A DNA stretch of 64,000 bases from the NCBI GenBank assembly GCA_033762895.1, contig JANRLE010000380.1, positions 12,243 to 76,242 of the forward strand, written 5' to 3'. Positions 1-64,000 of the stretch are shown here, in pieces. The translations under genes and the position numbers were made by a program. This DNA comes from Bryobacteraceae bacterium (GTDB lineage: Bacteria > Acidobacteriota > Terriglobia > Bryobacterales > Bryobacteraceae). Each line of letters opens with the position of its first letter. The first letter of the stretch is position 1. The notes beneath the pieces are model-generated. The model had not been told where the DNA came from, searched no databases, and was given only the letters and a program-made list of their open reading frames with translations.

Positions 1-1261
1 CGAAGGAGTTACTGGGCGCGCGCGGCGGCTCATACTCCAACTTGCCCTCGGCATGGAAATAGAGCGTCCTGGCGGCCGCCTGCTTCGGGGGCCAGGCATC
101 GAACTTACGCCACTGGTTTGACCCGGTCTCGAACATATAGGCTTTGGCCAGCTTCACATCGGCCTTATCCTTAAGATGGCGCATGAAGAACGGAAATTCG
201 ATCTCATCGCGGTAATGTTCGCCGGTATTGGCGTTAAACTTCACGTGACCCAGCGCTTCGCCCTTTTTCCTGCCCCACTGGCCATGCGACCACGGCCCCA
301 TCACCAGCAGGTTCTGCGCCGCCGTACCGGCCTTTTCAATCGCCTGGTAGAGACGCAGCGCGCCAAACAGATCCTCGGCGTCGAACCAGCCGCCCACCGT
401 CATCATGGCCGGCTTCATGCGGTTGGCGCCGCGGCGCAGGTCGCGCTCCTTCCAATAATCGTCGTAGTTGGGGTGCTGGATAAACTCGTTCCAGTAGGCC
501 ACGCGGTTCTTGAAATACTTCTCATTGAGGTTCACCAGCGGCCCGACACCGAGAAAGAACTCGTAGCCGTTGACATAATCGGGCGCGATGGATTCGGCGG
601 ATTTCGTGGTGGGCTCCGGGCGCGCCAATCCGAAGGAGTTATAGAAACGGAAGAAATGCGGCATGTAGAAAGCGCCGTTGTGATGGAAGTCGTCGCCCAC
701 GAACCAATCGGTGACGGGCGCCTGCGGCGAGGAAGCCTTCAGCGCGGGGTGCGCGTCAATGGCTCCCATGGCGGCGTAGAAGCCGGGGTAGGAGATGCCC
801 CAGATCCCCACGCGCCCGTTGTTGAGGGGCACGTTCTTCACCAGCCAATCGATGGTGTCATAGGTGTCGCTCGATTCATCGACGTCCTGTGGCCCCTTCT
901 TATTGGGGAGGAAGGGCCGCACGTTCACATACTCTCCTTCGGACATGTAGCGGCCGCGCACGTCCTGGAAGACGAAGATGAAGCCCTCCTTGATGAATTT
1001 GGCGGACTTGGAGAAGTCCTTGGGGTAGTTGTCCGCGCCGTAGGGGCCCACCTTATAGGGAGTGCGGGTGAGCAGGATGGGATAGGTCTTCGAATCATCC
1101 TTGGGCACATAGACGGCGGTGAACAGGCGCTTGCCGTCGCGCATGGCGATGCGGTGTTCGTACTTGGTGTAGTGCGCCTTGATGTCTTCGGACTGGTCCT
1201 TGATCTCCGGCTGCGCCGCGGCGGTGGCCACCAGGAGTGGCAGGGTCAAAAGGAATCGCAT
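1..1261 (-). CDS. CocE/NonD (S15 X-Pro dipeptidyl-peptidase-like) family hydrolase, C-terminus outside the window
   Basis: Hand translation of the minus strand. The ORF is open at the window edge, so it is missing from the ORF track. ATG at 1261 gives MRFLLTLPLLVATAAAQ (signal-like), then YPILLTRTPY, FVFQDVRGRYMSEG and GIWGISYPGFY (GxSYxG nucleophile elbow). The 176..1306 plus ORF is its antisense shadow. Confidence 0.75.
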   Translation of the reverse strand, partial: MRFLLTLPLLVATAAAQPEIKDQSEDIKAHYTKYEHRIAMRDGKRLFTAVYVPKDDSKTYPILLTRTPYKVGPYGADNYPKDFSKSAKFIKEGFIFVFQDVRGRYMSEGEYVNVRPFLPNKKGPQDVDESSDTYDTIDWLVKNVPLNNGRVGIWGISYPGFYAAMGAIDAHPALKASSPQAPVTDWFVGDDFHHNGAFYMPHFFRFYNSFGLARPEPTTKSAESIAPDYVNGYEFFLGVGPLVNLNEKYFKNRVAYWNEFIQHPNYDDYWKERDLRRGANRMKPAMMTVGGWFDAEDLFGALRLYQAIEKAGTAAQNLLVMGPWSHGQWGRKKGEALGHVKFNANTGEHYRDEIEFPFFMRHLKDKADVKLAKAYMFETGSNQWRKFDAWPPKQAAARTLYFHAEGKLEYEPPRAPSNSF

Positions 1262-1287
1262 ATGGTGCATGGTATCGTGACTCGTAT

Positions 1288-3780
1288 ATGCGACGAGCGG
1301 GACTGATAACCTTCATCGCCGTGGCCGCGGCCTGGTGTGAAGTGCCCACCATGCGGGAGCATTTCGGCTACACGCCGGGCGACGACTATAAGCTGGCCGA
1401 TTACGGCGAGGTGACGGGCTACTTCCGCAAGCTGGCGGCGGCATCGGACCGCATGAAGCTGGTGGAGTTCGGGAAATCGGCGATGGGCAAGCCGATGCTG
1501 GTGGCGTTTATCTCCTCGCCCCAGAACCTGGCAAAGCTGGATGCCTACCGCGAGATCAACCGCAGGCTGGCGCTGGGAGAGGCTACCCCGGAAGAGGCGC
1601 GGCGGCTAAGCAGGGAGGGCAAGGCGATTGTGTGGATCGATTCGGGCCTGCATGCCAGCGAAGTGGCTCCCGTGCAACAGGCGCCGCACCTGGCCTACCG
1701 GATGTTGACGGACGATTCAGACGAAGTGCGGCGGATCCGGGAGAACGTGATCCTGATGCAGGTGCCGGTGATCAATCCCGATGGTCTGGACTGGATCGCG
1801 CACTGGTACAGCAGGAACGTGAAGACGCCGTATGAACTGGCGCCGCTGCCGCACCTGTATCAGAAGTATGCGGGGCACGACAACAACCGCGACTACTTCA
1901 TGCTGAACCTGGAGGAGACGCGGCACGTGGCGCGGCTGCTGTTCCGCGAATGGTATCCGCACGTGGTGTACAACCAGCATCAGCAGCCGGCGTTCCCGGC
2001 GCGAATCTTCGTTCCGCCCTACGCCGAGCCGCTGAATCCGCACATCCCGGCGGCGGTGATGGAGGGGATCAACCTGATCGGATCGGCGATGAAGGAACGC
2101 TTCGCGCAGGAGAACAAGCCGGGCGTGCTGTCCTATTTTGGCTTTGACGGATGGTGGAACGGAGGGCTGCGGTCGGCGCCGGCGTTCCATAACATGCATG
2201 GGATCCTCACCGAGACGGCGGCCCGCGGATACGCCACGCCGCGCGAGTACCGGAAGAACGATCTGCCGGAGCGGTTCAGCAATGGCATGCCGGCGGGAGA
2301 GCCATCGATCTTTTATCAGCGCCCGTGGCAGGGTGGTATGTGGAGGCTACGCGACGCCATTGAATATATGCTGACGGCGGACTTCGCCATTCTGGATCTG
2401 GCCGCCAGCCGCTCCCCGCAGTTCCTGTATAAGGCGTGGGAGATGGCGCGCCAGAACATTGAGATGGGTAAGGCGGGCAAGCCCTATGCCTACGTGGTGC
2501 CGGCGGATCAGAGGGACCGCTATTCGGCGGTGGAGATGCTGCGGCGGCTGCAGATGTCCGGGCTGGTGGTGGAGCGGGCTCGGCGCAAGTTTCGCGCCGA
2601 GGGCAAGGAGTACGCCGCAGGTTCGTGGATTCTGCCGGCGGCGCAGCCTTTCCGAGCGCACCTGGCGGATCTGATGGAGCCGCAGAAGTACCCGCAGATC
2701 CGCAGCGGGCAGAGCGGGCCCACCAAGCGGCCCTATGACGTGGCGGGCTGGACGCTGCCGATGCTGATGGGCGTGGCGGCGGAAAGGCTGAACGACACCT
2801 TTCAAGCCGAGTTGGAGCCGGCGGGCGAGTTGCAGCCGGGAGAGCCTTCATTCGACCGGCGCGACAATTCGTCGTACCTCAGGCTGGCGGAGCTTTTGAA
2901 AAAGGATACGAAAGTCCGATGGGCCGGCGATGGCACGATGGTGGTGACGGGAGATGCGTTCGCGAAGGCGGCGTGGGAGTTGCGCGCGCCACGGGTGGCG
3001 TTATATGAGCCCTACACCGCCAACATGGACACGGGGTGGACACAATGGGTGCTGGATACGTTCCGCGTGCCCTACACGGTGGTGCGCAATGAAGATCTGC
3101 AGAAAGGCGATCTGCGCGCGCGGTTCGATACGGTGATTCTTGCCTCGCAGGGCGCGGCGTCCATCCTGCATGGGACGCGGGAGGGCGAAGCGTTGTCGCG
3201 AAGGTCAGGGGATGCGCCGGGCGTGGTGCAGCGGCCGGAATATGCGGGCGGCATCGGGCTGAGCGGATTAGGAGCAGTGGATGCGTTTGTCCGCAATGGC
3301 GGCAGCCTCATCGCGTTTGACGCGGCCACCGATCTGCCGGTGCAGTTCTTTCCGCTGCCGGTTGCGGCGCGGATACGGACCAGGGGTGACGACGACACGG
3401 CGGCTGGCGGTTACTACTGTCCGGGATCGATACTGCGGGTGACGGTGGATACCTCGCACCCGGTGGCGTTCGGAATGCCGAGGGAGGCGCTGGTGTTTTC
3501 GAGCGGGGGCCAGGCGTGGGATGTGAACCTGCTGGCCGAGTACAACAAGGGAGACCGGGAGGTGAAGACCGTGGCCCGCTATGCCGCTTCAAACGTGCTG
3601 GCTTCGGGATGGCTTTCCGGGGAGAAGACGGTGCAGGGCAAGCCGATCCTGATGGACGCGCGGCATGGCCAGGGGCATGTATACCTGTTTGGATTCCGGC
3701 CGCAGTTTCGCGGGCAGACGTTCGGCACGTTTAAGCTGGTGTTGAACGCGATTTACCTGGCCTCGGCACGGAGGCTTTGA
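1288..3780 (+). CDS. M14 family zinc carboxypeptidase-like protein
   Basis: Contains WIDSGLHASEV (HxxE zinc motif), VINPDGLDW and YAGHDNNRDYF. I prefer the ATG at 1288 (MRRAGLITFIAVAAAW, signal-like) because the 1237 start overlaps the divergent gene that starts at 1261. Confidence 0.75.
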   Translation: MRRAGLITFIAVAAAWCEVPTMREHFGYTPGDDYKLADYGEVTGYFRKLAAASDRMKLVEFGKSAMGKPMLVAFISSPQNLAKLDAYREINRRLALGEATPEEARRLSREGKAIVWIDSGLHASEVAPVQQAPHLAYRMLTDDSDEVRRIRENVILMQVPVINPDGLDWIAHWYSRNVKTPYELAPLPHLYQKYAGHDNNRDYFMLNLEETRHVARLLFREWYPHVVYNQHQQPAFPARIFVPPYAEPLNPHIPAAVMEGINLIGSAMKERFAQENKPGVLSYFGFDGWWNGGLRSAPAFHNMHGILTETAARGYATPREYRKNDLPERFSNGMPAGEPSIFYQRPWQGGMWRLRDAIEYMLTADFAILDLAASRSPQFLYKAWEMARQNIEMGKAGKPYAYVVPADQRDRYSAVEMLRRLQMSGLVVERARRKFRAEGKEYAAGSWILPAAQPFRAHLADLMEPQKYPQIRSGQSGPTKRPYDVAGWTLPMLMGVAAERLNDTFQAELEPAGELQPGEPSFDRRDNSSYLRLAELLKKDTKVRWAGDGTMVVTGDAFAKAAWELRAPRVALYEPYTANMDTGWTQWVLDTFRVPYTVVRNEDLQKGDLRARFDTVILASQGAASILHGTREGEALSRRSGDAPGVVQRPEYAGGIGLSGLGAVDAFVRNGGSLIAFDAATDLPVQFFPLPVAARIRTRGDDDTAAGGYYCPGSILRVTVDTSHPVAFGMPREALVFSSGGQAWDVNLLAEYNKGDREVKTVARYAASNVLASGWLSGEKTVQGKPILMDARHGQGHVYLFGFRPQFRGQTFGTFKLVLNAIYLASARRL

Positions 3781-3786
3781 ACTGGA

Positions 3787-4551
3787 GTGGACAAGGATAT
3801 GTCGAGACTTTTCGATTCGCCTGAAATGGCGTTGGGATATGCGCGATCGCGGCCCCCGATGCACGCCCCGATTCTGGAGCTGGTGCGGGAGCACCTCAAG
3901 CTGAACGCACCCGTTGCGGAGGCATTGGACGTGGGGTGTGGCGCGGGGCTTTCCACGGCTCCGCTGGCCGCCATTGCGAAGCATCGCACGGGAGTGGAGC
4001 CGTTCGAATCGATGCTGCGGCATGCGTCGGCAATTGCGCCCGGCGCGGACTTCACGGTGGGGCAGGCCGAGGCGCTGCCGGTGCGGTCAGAATCCATCGA
4101 TCTGTGTACGGCGGCCGGCTCACTGCCCTTCACCGACGTTCCTTACGCGTTAGTCGAACTTCGCAGGGTGCTGCGGCGGGGAGGAACGCTGGTAATCTAT
4201 GACTTCCGCCAGGGCTGCGACTTCCGCGACAATGACCGGCTTACGATGTGGCACGCCGAGTTCAAGCGGCGCTATCCGCCTCCGCCATCGAAGGGATTCG
4301 ACGTTGAGGCACTGCCTCTGGCGGCAAACGGATTTTACCTGGCTGCCTACCGGCCCTTCGAGATCGGCCTGACTTTGTCCCCGGATTTTTACCTCAACTA
4401 CGCCATGACGGAAACCAACGTGGCCGCCGCGACAGCCCGGGGCATAGCGGAGCAGGAGATCCGCACATGGTGCCGGGAGAGCCTGGCCGGTGTCTTCGGC
4501 GGAGAACCCAGGGAGGTGGTGTTTAAAGGGTACGCCGCTTACGCGGTCTGA
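3787..4551 (+). CDS. class I SAM-dependent methyltransferase
   Basis: LDVGCGAGLST glycine-rich motif I, then LRRGGTLVIYDF. The start is ambiguous (GTG 3787 or ATG 3799). Confidence 0.8.
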   Translation: MDKDMSRLFDSPEMALGYARSRPPMHAPILELVREHLKLNAPVAEALDVGCGAGLSTAPLAAIAKHRTGVEPFESMLRHASAIAPGADFTVGQAEALPVRSESIDLCTAAGSLPFTDVPYALVELRRVLRRGGTLVIYDFRQGCDFRDNDRLTMWHAEFKRRYPPPPSKGFDVEALPLAANGFYLAAYRPFEIGLTLSPDFYLNYAMTETNVAAATARGIAEQEIRTWCRESLAGVFGGEPREVVFKGYAAYAV

Positions 4552-4557
4552 CGGGGC

Positions 4558-6507
4558 CTATTTTGCCTCCCAGCGCTCACCGAAGAATCCGCCGGCAGCG
4601 GCTTTGCCGGGCCAGCGGCCATCGGCCTCCACGCGGGCATCGATGAAGGCCCAGTCCGGCAGTTTTGCGATCTGGCGGGCGTTGTTCAGGTAGTCGTACT
4701 CGCGGAAGGTGAATCCGCTGTTCACCACCACATAGCGGCGCGGATTGAGCGGATTGGGGTATACCAGAACCGGGTAATGCGTGGCGGCGTCGAACTGATT
4801 GGCGCCCAGCGTGACACCGTTCGCGCTCCATTTCACGGGCAGTTGTCCGGCAACGCGGCCGAGGAGGGTGTTACTCGTGGGATCGCCCCAGAGTACAAGA
4901 TTCGATGAGGCGATATCCTCGTCAGTTACTTCGCTGTCTTTCTTCACGCGGGCGTCGCCGCGGAACTGGCGGCGCCACTCGGTAACGGCGCGCTTCATCT
5001 CCGCCTCGATGCGCCGGCCGGCGGCGCCCGAAAGTGTGCCCGAGGGCATCACAAAGAGGAAGCGGCTCATGAAGGCGTCGTCAATGGGGCCCTGCAGGCC
5101 GTGGCGTTTGGCCAGCCCTTCGAAACCGGCCGTCTTTGTTGCCTGCCACTTGCCACCTTCGCGGCGGAAGTGGGCGCGCCAGGAGCGATCCGACATCGGC
5201 CCGGGCGTTTCGATCGTTGCGCCGTCCAGCGTCACCGCGATTTTGCCCGCGGGAGTAAGCGGACAGCCGCCGGGGCCGAAATCGAGGGTGAGCGCGGAGA
5301 CGTTTTTCGTGGCCACGCGCACGGCCTTTGCGCCGTCGAGTTCTGCGTTGACCACGGCTTTCTCCCAATGCTGTTCCAACCCGTCCACCACCACCCATTT
5401 CATACGGTTATAGCGCAGGGTGTAAGTGGTGAACTTTACCGCCGCCGGCCAGGCGTCCCTGCCTCGCGCGGCGATGGCGTCAATCCGGCGGTCGATCTCA
5501 ATCTTGGAATCCGGATGATAGCGGTGGGCGGTCTTGGGACCGATGATATGCGTCATGCGCATGCCCTCGGCGTTCAGGTGTTTCTCCATGATATCGGCGG
5601 CCTGTTTCTGGCGGTCGATTTCACCGGAGTAAGCCACCAGCGGCAGATTGAAGAAGTTCAGCGCGTACTCAGTGGCATCGTACATGCGCCAGAGTTTCTG
5701 TTCCCACCAGTTGGGCTTGACGGCTTCGTTCTGAAACACCTTCAGGAAGTCGGCGGTTTCGCTGAAGCCCGCGCCCGGAGCGGCGGCGGCCCAACGGCCG
5801 GCATGGTGCGCGGCAATGTGCCAGGCGGCGGCGCCACCCATGCTGAATCCTCGCATGACAAGGCGGTCGTCATCGATGCGGTAATGGCGGCGCACGTCGC
5901 GCAGGGCTTCGAAAAGGTCCACCTCGCCGGCGAACTTATTGGCGTTGCAGTATCGGCCGTAGAGGTGCAGTACGATGGCATCGCGGGGTGTGAACTCACC
6001 GGGGCGGGATTGCCGCTCAGTAAGGAAATTCACCTCGCTCAGCATTTCGCTGCGGCCGTGGAACCAGGCATCCAGACGCCATTGACGCGAAGACTTCGGA
6101 TCCCAATCGGCTGGGATGACCAACCCATAGGGCTGAATGGAATCGTCGATGCGGGAGCGGTAGCCGCGCACCACCAGTCCGGTGGCACGGGTCCAGGGGG
6201 CATCGCCGCGCCGCAGGGCCGCCGCCCGTTCCATCCCCTGCCGCAGCAGTTCGCGCGCCTTTCCGAATTCGTCGGGCCTGAAGAATTCGTTGTAAGTAAG
6301 CGCGTAGCGGACGGCTTCGCGGAAGATGAGTACGTCGGGAGCCAGGTCATGATCGCCCAGCTTCGCGATCGCGGCGCTAAGTTCCTTCAGCCCGTTTTCG
6401 AGAGCGGCCTTGTCGGCATCGGGGACGGGGACACCCGGGGGAGGCACAGGCCGGTCGGCGGCCCCCATCATGCCAGCGAGAACCAGGACCAGCAACGTCA
6501 TCTTCAT
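4558..6507 (-). CDS. alpha/beta hydrolase, prolyl-oligopeptidase (S9)-like, secreted
   Basis: GFSMGGAAAW (GxSxG). The internal start MKMTLLVLVLAGMMGA at 6507 is signal-like. Its ATG overlaps the mutL stop (ATGA at 6504-6507). Confidence 0.7.
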   Translation of the reverse strand: MKMTLLVLVLAGMMGAADRPVPPPGVPVPDADKAALENGLKELSAAIAKLGDHDLAPDVLIFREAVRYALTYNEFFRPDEFGKARELLRQGMERAAALRRGDAPWTRATGLVVRGYRSRIDDSIQPYGLVIPADWDPKSSRQWRLDAWFHGRSEMLSEVNFLTERQSRPGEFTPRDAIVLHLYGRYCNANKFAGEVDLFEALRDVRRHYRIDDDRLVMRGFSMGGAAAWHIAAHHAGRWAAAAPGAGFSETADFLKVFQNEAVKPNWWEQKLWRMYDATEYALNFFNLPLVAYSGEIDRQKQAADIMEKHLNAEGMRMTHIIGPKTAHRYHPDSKIEIDRRIDAIAARGRDAWPAAVKFTTYTLRYNRMKWVVVDGLEQHWEKAVVNAELDGAKAVRVATKNVSALTLDFGPGGCPLTPAGKIAVTLDGATIETPGPMSDRSWRAHFRREGGKWQATKTAGFEGLAKRHGLQGPIDDAFMSRFLFVMPSGTLSGAAGRRIEAEMKRAVTEWRRQFRGDARVKKDSEVTDEDIASSNLVLWGDPTSNTLLGRVAGQLPVKWSANGVTLGANQFDAATHYPVLVYPNPLNPRRYVVVNSGFTFREYDYLNNARQIAKLPDWAFIDARVEADGRWPGKAAAGGFFGERWEAK

Positions 6508-8441
6508 ATGCGGTGAAAGCCTTTCAAAATGTCGCGAATGCCATAGCGCAGCGCCACCGGCCGCCCGTGCGGGCAGGACATGGGATACTCGGTTTTCGCC
6601 AGTTCGGCCAACAGCCATTCAATCTTACTGGAATCCAGGCGCATGTTGATCTTGATGGCGGCGCGGCAGGCGATGGAAGCGGCCATGGCGCGCCGCACAT
6701 CTTCGAGCGAAACGCGGCGCAGCTCGCTTTCGGCGATCTCCAGGATTTCAAACACCAGCTTTTCGGCCTCGGCCGCTGTCACCGCGGCGGGCGCGGTCTT
6801 CACGGCCACCGTCCGGCCGCCGTAGAGTTCGGTTTCAAAACCGACGGCCGCCAGTTCAGAGGCGATCCGCTCGTATTCAATCAGTTGACCGGGAGTAAGT
6901 TCCAACATCAGGGGCATCAGAAGCTGCTGCACCTGAACGCCGCCGCGGGCGCGCTCGCGCAGCACTTTCTCAAACAGGATGCGCTCATGGGCCACGTGCT
7001 GGTCAATGATCCACAACCCGTCCCGGCTGGCGGCGATGATGAAGGAATCCTGTAACTGCCCGAGCGGGCGTAAGTCGCGCAGAACCTCCATCGAAGCCGG
7101 CGCGTCCAACTCGGCTTCCAGGGGGAAACCACCGTGCGTATCGGGTACACGCAGGCGCAGTGGTTCGGCACGGATGCCTGCCTCCACTGGCGGCGCGGCG
7201 CTGAAATCCAACCGGGGCGCCTCGGCTTGCGGCGGCTTCAATGTGAAGTCGGGGAGCGCGGCCTCCTGCTCCGCCGTCAGCGGCTTGAGCGCATCCAATA
7301 CGGACGCATCCATCTGTTCGTTCTCGATCCGCTGGGTGAAATCGGAGTACGGAAGCTGTGCGGCCTGCTGCGGCGCCTCGTGTATGGGCACGGAGGAAAC
7401 CGGCCGGTTGCGGGTGAGCGCCTCGCGGATGGAATCGCGCACGAAGTCATGAACGAAGGTGCCGCGTTTGAATCGCACCTCGGTCTTCGATGGGTGAACG
7501 TTGACGTCCACTTCCTCGGCCGCGCACTCCAGAAACAACAGGGCGAAGGGAAACGCCGCCGAGGGAATCAGATTGTGATAAGCCGAAGAGAGTGCGTGCA
7601 GCAGCAGCCGGTCCCGTATCAGACGGCGGTTTACGAATAAGTAGATGGAGTTACGATTGGTCTTCTGCACCTGCGGCCGCGAGACGAACCCGCGAAGAGT
7701 GTAGGAAACCGCGGGCGTCTCCTCGCCGTCGCTATCCACCGATCCCGCAATTTCGCGCCGCAGCCCGCCAATCTCGATCAGATCTTCCAGGCTCCGGCTG
7801 CCGAAAATCTGGAACACCCGCTCACGCAGCGATTCCACGGGCGTCACGCGCAGCAGTTCGGCGTTATGATGCCGCAGTTCGAAGGCCTTTTCCGGCTGCG
7901 CCAGCGAATAGTGGGTCACCAGCGAGGCAATGTGCGCAAGCTCGGTCTGCTCCGATCGCAGGAACTTACGGCGCGCGGGAACATTGAAGAACAGGTCGCG
8001 GACAGTCACCGTAGTGCCGGGCGCGCGGGCCGTGTCTTCGTACTTGAAAATCTTTCCGCCGGAGATTTCGATGAGGCTGCCCAGTTGTTCATCGCCGGAG
8101 CGGGTTTCGAGGCTCAGCCTTGAGACCGAGGCGATCGAGGGCAGCGCTTCTCCCCGGAACCCAAGCGTGGCGATGGAAAACAGGTCGCTGGTGGTGCGCA
8201 GCTTCGATGTGGCGTGGCGCTCAAAGGCCAGCAGCGCGTCGTCCTTGAGCATTCCGATACCATTGTCGACAATGCGCATCAGGCGGCGCCCGCCGGCTTC
8301 GATATCGATGCGGATGTCGGTGGCGCCGGCGTCAAGGGAATTTTCCAGCAGTTCCTTGATCACCGAAGCCGGGCGCTCCACCACCTCGCCGGCGGCGATC
8401 TTGTTCGCCAGATCGTCAGAGAGGACTTGGATGCGCCCCAT
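6504..8441 (-). CDS. mutL: DNA mismatch repair protein MutL
   Basis: N-terminus IQVLSDDLANKIAAGEVVERPASVIKELLENSLDAG (GHKL ATPase motif) and C-terminal dimerisation region with CPHGRP. Confidence 0.95.
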   Translation of the reverse strand: MGRIQVLSDDLANKIAAGEVVERPASVIKELLENSLDAGATDIRIDIEAGGRRLMRIVDNGIGMLKDDALLAFERHATSKLRTTSDLFSIATLGFRGEALPSIASVSRLSLETRSGDEQLGSLIEISGGKIFKYEDTARAPGTTVTVRDLFFNVPARRKFLRSEQTELAHIASLVTHYSLAQPEKAFELRHHNAELLRVTPVESLRERVFQIFGSRSLEDLIEIGGLRREIAGSVDSDGEETPAVSYTLRGFVSRPQVQKTNRNSIYLFVNRRLIRDRLLLHALSSAYHNLIPSAAFPFALLFLECAAEEVDVNVHPSKTEVRFKRGTFVHDFVRDSIREALTRNRPVSSVPIHEAPQQAAQLPYSDFTQRIENEQMDASVLDALKPLTAEQEAALPDFTLKPPQAEAPRLDFSAAPPVEAGIRAEPLRLRVPDTHGGFPLEAELDAPASMEVLRDLRPLGQLQDSFIIAASRDGLWIIDQHVAHERILFEKVLRERARGGVQVQQLLMPLMLELTPGQLIEYERIASELAAVGFETELYGGRTVAVKTAPAAVTAAEAEKLVFEILEIAESELRRVSLEDVRRAMAASIACRAAIKINMRLDSSKIEWLLAELAKTEYPMSCPHGRPVALRYGIRDILKGFHRI

Positions 8442-8469
8442 TTCTTGTGACAGGCCGCGCGGCCTGTCC

Positions 8470-10134
8470 TTATTGGATCACAACTCCGCGCTCATTCAGC
8501 AATTCACCGGTGCGCTGCAGCAGTTGCAGCAGATTCCGCCGGTAGTTGATGGATTCACGCACCATGTTCGATTCGGCCTGGGTAAGGTCCAACTGCGCCT
8601 GCAGGACGAAGAAGATCACCGTGGTGCCGAGTTCGTACTTCTTCTGTTCGGCATCGACGCGCTTTTGCGCAAAGTCCCGGGCGATCTGCGCCAGCTTCAC
8701 CGAAGCCCGGCTCGCCTCCACGTTGTTGATGGCGTTGAGCACTTCCAGGCGCACGGTCTGCTCAGTGGAGCGGACCTGAAGCATGTCACGGCGTTTGCGG
8801 ATGGTGGCGTCGGCGAAGTCGGCCGCGCCACGCCGGTTGCGCAGCGGCAGGTTCAGTGTGAGCGACATATTGTAGATCGGGAAGCCGAACCCGAACATCT
8901 GGTCGAATGCGTCGGTCACGCCGCCGGGCACTGGAGCCAGCGTGGCGCCGGTGAGCGCGTTCCCCTGGCGGGGAAAGAAGGTCCCGCCGCGCCCGGTTGA
9001 CGTGTAGCCGCCACCCAGCCGGAAATCCGGCCGCAGTGCGTCGCGCGCGCCGGTGATGTTCAAATCGTCGACATCAAGCTGTTGCAACGCGGCACGGAAG
9101 TCCGGCCGAAGTTGCATGGCGCGCTGCACAAGGCCTTCCTTGTCGAATTCGGAGTCGTCAGTGGGAGGATTCACCGGCTCGGTCAGGACAATCGGCAGCT
9201 TGCGGATGTCGGGATCGAGATCGATGGACGCCTGCCGCCGGATCACCTCCTCCAACTGCGCCAGCCGGTAACGGGCCTGGGTTACCTGGAATTCCGCGGT
9301 GGCGTATTGCTGCTGCGGCTGGTAGATATCGAGGGCGGAGATGGCGCCGAGTTCCAATTCCTTCTGCGACCGGTCGAGGGCGGCCTTGGTCAACTGAAGA
9401 AAGTTCTCCTGGACGCGCAGGTTCTCGCGCGCTTCCACCACGTTCCAGTAAGCGCCTTCCGCCGTGGCCAGCAGCCTCAGTATCTGGTCGGAAGTATTGA
9501 ACTGCTGTACCTTCAACTGGCTGCGCGCCACCGAGATGGGCAACATGTTGATCTGCCTGCCGCGGCCGCGCAGCAGGGGCTGACTGAAGCGGAAGTTCAA
9601 CTGGGTATTGAAGGACGGGTTGAAGGTCTGGAACTGGCTGTTGGTGGATGACTTTGAGCCGTTGAATCCCACGTTGATCTGCGTACCGGTAGGAAGCAAC
9701 TGCTGATAGCCAAACTGCCACGGCTGGTTGAGCGTGGAGACCGTATTGGCGCCGGCCAGCACGTCGGAAGCCTGTGTATTGGACCGCGTGGCGGTGAACT
9801 GATTCACCATAAGCGGATCGAAGATGCCGAACTGCCGGGTGATGTTATTCTTCGGGATCTCCAGATTGAGGCGCTGGATCTCCAGGTCCGTGTTATTGGC
9901 AAGAACCAGGTCGAGATAGTTGCGGAGTGAGAGTTCCAATTTGTCTCCGGCCACGAAATCGGCCAGCCGCACAGGTTCGCGAAGCTGGTATCGCGGCACT
10001 TCGGGCCCCATGATTTCACGGAAATAAGCTGAATTCGGGAACTTCGGTGAATCCCAGAACTTCGAGGTATCGCCCTGCTGCGCCATCATGGGAAGTGCGC
10101 CAGTCAACGCGGCGCACCAAACGTACAGTCTCAT
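8470..10134 (-). CDS. TolC family outer membrane efflux protein
   Basis: Two-repeat coiled-coil/beta architecture typical of TolC/OprM-type proteins. Signal peptide MRLYVWCAALTGALPMMAQQ. The ATG at 10134 has GGGA 9 nt upstream; 10143 and 10167 are alternatives. Confidence 0.8.
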   Translation of the reverse strand: MRLYVWCAALTGALPMMAQQGDTSKFWDSPKFPNSAYFREIMGPEVPRYQLREPVRLADFVAGDKLELSLRNYLDLVLANNTDLEIQRLNLEIPKNNITRQFGIFDPLMVNQFTATRSNTQASDVLAGANTVSTLNQPWQFGYQQLLPTGTQINVGFNGSKSSTNSQFQTFNPSFNTQLNFRFSQPLLRGRGRQINMLPISVARSQLKVQQFNTSDQILRLLATAEGAYWNVVEARENLRVQENFLQLTKAALDRSQKELELGAISALDIYQPQQQYATAEFQVTQARYRLAQLEEVIRRQASIDLDPDIRKLPIVLTEPVNPPTDDSEFDKEGLVQRAMQLRPDFRAALQQLDVDDLNITGARDALRPDFRLGGGYTSTGRGGTFFPRQGNALTGATLAPVPGGVTDAFDQMFGFGFPIYNMSLTLNLPLRNRRGAADFADATIRKRRDMLQVRSTEQTVRLEVLNAINNVEASRASVKLAQIARDFAQKRVDAEQKKYELGTTVIFFVLQAQLDLTQAESNMVRESINYRRNLLQLLQRTGELLNERGVVIQ

Positions 10135-10172
10135 TCGAGTCATTCCCTTTTCGATAAAAATTCCCAATCTTA

Positions 10173-11426
10173 TTATTCGTAGCGGATCGCTTCAATTGGA
10201 TCCAGTTTCGCGGCCTGCACGGCGGGGTAAATTCCGAATAGCAGTCCAATGCCAACCGATACGCCGAAAGCAACCGCGATGGAGGCCGTCGTGACTACGG
10301 TCGACCAGCCGGCCGCCGCGGCGATGATGCGGGACAAAGTAAAGCCGAACGCGATCCCGATCAAACCGCCGAGAATCGAGATCAGCACCGCCTCGGTCAG
10401 GAACTGCCGTACGATGTCGGCCTGGCGGGCGCCAATCGCGCGCCGGATGCCGATTTCCCGGGTTCGTTCCAACACCGTCGCCAGCATGATGTTCATGATG
10501 CCGATTCCGCCCACCAGCAGCGAAATGCCCGCGATGCAAATCATGACGATCGAGAAGATCGCCTGCGTGCGGCGGCGCTGCTCCAGCAACCCGGCCGGTA
10601 CGGTGACAGTGAAGTCGCCCGCATCCTTGTGCGTCGCGGCCAGAATCGCGCTCACCACGTTGGCCGTTTCCACCGAATCCGAGTCACCCTTCACCTTGAT
10701 GTAGATACCGTCGATTTCATCCTTCAGATAGCTGTTATTGTCTTCAAACCGCCGCATCACGGTGTTCAGCGGCGCGATCACCAGATTGTTCCGGTTGATC
10801 ACTTCCAGCCCTTCCACTTCCGAATCGGCCGTGGCCTGCTGAGCCAGCACTCCCACCACCTGCAGCCAGTTGTCGTTGATCTTTACGTGCTTGCCGACGG
10901 CGGTTTCGTAGCCAAGCAGGTTCACCTTTGCCGCCTCGCCCAGCACACATACCGATGCCGAAGTGGCATTGTCCTGCTCATTGAACCAGCGGCCTTCCAC
11001 CACTCGCAGGGAGTTGATCTGCAGGTAATTCGGTTCCACGCCGATGAGCACCGGCGGCTCAGAAACGGACTTGGGAAGCACTTTGGAAGGCTTGAACCGC
11101 TTGCGTGGCGTCAGCGCCTCAATGCCCTGAACGTTTTCGGCGATGGCGCGGAAATCCCGGAACGTGAGGCCGGGTGAGATCTGGCGCCGCGCCTGCAGTT
11201 CATTGCGGTCCACTGCTTCCTTGGCTTCAATGATGATGTTGTTCACGCCCAGCAGATCGATGTAGGAGATCATCTCCTTCTCGACGCCCGCCGTGATGGC
11301 GAGCATGGCGACAACCGCTCCCACTCCGAAGATCATGCCAAGCATGGTCAACAGGCTGCGCAGCTTGTGCACAAACAGGCTCGCAAGCCCCATCTGAATT
11401 TCGGGCAGTACGCCGGATAAAGTCAT
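10173..11426 (-). CDS. ABC transporter permease, MacB/FtsX type (no ATPase domain)
   Basis: N-terminal TM helix, a large periplasmic domain, then three C-terminal TMs with RTREIGIRRAIGARQADI (FtsX signature region). 417 aa, so there is no fused nucleotide-binding domain. Confidence 0.85.
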   Translation of the reverse strand: MTLSGVLPEIQMGLASLFVHKLRSLLTMLGMIFGVGAVVAMLAITAGVEKEMISYIDLLGVNNIIIEAKEAVDRNELQARRQISPGLTFRDFRAIAENVQGIEALTPRKRFKPSKVLPKSVSEPPVLIGVEPNYLQINSLRVVEGRWFNEQDNATSASVCVLGEAAKVNLLGYETAVGKHVKINDNWLQVVGVLAQQATADSEVEGLEVINRNNLVIAPLNTVMRRFEDNNSYLKDEIDGIYIKVKGDSDSVETANVVSAILAATHKDAGDFTVTVPAGLLEQRRRTQAIFSIVMICIAGISLLVGGIGIMNIMLATVLERTREIGIRRAIGARQADIVRQFLTEAVLISILGGLIGIAFGFTLSRIIAAAAGWSTVVTTASIAVAFGVSVGIGLLFGIYPAVQAAKLDPIEAIRYE

Positions 11427-11428
11427 TG

Positions 11429-13468
11429 CTACTTCTTGCCTCCCATCGGTATGGCGCCCATCGCGCCGCCCTTGGACTCGGCTTTCTTGTTGGCGCCTGG
11501 TTTAGCGAGCGGGTCGGCCATGGCTACAACGTCGCCGGCCTTCAAGCCGTTTTCAATCACCACGGTCGATTCCGTCCGTTTGCCGATCGAGACGGGCCGT
11601 TCTTCGAATTTCTCCCCAACCTTCAGGTAGACAAAACGCTTGCCATCGCGTTCAAACAGCGCCTGGGCGGGGATGTGAATCGCATCCGGTATCTTTTCGA
11701 CGATGATTTCCACGTCGGCCAGCATGCCAGGCCGCAAGAGAACGTCCAGGCCTTTGGATTCCTCGGGAGGAGGAGGCAGTTTCGCGCTGTCGAGTTCGGC
11801 CTGCGAAAAGCGTCCGCCGCCGCCAAGCATCGCGACAGCCCCACCGCCCCCCGCTCCCGCGCCCGCTCCACGCCGGCGGCCGCCGCCTGCGCCCTGTGCG
11901 CCTTCGCCGCCGCCTTCGCCGCGAGCCGCACGTTCACCACCGCCTGCGCCAGGCCGTGCTCCGCCTGCCGGAGCCTGAATGCCCAGCTTCTTCATCTCTT
12001 CCTGCATCTTCTTCTGGAAGTCGGCGCGCTCCTGTTCGGTCATCTCGGCCGGGCTCTTGCCGCCGGAAACACGCTGGAACACTTCCCTCATCTTGGTGCG
12101 CTGTTCGTCGGTCAGGTTCGCGCCGCCAAATGCGCCGCCACCACCGCCCGCGCCGCCACCCGGTCTGGTGAAGCCAATGCGGGGGCCGCCCTGGCCACCA
12201 CCGGCGCCGCCCTGGCCGCCAAAACCACCGCCCGGCCCACCAGGACCGCCCGCCGCAGCCATCGCACCGCCCGCTCCGCCAAATCCGCCACCACCAGCGC
12301 CACCAGCGCCCCCCGGGCCGCCGGCCATCGCCATCCCGCCGCCCGCGCCCATGGGACCGCCACCACCGAAAGCGAAGGGGTTCGCCGAGACGCCCTTCTT
12401 GCGATTTGCCTCCGCGGTAGCCATCAGCCGGTCGATCTGTTCCTTGTCCGCACCAAGCGCCGACAGCAACTGCCGCATGTCGATGGAAAACACAACGTCA
12501 AATTTCTTGGCCGGGTCAGAGGAGAACACGTTCGCGCTCGCAGTGCCGGACATATTCTTGATCTTGCCGCGCAGCCGCGCCTCCGGCAGCGCATCCAGTT
12601 GCACGATCACTTCCTGATCTTCTTTCAGGTTGGCGCGGTCGAGTTCGCCAACGCGGCTGATCACTTCCAGTTCGGAAAGGTCCAGCACGTCGGCCACCGG
12701 GATGCCGGGCTGCACCTGGTCACCTTCACGAATATCGGGAATCTGCATGCCCGGGAAGAAAAAGCCTCCGCTGCGATTCTGACGTATCGCCACCAGGCCG
12801 GAGATAGGCGATAGCACCTTCACCTGCATCAGGCGCGCTTTCTCGCGCTGCAACTCCACCACCGCCTTGTTGCGCCGCTCCTGCAATACCGCCAGTTCGG
12901 CTTCCGCCTGCAGCAGCCTGGACTTGATGTCGCTCTCCAACTGCTTCAGCCGGCGCCGCGCCTCCTCCTGGTTGAGCAGGTTCTTTTTCGCGTCAATGGC
13001 CGAGAGCAATTCGTTGCGCTTCACTTCCAGTTCCGCCCGGCGAACCGAATACCGGGTCCGCAACAATTCCACCTGGTCCTGGTTGTTGCGGATGGCCAGG
13101 TCGGCCTTGGCTTTCTTGATCTGTTCGTCCACCTGATCCAGTTCGAGCTGCTTTTCCTCAATTCGGGCCAGCAGTTCGGAATCGTCAAATTCGACAATCA
13201 GATCCTTTTCGCGCGCCACCGCGCCGAGCGCCGCCATTTGCGTCACCTGCACCGTGCCGAACAGATTCGGCGCCGTGAGAGTCACCGAACGGACCGCCCT
13301 TAGTTCGCCGCGCGAATAGGTGCGCACCATCACGTCGCCCTTGCGGACGCGCGTGGTGGCCACCTGCTGCTGACGGCTGGGCAGACTTTGAAAGTACTTG
13401 TATCCCTGCCACGCGGCGCCAGCCACGATTGCCACCAGAATCAACCGGAACAGAATTTTTTTCACCAT
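11429..13468 (-). CDS. HlyD/MacA-type periplasmic adaptor with a large Gly-rich insertion
   Basis: N-terminal TM anchor, lipoyl/coiled-coil segments (SPISGLVA, IREGDQV) and a C-terminal beta-barrel (FVYLKVGEKFEERPVSIG). About 200 aa of Gly-rich sequence is inserted before the last barrel segment. Confidence 0.8.
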   Translation of the reverse strand: MVKKILFRLILVAIVAGAAWQGYKYFQSLPSRQQQVATTRVRKGDVMVRTYSRGELRAVRSVTLTAPNLFGTVQVTQMAALGAVAREKDLIVEFDDSELLARIEEKQLELDQVDEQIKKAKADLAIRNNQDQVELLRTRYSVRRAELEVKRNELLSAIDAKKNLLNQEEARRRLKQLESDIKSRLLQAEAELAVLQERRNKAVVELQREKARLMQVKVLSPISGLVAIRQNRSGGFFFPGMQIPDIREGDQVQPGIPVADVLDLSELEVISRVGELDRANLKEDQEVIVQLDALPEARLRGKIKNMSGTASANVFSSDPAKKFDVVFSIDMRQLLSALGADKEQIDRLMATAEANRKKGVSANPFAFGGGGPMGAGGGMAMAGGPGGAGGAGGGGFGGAGGAMAAAGGPGGPGGGFGGQGGAGGGQGGPRIGFTRPGGGAGGGGGAFGGANLTDEQRTKMREVFQRVSGGKSPAEMTEQERADFQKKMQEEMKKLGIQAPAGGARPGAGGGERAARGEGGGEGAQGAGGGRRRGAGAGAGGGGAVAMLGGGGRFSQAELDSAKLPPPPEESKGLDVLLRPGMLADVEIIVEKIPDAIHIPAQALFERDGKRFVYLKVGEKFEERPVSIGKRTESTVVIENGLKAGDVVAMADPLAKPGANKKAESKGGAMGAIPMGGKK

Positions 13469-13488
13469 CGTCGCTGATCTCCGCGCGC

Positions 13489-14796
13489 TTATAACTTCTT
13501 GGCCCGCTTGGCGGCTTCCACCGGGTTCTCGAGAGCCACTGACTCGCCTTCTTTGACGCCGCTGATCACCACCATGTCGGTCTCATTGCGCTTGCCAACC
13601 TCAATGGGACGAATGACGAAGTTCTGCCCGCGCTGCACGTAGACGGCGGGTTTGCCGTTCACCGTGAAGCTCGCCCGCAGAGGAATCAGCAGCGTATTGG
13701 CCTCGCTTTCAATCACCACCTCGGCCGAGGCGCTCATGCCCGGACGCAGCCGGGGATCCACCGCCTTCAGCGTCGCCCTGGCTGGAAAGCTCTTTTCGCT
13801 CAGACCCATGCCGCGGTAGATGACCTGCGCGATGGGGCTGATCCAGTCCAGTTCCGCCACCAGTTCCTTGTCTGGAATCGCATCCACACTGATGCGGATC
13901 TGTTGGCCCAGCCGCAGCCGGCCGCGGTCCACCTCATCCAGCTTCAATTCGATGCGCATCTTCGAAAGGTCAGGGATTTCCGCGATCGCCGCACCCGTCC
14001 AGGCCCGGTCTCCTTCTTTGAATCCGGGAGGCGAGGAGCCGAACGAACCCTGGCTGCGGAAGTTGGGCAGTATGTTCACGATTCCGTCTGTCGGCGCCCG
14101 CAGCACCATTTTCGAAAGATAACCGCGCGTACGTTCCATGTCCCGCACCGCTTTGTCCTTCTTGTGGTCCAGGCGCTTCAGGTCGGCATTCTGCGACACT
14201 TCATGGCTCTTGATGGTGGTCTTCACCTGGCCCAGTTCGCCGCCCGAAATACCCACGTCGATGCGATTCTTGGCGCCTTCGATTTCAGATACCACTTCCG
14301 CCTTGGAAGCCTCCAGCTTGGCCCGCTCGAGGTTATACTCGGCGGTCATCAAATTCATGTTGTCGCTCTCGTCGACGATCTTGTGCTGCGCCTTGGTCTG
14401 CACCACTTCGCTGTCCACGGTGCGCAGCGAAGTCTGACGTTCGATGAGTTGCTGCTCCTGGCTGGCCGCGTCGAACTCCACCACCACTTCCCCGCGGCGA
14501 ATCGGCTTGCCGGATTCGGCCAGTTTTACGATGCGCACTTCTGGAACCTGCGGCGCCGTCAGCATGGCCGAATTGACGGCCTTGATTTCGCCGCGCGTCT
14601 TCACCGCGATGACAAACTCCGCCTTGCGCACTTTGGCGACCGGAACTTCCACCTTGGTAGCCGACGCCTGGTAACGGTTGTAGGCGTAGTATCCTCCACC
14701 TGCCGCGATGGCAAGGAACACGCCCCATCCGATGATCCGGTTGCGGCGCTTTCCTACCTGGCCCAGTCTCTGCTTCGGTTTTACGTCTTTTGACAT
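13489..14796 (-). CDS. HlyD family efflux periplasmic adaptor
   Basis: TM anchor, a long coiled-coil, APTDGIVN lipoyl motif and C-terminal PAVYVQRGQNFVIRPIEVG. Lies 4 nt downstream of the preceding adaptor gene. Confidence 0.85.
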   Translation of the reverse strand: MSKDVKPKQRLGQVGKRRNRIIGWGVFLAIAAGGGYYAYNRYQASATKVEVPVAKVRKAEFVIAVKTRGEIKAVNSAMLTAPQVPEVRIVKLAESGKPIRRGEVVVEFDAASQEQQLIERQTSLRTVDSEVVQTKAQHKIVDESDNMNLMTAEYNLERAKLEASKAEVVSEIEGAKNRIDVGISGGELGQVKTTIKSHEVSQNADLKRLDHKKDKAVRDMERTRGYLSKMVLRAPTDGIVNILPNFRSQGSFGSSPPGFKEGDRAWTGAAIAEIPDLSKMRIELKLDEVDRGRLRLGQQIRISVDAIPDKELVAELDWISPIAQVIYRGMGLSEKSFPARATLKAVDPRLRPGMSASAEVVIESEANTLLIPLRASFTVNGKPAVYVQRGQNFVIRPIEVGKRNETDMVVISGVKEGESVALENPVEAAKRAKKL

Positions 14797-14800
14797 CGCA

Positions 14801-16657
14801 TCATCCTCTCGGCGGCTGCTTGCGCCAGGTTTCCGCGGTTTTGGCGGGTGCGGAAGGTCCGGTATTTGGCTTGTCCTCGGCCACCGTGTCGCCGGGCTTC
14901 AGGCCGCGGCGCACGGACACGGACACGAAGTTGGCTCGCCCTAACTCCACATCCCTTCGCTGCCAGCCGTTGGCCGCTTGCACGAAGACGTAGGGTTTGC
15001 CGTCGCTGTCCCTGAAGATGGAAGAGATCGGCGCGATTGCCTGGGCCTGCTCCTCGCCCACGATCACATCAGCGCTTACCGAAAGATCCGGAATCACACG
15101 CGGGTCCATGCCGTCAAGCTTGATGACCACCGGAATCTCTTTCAGGAAGCTGGCGCGGGCGCTGAAGGAGTTGCGCGGCATCGCCGCGATCGAGTAGACA
15201 TGCCCGGGCAATTCCAGGTCGGGGAAGGCGTCAAAGCGCACTTTCGCTTTCTGGCCCACCCGCAGCCGTTCCACGTCCACCTGATTCACCAGCGCATTCA
15301 CAATCATCGAACTGGTGTCCACAATCTGCATGAAAGGGTAGCCCGAGGGAACCGGATCGCCCGGCTGGGACTGGCCGAACTCCCCGCCCCGGAACATACG
15401 CATCATCACCGCCATGCCGGCGATCGGCGCCTTCATCACCATCCGCTCCGCGTTTGCCTCAGCCCGCTTTTCCTCCAGCTTCGACTGCTGCAAGTCCATC
15501 TCGGAAATGCGCAGTTGAGCCTGTTCACCGGCCCGCACGTGGGGCACTTCCGCCAGCACTTGCTTGTAGCGCGCCTCGGCTTCCTCCAACGCCAGCTTGA
15601 AACGCTCGGCTTCCATCGGAGAACGTACCGGCACGGTCTTGAGGTCGAGCTTGGCTTTCTCCACCGCAGCCTTCGCCACGGCGATGGACTGCTCGTGAGC
15701 TTTGCGCGACTCCTCAATGGTGGCCTGCTGCCGCACCAGATTCAATTCCTGCTGCTCTACACCCGCCTTATAGTCGTCCAACCGCTGCAGCATGTACTGG
15801 CGGTCGAACTCGGCGATCGTCTGGCCCTTTTTCACCATTGCTCCTGCCGGAACCAGATCCTGGAGCACGGCGCCGAATTCGGAGGAGGAAGAACCACCAC
15901 CGCCCCCGCCACCGCCGCTTGATCCGCCACCCCCGCCATACAGCGAACCCGAAGTGGAGCCGAGTCCGTCACCGCCCATGGAAGAGCTTGCCGCGGCGCC
16001 AGCCGCCGAAGACGCGCTGCGGCTGCCGCCGCTTGAAGAAGAACGCTCACGGCTTGTGGCCGACCGCAGCGCGTTGGCGGAGGAACGAACGCCGCCAGTG
16101 GATGCGCCGCCACCCGAGCTCATCGCCGAATTGGTGGAGCCACCCGTCGCGGCCGCACCCATCGCCGATGACGTGCTGGCTACCGTGGCGCTGGTTGCTG
16201 ACGTGCCGGAAGTGCCCGAAGTGGAAGATCCAGATGAGGATCCGCCCGAGGAAGAGCCGCCCGAACTGGACCCGCCCGAGCTGGAACTGCCGCCGCGCGA
16301 GCGCCCCATGAACGCGCCGCCCCCGCCGGAAAAGCTGCGGCTGCCGCGCAGTTGCGGTCCCAGAATGCTGACAAACCGTTCCGGGCCCGTCTGGCCACTC
16401 AGCCGCAGCGTCTCCTGCAGACGGCCGGAGGTGACCTTTGCCGTACGGGTCGCCTGCGCAACGCGCTTTTGCGCCAAGGTGTCCTCAGCCAGGTGACGCT
16501 GGAAGAGCTGGTAAGCGACGCCTCCTCCAACGCCGAGAATCAGGAGCCATAGCCACCATCGGGAAGCCGGCTTTTTCGGCGGCTCGACGGCGAGGGGTCT
16601 GGGCCGGTCCGGAGACGGCGGAACGGATACCGGTGCTGGTGCGGTCGGATTATGCAT
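14801..16657 (-). CDS. HlyD family periplasmic adaptor with a Ser/Gly-rich insertion
   Basis: TM anchor (WWLWLLILGVGGGV), coiled-coil, APIAGMAV and C-terminal PYVFVQAANGWQRRDVELG. About 150 aa of S/G/T/A low complexity follows the first beta segment. Confidence 0.75.
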   Translation of the reverse strand: MHNPTAPAPVSVPPSPDRPRPLAVEPPKKPASRWWLWLLILGVGGGVAYQLFQRHLAEDTLAQKRVAQATRTAKVTSGRLQETLRLSGQTGPERFVSILGPQLRGSRSFSGGGGAFMGRSRGGSSSSGGSSSGGSSSGGSSSGSSTSGTSGTSATSATVASTSSAMGAAATGGSTNSAMSSGGGASTGGVRSSANALRSATSRERSSSSGGSRSASSAAGAAASSSMGGDGLGSTSGSLYGGGGGSSGGGGGGGGSSSSEFGAVLQDLVPAGAMVKKGQTIAEFDRQYMLQRLDDYKAGVEQQELNLVRQQATIEESRKAHEQSIAVAKAAVEKAKLDLKTVPVRSPMEAERFKLALEEAEARYKQVLAEVPHVRAGEQAQLRISEMDLQQSKLEEKRAEANAERMVMKAPIAGMAVMMRMFRGGEFGQSQPGDPVPSGYPFMQIVDTSSMIVNALVNQVDVERLRVGQKAKVRFDAFPDLELPGHVYSIAAMPRNSFSARASFLKEIPVVIKLDGMDPRVIPDLSVSADVIVGEEQAQAIAPISSIFRDSDGKPYVFVQAANGWQRRDVELGRANFVSVSVRRGLKPGDTVAEDKPNTGPSAPAKTAETWRKQPPRG

Positions 16658-16937
16658 GGCCTAAACCTTCAGATGCCCGCGAAAATTGACAGATAGGGCC
16701 TTCGCTCTAGATTATCCTATACAGCAATGACGATGGCAGAGCAAAAAAGGTTATTCGGCACTCTTCCTTATGTGAGGACTCGGGTGGGTGGTAGGGAGGG
16801 CGGTTTAGGTGCCTCGGGTCCCATGCCGTGGGACGTTGGGTTGGGGCGGTACGGCACGAAACCCGAGGCGCCGCAAGAAGCTCGGGGTGGGTCGAGCTCC
16901 AGGCGGAGATCAATTCTGCATCCCGGTCTTCAACGGG

Positions 16938-18563
16938 CTAGCCGCTCATCGAACCCAGGAATTCCATATTGTTCCTCGTTTTGCTGAGTTTTTCAAGTAG
17001 TAATTCCATGGATTCTGTCGGAGACAATGGATTCAACACTTTACGGAGGATCCAAACCCGGTTCAGTTCCTCCCGCGGCATCAGAAGCTCTTCCTTACGG
17101 GTTCCGCTCTTGTTGATGTCGATGGCCGGGAACACGCGTTTATCGACAAGTTTACGGTCCAGATGGATCTCCATGTTGCCGGTACCCTTGAACTCTTCGA
17201 AAATCACGTCATCCATGCGGCTGCCGGTATCGATCAGCGCGGTCGCCACGATCGTCAGCGAGCCGCCTTCCTCAATGTTGCGCGCCGCGCCGAAAAATCG
17301 CTTCGGCCGCTGGAGCGCATTCGAATCGACACCGCCAGATAGTACCTTGCCCGATGGTGGCACTACGGTATTGTAGGCGCGCGCCAGGCGCGTGATCGAA
17401 TCAAGCAGGATCACCACATCCCGCTTGTGCTCCACCAGGCGCTTGGCCTTCTCGATCACCATTTCCGCCACCTGCACGTGGCGCGATGCCGGTTCATCGA
17501 AGGTGGAGCTGATCACTTCCCCCTTCACCGAGCGCTGCATGTCGGTCACTTCCTCAGGCCGTTCGTCAATCAGCAGAACGATCAGCACCACTTCGGGGTG
17601 GTTGGCCGTGACCGAGTTCGCAATGCTTTGCAGCAGCATCGTCTTGCCGGTGCGCGGCGGCGCCACAATCAGACCACGCTGCCCCTTGCCGATCGGCGTC
17701 AGCAGATCCATCACCCGGCCCGAATAGTTGTCGCGCGCCATCTCCAGCTTCAGCCGGCTGTTGGGGTACAGCGGCGTCAGGTTGTCGAAGAAGATCTTGT
17801 TGCGCGACTCCTCCGGCGGCTCGAAGTTGATCGCGTCCACCTTGATGAGCGCAAAGTACCGCTCACCTTCCTTGGGAGGGCGAATCTGGCCGGAGATCGT
17901 ATCTCCGGTACGAAGGTCGAAGCGGCGGATCTGCGACGGGGAAACGTACACGTCGTCGGGACCCGGCAGGTAGTTGTACTCGGGCGCCCGCAGGAATCCG
18001 AACCCGTCCGGCAGGCATTCGAGCACCCCTTCGGAGAAAATGAGTCCCGATTTTTCCGCCTGGGTCTGCAGGATCTTGAAGATCAACTCCTGCTTGCGCA
18101 TGCCGGCGACGCCAAGGACGCCCAGATCTTTGGCGATCTGGCTGAGCTTCTGAATGCTCATGTCCTTCAGTTCCACCAGATCGAGGGACGGGGCGCCGTT
18201 TTTGGCCTGCGGACGTTCCGTTCCCGCTGGCTTCTCGCCGGGGGCCCGGCCCTCAGGCGCCTTCGCCTCGACCGGCTTGGCCTCGGTCGGCTTCGTCTCA
18301 GCCGTTGGCGCCGGCTTAATCTCCACCGGCTTGGTTTCCGCGGGTTTGGCCTCGGCCGGTTTAAGATCGGCGGGCCTGGGATCGGCCGGTTTGGCCTCGG
18401 CGGCCTTCGGTTCTCCCGCCGCCGTCCTGCGCCGGGAGGGTCCGTCGGACGGCCTGGTTTCAGCCTTGGTCTCGGACTTTTCCGCAGGCTTGTCAGTCGC
18501 GGTGTCCTGCTCCGTTACAGCGATAGGCTGCTGGAGCTCCTGATTGTCTTTATCGTTTGCCAA
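16938..18563 (-). CDS. rho: transcription termination factor Rho with N-terminal K/P/A/E-rich extension
   Basis: Core motifs: [13 protein letters not shown] (Walker A), [16 protein letters not shown] and [21 protein letters not shown] propose a TTG start at 18563, preceded by AGGGAGTGAGGGA. The longer ATG ORF (to 18788) runs through engB. Confidence 0.85.
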
Positions 18564-19102
18564 ATTTCCCTCACTCCCTGGCCTGTGACGGCCGAGAAGG
18601 TCAGCGGTTCCGATGCGGGATCGGATTCCCGCAGGGCCGCCATCAAGTGCGCCCGCTCTTTCTGAGTCTTCAGCTTGTCGAACTTCGTCGCCACCACCAG
18701 GTACGGCCGGCCCGCGTACTCCAGCCATCGCTTCAGTTCCAGGTCCATCTCCATCCAACCCCGCCTGGCATCCAGCAGCAGCAGGCAAAGCCGCAAGCTT
18801 CCGCGATTCGTCAGGTAGCTGTCAATGAGCTTCTTCCAACCCTGTGTATGGGTTTTGGGAACTTTCGCGTAGCCATAGCCCGGCAGATCGACAAAGTGCC
18901 AGCGCTCATCCACCCGGTAGAACTGTATCGCCTGCGTGCGGCCGGGAGTCGAACTGGTTCGCGCAAGCCCCCGTTTGTCCACCAGGGAATTGATCAGGCT
19001 GGACTTGCCAACGTTGCTACGCCCCAAAAAGGCAATTTCCGGGAGCGATTCGGCCGGAAAAAGATCCGGCCTCACTGCTCCTATTATAAACTCTGCGGTC
19101 AC
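18515..19102 (-). CDS. engB: ribosome biogenesis GTP-binding protein YihA/YsxC (EngB)
   Basis: [14 protein letters not shown] (G1), DLPGYGYA (G3) and TKFDK (G4). Confidence 0.9.
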
Positions 19103-19133
19103 CTGTCACCACCGCCCGGTTTTTTCCCCCCGG

Positions 19134-21551
19134 CTAGTGGGTGAGCTTCTCTTCAGCCGGCCGCGCCGCGCCTTCGGTCGGTTGGACGGGCATCACCGAG
19201 GCGTGCGGATCAATCTCGCGCTCAAGAGCAAGTTTCAACACTTCGTCCATCGATTCGACGAAGTTGAGCTTGAGGTCCTTGCGGATGTACTCCGGAATGT
19301 CCGGAAGATCCTTTTCATTATCCTTGGGAAGAACCAGTTCCCGGATGCCGTGGCGATGCGCCGCCAGCACCTTTTCCTTCAGTCCACCGATCGCCAGCAC
19401 GTGGCCGCGAACCGTGATTTCACCTGTCATCGCCAGGTCACCCCGCACCGGGATCTTGGTGAGTGCGCTGGTCAGGCTGGTGGCGATCGTGATGCCGGCC
19501 GAAGGACCATCCTTGGGAATGGCGCCTTCGGGAACATGCACGTGGATATCCAGGTGGCGGTAGAAGTCTCGCTGCAGCCCCAAAGCCGCGGCCCGGGAGC
19601 GGATATAGCTCATCGCCGCCTGCGCCGATTCCTGCATCACCTCTCCCAGTTTGCCCGTGATCGTGAGCTTGCCGCGGCCTTCCATGATAATGGCCTCGGT
19701 GGTCAGAATCTGGCCGCCCACTTCGGTCCATGCCAGACCCGTCGTGGTGCCGATGTGGTTCTTCAGCTCCGCCTGCAGATCACGGAACTTCTGCGGCCCC
19801 AGCAGATCGGCCACTTTCACCGGGTTGATCAATACCTTGTCGGCGGTTTCCTTCTTCGTACGGGCCACCACTACCTTGCGCGCCACCTTGCGGCACACGT
19901 TGCCCACTTCGCGCTCCAGATTACGGACGCCCGCTTCCCGCGTGTAGTGCTGCACCAGTTCCTGCAGCCCTTCATCGGTGAATTCGATCTCTTTCTCCGA
20001 CATCCCCGTGGCCGTCTTCTGTTTCGGCACCAGGAAGCGCTTGGCGATCTCCAGCTTCTCCAGTTCCGTATAACCCGACAGCCGGATCACTTCCATGCGG
20101 TCCTGCAACGCCGGCGGAATGGTGTGCAGCACGTTGGCCGTCGCCACGAAAAATACCTGGCTCAGGTCGTACTCCACGTCCAGGTAGTGATCCATGAACA
20201 TGTAGTTCTGTTCCGGATCGAGAACCTCCAGCAGCGCCGCCGACGGGTCCCCACGGAAGTCCGTGGACATCTTGTCCACCTCGTCCAGCATGAACACCGG
20301 ATTCTTCGTGCCGGCCTTCTTCATCATCTGCAGGATCTGGCCCGGCAGCGCCCCGATATAGGTGCGCCGGTGGCCGCGAATCTCCGCTTCATCCCGCACC
20401 CCGCCGAGTGAAAGCCGGATGAATTTGCGTCCTGTCGCCTTGGCGATTGACATCCCCAGTGACGTCTTACCCACGCCCGGAGGCCCGACAAAGCAGAGAA
20501 TCGATCCCTTGGGATCCTTCACAAGCTGCCGCACCGCCAGAAACTCGAGGATCCGTTCCTTGATCTTGTCCAGTCCGTAGTGATCGGACTCAAGCACCTG
20601 CTGCGCATGCGTCAGATCGCGGATTTCCTTCGTCTTCTTCTTCCATGGCACGGCCAGGATCCAGTCCAGGTAGTTGCGCGAAACGGTGGATTCGGCCGAC
20701 ATCGGCGGCATCTGCTCCAGCCGCCGCAGTTCCGCCATCGCCTTTTCGTGCGCGTCCTTGGTCATCCCGGCGGCGTCGATCTTCTTCTTGATCTCGTCGA
20801 TCTCGCTCTTTTCGCCCCGGCCCAGCTCTTTCTGGATGGCCTTGATCTTCTCGTTGAGATAGTACTCTTTCTGGGCCTTCTCCATCTGGCGCTTCACGCG
20901 GCCCTGAATGGTGCGGTCCATATTGAGTTTTTCGATCTCGATATCCAGCATCTCGGCGACGCGGTTCAGCCGGTCCACCGGATCGAAGATCTCGAGCAAC
21001 TCCTGCTTTTCCTCGATTGTGAGTTGGAGATTGGCCCCCACCGTGTCGGCCAGCTTCCCGCTGTCGTCGACCCGGATGGCCGCGATCATCGTCTCGTAGT
21101 TCAGATTCTGGCTGAGCTTGACGTACTGTTCAAACAGCGCCGTCACCCGGCTGATCAGCGCGTCAAGCTGCGAACCCGCTTCCACTTTGTAGTGGAACGT
21201 TTTTACCACCGCGCGGAAAAACCCCTCGTCTTCGCTGACAGTGACGATCTTGGCGCGCTCCACGCCTTCCACCAGCACCTTGATGTTGCCGTCCGGCAGC
21301 TTGAGGCTCTGTACGATGTTCGCCACCGTGCCCACGCCGTAAATCTCGTCCGGCCGCGGTTCATCTACCGAAGCATCGTGCTGCGTTGCCAGGAAGATCT
21401 TCTTGTCCCCGGACAAGGCTTCTTCGAGCGCCCGCACGCTGGACTCCCGGCCGACGACAAAAGGCGTCATCATGTACGGAAAGATGACGACGTCGCGGAT
21501 CGGCATCATCGGAAGTCTTTTTGTGTCGGATTTTTCCTTAGAAGTAAGCAT
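19134..21551 (-). CDS. lon: ATP-dependent Lon protease
   Basis: [14 protein letters not shown]-domain, GPPGVGKTS Walker A and DGPSAGITI catalytic serine motif. Confidence 0.95.
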
Positions 21552-21651
21552 TGTGTTTTGCCTCGATACTCCCCGGGGCCACGCGGCCCGGTCACGGCGA
21601 TCACCAATTCCGGCGGTCCGTCTGGCTGTCGATGTTGCGGAACCTGCGGAC

Positions 21652-22917
21652 TTAGCCCGCTTTTTCCAGCAGTGCCAAGCTGATTTTCTGCGTGAGCACC
21701 ATCTCTTTCGTCACCACGAACTCTCTGATTTTTTTATGGGACGGGAGATAGTACATCAGGTCGAGCATTAATTCTTCGAGAATCATTCGAAGTCCCCTGG
21801 CGCCTACCTTCCGCTCCAGGGCCAGAGCCGCAACGACCTCCAGCGCGTCGTCTGTAAACTTCAGTCTAACATTTTCGTACTCGAACAGTTTTTGATACTG
21901 GCGCGTGATCGCGTTCTTTGGCTTGGTGAGGATCTGCATCAGCGCATCCTTGCTGAGATCCTCAAGCACGCCCACCACCGGCATGCGTCCGATGAACTCG
22001 GGAATAAAACCGAACTTGATGAGGTCGAGCGGTTGGATCTGCTCAAGAAGCGTGATATCACGCCGCCCCGAAGCGCCTACCGGACGCTTCTCATCATCCC
22101 CGTTCTTGAACCCGATCGAACGCCGCCCCACACGGCGCGACACAATCTTCTCCATCCCCACGAAGGCGCCGCCGCAGATGAACAGAATGTTGGTGGTGTC
22201 GACGGGCGTGAACTCCTGATGGGGATGCTTTCTTCCACCCTGTGGAGGGACGTTGGCCACTGTGCCTTCCAGGATTTTCAGCAGCGCCTGCTGGACACCC
22301 TCGCCGGAAACATCACGCGTAATGGACGGGTTCTCGTCCTTGCGCCCGATCTTGTCGATCTCGTCGATATAGATGATGCCCGTCTGACAGCGTTGCACAT
22401 CCCAATCGGCGTTCTGCAGAAGGCGAAGAATGATGTTCTCCACGTCCTCGCCCACGTAGCCGGCCTCAGTCAGCGTGGTGGCGTCCACGATGGCGAATGG
22501 AACATCCAGAATGCGCGCCAGCGTCTGCGCCAGGTAGGTCTTTCCCGTTCCCGTAGGCCCGATCAGAAGAATATTCGACTTCTGCAACTCGACGTCCGCC
22601 GAGCGCTGCTTGTTCATGTGGATCCGCTTGTAATGGTTGTAAACGGCCACCGCCAGCTTCTTCTTCGTCGGCTCCTGCCCTACGACGTATTGGTCCAGGT
22701 ATTCCTTCAACTCCAGCGGCTTGGGAAGCTTGTGGGGTCCGCCATAGCTGTGCTCCTGACGGTCATCCTCAAGAATGGAATTGCAGACGGCGATGCATTC
22801 ATCGCAAATATAAGCCCGCGGATAGTCGCTGGGCGAGGATATGAGCTTGCCGACGACGTCCTGGCTCTTGTGACAGAACGAACAGCGGAGCGCGTCATCA
22901 GAACCTGAGCGTTTCAC
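21652..22917 (-). CDS. clpX: ATP-dependent Clp protease ATP-binding subunit ClpX
   Basis: N-terminal zinc finger CSFCHK...[12 protein letters not shown] Walker A and IIYIDEIDK Walker B. Confidence 0.95.
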
Positions 22918-23089
22918 AGTTGGTGCTCCCCTGCTGGGCGAAACCCAGCGCTACCCCGGCGTAGTGCGTTGCCGAAATGTCTTGCATGAATGGCTGCCCT
23001 TATTATCGCTTTGGGGGAGGCGGTATGGCAATGGCAATGGGTTCATAGGTCTTCAGGCGTATGCCACAGTACAGACGGCCCGAAGCCGG

Positions 23090-24124
23090 CTAGGCGCCCG
23101 GCAGAGCGCCTTCGGCAGCCAGTTTGATGCGGTAAAGTCCTGTTCTCGCCGTCATATACAGCGACTTCCCGTCGTCGCCCCAACCCACGTTGGCGGGAAC
23201 TTCCGCCGGCTTGATCTTGCCCAGCAGTTTTCCTTCAGGCGAAAATACCCATACGCCGCCCGGCCCTGTTGCGTACAAATTTCCCTGCTTGTCCAGCTTC
23301 AAGCCATCCGGCAGCCCGTCGGCCGTCTCCGCGGTCACGTCGAGCAAAACCTGCGGCGTGCCCAGCGACCCGTCGGCACCCACCGGGAATTTCATCCATA
23401 CTTTCTTCGCTGGATCCGAGTTCGCCACATACAACCACTTCTCGTCCGGAGAAAAGCCGATGCCGTTGGGCCGCGTCATCCCCTGATAGAGCAGCCGCAC
23501 CTTGCCGTCCGGGTCCAGCCGGTAAACGCCGTTGAACTTCAGTTCCTTCTTCGGATCCTCGTCCTGTTTTGGAAATCCGTAGGGCGGATCGGTGAAATAG
23601 AGTGAGCCGTCCGATTTCCAGGCCATATCGTTCGGGCTGTTGAGCCGCTTGCCCTGATACTTTTCCGCCACCGCCGTTTGTTTGCCATCGGCTTCCAGCG
23701 CCATGATTTTGCCGCGGCCATGCATCGCCACCAGCACCCGGCCCTTCTTGTCCAGCGCCAACCCATTGGATCCGCAGAAGGAATCCGGCGCGCACTCGTC
23801 GGCCCCGCTCTTTTCCAGGTACACGCTGGCAGCCGTATCGCCGGGCGCCCACTTGTAGATCACGTTGCCCTGCACATCGCTGAACAGCAGGTGCCCGGCC
23901 GGCATCCATAACGGCCCTTCAATGAACTTCATTCCTCCGGCGAGCTTCTCAATGGTGGCGCCGGCGGGCACCAGCGCCTCCAGTGCCGGATCGATGCGCT
24001 CCACCACGCCGGCCGAAGGCGCCCGGGCCGGTTCGGTGGCTTTGGGGGTGGGAGCGGATCCGCATCCGCACAGGATCGCGAGGGCTATCAGGGATGGAAC
24101 AGATCTCATCATGCAGCCAATCAT
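23090..24124 (-). CDS. SMP-30/gluconolactonase/LRE family protein, probable lipoprotein
   Basis: NSPNDMAWKSDGSLYFTDPPYG and repeated beta-propeller blades. N-terminus MMRSVPSLIALAILCGCGS is lipobox-like. The start is uncertain (24112 or 24124). Confidence 0.7.
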   Translation of the reverse strand: MIGCMMRSVPSLIALAILCGCGSAPTPKATEPARAPSAGVVERIDPALEALVPAGATIEKLAGGMKFIEGPLWMPAGHLLFSDVQGNVIYKWAPGDTAASVYLEKSGADECAPDSFCGSNGLALDKKGRVLVAMHGRGKIMALEADGKQTAVAEKYQGKRLNSPNDMAWKSDGSLYFTDPPYGFPKQDEDPKKELKFNGVYRLDPDGKVRLLYQGMTRPNGIGFSPDEKWLYVANSDPAKKVWMKFPVGADGSLGTPQVLLDVTAETADGLPDGLKLDKQGNLYATGPGGVWVFSPEGKLLGKIKPAEVPANVGWGDDGKSLYMTARTGLYRIKLAAEGALPGA

Positions 24125-24249
24125 ATCCCAGCTCGGGGTCCTGTGGGGCGGGTGAAGATGGTTCCGGTCTTGGGGGAATAGACTCACCTGGCCGCCGGCA
24201 AGATCTGCTTACCGCCGCTATTTTCAGCCGGCTCTGTTTGGTATGCAAA

Positions 24250-24528
24250 ATGCTGCCGAAACAACAGGCAGGAGGTGCATCTTTGGCCATCAAGAGCTAC
24301 GTCGCCTGTCCGCGGGGCGGAAAGTTGAATGACCTGATTTCCGAACTGGCCACCATCCCGGGCTGCGACGTCACGCGGGCCGGCGCTCGGGAAGTCGCCA
24401 TCCTGGTCACCGAGACCACCACCGAGGAGGAGGAGGAGAAACTCGAGGCACGCCTGGCAAAGGTGCGATCACTCCAATCGCTCACCTTAGTCTACGGGTG
24501 CAGCGCCCCGGAATTGTTGCGCCCCTGA
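24250..24528 (+). CDS. NapD-like small protein (putative Tat-signal-binding chaperone fold)
   Basis: By-eye alignment to E. coli NapD: IKSYVACPRG...LATIPGCDV...SLQSLTLVYG versus VCSLVVQAKS...LNAFPGCEV...VLAVSLVYH. AGGAGG lies 7 nt upstream of an in-frame TTG at 24283, which is an alternative start. The upstream part of the 23983 ORF is antisense to the gluconolactonase gene. Confidence 0.45.
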   Translation: MLPKQQAGGASLAIKSYVACPRGGKLNDLISELATIPGCDVTRAGAREVAILVTETTTEEEEEKLEARLAKVRSLQSLTLVYGCSAPELLRP

Positions 24529-24541
24529 AAGGAGGCCGCCG

Positions 24542-24667
24542 ATGCAGTCAGTAAAGGATCACACCCGGGTGGTGCGCGTCATCAAAATTGCCATCTGGGT
24601 CCTGCTGGCGCTGATGGTGATCGTGCTGTGCCGCAAACCCCTGCTTGGCCTCAGCCCCTGGCTTTAG
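24542..24667 (+). CDS. 41-aa single-pass membrane microprotein
   Basis: Too short to appear in the ORF track. AAGGAGG lies 6 nt upstream of the ATG. Product MQSVKDHTRVVRVIKIAIWVLLALMVIVLCRKPLLGLSPWL has one hydrophobic helix. It starts 14 nt after the NapD-like stop. Confidence 0.4.
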   Translation: MQSVKDHTRVVRVIKIAIWVLLALMVIVLCRKPLLGLSPWL

Positions 24668-25956
24668 CTGAGCGCAGTCCCGGCGGCTTCGTCCGGCGCT
24701 ACTTTGCGCGCATTTTCGAAGAGGAAATTCAGCGTTTTTTCGGTCCGGATCGCACGCGCTACGCGCTGTAGCGTCCCGTCCTCCTGCCACTTCTTGCGCA
24801 CCGCGGCCACCGGCTCACGGTTTTCCTTGGCATAGCGCTGAATCTCGCGGTCCACTTCGTCCTGCGTGGTGGCAATCGCCTCGCGTTCCGAGATCCGGTC
24901 CACCAGCATCGAACTGCGGATTTCCATCGCAGCGCGGTCGCGCATCGCTTCCTTGATCTTTTCAAAATCGATCGGGATCTGCTTGGGATCGCGGCCCATC
25001 TGCTGCTGTTCGGACAGAAAGCGGTTGATGTAGAGCTCGATCTGCCGGTCGATGAACGCCTCCGGAACGGGGAATGCGTGCGATTCGGCCAACTTGCGCG
25101 TAATTTCTTCCTTGGCCGCCCGCTGCGCCATGTACTCGCGTTCCCTCAGGATGTTGGTGCGGATCTGCGCTTTTAACTCTTCGAAATGCTGGAAATCGCC
25201 CAGGTCCTTGGCGAACTCATCGTCGAGTTCAGGCAGTTCCTTTTTCTGCAGCATCTTGAGATTCACGCGGAACTCCACGGTTTTGCCGGCCAGCCGTTCC
25301 TCGGCGTATTCCTCGGGATAGGTGATGGAAAAGTGTTTCTCCTCACCCGGGCTCATCCCCGGAATGTTCTCGGAGAATCCGGATAAGGTGTCTTCGGCCC
25401 CCAGTTCCACCTTCAGGTCGTGTCCATGGATGGGTGCGCCTTCAAGCCCCGCCGTGCTGTGCAGATCAATCACGGCCACGTCGCCCAACTCGGCCGGCCG
25501 TGGGTCCAGATTCACGTAGTCGGCCTTCTGCGCCCGCAGCCTCTCCAGTTGCTGGTCCACATCCTCGTCGCTGACCTTGGGCTCATCATAGGGAACCGTG
25601 ACGCCGCGGTAGTCACCCAGTTCGATGTCAGGGGCCACTTCAAATTCGGCCTTGAACCGGATCGGCCTGCCTTCCTCGTATTCCAGGTCGGTGACGTTCG
25701 GATTGCCGATCGGCTCCAGCCGCTCTTCCTCGGCTTTCTGGCGGAAGAAGCGCGGCAGCAGGTTGTCCAGAACCTCCTGCCGGATGTTGCTGGCGTAGTG
25801 TTTGCGGATCATCGACAGCGGCGCCTTGCCGGGGCGGAAGCCCTGCAGGTGCGCGCGCCCGCGGATTTTCTCGGCAACCCGGTCATGCTCCTTCTGGACA
25901 TCGTCGACCGGAATGAAGATTTCGAGTTCGTGCTTGCAACCTTCAATGAACGCCAA
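24664..25956 (-). CDS. tig: trigger factor
   Basis: About 430 aa. N-terminal ribosome-binding region with GFRPGKAP, then a central PPIase-like segment and a C-terminal helical domain. Confidence 0.9.
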   Translation of the reverse strand: MAFIEGCKHELEIFIPVDDVQKEHDRVAEKIRGRAHLQGFRPGKAPLSMIRKHYASNIRQEVLDNLLPRFFRQKAEEERLEPIGNPNVTDLEYEEGRPIRFKAEFEVAPDIELGDYRGVTVPYDEPKVSDEDVDQQLERLRAQKADYVNLDPRPAELGDVAVIDLHSTAGLEGAPIHGHDLKVELGAEDTLSGFSENIPGMSPGEEKHFSITYPEEYAEERLAGKTVEFRVNLKMLQKKELPELDDEFAKDLGDFQHFEELKAQIRTNILREREYMAQRAAKEEITRKLAESHAFPVPEAFIDRQIELYINRFLSEQQQMGRDPKQIPIDFEKIKEAMRDRAAMEIRSSMLVDRISEREAIATTQDEVDREIQRYAKENREPVAAVRKKWQEDGTLQRVARAIRTEKTLNFLFENARKVAPDEAAGTALS

Positions 25957-25986
25957 TGGGAATCTCCATCTCAGGAAAAGTGGAAT

Positions 25987-26011
25987 GGGCCCGCGGCGAA
26001 TCCGCGAGCCC
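25987..26011 (-). terminator. hairpin downstream of metK (possible intrinsic terminator)
   Basis: On the minus strand, GGGCUCGCGG-loop-CCGCGGGCCC (about 10 bp) followed by AUUCCACUUUUCC. The U-tract is weak. Confidence 0.4.
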
Positions 26012-26025
26012 TGATCAGTCTCTGC

Positions 26026-27195
<1,170 letters not shown>

Positions 27196-27347
27196 GGAAC
27201 TCTCCTCCTGATTCACTGATTTAATTTCACTTCGGATCGAGCCATACCTGCCCTGCTTGCTGAACTGGCTCATGCTCCGCCATTGGGGTGGGAAATGCCA
27301 GACCGGCCGGTAGCGAGCCTGCCCTCACCGGGAAAGCCCAACGAACA

Positions 27348-27376
27348 AGTGTATCGAACTGAACGGGGGCCGTCAA
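27348..27376 (-). promoter_or_regulatory. candidate sigma70-type promoter for metK
   Basis: Minus strand reads TTGACG, a 17-nt spacer, then TACACT, about 150 nt upstream of the GTG start. Confidence 0.35.
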
Positions 27377-27394
27377 TTCAAGCTGGGAAAACAC

Positions 27395-27427
27395 AAAAGG
27401 CGGCTGATTCAGAATCAGCCGCCTTTT
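27395..27427 (-). terminator. intrinsic terminator after the PEP-CTERM gene (symmetric, could act in both directions)
   Basis: Perfect hairpin AAAAGGCGGCUGAUUC-AGA-AUCAGCCGCCUUUU. On the minus strand it is followed by UUUUGUGUUUUCC. Confidence 0.7.
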
Positions 27428-27458
27428 GCCGAAACCCAATCAAATGAAATCTGCCAGC

Positions 27459-28292
27459 CTACGCCTTCTTGCGCCTGCGCTGCACGGCCAGGGCGCCCAG
27501 CAATCCAACCGCGGTAAGAGCGATGGTGCCCGGTTCCGGCGCGTCGGCAAACGGATCCGACGAGCCGCCGCCACCGCCGCCAAAGCCACTTCCCGTTCCA
27601 AGCAGATTGAGCAGGAACTGACGGTTGGAGCCTTCCGAGATCACCGAATTGGCCGCAATGTTGCCGCCAATCACGTAGATCCTGCCGGCATCGAGATTCT
27701 GATACTGAACCATGTACGGAAGCAGCGCCCCGCCGATGGCCACCGACATTCCGCCCATCACCGGGTAGATGTTGTTTGCCGCCAGCCCGCCGCCCTGGAT
27801 GCCCAGAACCGAAGAATCGGCTCCGCCAAGGGTGCCATGCACCTGCGTGCTGCCCAGCCCAAGCGTCTGATAATTCACGCTCATGCTGCTGCCAAGCCCG
27901 GACAGAATGCTGTTGATGAACAGGGCGTTGTAAACGCTCCCGTATGGCGTTGTGCCATCAGGGTTGGCGAAAACCAGCAGGTTGCCACCCCCGCGCACCC
28001 AATTCCCCAACGCGCCGATTTCAGAGGCCTGCGCGGCGGCGCCGGGATTGGAAATGATGAAATGTGTGTTGCCGGCCAGGCTCTGCTGCGAAATGAATTC
28101 CGCTGTCGGGTCGAAAGAATGACCCGCTACCGTGGCGGCGGCGTAAATTGAACTGTAGTTGCTCGACGTTGACCAGATCTCGGTTCCGGTTGTTCCGTAC
28201 CACTGCCCGACGCTGGCAGCGTAGGAAGCCGAACTCAATAGTACAAATCCCAGGAGCAACATCTGGGCTCTCTTTATTGCGGTGTTCCGCAT
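27459..28292 (-). CDS. PEP-CTERM sorting-domain protein
   Basis: C-terminus PEPGTIALTAVGLLGALAVQRRRKKA (PEP motif, TM helix, basic tail). Signal peptide MRNTAIKRAQMLLLGFVLLSSASYA. GGAGGGA lies upstream of the ATG at 28292. Confidence 0.8.
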   Translation of the reverse strand: MRNTAIKRAQMLLLGFVLLSSASYAASVGQWYGTTGTEIWSTSSNYSSIYAAATVAGHSFDPTAEFISQQSLAGNTHFIISNPGAAAQASEIGALGNWVRGGGNLLVFANPDGTTPYGSVYNALFINSILSGLGSSMSVNYQTLGLGSTQVHGTLGGADSSVLGIQGGGLAANNIYPVMGGMSVAIGGALLPYMVQYQNLDAGRIYVIGGNIAANSVISEGSNRQFLLNLLGTGSGFGGGGGGSSDPFADAPEPGTIALTAVGLLGALAVQRRRKKA

Positions 28293-28362
28293 TATTTTCC
28301 CTCCGAGGTTCTCCGACACTCCGAACACGAGCGGCTGCTTGCCCACTTGTATGACCTAAGCC

Positions 28363-28390
28363 AGTATAGCACTTTAGCGCGGGGATTCAA
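28363..28390 (-). promoter_or_regulatory. candidate sigma70-type promoter for the PEP-CTERM gene
   Basis: Minus strand reads TTGAAT, a 16-nt spacer, then TATACT, about 70 nt upstream of the ATG. Confidence 0.35.
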
Positions 28391-28594
28391 GGGGTACCAA
28401 GCAACAAATTGCTTAGGAGGCATCTCATTGATTACAAATGCTTTACGGGTACGCCGGAGGCCCCTACCCCCTTAGCCCAAACCCCTACACGTCTATGCGC
28501 CTCCCACATTCCCCCACTTCACCGCCCTACCACCCCCTCAGAGGGGTACCTAGTTTGAGGAAATCCACTTAGTCGGCCGCCTTACACCCACCCC

Positions 28595-29533
28595 TCACGC
28601 CGGCGCCGCAACACCCTCGGCCAGCAGCGCGCCCCAGTGAAATCCCGCCCCAAACGCTGTGAAGCACACCCTGCCACCCGCCCGGAAACCTTCGTTTTCC
28701 GCCCATTCCGACGCCGCAATGAGCATTGAAGCCGAAGACGTGTTGCCGTAGCGCGCGATGTTGGAGAAAAACCGGTCGCGCTCCACGCCAATCGCGTCCG
28801 CCACGCGGTCCATCAGGTTCTGGTTGGCCTGGTGCATCAGGTACGTGCCTACGTCGGAGGCGGCCAGCGAGAACCGCCTCAGGATCTCACTCACCGCACG
28901 CGGCATTTTGCGCGAGGCCTGCAGAATCACGCTGCGGCCGTTCATGAGGAAAGTGGAATCCTCAAGCCGCAGATCTTCGGAAAACGTCCCATCGGTTCCC
29001 ATGACCGAGCCCAGCACCCGCGCCCCGCCCCGCGAGGGGTGAATCAGGCACGCCCCGGCGCCGTCGCCAAACAGGATGCACACGCTCGGATCGAGCGGCT
29101 CAGTCAGCACAATGCGCGACATGATCTCGGCCGCCACCACCAGCACAGGCCCGCGCGAGGCCGCCACATCGGCCGCCAGCGACATTGCCACCAGCGCTCC
29201 GGCGCTCGCCACAGGCAGGTCCAGCGCCGGTGTCTCGGTCAAACCCAACCGGTTCGCCACCTGCGAGGCGGGTCCGGGAAACCGGCGCGGCGAGGTCGAG
29301 CACGACATCACGATCATGCCCAGTTCCGACGGCTTGCACCCGGCCTTCTCCAGACAGGATTCCGCCGCCGACACCGCCAGATCGATTACCGTTTCGGAAT
29401 CGACATAGCGGCGCTGCTCGATACCCGATACGTTGCGGATCCAGTCCGCCGTGCGGCCGATCCGCCCTGCCAGTTCCTCATTGCCGACAACACGCTCGGG
29501 AACTGCTGCGCCAAAACCTGCAATGAAGGCCAT
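28595..29533 (-). CDS. KASIII (FabH)-like enzyme with Ser in place of the active-site Cys
   Basis: Thiolase-fold KASIII pattern: LDLPVASAGAL (FabH has AACAGF here), MHQANQNL (His) and YGNTSSASM (Asn). The ATG at 29533 lies 1 nt after the carrier-protein stop. Confidence 0.8.
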   Translation of the reverse strand: MAFIAGFGAAVPERVVGNEELAGRIGRTADWIRNVSGIEQRRYVDSETVIDLAVSAAESCLEKAGCKPSELGMIVMSCSTSPRRFPGPASQVANRLGLTETPALDLPVASAGALVAMSLAADVAASRGPVLVVAAEIMSRIVLTEPLDPSVCILFGDGAGACLIHPSRGGARVLGSVMGTDGTFSEDLRLEDSTFLMNGRSVILQASRKMPRAVSEILRRFSLAASDVGTYLMHQANQNLMDRVADAIGVERDRFFSNIARYGNTSSASMLIAASEWAENEGFRAGGRVCFTAFGAGFHWGALLAEGVAAPA

Positions 29534-29534
29534 G

Positions 29535-29768
29535 TTACTGCCGCGCTTCGAGATACGACTCAATCCGTTCGACCGTGTCGAACTTGCGGGGGTTGAGGTC
29601 GGCATCGGGGATTTTCAGGCCGAACGCCTCCTCAAGCGCGCTCAGCATATCGGGCAGCGCGAAGGAGTCTATCAAACCGGAGTCAAATAGGGATTCATCC
29701 GCCGACGGCTCGATTTTCTTTTTCGATACCGTCTGAATGATTTCAATTATTTTCGCTCGCTTGTCCAT
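29535..29768 (-). CDS. DltC-like acyl/aminoacyl carrier protein
   Basis: 77-80 aa. LFDSGLIDSFALPDMLSALEEAFGLKIP closely mirrors DltC (EGLLDSFGTVELLLAIENRF) and includes the phosphopantetheine Ser. Start is ATG 29768 or GTG 29777. Confidence 0.75.
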   Translation of the reverse strand: MDKRAKIIEIIQTVSKKKIEPSADESLFDSGLIDSFALPDMLSALEEAFGLKIPDADLNPRKFDTVERIESYLEARQ

Positions 29769-31092
29769 TCGGTTCACGTCCTGGATTGAGGCTGACGAGC
29801 CGCTCCCGCACCTTCACAAACGTCCCATAATGCCTCGTCAGCTCCTCGAACATCGTCTGCCCGAGAAGCCGGTAGCCCGGACTCGTAAAGTGTACGCGAT
29901 CGTACTGACCGAGCCCTGCGAGGACCCAGTGTTGCATCGAACCTTTTCCACCCATCTTAGCCCGGAGATCAAGGAACGCGCACCCGGTGCCCAACGCGGC
30001 TTCACGTTGCGCCTCAATGATCATATCCAGCCTGTCATGGGAAATCCAGGACCGCCCGCGCCGCAACATCCGGTCCGGGGGGCCCAATACAAGCAGAGTC
30101 GCTGTCGGCGCGGCCTTGCGGAAACGGTTCAACAGCGTCGCGAACATCTCCCGGTAGGACTCTTTTGTCCAGTCCGGGCTGTCGGCCTCGTTGGTCCCGT
30201 AGGCAAACATCACCAGCGCCGGATTGCGCTTGGCGATGTGTCCGGCCAACAGGTCCTCGTTCCAGCGGAAGGCGATCGACGCCTGCGCGCCGTTAATGCC
30301 CAGCGTTTCGTAGGTCAATCCGCGCGCCGTTTCCGCCACCCAGCCATGCAAACGCACCGGCGCCCGGTCCCGCGTGCTCACATCAAAGCGATGCACCCCG
30401 GCCGGCACCTTGAAGGAGTAGTATCCGGGGCCCAACGGACCGTCCGTGGAGATCGTGTCCACATAGGCCCCGTTGTGGGAAAAGGAGAAAGAACCTCCGC
30501 CTGGCTGCCGCAGATAGAAAATTTCGATGGTTTCGCAATTCGCCTCCAGCGAAACCCATTCCTGCGCCCGGTTGGTGGACAAACTCACCCCACCCAAGCC
30601 GTAGTACCCGTTGCCGTAACGGCCCACCAGCCCGTCGGTGTGCCAGCCGCCCGAACTCCAGCTCCGCACGTCCAGACGCCGGTAGCTGTTCCACGGCCGC
30701 CCCGCCAAACTGAATCCGCTGCCCCCGTCGCCAAAGCGCGCCTGCAGGCCCGTCCGCAGCAGCCCCGGCCAGTCGTCGGCGGCGGTATGGGAGTCGCCAT
30801 AGTGCAGCACATGCACGCTCGGGTTTTCTCCCTGTTCGTAGCGGTAAAGCTGTTCGAAAAAAGGAACCAGCGCGCCCGCGTTTTCTATGTAAATCTCGGC
30901 CCCTTCGCTGAGAAATTGCGCCACCTGGTCCACGGCCCGCGCCCGCGCTTCGGCATCCACCGGCGGCGGCACAGACTTGCGGCGGGCCGGGGCGCGCCTT
31001 ACCACGGCGGGCTCAGCCTGTATGTTCGACAACGGCTCCAGAGCCGCCATCGAGACGAGGGCCGCCATCGTACATTTTGCGCTAAGGCTCAT
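29743..31092 (-). CDS. SGNH/GDSL hydrolase-fold protein (DltD/AlgJ-X-like candidate)
   Basis: VLHYGDSHTAAD (block I Ser), FAYGTNEA (block III) and DRVHFT (DxxH block V). N-terminal signal or anchor. Confidence 0.7.
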   Translation of the reverse strand: MSLSAKCTMAALVSMAALEPLSNIQAEPAVVRRAPARRKSVPPPVDAEARARAVDQVAQFLSEGAEIYIENAGALVPFFEQLYRYEQGENPSVHVLHYGDSHTAADDWPGLLRTGLQARFGDGGSGFSLAGRPWNSYRRLDVRSWSSGGWHTDGLVGRYGNGYYGLGGVSLSTNRAQEWVSLEANCETIEIFYLRQPGGGSFSFSHNGAYVDTISTDGPLGPGYYSFKVPAGVHRFDVSTRDRAPVRLHGWVAETARGLTYETLGINGAQASIAFRWNEDLLAGHIAKRNPALVMFAYGTNEADSPDWTKESYREMFATLLNRFRKAAPTATLLVLGPPDRMLRRGRSWISHDRLDMIIEAQREAALGTGCAFLDLRAKMGGKGSMQHWVLAGLGQYDRVHFTSPGYRLLGQTMFEELTRHYGTFVKVRERLVSLNPGREPNGQASENN

Positions 31093-31111
31093 CGAATGCC
31101 TGCATTCTCCA

Positions 31112-32533
31112 TCATAGGCGTGCCGGCGGCGCGGCGCTCACTCCATCCTTGACCGAGGCCAATTTGCGATTGTCGAGCAAACGGAGCTTGTATTTGTTAT
31201 ACCCATCAAACAGGGCCCGATACAACAGCCCCCCCACAATTCGCGCCCCCGCGGGCATCGGATGTATGAAATCGGCGCCCACCAGCCGGGGCTCGGCTTC
31301 ATACCAGCGGGCCATGGTTCCGGCTCCGCCCATTGCGGCAAACGTATTGAAAAAGGCGCAGCCGGTGTCGAGCGCCACGCGCTCCTGGATGGCCACCAGC
31401 CGCGGAATTGTGGGCACTGTGTCGATGCCGCCCGAGCCCGTACGATGGCCGCGGTCCATGGGGCTCATGATCAGAATCGCCGCCTGCGGAACGGCGGAAC
31501 GAACCCGGCGGATCACCTCGCGCAGCTCCTTTTCCGACACCCGGTCCACGAAATCGGCCTGTGTGCTTTCGTTGGTTCCGTAGTTGATAATCACCAGATC
31601 CGGGGCGTAATGCTGCAACTGTTCCCGCCAGTGAGCCTCGGAAATAAACCGCGCCAGCACCGAAACATAGGCGCCGTTCACGCCCAGGCTGTTGTAGATA
31701 ACGCCCGAGGCATCGGACTCAAACACCACCCCGAAAATACGCACCTGGCCGTTGGTGTTGCGCACATTGATCGAATCCGCCGCGACCGGAATCGGAAAGG
31801 AAGCAAAGCCGGAGGCTTCGGCCTTCGCCGCCGTATTTACCACCCCCAGCACCTTTCCCGCCGCCTCCACCTGGAACACGCCGCCGCCCGGCTGCTTCAG
31901 ATAGGCGATCTCCACGCGGGAATGTTTGCCCTTCTTCATTCGAATGCGGCTGAACGCCCCGCTCCATCCGCGGAAGCTCACCCCGCCGAGGCCGAACAGC
32001 CCGTCCCGCACGCCTCCCATGTTCGCCGGATCGATGGTCCAGCCGTCGCCTTCGATGTCCAATCCGCTGTGCTGGTACCAGGCCCAGGGCTTCGCCACCA
32101 GGCAAAAACCGTGACCGGCATCGCCGAAATGCTTCTGCAGCAGATCCCGCGCGTCGGAGGTGATCATGTCCGCAGTGGTGGGTGAATCGCCGTAGTGCAT
32201 CACGCGGACCTGCGTGCCGTCGCGCTTGCCCTCGGCCCGGTGCAGCGCGCGGAAAAAGCCGTCCAGGCTCTTGCCGGGATCAAGGACCGGATGCACCCGC
32301 GCCCCCCTGGTCTCAGGGCCCGCGCGCAGACCCGCGCCCACAGCGGTTTCGGGCTCAAGCTCAGGCGTCATCACGTTCCGGCGGTCGGTGAAGTGAAACA
32401 GGTTGGGCACCGAGCGCCAATCCATCACCTTGTAGTCCTTCAGCACAGGCATGTAATCCATCAGCGCCAGCAGCATCACGAAGCTGGCGATGGTCAAGGT
32501 TGGTTTGCCTGGAAGCCCGAACATACTGCGCAC
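31112..32533 (-). CDS. SGNH/GDSL hydrolase-fold protein, membrane anchored
   Basis: VMHYGDSPTTAD, INYGTNES and GADFIHP (DxxH). N-terminal TM helix LTIASFVMLLALM. Lies 6 nt downstream of the MBOAT gene. Confidence 0.7.
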   Translation of the reverse strand: MRSMFGLPGKPTLTIASFVMLLALMDYMPVLKDYKVMDWRSVPNLFHFTDRRNVMTPELEPETAVGAGLRAGPETRGARVHPVLDPGKSLDGFFRALHRAEGKRDGTQVRVMHYGDSPTTADMITSDARDLLQKHFGDAGHGFCLVAKPWAWYQHSGLDIEGDGWTIDPANMGGVRDGLFGLGGVSFRGWSGAFSRIRMKKGKHSRVEIAYLKQPGGGVFQVEAAGKVLGVVNTAAKAEASGFASFPIPVAADSINVRNTNGQVRIFGVVFESDASGVIYNSLGVNGAYVSVLARFISEAHWREQLQHYAPDLVIINYGTNESTQADFVDRVSEKELREVIRRVRSAVPQAAILIMSPMDRGHRTGSGGIDTVPTIPRLVAIQERVALDTGCAFFNTFAAMGGAGTMARWYEAEPRLVGADFIHPMPAGARIVGGLLYRALFDGYNKYKLRLLDNRKLASVKDGVSAAPPARL

Positions 32534-32539
32534 TACCTC

Positions 32540-33946
32540 TCAAAATCGCGTATAGATGAACGGCGCGGCCCCTGTGGCGGCGACGTAGTGGATGGCTAGC
32601 AACAGCAGCGCCATCGCGGCGGCCTGAACGTAAAAGGGCGTTCTGGCGAAACCCGAACTGCACCAATTCTCCCACTTTTCCGGCAGGTAGTGGGCCGCGG
32701 CGCCGATTCCCAGAATGATCAGAATCGGCGCGGAAATATTGGCGAAAGCGATCGTCCCCGACGCGATCCGCGCCAGCACGGCAAAGGCGCCCTCCATTGA
32801 ACCGGCCCGGAAGAAGATCCAGGCGAAGCAGACAAAGTGGAACGTCCCCAACAGCCGCAATCCCCGCGCCCACAATGCCGGATTCGGCTTCCGATTGCCG
32901 CGCCACACCTGCCAGGCGCGCGTTCCCGCCAGTGCCCCGCCATGCAGCAGCCCCCACACCACGTAGGTCCAGCTTGGCCCATGCCACAACCCGCCGATCA
33001 CCATCGTGATCACCAGATTCAGGTAGGTGAATACCTTGAACCTGGACCGCAGCCCGGGGAGCGAAAAATAGAGATAATCGCGCAGCCAGTTCGACAGCGT
33101 GATGTGCCACCGCCGCCAGAAATCCGGGATATTCTCGGCCATGTAGGGCGTCTTGAAGTTCACCGGCAAACGCAGCCCCAACAGCAGCGCCGACCCGATG
33201 GCGATATCCGTGTACCCGGAGAAATCGAAATAGAGCTGGAAGGCATAGGCGTAGACGGCAATCAGCACCTCAGCCGCCGTGTACAGATTCGGGAAATCGA
33301 ACACGCGGTTGACCAGGTTCACACCCAGGTAATCGGCGATCAGCAGCTTTTTGGTGAGCCCGATGCCGATCAGGTAAACCGCGCGGCCCCCATCCTCACC
33401 GCTCAGCGCCGGCTTCTTCTCAAACTGCGCGAGCAGCGAGGAGACGCGCGTGATGGGCCCGGCCAGCGTCGTCGGGAAAAAACTCACCGCCGCCAGGTGC
33501 GCCAGATAACTGTCCGTCGCCTTTGCATCCCGGCGATAGAGGTCCAGTGTATAGGTGAGCGACTGGAAGCAGTAAAACGAGATTCCCAGCGGGAAACTCC
33601 AATGCCACTCCGGCTTGGGCTCATTCGTCAGCGCCGAAAAGTTGTCCAGCAGGAACGGCATGTACTTCAGCGCCGCCAGCAGCCCCACGTTCAACAGCAC
33701 GCTGGCCGCCACCAGCGCGCGCCTCAAATGGACATGCTGGTATCGCGCCAGTCCCAACCCGATGGCGAAATCGCAACTCGACGCCAGCGGTATCAGGAAC
33801 AGGTAGAACAGGTCCCACTTGGCGTAGAAAAAGTAGTTGCCAAACAGGATCACGGCCAGGGACAACGCCCTGCTCCGCGACGCCGGCCAGTAGAGCAGGA
33901 ACACACCGGCCAGGAAGATAAAATACGCCGAGGACGACAACAGCAT
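32540..33946 (-). CDS. MBOAT family O-acyltransferase (AlgI/DltB-like)
   Basis: Polytopic membrane protein with FWRRWHITLSNWLRDYLYF (conserved MBOAT His region) and a second His in GGLWHG. Confidence 0.9.
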   Translation of the reverse strand: MLLSSSAYFIFLAGVFLLYWPASRSRALSLAVILFGNYFFYAKWDLFYLFLIPLASSCDFAIGLGLARYQHVHLRRALVAASVLLNVGLLAALKYMPFLLDNFSALTNEPKPEWHWSFPLGISFYCFQSLTYTLDLYRRDAKATDSYLAHLAAVSFFPTTLAGPITRVSSLLAQFEKKPALSGEDGGRAVYLIGIGLTKKLLIADYLGVNLVNRVFDFPNLYTAAEVLIAVYAYAFQLYFDFSGYTDIAIGSALLLGLRLPVNFKTPYMAENIPDFWRRWHITLSNWLRDYLYFSLPGLRSRFKVFTYLNLVITMVIGGLWHGPSWTYVVWGLLHGGALAGTRAWQVWRGNRKPNPALWARGLRLLGTFHFVCFAWIFFRAGSMEGAFAVLARIASGTIAFANISAPILIILGIGAAAHYLPEKWENWCSSGFARTPFYVQAAAMALLLLAIHYVAATGAAPFIYTRF

Positions 33947-34056
33947 GGGCGGGGGTCGCTGAGCCTTGATTATAGCGCCACCGGGTTCCCGCCGATGAAC
34001 GCCAGGAATGGAATTTGCCCGGCCGTAAACGCCCGCCGCGTGCGATCATCGATGGG

Positions 34057-34488
34057 ATGTCCCAGCAGAATTTCGAAAACCACAGCCAGACCGTTCCCGG
34101 CTACCTGGCGGCGGCGTTTGCCGTGATGGCCACCGTCATCGGCGCGGGAGTGAACCTCTACCTCTCCCTCGGAGACCACCAGCGCCTCTACAGCGCTTCG
34201 CTGATCCTCGTTCTGAGCGTCTGCGTCTTCTTCATCGGCTGGTATGCCCGCGTATTCCCCCTGAAAGCACAGGACCGCGCCATCCGCGCCGAAGAGAATC
34301 TTCGCCACTACGTGCTCACCGGGAAGCTGCTGGACCCACGCCTGGAGCCGCTGCAAATCGTCGCCCTGCGTTTTGCCTCCGATGACGAATTCCCCGCGCT
34401 GGCCAGGAAGGCCGCCGATGAGCGCATGGCGCCCAGGGATATCAAACGCGCCGTGCGTAATTGGCGCGCGGACACTTACCGCGTCTGA
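34057..34488 (+). CDS. hypothetical membrane protein (two predicted TM helices)
   Basis: MSQQNFENHSQTVPGYLAAAFAVMATVIGAGVNLYL... followed by a soluble tail. No catalytic motif recognised. Confidence 0.5.
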   Translation: MSQQNFENHSQTVPGYLAAAFAVMATVIGAGVNLYLSLGDHQRLYSASLILVLSVCVFFIGWYARVFPLKAQDRAIRAEENLRHYVLTGKLLDPRLEPLQIVALRFASDDEFPALARKAADERMAPRDIKRAVRNWRADTYRV

Positions 34489-34504
34489 CCCTTCAGGAAA
34501 CGGC

Positions 34505-35869
34505 CTACGCCAACCATTCGCGGATCACGTTACCATGCACGTCCGTCAGCCGGTAGTCGCGCCCTGAATAACGGTAGGTCAGCTTCGTATGGTCGAGCCC
34601 CAATAAGTGCAGCGCCGTGGCGTGGAGATCATGGGGACTTACCCGCTTATCCACGGCCTTATACCCGAAGTCATCCGTGGCGCCATATGTCTGGCCGCCC
34701 CTGATGCCGCCGCCGGCCAGCAGGATGGAGTACCCGGGCGGATTGTGGTCCCGCCCGCGGCCCACCTTCTCGGTGCCCGAATTCTGGATCATCGGCGTAC
34801 GGCCGAACTCGCTGCCGACGATGACCAGCGTCTGTTCGAACAGGCCCCGCGCCTTCAGGTCTTCCACCAGGGCCGCAATGGGCCCATCCGACCTTCTGGC
34901 GTGATGCTTCTGCATGATGATGTCGTCGTGGCTGTCCCAGGGCTGTCCGTCGCCATAATAGACCTGCACGACGCGCACCCCGGCTTCCACCAGCCGCAGC
35001 GCCATCAGACACCCTCGTCCGAACTCCCCGGCGCCGTACCGCGCGCGGACCGTTTCGGGCTCCTTTGTGAGATCGAAGATTCCCGGCGCCTCGGTCTGCA
35101 TCTTAAATGCCGTCTCCATCGCCGCGATGTTCGCCTCCAGCCTGGGATCATAACCCACTCGCTGAAGAAACGACGCATCCATCTTCGCCAATAACCCCAA
35201 CTGCCGCTCCTGCTGCTCAGGCGTATAACTTTTATTCGCGATGTCCTGGATCAGCTTATCGGCCGTATCGGCATCGTTGCGGATCTGCGCGCCTTCATAA
35301 GCGGTCGGCAGAAACGCCGATGACCATAACCGGGCGCCTCCCACCGGCTGGCCCGGGCACATCACCACGTAACCCGGCAGATTCTGATTCTCCGTGCCCA
35401 GCCCGTAAGTAACCCACGATCCGAATGAGGGCCGCGAGCCGCCGCGCAGCGCATGCCCGGTATTCATCATCAACATCGACGGCAGGTGATTGATCGAGTC
35501 CGAGTACATCGAGCGCACCACCAGAAAATCGTCGATCCGCTCGCCGATCTTCGGAAAGATGCCGCTCACTTCGATCCCGCTGGCGCCGTACTTACGGAAG
35601 GGGAACGGCGACTTCATCAACCCGCCGGAAGCCCGGTCCGTCTTGACCTTGGGGCCCGGCATCGGCTGGCCGTCGCGTTTGTCCAACTCCGGCTTGGGGT
35701 CGAAGCTGTCCACGTGCGAGAGTCCGCCGTTGAGATAAAGAAAGATGACGTGCTTTGCCTTGGGCGCAAAGTGCGGCTTGCCCGTCGAGGCGGCGTGAAG
35801 CGAATCGCCAAGTCCCACCAGCCCGAATCCGGCGCCCATCCATTGAACCGCTTTCCGTCGTGTGATCAT
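34505..35869 (-). CDS. DUF1501 family protein (sulfatase/alkaline-phosphatase-like fold), Tat signal
   Basis: MITRRKAVQWMGAGFGLVGL twin-arginine N-terminus, FLYLNGGLSHVDSFDPKP and C-terminal GRDHNPPGY...DLHATALHLLG, typical of DUF1501. Confidence 0.85.
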   Translation of the reverse strand: MITRRKAVQWMGAGFGLVGLGDSLHAASTGKPHFAPKAKHVIFLYLNGGLSHVDSFDPKPELDKRDGQPMPGPKVKTDRASGGLMKSPFPFRKYGASGIEVSGIFPKIGERIDDFLVVRSMYSDSINHLPSMLMMNTGHALRGGSRPSFGSWVTYGLGTENQNLPGYVVMCPGQPVGGARLWSSAFLPTAYEGAQIRNDADTADKLIQDIANKSYTPEQQERQLGLLAKMDASFLQRVGYDPRLEANIAAMETAFKMQTEAPGIFDLTKEPETVRARYGAGEFGRGCLMALRLVEAGVRVVQVYYGDGQPWDSHDDIIMQKHHARRSDGPIAALVEDLKARGLFEQTLVIVGSEFGRTPMIQNSGTEKVGRGRDHNPPGYSILLAGGGIRGGQTYGATDDFGYKAVDKRVSPHDLHATALHLLGLDHTKLTYRYSGRDYRLTDVHGNVIREWLA

Positions 35870-35884
35870 CGGTATGCTCCTCCC

Positions 35885-38548
35885 TTAGCGGACGGCGAAA
35901 AACTCGCTTGCGGCGAACAACATCTGCGTATACCTCGCCATCGGCTCCTTTTGCAGGAACGTGAGGGCGGCGTCGATTTCGTTGGCGGCCGGCGGCCGGC
36001 TATAGACAAGTTCGAATGCGCGTTCGATGCGTCTGCGGGGGTCGGCGCCGGCTTCCAGTTCCAGACGCGCGGCCAGCGCTTCCGCCTGGCGAATCACAAA
36101 CGGATTGTTCAGAAAGTACAACCGCTGCAGCGGTCCCACGGTAACGGTACGCTCCTCGGAGTGGCTCTTGGGATCGGGAAAATCAAAGAGCGTCATCGTA
36201 CGGTCGGGACTCGTGCGCGCCACCACGGCATAGAGCGTGCGGCGGTTGTTCTTTTCGTGAAACGGACGCGCCGGTCCGCCAAGTCTCGAGTCCAACGCGC
36301 CGGACACGGCCAGCATGGCGTCACGCAACGTCTCAGCGTCCAGGCGGTCCAGCCCGGGATAGCGCCACAACAGGCTGTTGGCGGCATCCTTCTCCTGGCT
36401 TGCCGGCACGATCCGCGAGCTGCGCTGATAGGCTGCCGACAGCACGATCTTACGGTCAATCGCCTTGATTGACCAGCCCTTGTCCACAAACTCCGCCGCC
36501 AGCCAGTCCAATAACTCGGGATGAGTCGGGCGCTCGCCCAATTGGCCGAAGTTACTCGCGCTGGCGACAATGCCGCGGCCAAAGCGCCATTGCCAGAGCC
36601 GGTTCACCATCACCCGCGCGGTCAGCGGATTGCCGGGCGCGGTGATGCTGCGCGCCAGCTCCAGCCGTCCGCTGCCCTGCCGGAAACGCTCCGGCTCGCC
36701 TTCGCTCAGAATCTGCAGGAACCGGCGCGGCGCCACGGCGCCCAGGTTTGTTTTCTCCCCACGGATGGCGATACGCGCGTCTTTGAGCTTGCTTGCGTCC
36801 CGGTAGGCGTGCAGGAACGGATAGGGCTTGGGCACCGCCTTCTGCAGCCGGGCAAACTCCTCGCGCTCGCGTTTGAGAAAGTCCACCCACACGCCGCCCA
36901 GGTAGCGGTTGACCTCCTTGGGATCGACATAATAGACGCCGGCGGCGTGGTCGAAGCCCTGCCTGCGGCCGGGACTCTCGGTGAGGTCGCGCCACAGGTA
37001 ATATTTCAACGGATCGAGAAACTCCAGGTTGGTTGCCAAAAGCGTCCGCTGGTCGCGCACTCCCTTGGCGCCGCCAAGTTTCACATAGTTGCGGTCGTCA
37101 AGCGCCTGTTTCTCATCGCGGATGGAGAACAAGGTCTGCTCGAAGCGTCCCGCCAGGCGCCGCGCCTCTTCCACCCCTCCGCCCCGTTTGAGAAACGACA
37201 CCCATTCGTCCAGGTACGGGTGTTCGCGTTCGGCGGAATCGATGTAGCGGATCCAGCGGTCCAGCACCGCCGCGTCCAGTGAAGCCTGTTTAGCCACATC
37301 GGCCACGGCGCCGGCAGCGCCCGTCTTCACCGTCCACGCCGCCACCAGGTAGTCGGCCGTCCGTTCCATCAGGACTTCGGTCAACTGGCCGTTGAGTTTC
37401 TCCAGGAACAAGTCGATCTTCAGCTTCTGCGCCGCCACCCGCGCGGTGGCTTCCTGAAACGCCTTCACCTCGGACTCGGGCGCCAGGGGAATTTCATGCA
37501 CCTCGGTACTGTCGAAAACCCCCTGCAGCGAATAATAGTCGCTTTGCGGAATGGGGTCGAACTTATGATCGTGGCACTGCGCGCATCCCACGGTGAGCCC
37601 CAACAGCGCCCGGCCGGTGATGTCGACACGGTCGTCGTCGCGATCGAGCAGCGCATGGAAACCGAGCGCGGGCAGAAGCTTGTTGCGGTCCGGCTCGTCC
37701 ATCAGATCAGCGGCAAGTTGCGCGGTGACAAAACGGTCGTAGGGCATGTCTTTGTTGAATGCCTCCACTACCCAATCCCGGTACCGCCAGGCGTTGGCCA
37801 GCGGATCGTCGCGCAAAGCGGCCGAGCGCCCGTCGGCGTAGCGGGCTATATCCAGCCAGCGCCGGGCCATTCGCTCGCCGTAGTGTGGAGAACCGAGCAA
37901 CCGGTCCACAACCTTTGCAAACGCGTCCGGCGAGTGATCTGCGGTAAATGCGGCCACGTCTTCCGGCGTGGGCGGTAAACCGATGAGGTCCAGTGACGCC
38001 CGCCGGATCAATGTCCGCCTGTCGGCCGCGGGCGCCGTCGTCAGACCGGCCTTTTCGATGGCGGCCTGCAGGAACCGGTCGATTTCATTGCCCCGCTCCG
38101 CCTTGCCAACAGGAACCGGAGGACGTTTCACCGGCTGGAATGACCAGAAGCGGCGCGCTTCCGGGCGAATCGCTCCGGCCGGTGATTCATTCGTCTGCCG
38201 GGTTTGGGGCCAGACGGCGCCCTCGGCAATCCACTTCTCCAGTTCCGCCACATCGGCCGCCGGCAGCGCCTCACTGGGCGGCATCATCAGGTCCTTGGAT
38301 TCGCGTTTCACCGCGCGCATCAGCAGGCTCGCCGCCGCATCGCCCGGCTTGACCGCCGCGCCCCGTGCGCCGCCCTTCAGAATGGATTCGCGGGAGTCCA
38401 GCCTGAGCCCGCCCATCTTCGCCGCCGTATGGCAGGAGTAGCACTTGGCGGCGAGTAGCGGCCGGATCTTACTCTCGAAACGGTCCTCGGCCGGCGGCGC
38501 GGCGCAAAGCACAGCCGCGGCGGCGAAAAGAAGATACAGACGTGCCAT
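35885..38548 (-). CDS. PSCyt1/DUF1549/DUF1553 domain protein
   Basis: True start MARLYLLFAAAAVLCA at 38548 (or MIATGN at 38566), then a CYSCH haem-binding-like motif, DRFV...LIGLPPTPEDV (DUF1549) and a C-terminal DUF1553-like region. The ORF-track extension to 39601 is antisense to the sulfatase gene. Confidence 0.85.
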   Translation of the reverse strand: MARLYLLFAAAAVLCAAPPAEDRFESKIRPLLAAKCYSCHTAAKMGGLRLDSRESILKGGARGAAVKPGDAAASLLMRAVKRESKDLMMPPSEALPAADVAELEKWIAEGAVWPQTRQTNESPAGAIRPEARRFWSFQPVKRPPVPVGKAERGNEIDRFLQAAIEKAGLTTAPAADRRTLIRRASLDLIGLPPTPEDVAAFTADHSPDAFAKVVDRLLGSPHYGERMARRWLDIARYADGRSAALRDDPLANAWRYRDWVVEAFNKDMPYDRFVTAQLAADLMDEPDRNKLLPALGFHALLDRDDDRVDITGRALLGLTVGCAQCHDHKFDPIPQSDYYSLQGVFDSTEVHEIPLAPESEVKAFQEATARVAAQKLKIDLFLEKLNGQLTEVLMERTADYLVAAWTVKTGAAGAVADVAKQASLDAAVLDRWIRYIDSAEREHPYLDEWVSFLKRGGGVEEARRLAGRFEQTLFSIRDEKQALDDRNYVKLGGAKGVRDQRTLLATNLEFLDPLKYYLWRDLTESPGRRQGFDHAAGVYYVDPKEVNRYLGGVWVDFLKREREEFARLQKAVPKPYPFLHAYRDASKLKDARIAIRGEKTNLGAVAPRRFLQILSEGEPERFRQGSGRLELARSITAPGNPLTARVMVNRLWQWRFGRGIVASASNFGQLGERPTHPELLDWLAAEFVDKGWSIKAIDRKIVLSAAYQRSSRIVPASQEKDAANSLLWRYPGLDRLDAETLRDAMLAVSGALDSRLGGPARPFHEKNNRRTLYAVVARTSPDRTMTLFDFPDPKSHSEERTVTVGPLQRLYFLNNPFVIRQAEALAARLELEAGADPRRRIERAFELVYSRPPAANEIDAALTFLQKEPMARYTQMLFAASEFFAVR

Positions 38549-38611
38549 GTTGCCTGTCGCAATCATATCGCACGGCGGCGTGTGATAATTTTGGACTCGG
38601 TACAAAACACC

Positions 38612-40018
38612 ATGTGGAATCGAAGAAGCTTTCTGATGGCGGCGGGCTCCAGCGCCATCGCCGCGGCCTGGCAGCGCGAGCAGCGCCGCAACGTGCTGTT
38701 CATCGCCGCCGACGATCTGAACCATCGTTTTAGCACCTACGGCGAAAAGATCGTCCCCACGCCGAACCTGGATGCCATCGCCAGCCGCGGGGTGCGCTTT
38801 GACCGCGCCTACTGCCAGTTCCCGCTCTGCAGCCCGTCGCGCACCTCCGTGATGACCGGGCTCTCTCCGGACGCCACCGGTGTCTACGATCTGCAGAAAC
38901 ATTTCCGCAGCTCGCGTCCTGAAGCCGTCACACTCGGCCAGGCGTTCCAGAAGAACGGCTATTTTGTGGCCCGCGCCGGCAAGATCTACCATTACGGCAA
39001 CCCCGGCCAGATTGGCACCGACGGTCTGGACGACGCACCCACCTGGATGAAGCGCGTCAACCCGGCCGGCGTCGACAAGACCAAAGAAGAGCAGCTGATC
39101 CGCAATGTGACGCCGCAGCGCAAGGGCCTGGGCAGTTCCCTGAGCTTCCTTGCCTCCGATGCCGGCGACAGTGAACATACCGACGGCATGGTGGCCGCCG
39201 AAATCGTGCAGATGATGGAGCAGCATCGCAACGATGCCTGGTTCCTCGGCGCGGGATTCTATAAGCCCCACTGCCCCTATGTCGCACCGAAAAAATATTT
39301 CGACATGGTCCCCAAGGACCGGCTGAAACTGGTGCCCTTCGAGGAATGGGAGATGTCCATCGCCCCCAAACCCGCCTACTGGACCAACCCCGCCAACTGG
39401 GGCGTAAGTGAAAAGGATCGCCTGGACGCCATGCAGGCTTACTTTGCCACCATCCTGTTTCTCGACGCCAATATCGGCCGCCTGCTGGATGCCCTGAAGC
39501 GTACGGGCCAGCAGGATCGCACCACCATCGTATTCTGGAGCGATCACGGCTACGGACTCGGCGAACACGGCCAGTGGATGAAGCAAACGGTGTTCGAACA
39601 CTCGGCGCGCTCGCCTTTGCTGATGTGCGGCGCCGGAGTGAAGGCACGCGGCAAGGGATGCGGCAGAACCGTCGAGTTTCTGGACATCTATCCCACGCTC
39701 GCCGATCTGTGCGGACTCAAAGACGTTCCGCGCGGCTTACACGGAACCTCGCTTCGCCCTCTGCTTGACAATCCTGCCGCTCCCTGGGATCGCCCGGCCA
39801 TCACGCAGGTACACCGCGGCAAGCTGCGCGGCTATTCCATCCGCACCGGCCAGCATCGTTACTCCATGTGGGACGAAGGCCGCGAGGGTGAGGAGTTGTA
39901 TGACTACGCAAGCGATCCACGCGAGTTGAAAAACCTGGCGCGCGACGCCGCGGCGTCCGGCCTCAAGGCGAAACTGCGGACCCGCCTGGACGCCATCATC
40001 AAGACGCGGCAGGTGTGA
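38612..40018 (+). CDS. sulfatase (iduronate-2-sulfatase-like), Tat/Sec signal
   Basis: MWNRRSFLMAAGSSAIAAA, NVLFIAADDLN and CQFPLCSPSRTSVMTG (CxPxR formylglycine motif). Confidence 0.85.
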   Translation: MWNRRSFLMAAGSSAIAAAWQREQRRNVLFIAADDLNHRFSTYGEKIVPTPNLDAIASRGVRFDRAYCQFPLCSPSRTSVMTGLSPDATGVYDLQKHFRSSRPEAVTLGQAFQKNGYFVARAGKIYHYGNPGQIGTDGLDDAPTWMKRVNPAGVDKTKEEQLIRNVTPQRKGLGSSLSFLASDAGDSEHTDGMVAAEIVQMMEQHRNDAWFLGAGFYKPHCPYVAPKKYFDMVPKDRLKLVPFEEWEMSIAPKPAYWTNPANWGVSEKDRLDAMQAYFATILFLDANIGRLLDALKRTGQQDRTTIVFWSDHGYGLGEHGQWMKQTVFEHSARSPLLMCGAGVKARGKGCGRTVEFLDIYPTLADLCGLKDVPRGLHGTSLRPLLDNPAAPWDRPAITQVHRGKLRGYSIRTGQHRYSMWDEGREGEELYDYASDPRELKNLARDAAASGLKAKLRTRLDAIIKTRQV

Positions 40019-40022
40019 AACA
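40002..40022 (+). repeat. direct repeat copy 1 (AGACGCGGCAGGTGTGAAACA)
   Basis: Covers the last codons, stop and 4 nt after the sulfatase gene. Repeated 549 bp downstream with one mismatch. Confidence 0.85.
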
Positions 40023-40130
40023 CTCCCGGCCGCCGCGATCGCTCGCCGTCCGGCCCACACCGGATGTCCAACGCTACCAGATTATCTTCGCACCCACCTG
40101 GATGATGCGCGCTGGCGGATGGCGTGGTCG

Positions 40131-40159
40131 TTGCAATGTCTATGCATTGCATATACATT
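40131..40159 (+). promoter_or_regulatory. candidate promoter with inverted-repeat operator upstream of the antitoxin-like gene
   Basis: TTGCAA, a 17-nt spacer, then TACATT. The spacer contains the inverted repeat TTGCAATG / CATTGCAT. Locally AT-rich compared with the surroundings. Confidence 0.4.
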
Positions 40160-40192
40160 TATCTCGAACGCCGCTGAGAGGGGAGTGACGAA

Positions 40193-40567
40193 ATGGAAAA
40201 GCGAAGAACTACGCCTCGGAGTGTTCCTAAGTTCGCGAGCGAGCAGGAAGAGGCCCAATGGTGGGCCAGTCCGGAAGGCCGGAAGTTCCTGAAGGAGCAC
40301 TCCGCGCACCGGGTACAGAAGCCGTCCAGCGGCTCGAAGTTAGTCGCAAAGGTTGCCAAAGCCAATACCGTGCAAATCGCTTTGCGGTTGCCTTCGCCAG
40401 ACCTGGCCAAGGCCAGGGAAATTGCCGAGCGAAAAGGCATCGGCTACCAGACGCTTATAAAGATGATCGTACATGAGGGCTCCAACGGGCGGGGCGGCAA
40501 AGTTGAGCCGATGTCCGGGACAGCGGGTGACTGCGCGGCAGTTGGACTTGAGACCCGGCAGGTGTGA
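40193..40567 (+). CDS. BrnA/CopG-like (RHH) antitoxin-family protein with aberrant C-terminal tail
   Basis: FASEQEEAQWW...VQIALRLPSPDLAKAREIAERKGIGYQTLIKMIVHEG matches the BrnA-type pattern (IxLRLP...GIxYQTLIK). The last about 28 aa are unrelated sequence and end in the duplicated TRQV-stop of the sulfatase. Confidence 0.6.
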   Translation: MEKRRTTPRSVPKFASEQEEAQWWASPEGRKFLKEHSAHRVQKPSSGSKLVAKVAKANTVQIALRLPSPDLAKAREIAERKGIGYQTLIKMIVHEGSNGRGGKVEPMSGTAGDCAAVGLETRQV

Positions 40568-40571
40568 AACA
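40551..40571 (+). repeat. direct repeat copy 2 (AGACCCGGCAGGTGTGAAACA)
   Basis: Matches copy 1 at 20 of 21 positions. Supplies the stop codon of the antitoxin-like ORF and lies 9 nt before the next gene. Confidence 0.85.
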
Positions 40572-40580
40572 ATCAACACC

Positions 40581-41822
40581 ATGACTCGCCGAGCACTCCT
40601 CAAATCGCTTGCCGCCCTCCCGGCCGCCGCGCTGCTCCGCCCGCATATCGCTGAAGCGTCACTGCCCAAAGCGAAGATCACGCGGGTCAAGATCTGGAAG
40701 CCGCCAAACCACAATCCCCTCTTCAACCAGAGCAACATGATGGTGACCGTGGAGACCGACATCGGCATCACGGGCACCGGCGAAGGCGGCTCCAAAGACA
40801 CGCTGGAGCAATGCGCCGGCTCGCTTATCGGGAAAAATCCGTTCCGTATTGAAGCGCTGTGGCAGGAGATGTACATCGCCTGGTTTTACCCGCCGGGACG
40901 GGAGAAGATCCACGCCCAGGGGGCAATGGATCTGGCTCTGTGGGACATCAAGGGCAAGGCGCTGAAGCTCCCCGTCCATGAGCTACTCGGGGGCATGGTG
41001 CGCAATTATTGTGAATGTTACGCCACCGGCGGCGGCCGCCCCGCGGGAACGAACCCGAACGAGCGGCTGAGCCTGCGGGAACGGGCCAAGGCCACCATGG
41101 AAGCCGGCTACCGCGCCTTCCGTATGGGCGCCGGCGACACGCAGGCCGAAGGCGTTTTTAACACCCACGAACGCGTCCGCAAAGTGGCCCGCGACTGTAA
41201 GGAAGTGCGCGAAGGCGTAGGCCCGGACGGCGATTGGTGCATCGATTTCCACCAGCGCTTCGACTATTCCGACGCTGTGCGCGCCTGCCGCCTGATTGAG
41301 GATTACGAGCCCTACTTCGTCGAAGACCCTGTGCGCGACGAACACGCCCATCAGGACCTGCCCAAACTGCGCCAGATGACCACCGTGCCCCTCACACACG
41401 GCGAGGAATGGGGCCAGCGTTATGACTTCAACAAGCTGGTGGAAAACCACGACATCGACTACATCCGCGCCACCCTGCCCAACGTCGGCGGCTTAACCGA
41501 GATGATGAAGATCGCCGCGCTGTGCGAAACCCATGCCGTGGGCATCGTGCCCCATTTCACCGGCCCCATCGCCACCGCCGCGCTGGTGAACTGCCTCGCC
41601 ACCTTCCCCGGGCCCGTGATTATGGAGTACAACTACGGCGGCCGCCCGATTCCGCACCTGCCCGAGTGCCTGGATTTCAAGAACGGCAAGGCGTATCCGA
41701 ACGACCGGCCGGGACTGGGCGTGACGGCGGATTTCAAACAATTGCAGCAGATCGGCGAGGTCACCGAACCCGGACGGCGCAATGTGTTTTTCCGTCCCGA
41801 TGGGTCGATGACTCACTGGTAG
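40581..41822 (+). CDS. enolase-superfamily (mandelate racemase/muconate lactonizing, acid-sugar dehydratase-like) enzyme with a twin-arginine signal
   Basis: [19 protein letters not shown] (close to the S/T-R-R-x-F-L-K consensus), DLALWDIKGKALKLPVHELLGG, IDFHQRF and EDP. Confidence 0.8.
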   Translation: MTRRALLKSLAALPAAALLRPHIAEASLPKAKITRVKIWKPPNHNPLFNQSNMMVTVETDIGITGTGEGGSKDTLEQCAGSLIGKNPFRIEALWQEMYIAWFYPPGREKIHAQGAMDLALWDIKGKALKLPVHELLGGMVRNYCECYATGGGRPAGTNPNERLSLRERAKATMEAGYRAFRMGAGDTQAEGVFNTHERVRKVARDCKEVREGVGPDGDWCIDFHQRFDYSDAVRACRLIEDYEPYFVEDPVRDEHAHQDLPKLRQMTTVPLTHGEEWGQRYDFNKLVENHDIDYIRATLPNVGGLTEMMKIAALCETHAVGIVPHFTGPIATAALVNCLATFPGPVIMEYNYGGRPIPHLPECLDFKNGKAYPNDRPGLGVTADFKQLQQIGEVTEPGRRNVFFRPDGSMTHW

Positions 41823-41841
41823 GGGCGGATATCGGCGGTCT

Positions 41842-42699
41842 CTAGAACTGCTTCCTCCACACCGCCGCCGCGTACGGACTTCGCAGGCTGAGCGTCACGC
41901 CATCAAACGCCGCCTGATTCAGCACCGGCGCCCAATCCACAAAAGACGGATTGTCGGTCCACATCGTCTGAACCATATACCCCGCCCCCATACGCTGCAT
42001 GACGCCGCGATATTGGAACGGAAACGGCAATCCGTAGTGCATCACAGAGGCCGCAAACTGATACTGGCCCGGCCCGGTGGAGTTGATTTGCATGGTGGCG
42101 CCCGCCACCGGCGGCATCACGGCGGGGACCAGCGAAACCAGCGAATAGAGTCCGTCGAGCGCGGGCTCAGGCGGCGGTGGGGGCGGAGGTTGAACCATGC
42201 CACTGCCTCCCGCGTTTCCACCGCCGGCGTGGTTGGTGATGGCCTGGATGATTTTCTCCACACCCGCATCGTAGTAATCTTCCACCAGATTAATCGCCTG
42301 GAAGTCACAAATGGCCGCAACATCGGCAGGCAACTGTGCGCGCGGCGGAATACCGGCGCCCCCCACTCGCACCGGAATGATGGGGATCCGGAGGCGCAGC
42401 GCGGTGGTGACTTCAAAACGAAGCTGGTCTTCGGGATCGTGGATTCTGGGCCTCCCATCCTTGCCCGGGGCCAGCCACTCCGGGCCGATGATGAGAACAA
42501 ACACGCGGCAGACGCCAAGCGCCCGCTCGATCTCTTCCCGCCATCTGCGTCCGGCGTCGATGCCTTCCAGATCGAGAAAAACCCTGTCGCCCCAGCGGCT
42601 GCTTAGTCGGTCGTAGATAGCCCGCGCTTCGGCCCTGCTGTCATCGCGGCGGTAACAGATAAAGATGTCGCGTGTCGCGGACATGAGTGGAGGAATCAT
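41842..42699 (-). CDS. TIR domain protein with poly-Pro linker and an unknown C-terminal domain
   Basis: DIFICYRRDDSRAEARAIYDRL...RVFLDLEGIDAGRRWREEIERAL..CRVFVLIIGPEW...LRFEV...IPIIPVRV fits the TIR_2 pattern. This is followed by PPPPPPPEP and about 105 aa with no motif I recognise. Confidence 0.75.
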   Translation of the reverse strand: MIPPLMSATRDIFICYRRDDSRAEARAIYDRLSSRWGDRVFLDLEGIDAGRRWREEIERALGVCRVFVLIIGPEWLAPGKDGRPRIHDPEDQLRFEVTTALRLRIPIIPVRVGGAGIPPRAQLPADVAAICDFQAINLVEDYYDAGVEKIIQAITNHAGGGNAGGSGMVQPPPPPPPEPALDGLYSLVSLVPAVMPPVAGATMQINSTGPGQYQFAASVMHYGLPFPFQYRGVMQRMGAGYMVQTMWTDNPSFVDWAPVLNQAAFDGVTLSLRSPYAAAVWRKQF

Positions 42700-42826
42700 A
42701 CCATCGGTGGCGCGGGCCTGTCACATTGGCCAATCCGAAGCGGTACAATATCGATTAAGATCAGGGGGCCGCAACCGCGCGGTTGGCTCGATCAATTTTT
42801 TCTCTCGCGAAATAAGGGGAAGTTTC

Positions 42827-45800
42827 ATGCCTATACCAAGGCCAATTCTGGTTTTGTTTGTGGCTTTGTGCCTGCTCACCGCGTTGCCGGCGCACAGCCA
42901 GGTTTTGTATGGATCGCTCGTCGGAGTCGTGGAAGACCCGAGTGGAAGCGTGATTCCGAACGTGGCCGTGACAGCCACCAATAGCAGCACTGGCCAGACT
43001 TACGAGGCCAAAACGGACGAAGGCGGCCGTTTTTCCCTCACCAACGTTCTTCCAGGAGACTACGAAGTGAAGGTGGCGGCTTCCGGTTTCCGCACGCAGG
43101 CCAGGTCGAACGTGCGCGTCACGTCCAACACCGTTACACGCGCCGACATGCGCCTGGAAGTGGGCCAGTTGGCCGAACAGATCACAGTGGAAGCCGGAGT
43201 ATCGGTTCTTCAGACTGATAAGTCCGATACGCACACGGAACTGAACTCAAAGCAGATCGCGAATCTGCCGCTGCCCGGCTTCCGCAATTATCAGAGCCTG
43301 ATCAATCTGGTGCCCGGGGCAACGCCCGCCGGATTCCAGAACTCCATTACCGACACGCCGGGCCGTTCGCTCACCACCAATATCAACGGCACCAACCGCA
43401 ATAACAACACCACGCGAATTGACGGCGCGGCCAGCGTGAATCTGTGGCTGCCCCACCATGCCGGCTACGTGATGCCGGCCGAAATGGTGGACACGGTCAA
43501 CATCACCACCTCGGCCTCGGACGCCGAGCAGGGTCTGGCCGGCGGCGCGGCCATCACCGTGATCACCAAGAGCGGCACCAACGAGTTGCACGGAAGCCTG
43601 TTTGAATATCACGACAACCAGCGCCTGTATGCCCGCAACTTCTTCCTGCCGTCCAATCAGAACAAGCCGGTATCGAACTACAACAACTTCGGCGGCACCA
43701 TTGGCGGGCCGATCAAGAAGAACAAGCTGTTCTTCTTCTACAGCTACGACAACACCAAGCAGCGCAGCGGTGCGTTTGGCCGTTACTCGGTTCCCGAAGC
43801 GGATTTCCGCGCGGGCAATTTCAGCCGCAACGTGGCCACCACAATCTATGACCCGGCCACTGGCGCCGCCGATGGTTCCGGGCGAACGCCGTTTGCGGGT
43901 AACATCATTCCCGGCTCGCGCATCAGCCCGATTGCGCAGCGAGTGCAGGCATTTTATCCGCTGCCGAACATCGCTGGCGCAGTCGACGCGAACAATTTCT
44001 CCGCCTCTGCGACGCCGGCGTTTAACCGGCAATACAACGACGTCAAGATCAATTACAACCGCAACTCCAACCACTCCATCTGGGGCCGTTACAGCCGCAT
44101 GGATGCGCTGGTTGTCGGCTTCCCGATCTTCGGCGAAGGCGTAGGCCCGGCTCCGGGTTCCGATCCCGGCACCGGCGATACGCTGGTGCAGAACGCATCG
44201 CTCGGCCATACGCTCACCCTGTCACCCACGCTCCTGCTGGACGGCGTGATCGGCTATCAGCGGCAGGACCAGGTGGTGCAGAGCACCGACTTCGGCAAGG
44301 ACTTCAGCCAATCGCTGGGCATTCCCGGCATCGGTGGCGCTGACCCGCGCGAGAAGGGCTTTCCCAACATCAACATCACCGGCTTCAACGGCTTCGGCGC
44401 TCCCGGATGGATGCCGCTGGAGCGGATTGAAGAGAACTACACCATGAGCCACAACCTGACGTGGATCAAGGGGGCGCACACCTTCCGCTTTGGATTTGAC
44501 GGAACCAACTACCGGATGACGCACTGGCAGCCGGAGTTGGGCGCGGGCCCTCGCGGCGCCATCAATTTCAGCGGCGGCCCCACAGCGCTTGGCCCCACGG
44601 GCGTTATCAACTTCAACCACGCCTATGCGTCGTTCCTGCTGGGCGAATCCACGCAGATGCAGAAGAGCATCCAGTACATCATCATGACCCCGCGCGAATT
44701 CCAGTTTGGCTGGTACGGGCAGGATCGCTGGCAGGTTTCGCGTAAGCTGACGCTGACGCTGGGCCTGCGCTACGAATACTACCCACTGATGACGCGCGCG
44801 GCCGGCAAGGGCATTGAGCGGCTGGATCCGGAAACCAACCAGGTGTTTCTGGGCGGCCGCGGAAACGTCCCGCGCAACGTGGGCGTTACGGTGAGCAAGA
44901 CGCTGTTTGCTCCCAGCATCGGCTTTGCCTATCGCGCCACGGACAAGACGGTGGTGCGTGGCGGCTATGGCCTGCACTATGATCCGCTGCCGTTCTCGCG
45001 TCCGCTGCGCGGCTTCTATCCGCTGACGGTGAACTTCGCGTTTAACCAGCCGGGCAATGCCTTCACTACGGCTCGCAAGCTGGCCGACGGCATCCCCCCG
45101 GTGACCGGCCCCGATCTTTCCTCGGGCGTCGTCAACCTGCCGGCCGTGGCCGATATGCGCAGCCCCTACGCCGGTGAAATCAACCGCGGCTATATCCAGT
45201 CGTGGAACTTCACGCTGGAACGCCGGCTGCCGATGGATCTGATCACTTCGGTGGCCTACGTCGGCACGCAAAGCGTTCACCTGCTGGCCGACCGGGACAT
45301 CAATTCCGGCTTTCCCGGCTCCGGCTCGGCGGGCCGTCCGTACGCGGCCCGTTTTAACCGGCTCACCTCCACTCTTATGTGGGACGGCTATCTCAGCGCG
45401 AACTACCACTCGCTGCAGACCAGCGTCCGCAAGCAGTTTTCCAAGGGCGTGATGCTGCAGGGTTCCTACACGTGGTCAAAGGCGATCAACCTCACCGACG
45501 ATGATGGCTGGGCCGGCGTAAATTGGAATTGGGGACCGGTGTTCAACCGCAACCGCGCGGCGGCTGGCTATGACCGCACGCACATGTTCAACCTCGGCTG
45601 GGTGTATGAGCTTCCGTTCGGCAAGGGCAAGCAGTTCGCCAATGCCGGCGGCGCGCTCAATCACATTGTCGGCGGCTGGTCAGTGAATGGCGTAATCCAG
45701 GCCTATACGGGCACCCCGTTCACGGTGACGGCGCCGGGCGGCTCCGTGAACGCGCCCAGCAATCTGCAGACGGCCGACCAGGTGGGACCGGTGGACCTGC

Positions 45801-46114
45801 TTCGCCAGGTCGGTCCGGGCACAAACTGGTTTTCGCCCGGTTCGTTCCGCGCCGTGACAGAGCAGCGTTTCGGCACCACTGGCCGCAACATCCTGCGCAA
45901 TCCCAGCGTGTGGAATACCGACGTGATGTTGAACAAGAACATCGCGGTCACCGAGAAGGTCACCCTGGACTTCCGGTCGGAATTCTACAACCTTCCGAAC
46001 ACGTCGCACTTTGGGGGCGTGGCGAGCTCGGATGTGACGAACCCCAACTTCATGCGCATTCTCAGTGCGTTTGGAGAACGCAGGATCCGGTTCGGACTGC
46101 GGCTCGGGTTCTAG
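42827..46114 (+). CDS. TonB-dependent receptor with N-terminal carboxypeptidase-regulatory-like domain
   Basis: Signal MPIPRPILVLFVALCLLTALPAHSQ, then GVVEDPSGSVIPNVAVTATN...GGRFSLTNVLPGDYEVKV (CarboxypepD_reg), a plug and barrel, and a terminal ...RFGLRLGF. Confidence 0.85.
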   Translation: MPIPRPILVLFVALCLLTALPAHSQVLYGSLVGVVEDPSGSVIPNVAVTATNSSTGQTYEAKTDEGGRFSLTNVLPGDYEVKVAASGFRTQARSNVRVTSNTVTRADMRLEVGQLAEQITVEAGVSVLQTDKSDTHTELNSKQIANLPLPGFRNYQSLINLVPGATPAGFQNSITDTPGRSLTTNINGTNRNNNTTRIDGAASVNLWLPHHAGYVMPAEMVDTVNITTSASDAEQGLAGGAAITVITKSGTNELHGSLFEYHDNQRLYARNFFLPSNQNKPVSNYNNFGGTIGGPIKKNKLFFFYSYDNTKQRSGAFGRYSVPEADFRAGNFSRNVATTIYDPATGAADGSGRTPFAGNIIPGSRISPIAQRVQAFYPLPNIAGAVDANNFSASATPAFNRQYNDVKINYNRNSNHSIWGRYSRMDALVVGFPIFGEGVGPAPGSDPGTGDTLVQNASLGHTLTLSPTLLLDGVIGYQRQDQVVQSTDFGKDFSQSLGIPGIGGADPREKGFPNINITGFNGFGAPGWMPLERIEENYTMSHNLTWIKGAHTFRFGFDGTNYRMTHWQPELGAGPRGAINFSGGPTALGPTGVINFNHAYASFLLGESTQMQKSIQYIIMTPREFQFGWYGQDRWQVSRKLTLTLGLRYEYYPLMTRAAGKGIERLDPETNQVFLGGRGNVPRNVGVTVSKTLFAPSIGFAYRATDKTVVRGGYGLHYDPLPFSRPLRGFYPLTVNFAFNQPGNAFTTARKLADGIPPVTGPDLSSGVVNLPAVADMRSPYAGEINRGYIQSWNFTLERRLPMDLITSVAYVGTQSVHLLADRDINSGFPGSGSAGRPYAARFNRLTSTLMWDGYLSANYHSLQTSVRKQFSKGVMLQGSYTWSKAINLTDDDGWAGVNWNWGPVFNRNRAAAGYDRTHMFNLGWVYELPFGKGKQFANAGGALNHIVGGWSVNGVIQAYTGTPFTVTAPGGSVNAPSNLQTADQVGPVDLLRQVGPGTNWFSPGSFRAVTEQRFGTTGRNILRNPSVWNTDVMLNKNIAVTEKVTLDFRSEFYNLPNTSHFGGVASSDVTNPNFMRILSAFGERRIRFGLRLGF

Positions 46115-46131
46115 ACGCTTACCTGAACACC

Positions 46132-46170
46132 AAAGGCCCCGGACTGATGAGGTCCGGGGCCTTTCGTTTG
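46132..46170 (+). terminator. intrinsic terminator after the TonB-dependent receptor gene
   Basis: GGCCCCGGAC, a 7-nt loop, GUCCGGGGCC, then UUUCGUUUG. Confidence 0.65.
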
Positions 46171-46193
46171 TGCGGCTGTACTAAGCTTGCGGT

Positions 46194-47552
46194 ATGCATC
46201 TTCGACGCCGCGACCTCGCAGCCGGACTCTCCGCCGCGCTTCCCGCTTTCAGTCAGCCGCGCCGGTCAGGCTCGCTCGAAACGCGGCTGCTCGACGCATT
46301 GAACCGCATCGACGCCGTGAACACACACGAGCACATCATCCCGGAGTCTGAGCGCACGTCAAGGCCGATCGACTTCTTCACACTCGCCGGGCACTATGCC
46401 ATCAACGACGTGGTATCGGCCGGGCTGCCGCCTGATGCGCTCGCGCAGATCAACAATCCCGAAGTCGCGGCCGATCAGCGATGGCGCCTGTTTGAACCGT
46501 TCTGGAAGCACGCCCGCTTCACGGGTTACGGCCAGGCGCTGCGCATCGCCATCGCCGACATCTACGATTCGGAAATCTCGGCCACGACGCTCGGCAAGAT
46601 CAATGACGCCATCCGCGCGCAAAACAGGCCCGGACTCTACCGCCGCATCCTGAAGCAGAAGGCGCGCATCCGCGTGTCGGTGCTGGATGACTACTGGAAC
46701 GCCACGCCTGTGAAGCCGGACCCGGAATTCTTCGTACTGGCGCACAAGTTTGACCGTTTCATCACGCCCGCCACACGCTGGGACGTCGAACAGCTCGAAA
46801 AGATCACCGGCGTCTCCATCACATCGCTGGCCGGGCTGAAGCGCGCCATGGAAACGAACTTCCGGCAGTTCGTGGAGCTTGGCATGGCGACGGTGAAGTC
46901 CACCATCGCCTACAACCGGGAACTGCTTTTTCGAGAAGTGGGGTCGGCCGATGCCGGGCGGGATTTCGAAGCTTTGATGAAGGGCGAACGTGTGCTGCCG
47001 GAACGCTTCCGCCGCAACGTGGAGCGGCCTTTCCGCAATCTGGAGGATCACATGTTCCACCACCTGATGGGGCTGGCGGCGGCGCATCGCGTGCCTGTAC
47101 AGATCCATACCGGGCTGCATGCGGGCAACGGCAACTTCATCGCCAACTCCAACCCCACACACCTGACGAACCTGTTCTTCCTCTACCCTCAGGTTCGTTT
47201 CGATCTTTTCCACATGAGTTATCCCTACCAGGGCGAATTGTCGGTGCTGGCGAAGATCTTCCCCAATGTCCACGCCGATTTCTGCTGGGCGCATATCATT
47301 TCGCCCGGCGCCGCGCGGCAGGCTTTGCACGAATTTCTGGAGACCGTGCCGGCGAATAAGATCTTCGGATTCGGCGGCGACTACCGCTATCCCGAACTCA
47401 CTTACGCCCACGCGAAGATGGCGCGGCGCAACATCGCGCAGGTGCTGGCGGAAAAGACCGCCGCGGGCTTCTGCGGTGAAGACGAAGCCCTGGAGTTGGG
47501 GCGTATGCTGCTGCACGACAACCCGGCGGCGTTCTTCCTGCGGGCAGGGTGA
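46194..47552 (+). CDS. amidohydrolase-superfamily metal-dependent hydrolase
   Basis: VNTHEHII metal-binding motif near the N-terminus, later QIHTGL and FGGDYRYPE. Signal-like N-terminus. Confidence 0.65.
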   Translation: MHLRRRDLAAGLSAALPAFSQPRRSGSLETRLLDALNRIDAVNTHEHIIPESERTSRPIDFFTLAGHYAINDVVSAGLPPDALAQINNPEVAADQRWRLFEPFWKHARFTGYGQALRIAIADIYDSEISATTLGKINDAIRAQNRPGLYRRILKQKARIRVSVLDDYWNATPVKPDPEFFVLAHKFDRFITPATRWDVEQLEKITGVSITSLAGLKRAMETNFRQFVELGMATVKSTIAYNRELLFREVGSADAGRDFEALMKGERVLPERFRRNVERPFRNLEDHMFHHLMGLAAAHRVPVQIHTGLHAGNGNFIANSNPTHLTNLFFLYPQVRFDLFHMSYPYQGELSVLAKIFPNVHADFCWAHIISPGAARQALHEFLETVPANKIFGFGGDYRYPELTYAHAKMARRNIAQVLAEKTAAGFCGEDEALELGRMLLHDNPAAFFLRAG

Positions 47553-47553
47553 T

Positions 47554-48411
47554 TCAGCAGTGGCGAAAGTGCAGAGGATCGCGCAGATTCTGCAGTTCCC
47601 GGTAGTAGTACAACGGAGTGGGGCGGCGATCCCGGAATCTTAGTAACTTCAGAAACTCGATTTCCTCGTCCGTCGCGTTTGCGCTGAGCAGCGGGTCCCT
47701 GAGGAACTCCTCGAACCCCGGCTCGACGTGGAAGGGGCCATCCGGCTCGCGCTCCACAAACTCGAACCTCTTGAGATGGCCCAGTGTGAGCCGGCGGTTG
47801 AGCACGATGGCCACGCCGAAGGTTTCCAGATCGATGTCCCATGATTCGATCAGCGGATCCATGAACGAAACGCAGTTGTCCACGGATACGTGAAACACGT
47901 CGGTGTCGAGAAACTCAAGGATCATCACCCGGGTCTGTTCGTAGCTGCGTCCGCCGAGCCGCGCCACCATGCGCAGCCACTTCTCGCTCTCCAGTTCCTC
48001 TCTGGCGACGTTCTTGGCCACATCCAGCAACTTCTGCGTCACCAGTCGCTCCAGTTCGCCGAAGGGCTCGCGGGAAAAGATGTCACGGATGCGGCCTACG
48101 CTTGCCGGACTGCACTTGCGCAGCACCAGTTCGCGGAACTCCTTGAAGAGAGGTAGCGGCGGTTCTTCGACGCGCTTTTTGAGGGACTCGGCCCGCTGAA
48201 GGTCGGCCAGTTTGGAGAGTTCGCCGGCATGGAGACCGAGGAACTGCTCAATTTTCTCGTAGACGTCGGTACGGTTGGGAGCCGGCGGCGTCTTGCGTCC
48301 GGCCAGCAATTGCGAGATGTAGGACTCGGTCACCTCCGCGGCGGCGGCCAGGCTTCTCTGTTCTTTTCCAAGTTCCTTCAGACGGCGCCGGATCACCTGC
48401 GCAAGATCCAT
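47554..48411 (-). CDS. XRE-family HTH protein with a large uncharacterised C-terminal domain
   Basis: Start MDLAQVIRRRLKELGKEQRSLAAAAEVTESYISQLLAGRK (Cro/C1-type HTH) at 48411, with AAGGGGGA upstream. The remaining about 220 aa carry no motif I recognise (no HExxH). Confidence 0.65.
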   Translation of the reverse strand: MDLAQVIRRRLKELGKEQRSLAAAAEVTESYISQLLAGRKTPPAPNRTDVYEKIEQFLGLHAGELSKLADLQRAESLKKRVEEPPLPLFKEFRELVLRKCSPASVGRIRDIFSREPFGELERLVTQKLLDVAKNVAREELESEKWLRMVARLGGRSYEQTRVMILEFLDTDVFHVSVDNCVSFMDPLIESWDIDLETFGVAIVLNRRLTLGHLKRFEFVEREPDGPFHVEPGFEEFLRDPLLSANATDEEIEFLKLLRFRDRRPTPLYYYRELQNLRDPLHFRHC

Positions 48412-48482
48412 TGTGCTTCCCCCTTGGGCAGCGAGTTCACCAGCAGCGATTAAGCGGACGCCCGCAGTATACCGGGATGGCC

Positions 48483-48511
48483 TTGACAAGTAAAGAGACT
48501 TCACCGACAAT
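48483..48511 (+). promoter_or_regulatory. candidate sigma70-type promoter for the small-gene operon
   Basis: TTGACA, a 17-nt spacer, then GACAAT, about 100 nt upstream of the first ATG (48613). Confidence 0.35.
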
Positions 48512-48612
48512 GGTTAAGGAGCGTGCTATTTCGCCTGCTCTGCGGATCAACCGGGCTAAGCCGGCCTGTCCGCCCCTCTTGCTTAGCAACCACGACAACC
48601 TGGGAGGTTGCG

Positions 48613-48768
48613 ATGTCTGATCCGAGCACAACCACAGCCTTCTTCCTGGTACCGGGATTGGCCTCCGCCTGCGGCATCCTGAGCTTGGCGCTGGCCTGGG
48701 CCGCCTGGCAGCGATCCTCCCGGCTTTCGATTCCTTTGATCGTGAAATTGAAGCGCAGCGGGAAGTGA
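48613..48768 (+). CDS. 51-aa single-pass membrane protein
   Basis: GGGAGG lies 6 nt upstream of the ATG. Product is MSDPSTTTAFFLVPGLASACGILSLALAWAAW plus a basic tail. Its stop overlaps the next start (GTGA). Confidence 0.4.
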   Translation: MSDPSTTTAFFLVPGLASACGILSLALAWAAWQRSSRLSIPLIVKLKRSGK

Positions 48769-49025
48769 CGGGAGGCTCCGAAGAGTACATGAAGGCTCGC
48801 GAGACGACGATGATCACGTTGAAGATCAGTTCCGCAGAGTTGGAACTGTTGACTGCACTGGCTTCGGATCAGCTATTCCGCCGGGAATTTATCGATCCCA
48901 AGATGCCAGGCCACAAGAACAACGCCGAGGAAACCATTCTCGGTAAAGCCCTGGTTGCGCGGCTACGGACCGTGCTCGGCCATGGCAGCCCGGCAAAGAC
49001 AGTGCCGGCCAGAATGGTGGGCTGA
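48765..49025 (+). CDS. hypothetical protein (about 71-86 aa)
   Basis: Coding-like composition. GTG at 48765 is coupled to the upstream stop; internal ATGs are possible starts. Its stop overlaps the next ATG (TGATG). Confidence 0.45.
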   Translation: MTGGSEEYMKARETTMITLKISSAELELLTALASDQLFRREFIDPKMPGHKNNAEETILGKALVARLRTVLGHGSPAKTVPARMVG

Positions 49026-49321
49026 TGCCGTTTGAACAGCGTTTTCCGCGATCATTCAATGCCGCCTCGGTGCGCGAGCATGCGCCGCAGGTTTCGGGCG
49101 TTTATGGGATTTCGAATGCGGCCGAGTGGATCTACATCGGCGAAAGCGACAACATACAAGGCACGCTGCTGGCGCACCTGCTCGACCGGCAAAATCCGCT
49201 TTTCGGAATGCGTCCGACGGGATTTGTGTTTGAGATCTGCGCGCGGGCAGGCAGACCTGCCCGGCAGGACCGGCTGGTGCTGGAGTACGAGCCGGTCTGC
49301 AACCGCCAGTTGCCGCGTTAG
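49025..49321 (+). CDS. GIY-YIG-like small protein
   Basis: SGVYGIS (GIY), 5 residues, WIYIGES (YIG), NIQGTLLAH (helix 1), FVFEI and LEYEPVCN (Glu/Asn region). About 98 aa, the size of a stand-alone GIY-YIG module. Confidence 0.55.
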   Translation: MPFEQRFPRSFNAASVREHAPQVSGVYGISNAAEWIYIGESDNIQGTLLAHLLDRQNPLFGMRPTGFVFEICARAGRPARQDRLVLEYEPVCNRQLPR

Positions 49322-49373
49322 CCGCCTGGCGTTGCGGTTTGGGTTCGGATGGAACAGTGATAAGGAGATACCA

Positions 49374-49733
49374 GTGGCAACTGCGGCGACGCAATTCGTT
49401 CTCAAAGGATTCAGCCAGGAGACTGGATTCCGGATCTTCGTGTTCGAATGCCACATGCCGGACCGGACCCGGACTCCGCTAACGGTGAAGGCCGACATGG
49501 CGTTGGCGCGCAAGTACAACATCGCGCTACAGGAGCTTCCGCTGCTGTGCCGCGAAATCCTTGAGCGCTACGATCAGGCCGGCGGCGACCGCACGTTCAC
49601 GTATACCGAAGACGACATGGCGCGTCACTCCACTGAGCGCGCGGCCCGCGCCGAAGCTTCCAAGAGGAAACATCCGCCGCGCCGCCCGGCGACGGACAAT
49701 GCCGGTGCGGCCTGGCGTCATCCGCCGGGGTAA
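49374..49733 (+). CDS. hypothetical protein (119 aa) with basic C-terminal tail
   Basis: AAGGAGA lies 5 nt upstream of the GTG. Contains FRIFVFEC...TVKADMALARKYNIALQELPLLCREILE. The upstream part of ORF 49032..49733 overlaps the GIY-YIG gene in another frame and is rejected. Confidence 0.5.
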   Translation: MATAATQFVLKGFSQETGFRIFVFECHMPDRTRTPLTVKADMALARKYNIALQELPLLCREILERYDQAGGDRTFTYTEDDMARHSTERAARAEASKRKHPPRRPATDNAGAAWRHPPG

Positions 49734-49894
49734 GGATCGATTCACCAAAACCCAGAGACCGGCGAGTCCAGAGGTCTTGTTGACCACTGCGACACGGCGC
49801 CGGTGCTCGCCAGTCGGATCAGTGCGCTGATGCGTCTGCATCATTGCTCCATTCCCCTTCCTGAGACAAGATCGGGGAAGAAAGGAGGCAGACG

Positions 49895-50320
49895 ATGAAA
49901 ACGATGATTGGTTTTCTTTGCGCACTTGCGCTCGCCGGCGTCCTGATTGCGGAGAGTTCAGTGCCGCTGGTTGCCGACATGCCCTTTGCGTTCTACGTAG
50001 GGGAGCAGTGGATGCGGGCGGGCGAATATAGCGTGCAGCGCGAAGCCGGCAGATCGCTGGTGTGGGTATCGCCATCCGAGCCCGCCGCCCGCGCAGTGTA
50101 CTTCGCCTTCGGCGCCGCAGCGAAAGTGAAGGAATCCCGGCAAAACCTGCTGGTCTTCAACAAGTACGGCGAACGGTACTTTCTCTCGCAGATCATCCAC
50201 GCCGGTGACAACGTCGCAAGCGAACTTACCAGGTCCGCGCGGGAGCGTGAGATCGTCACCAGTACGTTGGTCAGCGGCATCCGCCCCACGCGAGTGGTGA
50301 TTGTCGCGCATGTCCGCTGA
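49895..50320 (+). CDS. secreted hypothetical protein
   Basis: GAAAGGAGG RBS, signal peptide MKTMIGFLCALALAGVLIA and a LVFNKYGERYFLSQI motif. Function unknown. Confidence 0.6.
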   Translation: MKTMIGFLCALALAGVLIAESSVPLVADMPFAFYVGEQWMRAGEYSVQREAGRSLVWVSPSEPAARAVYFAFGAAAKVKESRQNLLVFNKYGERYFLSQIIHAGDNVASELTRSAREREIVTSTLVSGIRPTRVVIVAHVR

Positions 50321-50333
50321 CGGGCGCGCCGCT

Positions 50334-50996
50334 TTAGGACACGATATGTTCCCTCACCGCGCGGAGCACGGCTTCGGTACGCGAATGTGCCGAGAGCTTT
50401 TGTAAGATGTGCTGGATGTGATTACGCACGGTGATTTCATGGATGTTCAGCTCCTGGCTCACGGAGCGGGTGGACAGACCGCGGGCCAGGAGTTGAAGGA
50501 TTTCCACTTCGCGGGTGGTTAATGCCAGATGAGGAGCCGGGGCCGGCGACAATAGGTGTTCGATATCGTGCCCGGTCAATGCCCCTACCTGAGCCAGGAA
50601 CCTCCGTGTCACCGTTTCCAGTCTCTTGCGAACCGTAACGTCCCGCGCCAGGTGTATGACCAACAGTTCCTTTTCGGGCGTGCGGGTGTGCAAAACCGAC
50701 AGGTTCACCCATTTCGTACTCCCGGCTGTTAGCTTCACTTTCAGATCGAAGCACGGAACCGGTAGCCCCTGGGCAGCCATCCGGATCACCGGACAATCCC
50801 CGCGGCACACTGGTGCGCCAATTGCATCCACACCCTCCAGCAGGGCGGCACATGGACGATGCACGGCTTCGCTTGCGGGGACGCCGAACAGTTCTTCCGC
50901 CGCACGGTTCCAATGGCGGACAGTTCCATCGATGCCAACGGCGAATCCCGCATCCGCCGTCCCAATGAGCAATTCCAAAACATCGTGCTCCCGCAT
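50334..50996 (-). CDS. PAS-domain / LuxR-type HTH transcriptional regulator
   Basis: Start MREHDVLELL at 50996. PAS-like GIDGTVRHWNRAAEELFG. C-terminal LTTREVEILQLLARGLSTRSVSQELNIHEITVRNHIQHILQKL. Confidence 0.75.
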   Translation of the reverse strand: MREHDVLELLIGTADAGFAVGIDGTVRHWNRAAEELFGVPASEAVHRPCAALLEGVDAIGAPVCRGDCPVIRMAAQGLPVPCFDLKVKLTAGSTKWVNLSVLHTRTPEKELLVIHLARDVTVRKRLETVTRRFLAQVGALTGHDIEHLLSPAPAPHLALTTREVEILQLLARGLSTRSVSQELNIHEITVRNHIQHILQKLSAHSRTEAVLRAVREHIVS

Positions 50997-51043
50997 GGCC
51001 GGCACTCCGCCACTGGAGGCTCTTGCAGATAGAGGGCCAGACT

Positions 51044-52048
51044 TCACCTGAAAATGAGGGTGGGGCCGCCGGACCCAGCCGCCCAGATCCGCCCATCGGC
51101 GATGTCCAAGGTGTGGTAGCCAGGCGGCACACTTTCCGTCCAGGTGCGCCCGCCGTCGCTGGACTGTACAGTGCCGGAGGGGCCGGTGGCCACCAGCACA
51201 TCTCCGCGCCAGCGCACCGCACTGAGGTAGAGGGGCGGACCTTGCACCGGGGTCCACGTCAGGCCGCCGTCACCGGTGACGGCAACATGGCCCCGGGCCT
51301 CACCCGGCTTCTGAAAATCGCCACCCACCACAATGCCCCGGCGATGGTCCTGGAAGGCGATGGAGAAGATGCCCGAGGAAGCCCCATCGTGACGCACGGG
51401 CGTCTCGGAGGCATCCCAAGTGCGGCCCCAATCGCTTGACCGGAAAACGCGGCCGCCACCTTTTCCCCCGGTGGCGAACCAGGCCCTGCCGCCGGTACCG
51501 ACAATGAGACAGGTACCGCTGGCGGCAAAGGCGGATTCGCCGGGCCGCGCCTCAGGCAGACGTTCGGGACGCCGCCATGACTTGCCGCCGTCATCGGTGA
51601 GCCTGATGTCGAAGGTGGCGCCGGCCGGATCCCCCATCAACACACCGCGCCGCGGATTCCAGAATGCGATGGCGTCCCAGAAACCTTTAGGGGCATCGTT
51701 TGCCAGCAGCAGGCGCCAGTTCGTCCCGCCGTCGATGGTGTGATAAAGCCGCGACGCCGGGCCGGGACCGGCGCTGAGCGCAAATGCGGAGTTGGCGTCG
51801 AAGGCTTCGATATCGCGGAAATCGAGGGCTTCGGTGGCCGGAGGGCTTACCCGCCGCCACGTTACGCCGCCGTCAGTGGTGCGCAAGATCGCGCCCTCAG
51901 TTCCGCCCGCCCAGGCGATCCTGCCGCTGACGGCGCTCAGTCCGCGGAAACTCGCCGCGTTTGCCATGATCGCCAGCGCAAAGAGGGAAAAAATCAACTG
52001 GACATTCCGGTGGGTTCTGCCGATGGAGGGAGAGGCGGGAGTCAGCAT
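51044..52048 (-). CDS. BNR/Asp-box repeat beta-propeller protein (Ycf48-like), secreted
   Basis: Six Asp-box-like repeats (TDGGVTW, IDGGTNW, DDGGKSW, SDWGRTW, GDGGLTW, SDGGRTW). Start MLTPAS... at 52048 with signal LIFSLFALAIMANA. The longer ORF N-terminus looks non-coding. Confidence 0.7.
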   Translation of the reverse strand: MLTPASPSIGRTHRNVQLIFSLFALAIMANAASFRGLSAVSGRIAWAGGTEGAILRTTDGGVTWRRVSPPATEALDFRDIEAFDANSAFALSAGPGPASRLYHTIDGGTNWRLLLANDAPKGFWDAIAFWNPRRGVLMGDPAGATFDIRLTDDGGKSWRRPERLPEARPGESAFAASGTCLIVGTGGRAWFATGGKGGGRVFRSSDWGRTWDASETPVRHDGASSGIFSIAFQDHRRGIVVGGDFQKPGEARGHVAVTGDGGLTWTPVQGPPLYLSAVRWRGDVLVATGPSGTVQSSDGGRTWTESVPPGYHTLDIADGRIWAAGSGGPTLIFR

Positions 52049-52307
52049 GGATACCAAGGCGCACACTGAGGGCAACCTGATTGTACTCGACTTCGCGACG
52101 CTGCCCGAAGCGTTGCAACTCTGGAAACCGTGGACAGACGCGCGGCGGCGCGCCGAGATTACCGACATCCTGCATGAAGCGCTGGCTTCAGCCGGACTCA
52201 GCCTGGAGGTGCGGGTGCAAGGCAAGACCGTCGTACATCTGGGCGAACCCGAAAAGGCGGGGCTGATTCTTGGCCTGGTCAGCAAGGGCTATTGCGCGAC
52301 GCCCTGA
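52047..52307 (+). CDS. hypothetical protein (86 aa)
   Basis: GGGAG lies 5 nt upstream of the ATG. Balanced composition (MDTKAHTEGNLIVLDFATLPEALQLWKPW...), whereas the antisense frame is Ser/Arg/Cys-rich. Confidence 0.4.
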   Translation: MDTKAHTEGNLIVLDFATLPEALQLWKPWTDARRRAEITDILHEALASAGLSLEVRVQGKTVVHLGEPEKAGLILGLVSKGYCATP

Positions 52308-52313
52308 CGCCCC

Positions 52314-53270
52314 TCAGATCACCACTTCATCCAACTCGCGCCGCGGCGTGGCCTTCACCTGCGGCCCGTAGCCAAAGCGCAGCACCAGTTGAGGATAGCC
52401 CGACGCGCCAATCAGGCTGCGCAGTCGCCCCCGCAAGGCGGGAGTCTCCACCGGTTGGTTGAGGAACGAGGCCGACACGCCTTCCACCCGCAGCCGCAGC
52501 AACACGCGTTGCAGCGCCTGTCCCGCCGCCAGCCATGCCGCCGGATAATCCTCGGGTGTGCCCAACACTGTCAGCCCCGGCGAACCCTCCGCCAGTTGCC
52601 GGTCCATCGCGGCCTGCCCGGTCCCCCAATCGAAGGTTCGCACCACAAACGGGCCCAGGTAGGACAGCAGATCTCCCATGCCCTGCGCGTAGCCCGGCAG
52701 CCCATCCCTGCTGTCACTGCGGTTGGGATGGACCCACTCAGCCAACTCGCGGCGGAAGGAGACGTCGGCGCCCTGCAAGCGATCGCCTTCGGCAATCAGA
52801 TTGGCCAACTCATGCCGTTCCGCCTCCCGCTCCACCGGATGGAGCCACGCCCCTTCGGACTCCGCAGCTTCCCGAAGCGCTTCGGCCAAACCCGCCGGCA
52901 GCGGCCGGTCCTCAAACCTATGACGGTTGGTGTGGCGTACCGGGATCACCAGGAAGAGCGCTTCCTCCAGTTCGCCCGGTCTGGTGGCGGCGCCCCGGCT
53001 CACCCGCGCCAGTAAGTCCGGCTGCCCCGGATCGGGAAACGCTGCCACCAGCGGCTGATAGCCGGAGTGCGTCATCGCCAGCCGCAGGTTCAGCAACGCC
53101 GCTCCGCAACTGATGATCAACTCCCGGTCATCGGGGTCCACCACGGGCAGCCTCCGCGACCGGTCCGCAAACAAATCGATGTGGTCATCTGCCACACGAA
53201 AGAGCCAAGGCTGCGTGTTATGACCCGACGGCGCCAATACGGCGTATTGCAATAGCGACCGGAGATTCAT
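52314..53270 (-). CDS. nitroreductase-family (Acg-like) FMN oxidoreductase
   Basis: Start MNLRSLLQYAVLAPSGHNTQPWLF at 53270. Two-lobed nitroreductase-like length. Confidence 0.75.
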   Translation of the reverse strand: MNLRSLLQYAVLAPSGHNTQPWLFRVADDHIDLFADRSRRLPVVDPDDRELIISCGAALLNLRLAMTHSGYQPLVAAFPDPGQPDLLARVSRGAATRPGELEEALFLVIPVRHTNRHRFEDRPLPAGLAEALREAAESEGAWLHPVEREAERHELANLIAEGDRLQGADVSFRRELAEWVHPNRSDSRDGLPGYAQGMGDLLSYLGPFVVRTFDWGTGQAAMDRQLAEGSPGLTVLGTPEDYPAAWLAAGQALQRVLLRLRVEGVSASFLNQPVETPALRGRLRSLIGASGYPQLVLRFGYGPQVKATPRRELDEVVI

Positions 53271-53331
53271 CGCTTGCCTCCAGGTTCCAAAAGGGAGCAC
53301 GTCCTTTGCCAATGGTCCGGATGAGCATAAA

Positions 53332-55854
53332 ATGAAGGTCGTGACCTCCGCTGCACTCCTTCTGCTTGGCGCCTCCCTTCTGGCGGCGGCGCCCGATTTT
53401 GTCCGTGAGGTGGAACCGATCCTCAAGAAGAACTGCACGGGCTGTCATGGCGCGGCCGTGCAGACCAGCGGTCTTCGATTGGACCGTTCCACTGACGCAT
53501 TGCGGGGAGGCTATTCCGGTCCGGCCATCCAGCCGGGCAACGCCGCCGCCAGCAAACTGATCCAACTGGTGGAGGCCGGCAAGATGCCGCCCGCGGGTAA
53601 GAAACTCGCCGCGGCAGAAGTGGGCATACTCAAGGCCTGGATCACGGCTGGCGCGAAATTCCCGGCTGAAACGGGGCCGGTCCGATCGCAGCAGAGAACA
53701 TCGCATTGGTCATTCCAGCCAATTCGCCGCCCCGCCGAACCTGTGGTTGGAAACGCCGCCTGGAGCAGGAACGCCATCGATCGTTTTGTGCTGGCCCGGT
53801 TGGAGAAAGAGCGCATCCAGCCTTCGCCGGAAGCGGAAAAAACCGCGCTGTTGCGCAGGCTTTCGCTGGACCTGACCGGCCTTCCACCCACCCCCGCGGA
53901 AATGGAGGACTTCCTCACCGACACAACATCGGGCGCCTACGAACGCGCCGTGGAACGTCTTCTGCATTCGCCCCATTACGGAGAGAAGTGGGCGCGTCAT
54001 TGGCTGGATCTGGCCCGCTACGCCGATTCCGACGGCTATGAGAAAGACAGCCCGCGGCCCTGGGCATGGCGCTATCGCCACTGGGTGATCGATGCGCTTA
54101 ACAAGGACATGGGCTTCGACCGTTTTACGATCGAGCAACTCGCCGGCGACTTACTGCCCAATCCAACGCCCGATCAGAAAGCGGCCGTGGGCTTTTACCG
54201 CAACTCGCTGACCAATCGCGAAGGCGGCGTCGATACCGAAGAATTCCGCATTGCCCAGGTGAAGGACCGCGCGAGCACCGTCGGCACAACCTGGCTTGGC
54301 CTCAGCGTGGGTTGCGCGGAATGTCACGACCATAAGTACGACCCGATTTCGCAGCGGGAGTTTTACTCGCTGTTCGCATTCTTCAATCAGTTGATGGACC
54401 ATGACGTGGAAGCGCCGCTGCCCGGCGAACTCGGGCCCTGGCTGGCCGCCCGTCCTGGCTACGAGGCCTCGCGTCAGGCGATGTTTGCCAGCTACGGAGG
54501 CCCTGAGTTGATGCGGGAATGGCGGGCGAAGCTGTTGAGGGCGGCCGATCAGCCGGGCAACAACGACCCCATCCAGTTTGCATGGAAATACGTCGGCAAC
54601 CTGACCAACGGCCTTCAGCCCGTTCTGCGCCTGGAGGAATCACAGCGGCCGCGCGAGCAGCATGAACAGTTGGTGGATTATTTCATCGATCGGGCCGGTG
54701 ACGTCTTTTCGAAGGAAGAGCTGGCATTGCGAAACTGGCAGTCGCTGCGCAAGGAATGGGCGGCGCTGGAGGCTTCGGCGCCGAAGATCACAATGGCGCA
54801 GTCGGTGCGGCAGTCCTTCTCGCCGCGTAAGAGCCATATCCTGATGCGCGGCGATTTCCGCAGTCCCGGCGTGGAAGTGTTGCCGGGCACCATGGCGGCG
54901 CTGCCTCCAATGAAGGGTGAGGCGAACCGCCTGAACCTGGCGCGCTGGCTGGTCTCAAGGGAGAATCCGCTCAGCGCGCGGGTGACGGTAAACCGCGTGT
55001 GGCAGGAATACTTCGGCCGCGGCCTGGTTTTCACTTCAGAAGATTTCGGCGCGCGCGGCGAGAAGCCTTCGCACCCCGAGTTACTCGACTGGCTTTCAGC
55101 CGAGTTTATGGAGAGCGGCTGGCGCTTCAAGCATCTGCACCGGCTAATCGTGACCTCCTCCACCTACCGCCAGTCTTCCAAGGCGCGCCACGATTTGAAG
55201 GAGAAGGACCCCGATAACCAACTGTTGGCCCGGCAGACGCGGTTGCGACTGCCTGCCGAAGCGATCCGCGATTCCGCGCTCGCCGCCGCCGGATTACTGA
55301 CGCCCACCATCGGTGGGCCGGGCGTGCGGCCGCCCCAGCCCAAGGGCGTCACCGAACTCAGCTATGCCAACAGTGTGAAATGGCCGGAGTCGGACGGTCC
55401 TGACCGTTACCGCCGCGGGCTCTACATCTTCTTCCAGCGCACCGTGCCGTATCCGCAGTTGATGACGTTCGATTCGCCGGATGCGGTGCAGGCCTGCAGC
55501 CGCAGGCAGCGCTCCACCACTCCGCTGCAGGCGCTCAACCTGCTGAACGACCCGGTATTTCTGGAAGCCGCGCAGTCACTGGGCGTGCGGCTGTTGCGGG
55601 AAGCCCCGCCGTCCTTTGATGAGCGCATGAAGCTGGCCTTCCGGCTCTGCCTGGGCCGCGACCCCAAGCCGAAAGAAGCCGAGGCCATGGGCCGCTACTA
55701 TCAAAAGGAACTGGCTGCCCTGCAGGCAAACCCGGAAGAGGCGCGCTATCTTCACCCGCAGACGGTCGCTCAAGCCGCTCCGTCAGAAGGCGGAGCCTGG
55801 ACCGTGATGGCGCGTGTGCTGCTCAATCTTGACGAGTTTATTCACAGGGAATAG
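53332..55854 (+). CDS. PSCyt1/DUF1549/DUF1553 domain protein
   Basis: Signal peptide, CTGCHG, LTGLPPTPAEMEDF (DUF1549), CAECHDHKYDP and a C-terminal DUF1553-like region. Paralogous in architecture to 35885..38548. Confidence 0.85.
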   Translation: MKVVTSAALLLLGASLLAAAPDFVREVEPILKKNCTGCHGAAVQTSGLRLDRSTDALRGGYSGPAIQPGNAAASKLIQLVEAGKMPPAGKKLAAAEVGILKAWITAGAKFPAETGPVRSQQRTSHWSFQPIRRPAEPVVGNAAWSRNAIDRFVLARLEKERIQPSPEAEKTALLRRLSLDLTGLPPTPAEMEDFLTDTTSGAYERAVERLLHSPHYGEKWARHWLDLARYADSDGYEKDSPRPWAWRYRHWVIDALNKDMGFDRFTIEQLAGDLLPNPTPDQKAAVGFYRNSLTNREGGVDTEEFRIAQVKDRASTVGTTWLGLSVGCAECHDHKYDPISQREFYSLFAFFNQLMDHDVEAPLPGELGPWLAARPGYEASRQAMFASYGGPELMREWRAKLLRAADQPGNNDPIQFAWKYVGNLTNGLQPVLRLEESQRPREQHEQLVDYFIDRAGDVFSKEELALRNWQSLRKEWAALEASAPKITMAQSVRQSFSPRKSHILMRGDFRSPGVEVLPGTMAALPPMKGEANRLNLARWLVSRENPLSARVTVNRVWQEYFGRGLVFTSEDFGARGEKPSHPELLDWLSAEFMESGWRFKHLHRLIVTSSTYRQSSKARHDLKEKDPDNQLLARQTRLRLPAEAIRDSALAAAGLLTPTIGGPGVRPPQPKGVTELSYANSVKWPESDGPDRYRRGLYIFFQRTVPYPQLMTFDSPDAVQACSRRQRSTTPLQALNLLNDPVFLEAAQSLGVRLLREAPPSFDERMKLAFRLCLGRDPKPKEAEAMGRYYQKELAALQANPEEARYLHPQTVAQAAPSEGGAWTVMARVLLNLDEFIHRE

Positions 55855-55859
55855 GTCTT

Positions 55860-57251
55860 ATGAATCCGACACGGCGTGGTTTCTTTCAGAAATGCGCGGG
55901 AGGCCTTTGGGCCGCCGCGCTTGCCGAGCGCCTGGGCGCCGAGGGCATGATGGCTCGTCAGCCGCACTTCCCGGCCAAAGCCAGGAACGTCATCTTCATG
56001 TTTATGGAGGGCGGCCCCAGCCAGTTGGATCTGTTCGATCCCAAACCTGGGTTGAGTAAGTGGGCGGGAAAGCCGCTGCCGCCGGAGTTCATCAAGTTCT
56101 ACGAATCGAAACTGGCGTTCGCCCAGCCCGATGCCGGGGTGCTGCCGAGCCCGCGCACCTTCAAACAATGGGGCCAATGCGGCACCGAAATGTCGGACTG
56201 GATCCCGCACACCGCCGCGCGGGCCGATGACATCTGCCTGATTCGCTCCATGCACACCGATGCGTTTAATCACCACCCCGGCCAGTTGCTGCTGTTCAGC
56301 GGCAGCATGCAGTTCGGCCGTCCGTCGGTGGGGGCGTGGGTGACCTATGGGCTGGGCTCGGAATCGCAGGACCTTCCGGGATTCGTGGTGCTTGCCTCGG
56401 GCCGGGGCACCTCCGGAGGCGTCACCAACTGGACCAACGGCTTCCTGCCGTCGCTCTATCAGGGCACGGTGTTCCGCAACTCCGGCGACCCGATCCTTTA
56501 TCTTTCCAATCCGGGCCAGTTGTCGCGGCAAACGCAGCGCACCACGCTGGACGCGCTGAAGGAGTTGAACGAACAGCACATGGAAGAGACCGGCGAGTTG
56601 GACATTTCCTCGCGCATCGCCTCCTATGAACTGGCATTTCGGATGCAGACGGCAGCGCCCGGCCTGCTGGACTTTTCCAAGGAGACGACGGCCACGCGCG
56701 AATCCTATGGCATCGACGACAAAACCACGCGGTCGTTCGGAACCAACTGCCTGCTGGCCCGCCGCATGGTGGAGCGCGGGGTTCGTTTCGTCATGCTGGC
56801 GCACGCTTCCTGGGACGACCATACTGAGCTGAATAAGAAGCTGAAAGAAAACTGCGACATGACCGATAAGCCGGTGGGCGCGCTGCTGGCCGATCTTAAG
56901 CAGCGCGGGCTGCTCGATTCCACCCTTGTCGTCTGGTGCGGTGAGTTCGGCCGCACCCCGATGGTAGAGCACCGGCTGGGCCGCAACCCTGACCAGGGCG
57001 GCCGCGACCACCACCCGTTCGCCTACTCCCTTTGGATGGCCGGCGGCGGCATCAAGGGCGGGCAGGTTGTCGGCAAGACGGACGAGTTCTGCATGCGGGC
57101 CGAAGAGGACCCGATCCACGTGCATGACGTGCAGGCCACCATGCTCCACTGCCTCGGGTTCGATCATACACGGCTCACTTACCGCCACCTTGGGCGCGAT
57201 TTCCGCCTTACCGACATCCATGGCAACGTGGTGAAGAAGCTGCTCGCGTGA
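55860..57251 (+). CDS. DUF1501 family protein, Tat signal
   Basis: MNPTRRGFFQKCAGGLWAAAL, FMFMEGGPSQLDLFDPKP and GRDHHPFAY...DVQATMLHCLG. Confidence 0.85.
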   Translation: MNPTRRGFFQKCAGGLWAAALAERLGAEGMMARQPHFPAKARNVIFMFMEGGPSQLDLFDPKPGLSKWAGKPLPPEFIKFYESKLAFAQPDAGVLPSPRTFKQWGQCGTEMSDWIPHTAARADDICLIRSMHTDAFNHHPGQLLLFSGSMQFGRPSVGAWVTYGLGSESQDLPGFVVLASGRGTSGGVTNWTNGFLPSLYQGTVFRNSGDPILYLSNPGQLSRQTQRTTLDALKELNEQHMEETGELDISSRIASYELAFRMQTAAPGLLDFSKETTATRESYGIDDKTTRSFGTNCLLARRMVERGVRFVMLAHASWDDHTELNKKLKENCDMTDKPVGALLADLKQRGLLDSTLVVWCGEFGRTPMVEHRLGRNPDQGGRDHHPFAYSLWMAGGGIKGGQVVGKTDEFCMRAEEDPIHVHDVQATMLHCLGFDHTRLTYRHLGRDFRLTDIHGNVVKKLLA

Positions 57252-58345
57252 TTTTTCGCCGCCTCAAACGGATGGAGGAGGAACTGTGCGCCCTCCGCGC
57301 GGAAGTCACGGAACTGCGCAAGCTGGTCCATAGCGGCCGGCACGTGGACCTGGTGGACCTGGGCGATCTGCGCATGTTCATGTACACGGGTGATTTCGGC
57401 CATCTCCAGATTGACGATTCGTGCAAAGGAAAATCGGCGTCGCCCGCCACGCGCGATCTGTTCTCGCCGCCGCTTGATATTCGCCAGTGTTACGACAGCC
57501 CCACGACCCCCATCCCGCTGTTGCTGATGGCTCACTATTGGCTGCATGGGCTGGACTTCGTCTTCTTCGACATCGGCTGCCACTACGGCGAATTCGCGAT
57601 GACCGCCATGCGCCACATCCGCGCCTGCGGCCGGCAAAACCGCCTGATCGCCTTCGACCCCGGCGTGGCCGGCAACCTGGTGCCGTTCAACCTGCAGCTT
57701 AACGGAATGCAGGACATGATCACCTACGAACGGTGCGCGGTCTCAGAGGCAACCTATCCCGCCATCATCTACACGGAAACCGATATCGGCGCCAATAACC
57801 GCTTCGTCAACCGGCCAGGTGAATCGGAGGGGGCGTCGTATGTGTGCCCCAGTGTTTCGATCGACGACTACGTGCGCGGACACGGCATCACGGAACACCT
57901 GATCTGCAAGATTGACACACAGGGCGCCGAGTATGAAGTGATGCGGGGGCTCAGGCAGACGCTGGCCACACGCCACGTCTGCTGCATCATGGAGTTCACG
58001 CCGGGGGCGCTGCAGTCGCGGGTGGATCCGGCGGCGTGGCTTCACGGATTTTCTGACTCATTTCTCCTTTTCGATCTGGATCAGATGGAGCCGCCCACCA
58101 AGCGCAGGGTGGCGGCGATTGATCCGGCCGATATGCGCCCTTTTCTGGATGCGGTGAGCCTGCGGCCTTACCAATGGAGCGATGTGCTGCTGGTTCCCAG
58201 GACGCTGCCCGGCGCGGCCAGCCTCCTTCTCAGGCTGAACGGGCAACCGGCAGACGCAGGCGGCATTGAAGTATCGTTGCTAGATGCTGAGAACAACTCT
58301 GGCGGGGCTGCTCTGCGCAGCCCTCTGCCCGGCACAGCAGTATGA
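57248..58345 (+). CDS. FkbM-family methyltransferase
   Basis: FFDIGCHYGEFAM (compare DIGANxGxxS) and LICKIDTQGAEYEVMRG. The GTG at 57248 overlaps the DUF1501 stop (GTGA); ATG 57272 is an alternative start. Confidence 0.65.
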   Translation: MIFRRLKRMEEELCALRAEVTELRKLVHSGRHVDLVDLGDLRMFMYTGDFGHLQIDDSCKGKSASPATRDLFSPPLDIRQCYDSPTTPIPLLLMAHYWLHGLDFVFFDIGCHYGEFAMTAMRHIRACGRQNRLIAFDPGVAGNLVPFNLQLNGMQDMITYERCAVSEATYPAIIYTETDIGANNRFVNRPGESEGASYVCPSVSIDDYVRGHGITEHLICKIDTQGAEYEVMRGLRQTLATRHVCCIMEFTPGALQSRVDPAAWLHGFSDSFLLFDLDQMEPPTKRRVAAIDPADMRPFLDAVSLRPYQWSDVLLVPRTLPGAASLLLRLNGQPADAGGIEVSLLDAENNSGGAALRSPLPGTAV

Positions 58346-59525
58346 CCTGCTGCTGAAGGGCGGTCACGTCCTCGACCCGAAGAACAATGTGGAGGCGGTG
58401 CGCGACGTGGCCATCCGGGGTGGCAGGGTGGCGCGAATCGCCGCCTCGATTCCGGCGGCTGAGGCCAAGACCATAATTGACGCCGCCGGCCTGTATGTCA
58501 CTCCGGGCCTAGTGGACGTCCATGCCCATGTCTACGCGGGCGTGCATGGAACCAGCGTCGCGGGCGGACCCAGCAGCGTCATGCCGGACCACGTAGGCTT
58601 CCGAAGCGGCGTCACGACCATGGTGGATGCCGGCTCGGCCGGGTGGCGTAACTTCCCCGAATTCCGCCGCACCATCATCGACACTTCAAAGACACGGATC
58701 CTGGCCATGCTCAACATCACGGGCATGGGAATCCCGAATTACGAGGTGGAGCAGAACCCCGAAGACCTGGATCCGGTCACCACGGCCCAGATGGCCAAGA
58801 AACACAAGGATGTCGTGGTCGGCATCAAGTCGGCTCACTGGCACGCGCCCAACTACCTCTCCGTGGAGCGGGCCATCGAGGCGGGCAATCTGGCCGGCAT
58901 TCCCGTGATGGTGGACTTCGGCTACTTCCTCAAAGAGCGCCCCTATCAGACCCTGGTGACCGACAAACTCCGCCCCGGCGACATGAGCACGCACTTCTAC
59001 CGCTGGCCCGCGCCGCTATTGGACGCCAACGGCAAGGTAGCCGAATTCCTCCACGTGGCGCGCAGGAGGGGCGTGAAGTTCGACGTGGGACACGGCGGCG
59101 GCAGTTTCCACTTCCGGCTGGCCGAGCCGCTGGTGAAGCAGGGGTTCTGGCCCGATTCCATTTCCACCGACATCCACGCAGGCTCCATCAACGGCGCGAT
59201 GATCGACATGCTGAATGTCATGTCGAAGTTCCTGGCCATGGGGGTGCCGTTGAATGAGGTGATCCGCATGTCCACCACCAACCCCGCCAGCCAGATCAGG
59301 CGGCCCGAACTGGGCCAGATCGCCGAGGGCGCCGAAGCCGATATCGCGCTTCTGCGGCTGGACAAGGGTTCGTTCGGCTTCATCGACGTAAAGGGCGGCA
59401 GAATCAGCGGCGCCGGGCGGCTGAACTGCGAGATGACCATCCGCGCCGGTGAGATCGTGTTTGACTTAAACGGGCGCGCGGGCGTACCCTGGCGCGAAGC
59501 GAAAATCGAATACCCGGAGAAATAG
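58284..59525 (+). CDS. amidohydrolase/deacetylase-family metallohydrolase (dihydroorotase-like), secreted
   Basis: Signal MLRTTLAGLLCAALCPAQQ, GLVDVHAHVY, FDVGHGGGSF and SISTDIH. Confidence 0.75.
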   Translation: MLRTTLAGLLCAALCPAQQYDLLLKGGHVLDPKNNVEAVRDVAIRGGRVARIAASIPAAEAKTIIDAAGLYVTPGLVDVHAHVYAGVHGTSVAGGPSSVMPDHVGFRSGVTTMVDAGSAGWRNFPEFRRTIIDTSKTRILAMLNITGMGIPNYEVEQNPEDLDPVTTAQMAKKHKDVVVGIKSAHWHAPNYLSVERAIEAGNLAGIPVMVDFGYFLKERPYQTLVTDKLRPGDMSTHFYRWPAPLLDANGKVAEFLHVARRRGVKFDVGHGGGSFHFRLAEPLVKQGFWPDSISTDIHAGSINGAMIDMLNVMSKFLAMGVPLNEVIRMSTTNPASQIRRPELGQIAEGAEADIALLRLDKGSFGFIDVKGGRISGAGRLNCEMTIRAGEIVFDLNGRAGVPWREAKIEYPEK

Positions 59526-59528
59526 ACC

Positions 59529-60767
59529 ATGATTTCGTTTTTGCTCTTGATCGTGGCGGTGAACCTCACCGGCCAGCAGAATTATGACATCGTCCTGAAG
59601 GGCGGCCACGTCATCGACCCGAAAAACAGGATCAACGGACTGATGGACGTGGCGGTCACCAATGGCAGGATCGCCCGCGTCGCGGCCGACAGTCCCGCCG
59701 CGCAAGCCAGGAAGACGGTGAACGCCAAAGGCCTCTTCGTCACACCCGGGCTGATCGACATCCACGTCCACGTCTTTCCGAGGCCCGGACAGCCGGGCGT
59801 GCAGCGGGATTCCAGTGTGCCCGCCGACGCGTTCTCGTTTCGCAGCGGCGTCACCACGGTGGTGGATGCGGGCACCACCGGCGTAAAAACATTCCCCGAA
59901 TTCCGGAAGCAGGTGATCGACCGCGCGCAGACTCGCGTACTGGCCCTGCTGAATATCGTGGCCGCCGGCATGGGCACCGGACAGGAGGATGACCCGGCGC
60001 AGTTGGATGCGCAGGCGGCCGCCACGATGGCCAAGGCGAACCGTGGCGTAATCGTCGGCTTCAAGTCGGCTCACTATGCCGGGCCCGGGTGGGAGTCAGT
60101 GGAGAAGGCCGTCACAGCCGGAAAGATGGCGGATCTCCCCGTAATGATCGACTTCGGGTACCTCAACAAAGTGCGCAATCTCAACACGCTGTTGCTGGAC
60201 AAACTGCGCCCCGGCGACATCTATACGCACTGTTACTCCGGTCACCGCGAGGAACTGCTGCCCGATGGCAAAGTGAATCCGGCGATGGTTGCGGCCCGCA
60301 AGCGCGGCGTGATCTTCGATGTGGGCCACGGCGCCGGCAGTTTCTACTGGTATGTCGCCACCGCGGCGCTCAAGCAGGGCTTCGCTCCCGACTCCATTTC
60401 CACTGACCTGCACTCGGGCAGCATGAACGCCGGAATGAAGGACATGGCCAACACGATGTCAAAGATCCTGAATCTCGGCTCGCCGCTCGATCAGGTGATC
60501 TCGATGTCGTCCTGGAATCCCGCCAGGCAGATCAAGCGGCCCGATCTTGGCCATCTCAGCGTGGGCGCGGAGGCCGATGTCGCCGTGCTGCGAGTGGATA
60601 GCGGGAGTTTCGGATTCATTGACTCGGCCGGCGCGGCCAACACCGGCTCAAAGAACATTGTGTGCGAGTTGACCCTGCGCAAGGGAAAGGTGGTGTGGGA
60701 CCTGAACGGGCGGGCGGCGGAGAACTGGCAGAAATTCCGTTACGAAAAAAAGGCGTGGACCAAGTAA
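59529..60767 (+). CDS. amidohydrolase/deacetylase-family metallohydrolase, tandem paralog
   Basis: Collinear with the previous gene (YDIVLKGGHVIDPKN, GLIDIHVHVF, FDVGHGAGSF, SISTDLH). Confidence 0.75.
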   Translation: MISFLLLIVAVNLTGQQNYDIVLKGGHVIDPKNRINGLMDVAVTNGRIARVAADSPAAQARKTVNAKGLFVTPGLIDIHVHVFPRPGQPGVQRDSSVPADAFSFRSGVTTVVDAGTTGVKTFPEFRKQVIDRAQTRVLALLNIVAAGMGTGQEDDPAQLDAQAAATMAKANRGVIVGFKSAHYAGPGWESVEKAVTAGKMADLPVMIDFGYLNKVRNLNTLLLDKLRPGDIYTHCYSGHREELLPDGKVNPAMVAARKRGVIFDVGHGAGSFYWYVATAALKQGFAPDSISTDLHSGSMNAGMKDMANTMSKILNLGSPLDQVISMSSWNPARQIKRPDLGHLSVGAEADVAVLRVDSGSFGFIDSAGAANTGSKNIVCELTLRKGKVVWDLNGRAAENWQKFRYEKKAWTK

Positions 60768-60777
60768 ACTGGATTCC

Positions 60778-62058
60778 ATGCATCGAAGGACCTTCGTCAC
60801 CTCTTCTCTTCTGGGCACCGCGGCGGCTTGGGCGGGCGCCAATGACCGTATCCGGTCGGCCGTCATCGGAGTGGGCGGCCGGGGCATGGATCACATCGAC
60901 AACCTGTTGCGGGCCGGCAATTCCGAGGTCGCCGTGTTGTGCGACCCTGACCAGGAACGTTTGGCGAAGGGCGCTGCGGTGGTGCTGGAACGCACGGGAA
61001 AATCGCCCCGGCTTGAGGCCGACCTGCGAAGGGTGCTGGAAGACAAGAGCGTGGATGTGGTCTCCATCGCCTCCTGCAATCACTGGCATGCATTGAGCAC
61101 GGTGCTGGCGTGCCAGGCCGGCAAGCATGTTCTCATCGAAAAGCCCCTTTCGCACACCTTCGAAGAAGGCCGCAGGATGGTGGAGGCGGCGCGCAAGTAC
61201 AACCGCATCGTTCAGGGTGGCACGCAGCGGCGTTCCAGCGGTGGCTACCGCAAGGCGATTCAGTTGATACATGATGGCGTGATCGGCGATGTTTATCTGG
61301 CGCGCTGGCTGTTGATGAACCCGCGTAAGCCGATCGGATTCAAGCAGCCGGAGGCGCCGCCGGCGAATCTGAACTGGGACCTCTGGCTGGGTCCGGCGCC
61401 CAAGCAGCCCTATCACGCAAACCTGGTTCACTACAACTGGCACTGGTTCTGGGATTTCGGGGGCGGGGAGATGTGCAACAACGGGCCGCACTTTGTGGAC
61501 GTGGCGCGGTGGGGCATGCGCAAGAAGATGCCCGTTCGCATCACGTCTTCCGGTGGGCGTTATGCCTGGAAGGATCAGGCCCAGACTCCCAATACACAAA
61601 CCGCCATCTGGGAGTTCGAGGATGGAACGCGAATGCAGGGCGAGTTGCGCAACCACCATACGCCGGGCGAGGAAACGGGCTGGTATTTTTACGGCAGTAA
61701 AGGAGCGCTGTACATCAGCGACGGCGGCAAGGGCGGGCCGGACAACGTCAAGGGAGTATATAAGGTGTATCTGAACGGCAGTAAGACACCGGAGCCGGAT
61801 ATGGGCCGTCTGGACGACATTGACCATCATTCGAACTTCCTCAGCGCCGTGCGCGCGGGCAAGCGCGAACTGCTGGTGGACGAGATCGAGGAATTGCACC
61901 TTTCCACCGTGCCCTGCCTGCTGGCAACGATCTCCTACCGGCTGGGGCGCGAACTGATGTTCGACCCCGCGGCACAGCGCTTCACTGGCGATGACCAGGC
62001 CAACCGCATGCTCTCACGTGAATCCCGCGCGCCCTATTCGTTGCCGGAGAAGCTATGA
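60778..62058 (+). CDS. Gfo/Idh/MocA family oxidoreductase with Tat signal
   Basis: MHRRTFVTSSLLGTAAAWA, IGVGGRGMDH Rossmann motif and EKPLSHT. Confidence 0.85.
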   Translation: MHRRTFVTSSLLGTAAAWAGANDRIRSAVIGVGGRGMDHIDNLLRAGNSEVAVLCDPDQERLAKGAAVVLERTGKSPRLEADLRRVLEDKSVDVVSIASCNHWHALSTVLACQAGKHVLIEKPLSHTFEEGRRMVEAARKYNRIVQGGTQRRSSGGYRKAIQLIHDGVIGDVYLARWLLMNPRKPIGFKQPEAPPANLNWDLWLGPAPKQPYHANLVHYNWHWFWDFGGGEMCNNGPHFVDVARWGMRKKMPVRITSSGGRYAWKDQAQTPNTQTAIWEFEDGTRMQGELRNHHTPGEETGWYFYGSKGALYISDGGKGGPDNVKGVYKVYLNGSKTPEPDMGRLDDIDHHSNFLSAVRAGKRELLVDEIEELHLSTVPCLLATISYRLGRELMFDPAAQRFTGDDQANRMLSRESRAPYSLPEKL

Positions 62059-62855
62059 CAAGGCGCCAATGGATGGGATTGCTGGGCGCGGCGCCGCTGG
62101 CTGGCGCTGGTCAAACGCTTCGCCTGCGGGCGCGCAGCCGCAAGGCTGGATTGGTGAACGAGCATGAACTGTTGTGGCGGACCAGCGAAACGGCCATCAT
62201 CATCTGCGACATGTGGGACAAGATGTACTGCCGCAATGCCACGGCGCGGCTGGGCGGTATCGCGGTGGAGATGAACCGCGTGATTGGCGCCGCGCGCCAG
62301 CTTGGCGTGAGGATCATCCACGCGCCCTCCAGCACGATGGACGTCTACGCGGGTACTCCGCAGCGGAAGAGGATGATCGAGGCGCGGCCGGCCACGCCGC
62401 CCGTGCCGATCGCCAGTTGGTGCTATCTCGACCGTAAGTCTGAGGCGCCGTTGCCGATCGTGGACTCAGACCCCTGCGACGATGAAGTGCCGGGAGAGAA
62501 GGTGCGCATCTACACCCGGCAAAACGCCGCGCTGGAGATTCGCGAACCGGACGGCATCAGTGATTCGGGTGTGGAAATGTACAACTTTTTCGAGCAGGAA
62601 GGCATTCACAACCTGGTGGTGATGGGCGTCCATACGAACATGTGCGTTCTCGGCCGCTCGTTCGGTATCCGGCAGATGACCCGGCTGGGCAAGAAAGTGG
62701 CGCTGGCCCGGGACTTGACGGACGCGCTCTACAATCCGAAGCAGCCCCCCTATGTCACCCAGCGGCGGGGTACGGAATTAGTAATTGAACATATTGAACG
62801 CTACTGGTGCCCCAGCGTGCTGGGTAGCGATCTTACGAGGGCGGAGGCGGCATGA
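62055..62855 (+). CDS. isochorismatase-like cysteine hydrolase with Tat-like signal
   Basis: MTRRQWMGLLGAAPLAGA, TAIIICDMWD and VVMGVHTNMCV (nucleophile Cys region). Start overlaps the upstream stop. Confidence 0.6.
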   Translation: MTRRQWMGLLGAAPLAGAGQTLRLRARSRKAGLVNEHELLWRTSETAIIICDMWDKMYCRNATARLGGIAVEMNRVIGAARQLGVRIIHAPSSTMDVYAGTPQRKRMIEARPATPPVPIASWCYLDRKSEAPLPIVDSDPCDDEVPGEKVRIYTRQNAALEIREPDGISDSGVEMYNFFEQEGIHNLVVMGVHTNMCVLGRSFGIRQMTRLGKKVALARDLTDALYNPKQPPYVTQRRGTELVIEHIERYWCPSVLGSDLTRAEAA

Positions 62856-64000
62856 GAGAACGTGGGATGACGCGGCGCGCCGTGTTGCAAAGGGCGGCGG
62901 CGATGGCGGCAGGCGGGTTGGTGCAGGCGCAGACCGCGCGGCGGCCGAATATTCTGTTCGTGATCGCCGACGACTGGTCCAACCGCCATGCCAGCGTGTT
63001 CGGGACGCCGTGGGTGAAGACGCCCGCCTTTGACCGCGTGGCGCGGGAGGGTGTTCTTTTCACCAACTGTTTCACCTCAAACCCCAAGTGCAGCCCGTCG
63101 CGCGCGACGATGCTGACCGGGCGGAATACCTGGCAGTTGAAGGAAGCGGTCAATCACCAGAGTATCTTTCCGAACGAGTTCCCCGTATATCCCTCGATTT
63201 TGGAGAAGTCGGGTTACTTCACGGGATTTACGGGTAAGGGATGGGGGCCGGGCGACTTTCGCTCCACCGGGTTCGCGCACAATCCGGCGGGACGCGAGTT
63301 TGTCAAATTCACGGCAAAGCCGGCCTACGCCGGGATTTCCAACAAGGACTACGCCCGGAACTTCGAGTATTTTCTCCAGCAGCGGCCGTCGGGCCAGCCC
63401 TTCTGTTTCTGGCTCGGATTCCATGAGCCGCACCGGTTCTACGAAGAGGGATCGGGGGTGCGGGCGGGGAAAAATCCGGCGGAGGTGAAGTTGCCGGGCT
63501 ACTACCCGAACAGCGCCGTTATCAGGAACGACCTGCTCGATTACGCGCTGGAGGTGGAATCAAACGATCAGCATCTTGGCAGGGTCATGGAGGCGCTCGA
63601 AAAGGCCGGCGAGTTGGAGAACACGCTACTGGTGGTGACCTCCGATCATGGTATGCCCTTCCCCCGTTCGAAGGGCCAGATCTATGAGGAGGGGTTCCAT
63701 ATTCCCCTGGCCGTACGCTGGGGAAGGAATATCGCCGGAGGCCGCGTGGTGGATGACTTCATCAATGCCCGCGACTTCGCTCCCACCTTCCTGGAGGCGG
63801 CGGGCGTAAAACCCCCGGAGACTATGACTGGCCGCGGCTTCCTGGACGTGCTTCGTTCCACCAGGACCGGGTTCGTGGACCCTGCGCGAAACGTGATGCT
63901 CATCGGGAAGGAGCGCCATGACATCGGGCGGCCCAACGATTGGGGATATCCCGTGCGGGCGATACGGACACCGGAGTATCTTTACGTGCGCAATTACGAA
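62852..64000 (+). CDS. sulfatase, C-terminus outside the window
   Basis: Hand translation; not in the ORF track because it is open at the window edge. ATG at 62852 overlaps the upstream stop (ATGA). MRERGMTRRAVLQRAAAMAAG, NILFVIADDW, CSPSRATMLTG (CxPxR) and TSDHGMPFPRSKG. Confidence 0.85.
   Translation, partial: MRERGMTRRAVLQRAAAMAAGGLVQAQTARRPNILFVIADDWSNRHASVFGTPWVKTPAFDRVAREGVLFTNCFTSNPKCSPSRATMLTGRNTWQLKEAVNHQSIFPNEFPVYPSILEKSGYFTGFTGKGWGPGDFRSTGFAHNPAGREFVKFTAKPAYAGISNKDYARNFEYFLQQRPSGQPFCFWLGFHEPHRFYEEGSGVRAGKNPAEVKLPGYYPNSAVIRNDLLDYALEVESNDQHLGRVMEALEKAGELENTLLVVTSDHGMPFPRSKGQIYEEGFHIPLAVRWGRNIAGGRVVDDFINARDFAPTFLEAAGVKPPETMTGRGFLDVLRSTRTGFVDPARNVMLIGKERHDIGRPNDWGYPVRAIRTPEYLYVRNYE

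Follow-up and report, generated by a model that had tools for sequence, protein, structure and literature searches.

We found a five-gene operon in a 64-kb window (the whole stretch of DNA analysed) which we read, with a probability of about one half, as a system that acylates a periplasmic cell-envelope glycan through a carrier-fed relay running from an MBOAT via a tyrosine to an SGNH protein. Its five open reading frames, confirmed in the window, are all co-directional on the minus strand and encode, in order of reading, the MBOAT, two SGNH proteins (SGNH-A and SGNH-B), a small carrier and a KASIII-like enzyme. The MBOAT and SGNH-A genes are separated by 6 nt and those of SGNH-A and SGNH-B by 19 nt, the carrier gene shares its first 26 nt with the end of SGNH-B, and the KASIII gene begins 1 nt from the carrier stop. 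These spacings agree with the first-pass annotation of this DNA, which had described five packed minus-strand genes with gaps or overlaps of at most about 26 nt; its five family assignments were borne out by profile searches, which matched Pfam MBOAT, Lipase_GDSL_2 (twice), PP-binding and ACP_syn_III.

The same annotation had suggested comparing gene neighbourhoods, and in that comparison the five genes proved co-conserved: they occur in identical order in 47 of 80 loci from species-representative Acidobacteriota genomes, mostly Bryobacterales. This order recurs with differing flanks, far beyond chance. The carrier/SGNH-B overlap measures exactly 26 nt in 27 of the 47 five-gene loci, in which the gap between carrier and KASIII has a median of 3 nt. 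Where the cassette is split, SGNH-A remains beside the MBOAT and SGNH-B accompanies the carrier and KASIII. Furthermore, 16 loci with sufficient downstream DNA hold SGNH-A and SGNH-B (with the MBOAT in 15) and no carrier or KASIII, and four further loci have MBOAT-SGNH-A only. The 16 full-length MBOATs of the carrier-less MBOAT-SGNH-A-SGNH-B loci form a single clade in the MBOAT tree; in this sister clade, a gene for an SH3_3-domain protein replaces carrier and KASIII.

The MBOAT (32540-33946, minus strand, 468 aa) matched Pfam PF03062 (E 1e-27) and aligned over residues 120-380 with the DltB structures 6bug and 8jem (phmmer E 8e-30), which sets His322 on DltB His336; it scored 184.9 bits against NCBIfam LTA_dltB, under the 375 cut-off. 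The WHITLS motif (residues 280-285) previously singled out as the MBOAT His motif is present and its His281 is conserved, but the canonical catalytic histidine, assigned by alignment to DltB, is His322 in LWHG (codon 32981-32983, minus strand). Hydropathy indicated two extra hydrophobic helices at the C-terminus, and the protein ends in FIYTRF, an acyl-shuttle motif containing Tyr465 (codon 32552-32554, minus strand) whose FxYxxF pattern is invariant in 67 of 67 MBOAT orthologues. It has been reported, in the work that defined the FxYxxF motif and demonstrated the acyl-Tyr shuttle of PatA and DltX experimentally, that PatA-type MBOATs with a fused motif of this kind draw on acetyl-CoA directly (PMC12148441). 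Since this fused C-terminal motif is present, the MBOAT is, judged by its sequence, of the PatA/AlgI type and not of the DltB type.

The motif of the acetyl-CoA-using PatA class also favours a different reading, which we consider possible and clearly less probable than the relay: two co-transcribed, biochemically separate systems, in which the MBOAT takes acetyl-CoA directly like PatA and the carrier and KASIII are only co-regulated. The MBOAT and the two Ape1-like proteins would then O-acetylate and de-acetylate peptidoglycan or another glycan, and the acyl-carrier would supply an acylation in the cytoplasm, whose target could be, for instance, a nucleotide sugar or a lipid-linked precursor. 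A whole clade without carrier and KASIII in cis fits this separation, as does the finding that no alignment position separates the MBOATs of carrier-less loci from those of five-gene loci, even in the region aligned to the DltC-binding helix of DltB; there is therefore no MBOAT signature of carrier dependence. Likewise, the DltB residues that contact DltC are not conserved: M302, V305, I306, M309 and R317 are replaced by F, P, G, S and L in the MBOAT here, and only K312 is kept. In other loci, a carrier-KASIII pair without an MBOAT adjoins flagellar and GDP-sugar genes (Gmd, epimerase, RmlA-like and flagellar filament genes), and the pair is therefore not dedicated to MBOATs. The carrier-to-MBOAT step is thus weakened by three observations, namely the sister clade with an SH3-domain gene in place of carrier and KASIII, the lack of discriminating residues in that clade's MBOATs, and the MBOAT-less pairs. 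Two separate systems are nevertheless hard to reconcile with a cassette that contains no cytoplasmic acyltransferase or sugar-nucleotide enzyme to use the acyl-carrier, with five genes that stay united across 47 species despite changing flanks, and with a conserved 26-nt overlap in which the carrier gene starts before the gene of a periplasmic SGNH protein has ended. The retention of carrier and KASIII with SGNH-B in split cassettes also argues against them, as does the fact that the nearest characterised relative of the carrier is the MBOAT-serving DltC.

SGNH-A (31112-32533, minus strand, 473 aa) and SGNH-B (29743-31092, minus strand, 449 aa) matched Pfam Lipase_GDSL_2 (E 1e-16 and E 1e-14, respectively) and are paralogues with 32% identity (BLASTP E 3e-44). 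The complete GDS, GTNE and DxxH blocks already recognised in both were located at residues 115-117, 319-322 and 421-424 (DFIH) of SGNH-A, with predicted catalytic residues Ser117, Asn321, Asp421 and His424, and at 99-101, 299-302 and 398-401 (DRVH) of SGNH-B, with Ser101, Asn301, Asp398 and His401; all of these blocks are invariant in the SGNH-A and SGNH-B paralogues. Both proteins align to Ape1 over the full length, inserted domain included (N. meningitidis 4k3u, phmmer E 3.9e-18 for SGNH-A and E 2.4e-24 for SGNH-B; C. jejuni 8gkd, E 5e-14 for SGNH-B). An AlphaFold2 model of SGNH-A (pLDDT 83.7; helix at 9-27, low confidence at 31-79) predicts an N-terminal membrane anchor and a disordered linker ahead of an SGNH domain that has the Ape1 fold and a beta-sandwich insertion, and Foldseek placed Ape1 structures at the top (target-normalised TM 0.80-0.88), the next best reaching TM 0.40 or less. 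SGNH-B begins with a signal-like sequence, and its orthologues have hydrophobic signal-like N-termini followed by Lys/Pro/Ala-rich linkers. Both SGNH proteins are Ape1-type, with the O-acetyl-peptidoglycan esterase fold, and not DltD-type; they resemble the known esterase Ape1 and not the known transferases PatB, DltD, AlgJ and AlgX. SGNH-A probably partners the MBOAT as a transferase, and SGNH-B may be secreted as an esterase or act as a second transferase. Alongside the non-conserved DltC-contact residues and the direct use of acetyl-CoA by PatA-type MBOATs, the esterase-like character of the SGNH proteins was counted against a carrier-fed relay.

The carrier (29535-29768, minus strand, 77 aa from an ATG start, with an alternative GTG start at 29777) matched Pfam PP-binding (E 1e-8; 35.8 bits, over the 20.8 cut-off). 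Its top NCBIfam match was DltC PRK05087 (46.6 bits, under the 68 cut-off), and its top PDB matches were the DltC structures 8jf2_F and 6bug_A (E 4e-8), in gap-free alignments that pair its Ser35 with the DltC Ser35. The GLIDSF motif was earlier said to mirror DltC, and its predicted phosphopantetheine-attachment Ser35 (codon 29664-29666, minus strand) does fall at the DltC position. The protein matches DltC better than AcpP and lies under every ACP equivalog cut-off, and the family motif SLF[DE]SGL[LI]DSFALPD...LNPRKFD is conserved in 48 loci. By these comparisons the carrier is closest to DltC, to our knowledge the only carrier that serves an MBOAT. The first-pass description of a Dlt-like cassette therefore holds for the carrier, but not for the PatA/AlgI-type MBOAT and the Ape1-type SGNH proteins, so that only one part resembles Dlt. 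We found no adenylating ligase in the 64-kb window, and one occurs within 10 kb in only 2 of about 88 loci, in line with the earlier statement that no adenylation enzyme is present.

The KASIII-like gene (28595-29533, minus strand, 312 aa) is taken to start at 29533 because homologues measure 308-315 aa; a 336-aa reading frame starting at 29605, which would overlap the carrier gene, was rejected. The protein matched Pfam ACP_syn_III (E 2.5e-15) and ACP_syn_III_C (E 1.5e-24), which upholds the FabH-like family proposed earlier; what had been missed is that the active-site Cys is a Ser. Ser110 (codon 29204-29206, minus strand) aligns onto the catalytic Cys of FabH structures, and all 122 homologues compared carry this replacement. 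The enzyme retains His234 and Asn264, which we take to be the decarboxylation and condensation residues, and a Ser-His-Asn triad is found in 120 of 120 close homologues. Comparison of the 122 Ser-type with 120 Cys-type FabHs (E. coli numbering) revealed R36V, K214L/M, R249N, K257A and F213I, with W32, F87, H244, N247 and N274 kept; on this alignment, the basic ACP-docking patch (Arg36, Lys214, Arg249, Lys257) is lost. Phe87, Phe157 and Leu189 in the primer pocket are retained as well, and in E. coli FabH it is Phe87 that limits this pocket to short primers. Ser-type KASIIIs form a single clade within FabH and lie directly downstream of the DltC-like carrier family in all contexts examined but one.

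These features make it very improbable that KASIII and carrier serve ordinary fatty-acid or polyketide initiation and lie by chance beside an unrelated MBOAT-SGNH cluster. Databases do label the homologues ketoacyl-ACP synthase III, and the enzyme reaches 243.6 bits with NCBIfam PRK09352, a model of the FabH subfamily, slightly below the 249 cut-off; yet the Cys-to-Ser change is universal among the 122, the docking residues are replaced, the carrier is nearer DltC than AcpP, no other fab or PKS genes adjoin the cassette in the neighbourhoods examined, and the MBOAT-SGNH linkage is conserved. We also regard as unlikely a version of the relay in which the Ser-type KASIII condenses like DpsC, joining an acyl-CoA primer and malonyl-carrier into a beta-ketoacyl-carrier, such as acetoacetyl-carrier, so that the glycan would receive a C4 or longer non-acetyl group. 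Condensation would account for the carrier requirement, since acetyl-CoA could be used directly, and it fits the invariant His234 and Asn264 and the kept Trp32, Phe87, Phe157 and Leu189. The Ser nucleophile of DpsC, in a Ser-His-His triad, is compatible with KSIII chemistry (PMC9573744). In DpsC, however, a His replaces the FabH Asn beside this Ser, whereas the FabH His-Asn pair is unaltered here, and the profile matches and neighbourhoods revealed no gene for a reductase or dehydratase beside the carrier-KASIII pair. In E. coli FabH, the C112S mutation is reported to abolish condensation and leave only decarboxylation, and we know of no beta-ketoacyl esters on glycans.

In the carrier-fed relay that we favour, MBOAT, SGNH-A and SGNH-B, whose layout mirrors the patA-patB-ape1 gene order, would form a first module acting like the PatA/PatB/Ape1 peptidoglycan O-acetylation cluster, and carrier and Ser-type KASIII a second that generates the donor in the cytoplasm. 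The holo-carrier (Ser35-phosphopantetheine) would be charged with a short acyl group by one of two routes: acyl-CoA could pass its acyl group on by way of an acyl-O-Ser110 intermediate, or malonyl-carrier could be decarboxylated in a reaction that depends on His234 and Asn264. This group is probably acetyl; the data do not point to a non-acetyl group, though one is possible. The donor module has precedents: KSIII-like enzymes charge discrete ACPs, DpsC has a Ser nucleophile (PMC9573744), and acetyl-ACP does supply acetyl groups for envelope synthesis (PMC8666670). The acyl-carrier would dock on the MBOAT as DltC does on DltB, the cytoplasmic tunnel would accept the phosphopantetheine-linked acyl thioester, and His322 would acylate the enzyme's own Tyr465 on the periplasmic side. 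From there the acyl group would pass to the catalytic Ser of membrane-anchored SGNH-A and on to the glycan as an ester, and secreted SGNH-B would trim the modification, Ape1-like, or serve as a second transferase. The acceptor is most plausibly peptidoglycan, a hint that comes from the SH3_3-domain protein replacing carrier and KASIII in the sister clade and from the lack of polysaccharide-synthesis genes flanking the cassette in the neighbourhoods examined; SH3_3-type domains often bind peptidoglycan.

MBOAT/SGNH pathways other than Dlt have been described as working without a carrier protein (2025 mechanistic paper, PMC12148441). The first-pass annotation had not recognised the architecture as a characterised pathway, and we likewise found no paper describing it in the literature searched, from which the combination of a peptidoglycan-O-acetylation-type membrane relay with a small carrier and a rewired fatty-acid-starter enzyme is absent. 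The operon may represent a new route of acyl-group supply to the cell surface in soil Acidobacteria.

All five genes that the first-pass annotation had read as a tightly packed, co-directional minus-strand set were found as open reading frames within 28595-33946 of the window. They encode a membrane-bound acyltransferase of the MBOAT family (32540-33946, 468 aa), two SGNH-fold proteins, SGNH-A (31112-32533, 473 aa) and SGNH-B (29743-31092, 449 aa), a small DltC-like carrier (29535-29768, 77 aa counted from its ATG) and a KASIII-like enzyme (28595-29533, 312 aa). The packing is indeed tight: 6 nt lie between the MBOAT and SGNH-A genes and 19 nt between those of SGNH-A and SGNH-B, the SGNH-B and carrier genes share 26 nt, and 1 nt separates the carrier stop from the KASIII start. 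Pfam profiles assigned the products to MBOAT, Lipase_GDSL_2 (both SGNH proteins), PP-binding, and ACP_syn_III with ACP_syn_III_C, and every motif quoted earlier was present in the window proteins. We placed the KASIII start at 29533, not at that of a longer 336-aa ORF, because its homologues measure 308-315 aa. SGNH-A is 100% identical over 97% of its length to an NCBI protein from a Bryobacteraceae metagenome-assembled genome that starts 12 residues later. A promoter and terminator scan of 28200-34600 returned counts not above those of shuffled sequence.

The genes flanking the cassette in the window are housekeeping, with rho, lon, clpX, trigger factor and metK on one side and DUF6526, DUF1501, PSCyt/DUF1553 and sulfatase genes on the other. 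At 27459-28346 (-), 248 nt downstream of the cassette and behind a promoter-like site of its own, lies a gene for a protein with a PEP-CTERM sorting signal and a weak DUF4350 match. We considered this gene as a sixth component or as the acceptor and rejected it: its conservation does not reach beyond the seven closest loci, which share the metK synteny, and it therefore probably lies outside the system. On the other side, a DUF6526 gene (34015-34488, +) is divergent from the MBOAT gene, and at 34505-39601 (-) a DUF1501 gene forms a pair with a PSCyt1/PSCyt2/DUF1553 gene, as is typical of Planctomycetes and Acidobacteria. The start of the 1238-aa PSCyt ORF is probably set too far upstream, since its first ~340 residues overlap the sulfatase gene on the opposite strand. 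Elsewhere in the window, the Rho termination factor (16938-18788, -) carries an N-terminal extension of ~200 residues ahead of its Rho_N domain, and ARAGORN called an 83-nt tRNA-Asn at 2562-2644 (+), within the long ORF 1237-3780. The tRNA may be spurious, because an Rfam search of the whole window gave no match at the gathering threshold.

To place the cassette among its relatives, one genome per species was scanned with an SGNH alignment, which yielded more than 451 confirmed relatives; the best 80 were inspected and classified by tblastn with the five window proteins. All 80 are from Acidobacteriota, with Bryobacterales predominating, and one of them belongs to the cultured Paludibaculum fermentans, where the cassette occupies about 119.6-125.0 kb of NZ_JBPJAQ010000001.1 (locus L052). 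The five genes occur in identical order in 47 of these 80 best loci (of >451), with a few more being truncated versions, which bears out the expectation that the neighbourhood is conserved as a unit. Among the 47 complete loci, the overlap between the SGNH-B stop and the carrier start is exactly 26 nt in 27, and the gap between carrier and KASIII has a median of 3 nt; flanking genes vary between loci. The absence of a linked DltA or other adenylation enzyme, also claimed at first pass, held up as well. No adenylate-forming enzyme was found in the 64-kb window by tblastn with three diverse queries or in the Pfam annotation of the neighbours, and only 2 of ~88 loci have such a gene within 10 kb.

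The MBOAT aligns with solved DltB structures (E 8e-30), and its His322, in the motif LWHG, is aligned to the DltB catalytic residue His336. The WHITLS motif singled out by the first-pass annotation is present, but its His281 is the second conserved histidine and not the catalytic one. Beyond the DltB-like core, the C-terminus adds two hydrophobic helices and ends in FIYTRF (residues 463-468); the ending P-F-[ILVM]-Y-x-x-F was found in 67/67 full-length MBOAT orthologues recovered. The FxYxxF hexapeptide has been reported to shuttle acyl groups by way of its Tyr, which becomes acylated in DltX and PatA; MBOATs outside Dlt carry the hexapeptide themselves, fused on two additional helices (PMC12148441). 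The window MBOAT thus combines the catalytic His with the invariant Tyr of a C-terminal FxYxxF hexapeptide, as do the MBOATs of the PatA/PatB/Ape1 (OAP) clusters of Gram-negative bacteria, where the acyl-Tyr shuttle is also borne on extra helices. In Dlt, by contrast, the shuttle resides in the separate microprotein DltX. With FIYTRF fused to the enzyme and a score of 184.9 bits against the DltB equivalog TIGR04091, far under its cut-off of 375, the protein is not a DltB-type MBOAT. A single-sequence AlphaFold2 model of the MBOAT was unusable (pLDDT 43.9, pTM 0.24).

The two SGNH proteins are paralogues (32% identity) in which the Ser, Gly, Asn, Asp and His catalytic blocks are invariant. Both match Neisseria meningitidis Ape1 (4k3u; phmmer E 3.9e-18 for SGNH-A and 2.4e-24 for SGNH-B) along the entire length of the catalytic domain, and the match extends through the inserted module that separates blocks I and II. 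The AlphaFold2 model of SGNH-A (pLDDT 83.7) has an N-terminal helix (9-27), a low-confidence linker (31-79) and an SGNH domain carrying an inserted beta-sandwich. Foldseek placed it on the Ape1 structures of N. meningitidis and Campylobacter jejuni with TM 0.80-0.88 (normalised to target), all other matches being at TM <=0.40, and none of PatB, DltD, AlgJ or AlgX appeared among its top 50 matches. Orthologues of SGNH-B begin with a signal-like hydrophobic stretch followed by a Lys/Pro/Ala-rich linker. Neither protein gave a phmmer match to the PatB structures 7TJB and 8TLB at E up to 1, and neither matched the DltD family in Pfam or NCBIfam; what both possess is the architecture of Ape1-type esterases, an SGNH domain with an inserted CBM35-like module of the carbohydrate-binding beta-sandwich type. 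An MBOAT followed by an anchored and then a secreted SGNH protein reproduces the layout patA, patB, ape1, with an Ape1-fold protein in the PatB position. Like OAP clusters, the cassette stands alone, with no polysaccharide-synthesis genes nearby.

The fourth gene departs from this pattern. The carrier has DltC as its best match in both PDB (E 4e-8) and NCBIfam, and the two align without gaps, the putative phosphopantetheine-attachment residue Ser35 on Ser35. It scores above the PP-binding cut-off but misses every equivalog cut-off, including those of the NCBIfam DltC models (46.6 bits against 68, and 24.6 against 52.35). Its family is sharply conserved around the motif SLF[DE]SGL[LI]DSFALPD...LNPRKFD. 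A small DltC-like carrier encoded with an MBOAT and an SGNH-family protein is what the cassette shares with the Gram-positive DltABCDX system. The cassette is nevertheless not a member of it: DltA is absent and a thiolase-fold enzyme adjoins the carrier, the MBOAT is not DltB, the SGNH proteins are not of the DltD type, and the scores fall under the equivalog cut-offs.

That thiolase-fold enzyme belongs to a distinctive family. Aligned to FabH structures, to which it is 35-40% identical, the window KASIII has Ser110 in place of the catalytic Cys and retains His234 and Asn264, so that its triad is Ser-His-Asn where FabH has Cys-His-Asn. An exhaustive search of 1.84 billion cluster representatives returned Ser-type sequences (motif LPxASAGS) as the top matches, at 230-321 bits, followed by a sharp fall to Cys-type FabHs at ~180 bits or less. 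The Ser-type proteins form one clade within FabH in the tree, the Ser-His-Asn triad is found in 120/120 close homologues, and Ser replaces the catalytic Cys in 122/122 clade members compared. A metagenome scan with the Ser-type alignment added 7 full-length Ser-type relatives among its best 80 loci, the others being canonical FabH. The window protein also scores below the FabH models PRK09352 (243.6 bits, cut-off 249) and TIGR00747 (203, cut-off 292).

We compared the active sites of 122 Ser-type proteins and 120 Cys-type FabHs in E. coli numbering, with the E. coli sequence verified against 1hn9. In the Ser-type clade Arg36 is Val, Phe213 is Ile, Lys214 is Leu or Met, Arg249 is Asn (121/122) and Lys257 is Ala; kept are Trp32, Phe87, Phe157, His244, Asn247, Asn274 and the oxyanion-loop glycines. 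Arg36, Lys214, Arg249 and Lys256/257 make up the basic ACP-docking patch of E. coli FabH, with Arg249 and its basic neighbours forming the docking site for AcpP; in the same enzyme His244 and Asn274 drive malonyl-ACP decarboxylation and Phe87 limits the primer pocket to short chains. The substitutions indicate that the clade has probably lost thioester acyl-enzyme formation and canonical docking of the housekeeping ACP, and that it has probably retained chemistry on a phosphopantetheine-bound malonyl or short acyl group. An ordinary FabH acting with AcpP was therefore rejected on both active-site and docking residues. Several other thiolase-fold enzymes offer partial parallels: ChlB3 (with ChlB2) is paired with a dedicated carrier, DpsC has Ser at the nucleophile position, and the KSQ/CLF polyketide primers have lost the Cys while keeping the decarboxylation residues. 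The triads differ, however, being Cys-His-Asp in ChlB3 and CerJ (PMC9573744), KSIII-like acyltransferases of a type that transfers acyl groups to discrete ACPs or sugar hydroxyls, Ser-His-His in DpsC and Gln-His-His in KSQ, and the context here is one of envelope or flagellar glycan genes and not of a polyketide cluster.

It has been previously demonstrated for PatAB and Dlt that an acyl group passes from a cytoplasmic phosphopantetheine thioester to the MBOAT His, then to an acyl-Tyr, an SGNH acyl-Ser and finally a glycan hydroxyl (PMC12148441). By homology, the MBOAT His and shuttle Tyr, together with two exported SGNH proteins with complete catalytic sets, match this relay. We propose that the carrier and the Ser-type KASIII would supply the acyl thioester to the MBOAT, which would give the operon the overall logic of Dlt, from cytoplasmic carrier thioester to MBOAT, Tyr, SGNH protein and envelope polymer. 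Acetyl-carrier could arise by two routes. Malonyl decarboxylation is the activity expected of a FabH lacking only its Cys, and in one route a malonyl-carrier loaded by the housekeeping FabD would be decarboxylated. In the other, acetyl-CoA would be transacylated via acyl-O-Ser110, for which KSIII-like enzymes loading discrete ACPs and the Ser nucleophile of DpsC provide precedents (PMC9573744). Acetyl-ACP is a preferred acetyl donor for GlmU (PMC8666670), and the malonyl-ACP decarboxylases MadA/MadB, which serve GlmU in this way, resemble the Ser-type KASIII as a putative maker of acetyl-carrier for envelope biogenesis; they differ in having a hot-dog fold, in using the housekeeping AcpP as substrate carrier and in being confined to Proteobacteria.

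We put the probability of the full relay, with the carrier feeding the MBOAT, at roughly 0.5. The principal alternative, that the MBOAT system and the carrier-KASIII pair are merely co-expressed and uncoupled, appears to us less likely, although several observations lend it weight. PatA-type enzymes use acetyl-CoA directly (PMC12148441), which weakens the case for coupling. The DltB residues that contact DltC are Met302, Val305, Ile306, Met309, Lys312 and Arg317 (PMC11035591); the window MBOAT aligns Phe, Pro, Gly, Ser, Lys and Leu with them, and the carrier has Phe36, Pro39 and Asp40 at DltC Met36, Val39 and Glu40. Only the acid-Lys pair of this interface is retained, and the replacement of all the DltB contact residues except Lys likewise weakens coupling.

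Natural variants of the locus bear on the same question. SGNH-A and SGNH-B occur without carrier or KASIII in 16 of the best 80 loci, all with enough downstream DNA; 15 of the 16 also have the MBOAT, the contig of the other ending before it, and a further 4 of the best 80 have MBOAT-SGNH-A alone. Full-length MBOATs from carrier-less MBOAT-SGNH-A-SGNH-B loci number 16, and in the MBOAT tree all of them fall into one clade, which lies within the five-gene loci. No alignment position discriminated five-gene from carrier-less MBOATs (<=10% overlap between groups, >=70% conservation inside each), and the segment aligned with HC, the helix by which DltB binds DltC, is as conserved in one group as in the other; the lack of a separating position counts against obligate coupling. 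Directly after SGNH-B, 14 carrier-less loci encode an SH3_3-domain protein of 430-470 aa (L062:12767-14173; also L051, L053, L054, L063-L065, L067, L069-L071, L078, L084 and L086). This gene was found neither in the five-gene loci inspected nor in the window, and the carrier-KASIII and SH3_3 arrangements look mutually exclusive. The cassette can also be split between SGNH-A and SGNH-B: a Bryobacter subclade has one or two VWA-domain genes there, and one locus (L082) has an IS110-family transposase. In split cassettes SGNH-A stays with the MBOAT, and SGNH-B with the carrier and KASIII (L082:11375-12694; L031:11438-13767; L057:4136-7088; L068:11222-12469); L039 and L073 keep MBOAT, SGNH-A and a VWA gene, with SGNH-B, carrier and KASIII absent nearby.

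Furthermore, carrier and KASIII form a module that also stands by itself. In a sister subclade the Ser-type KASIII is always preceded by a member of the same carrier family (52-56% identity), and the pair adjoins FliW-CsrA-FliD-flagellin genes and lies near genes for GDP-mannose 4,6-dehydratase, a second epimerase/reductase and an RmlA-like nucleotidyltransferase (L170:5171-11625; L169:1239-10978; L008; L171; L089:47-3397). No MBOAT was found near these flagellar-context pairs, and the occurrence of the pair without an MBOAT again weakens coupling. Such loci look like flagellin or surface-glycan modification islands that use the same donor module. Solo Ser-type KASIIIs occur in one lineage labelled Zixibacteria or Terriglobales (L004:10001-10948; also L005-L007). 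The L004 protein is 48% identical to that of the window, with no carrier gene in the 840 nt upstream and an AMP-binding gene ~4 kb away on the opposite strand; among the matches listed, the Zixibacteria-labelled solo KASIII is the only occurrence outside Acidobacteriota. Distant relatives of the carrier, 40-44% identical over the C-terminal 55 residues, adjoin adenylate-forming enzymes on plasmids of Shinella (L172:4962-9697) and Streptomyces (L174:5439-7186), the nearest annotated plasmid relatives, and pairing with a thiolase-fold enzyme is therefore the unusual feature here. These plasmid loci represent a different small carrier-based pathway; that of Shinella is also flanked by asparagine synthase and NAD synthase-like genes.

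Taken together, these facts fit either an MBOAT that takes any phosphopantetheine thioester, with the carrier module as an optional feeder, or mere co-expression. Keeping to the relay as the preferred reading, we tentatively suggest, at somewhat less than even odds, that the carrier and Ser-type KASIII are an unrecognised portable two-gene donor module that makes carrier-bound acetyl or short acyl groups without ATP-dependent adenylation, renders a PatA-type MBOAT carrier-dependent in this operon and serves flagellin or surface-glycan acylation elsewhere. Functionally, the operon would resemble a PatA/PatB/Ape1 cluster to which a Dlt-style carrier input has been added. It falls outside the canonical OAP clusters, since it lacks a PatB-type transferase, whose place is taken by an Ape1 paralogue, and has a carrier: PatA is carrier-free and passes acetyl groups directly from acetyl-CoA towards MurNAc O-6 of peptidoglycan, whereas here a carrier and Ser-type KASIII are appended, in an Acidobacteriota host. 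The AlgI/AlgJ/AlgF/AlgX and WssH/WssI systems likewise combine a fused-shuttle MBOAT with two periplasmic SGNH-like proteins, one anchored and one soluble; they differ in that AlgF is absent here, the SGNH proteins are of the Ape1 and not the AlgJ/AlgX type, the neighbouring genes include none for a synthase or for export, and a carrier module is added. Full-text literature searches found no paper that describes a carrier and a KASIII together with an MBOAT-SGNH cluster, consistent with the initial impression that the architecture matches no characterised pathway. Three features make peptidoglycan the leading candidate for the acceptor: both SGNH proteins have the Ape1 fold, the cassette stands alone, and the sister clade encodes an SH3 protein.

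Bacterial MBOAT-SGNH systems are currently grouped as either carrier-dependent (Dlt, whose DltC is loaded by an adenylation enzyme) or carrier-free and acyl-CoA-dependent (Pat, Alg and Wss). The operon mixes parts of both and adds a third kind of putative loader, a FabH without its Cys. If the carrier feeds the MBOAT, this enzyme class would have a modular choice of donor, the SH3-swapped clade would offer a natural comparison for what makes an MBOAT carrier-dependent, and a function would be defined for a Ser-type KASIII family now labelled ordinary FabH in hundreds of soil Acidobacteria. In that case Dlt would no longer be the one MBOAT-SGNH system fed by a carrier, the operon being the first other example, and it would bridge the Dlt and Pat/Alg classes in evolution. 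A cultured host of the operon, Paludibaculum fermentans, is available, and in a soil phylum that is abundant but poorly characterised the finding would direct attention to an as yet unstudied modification of the envelope, which may be peptidoglycan O-acylation.
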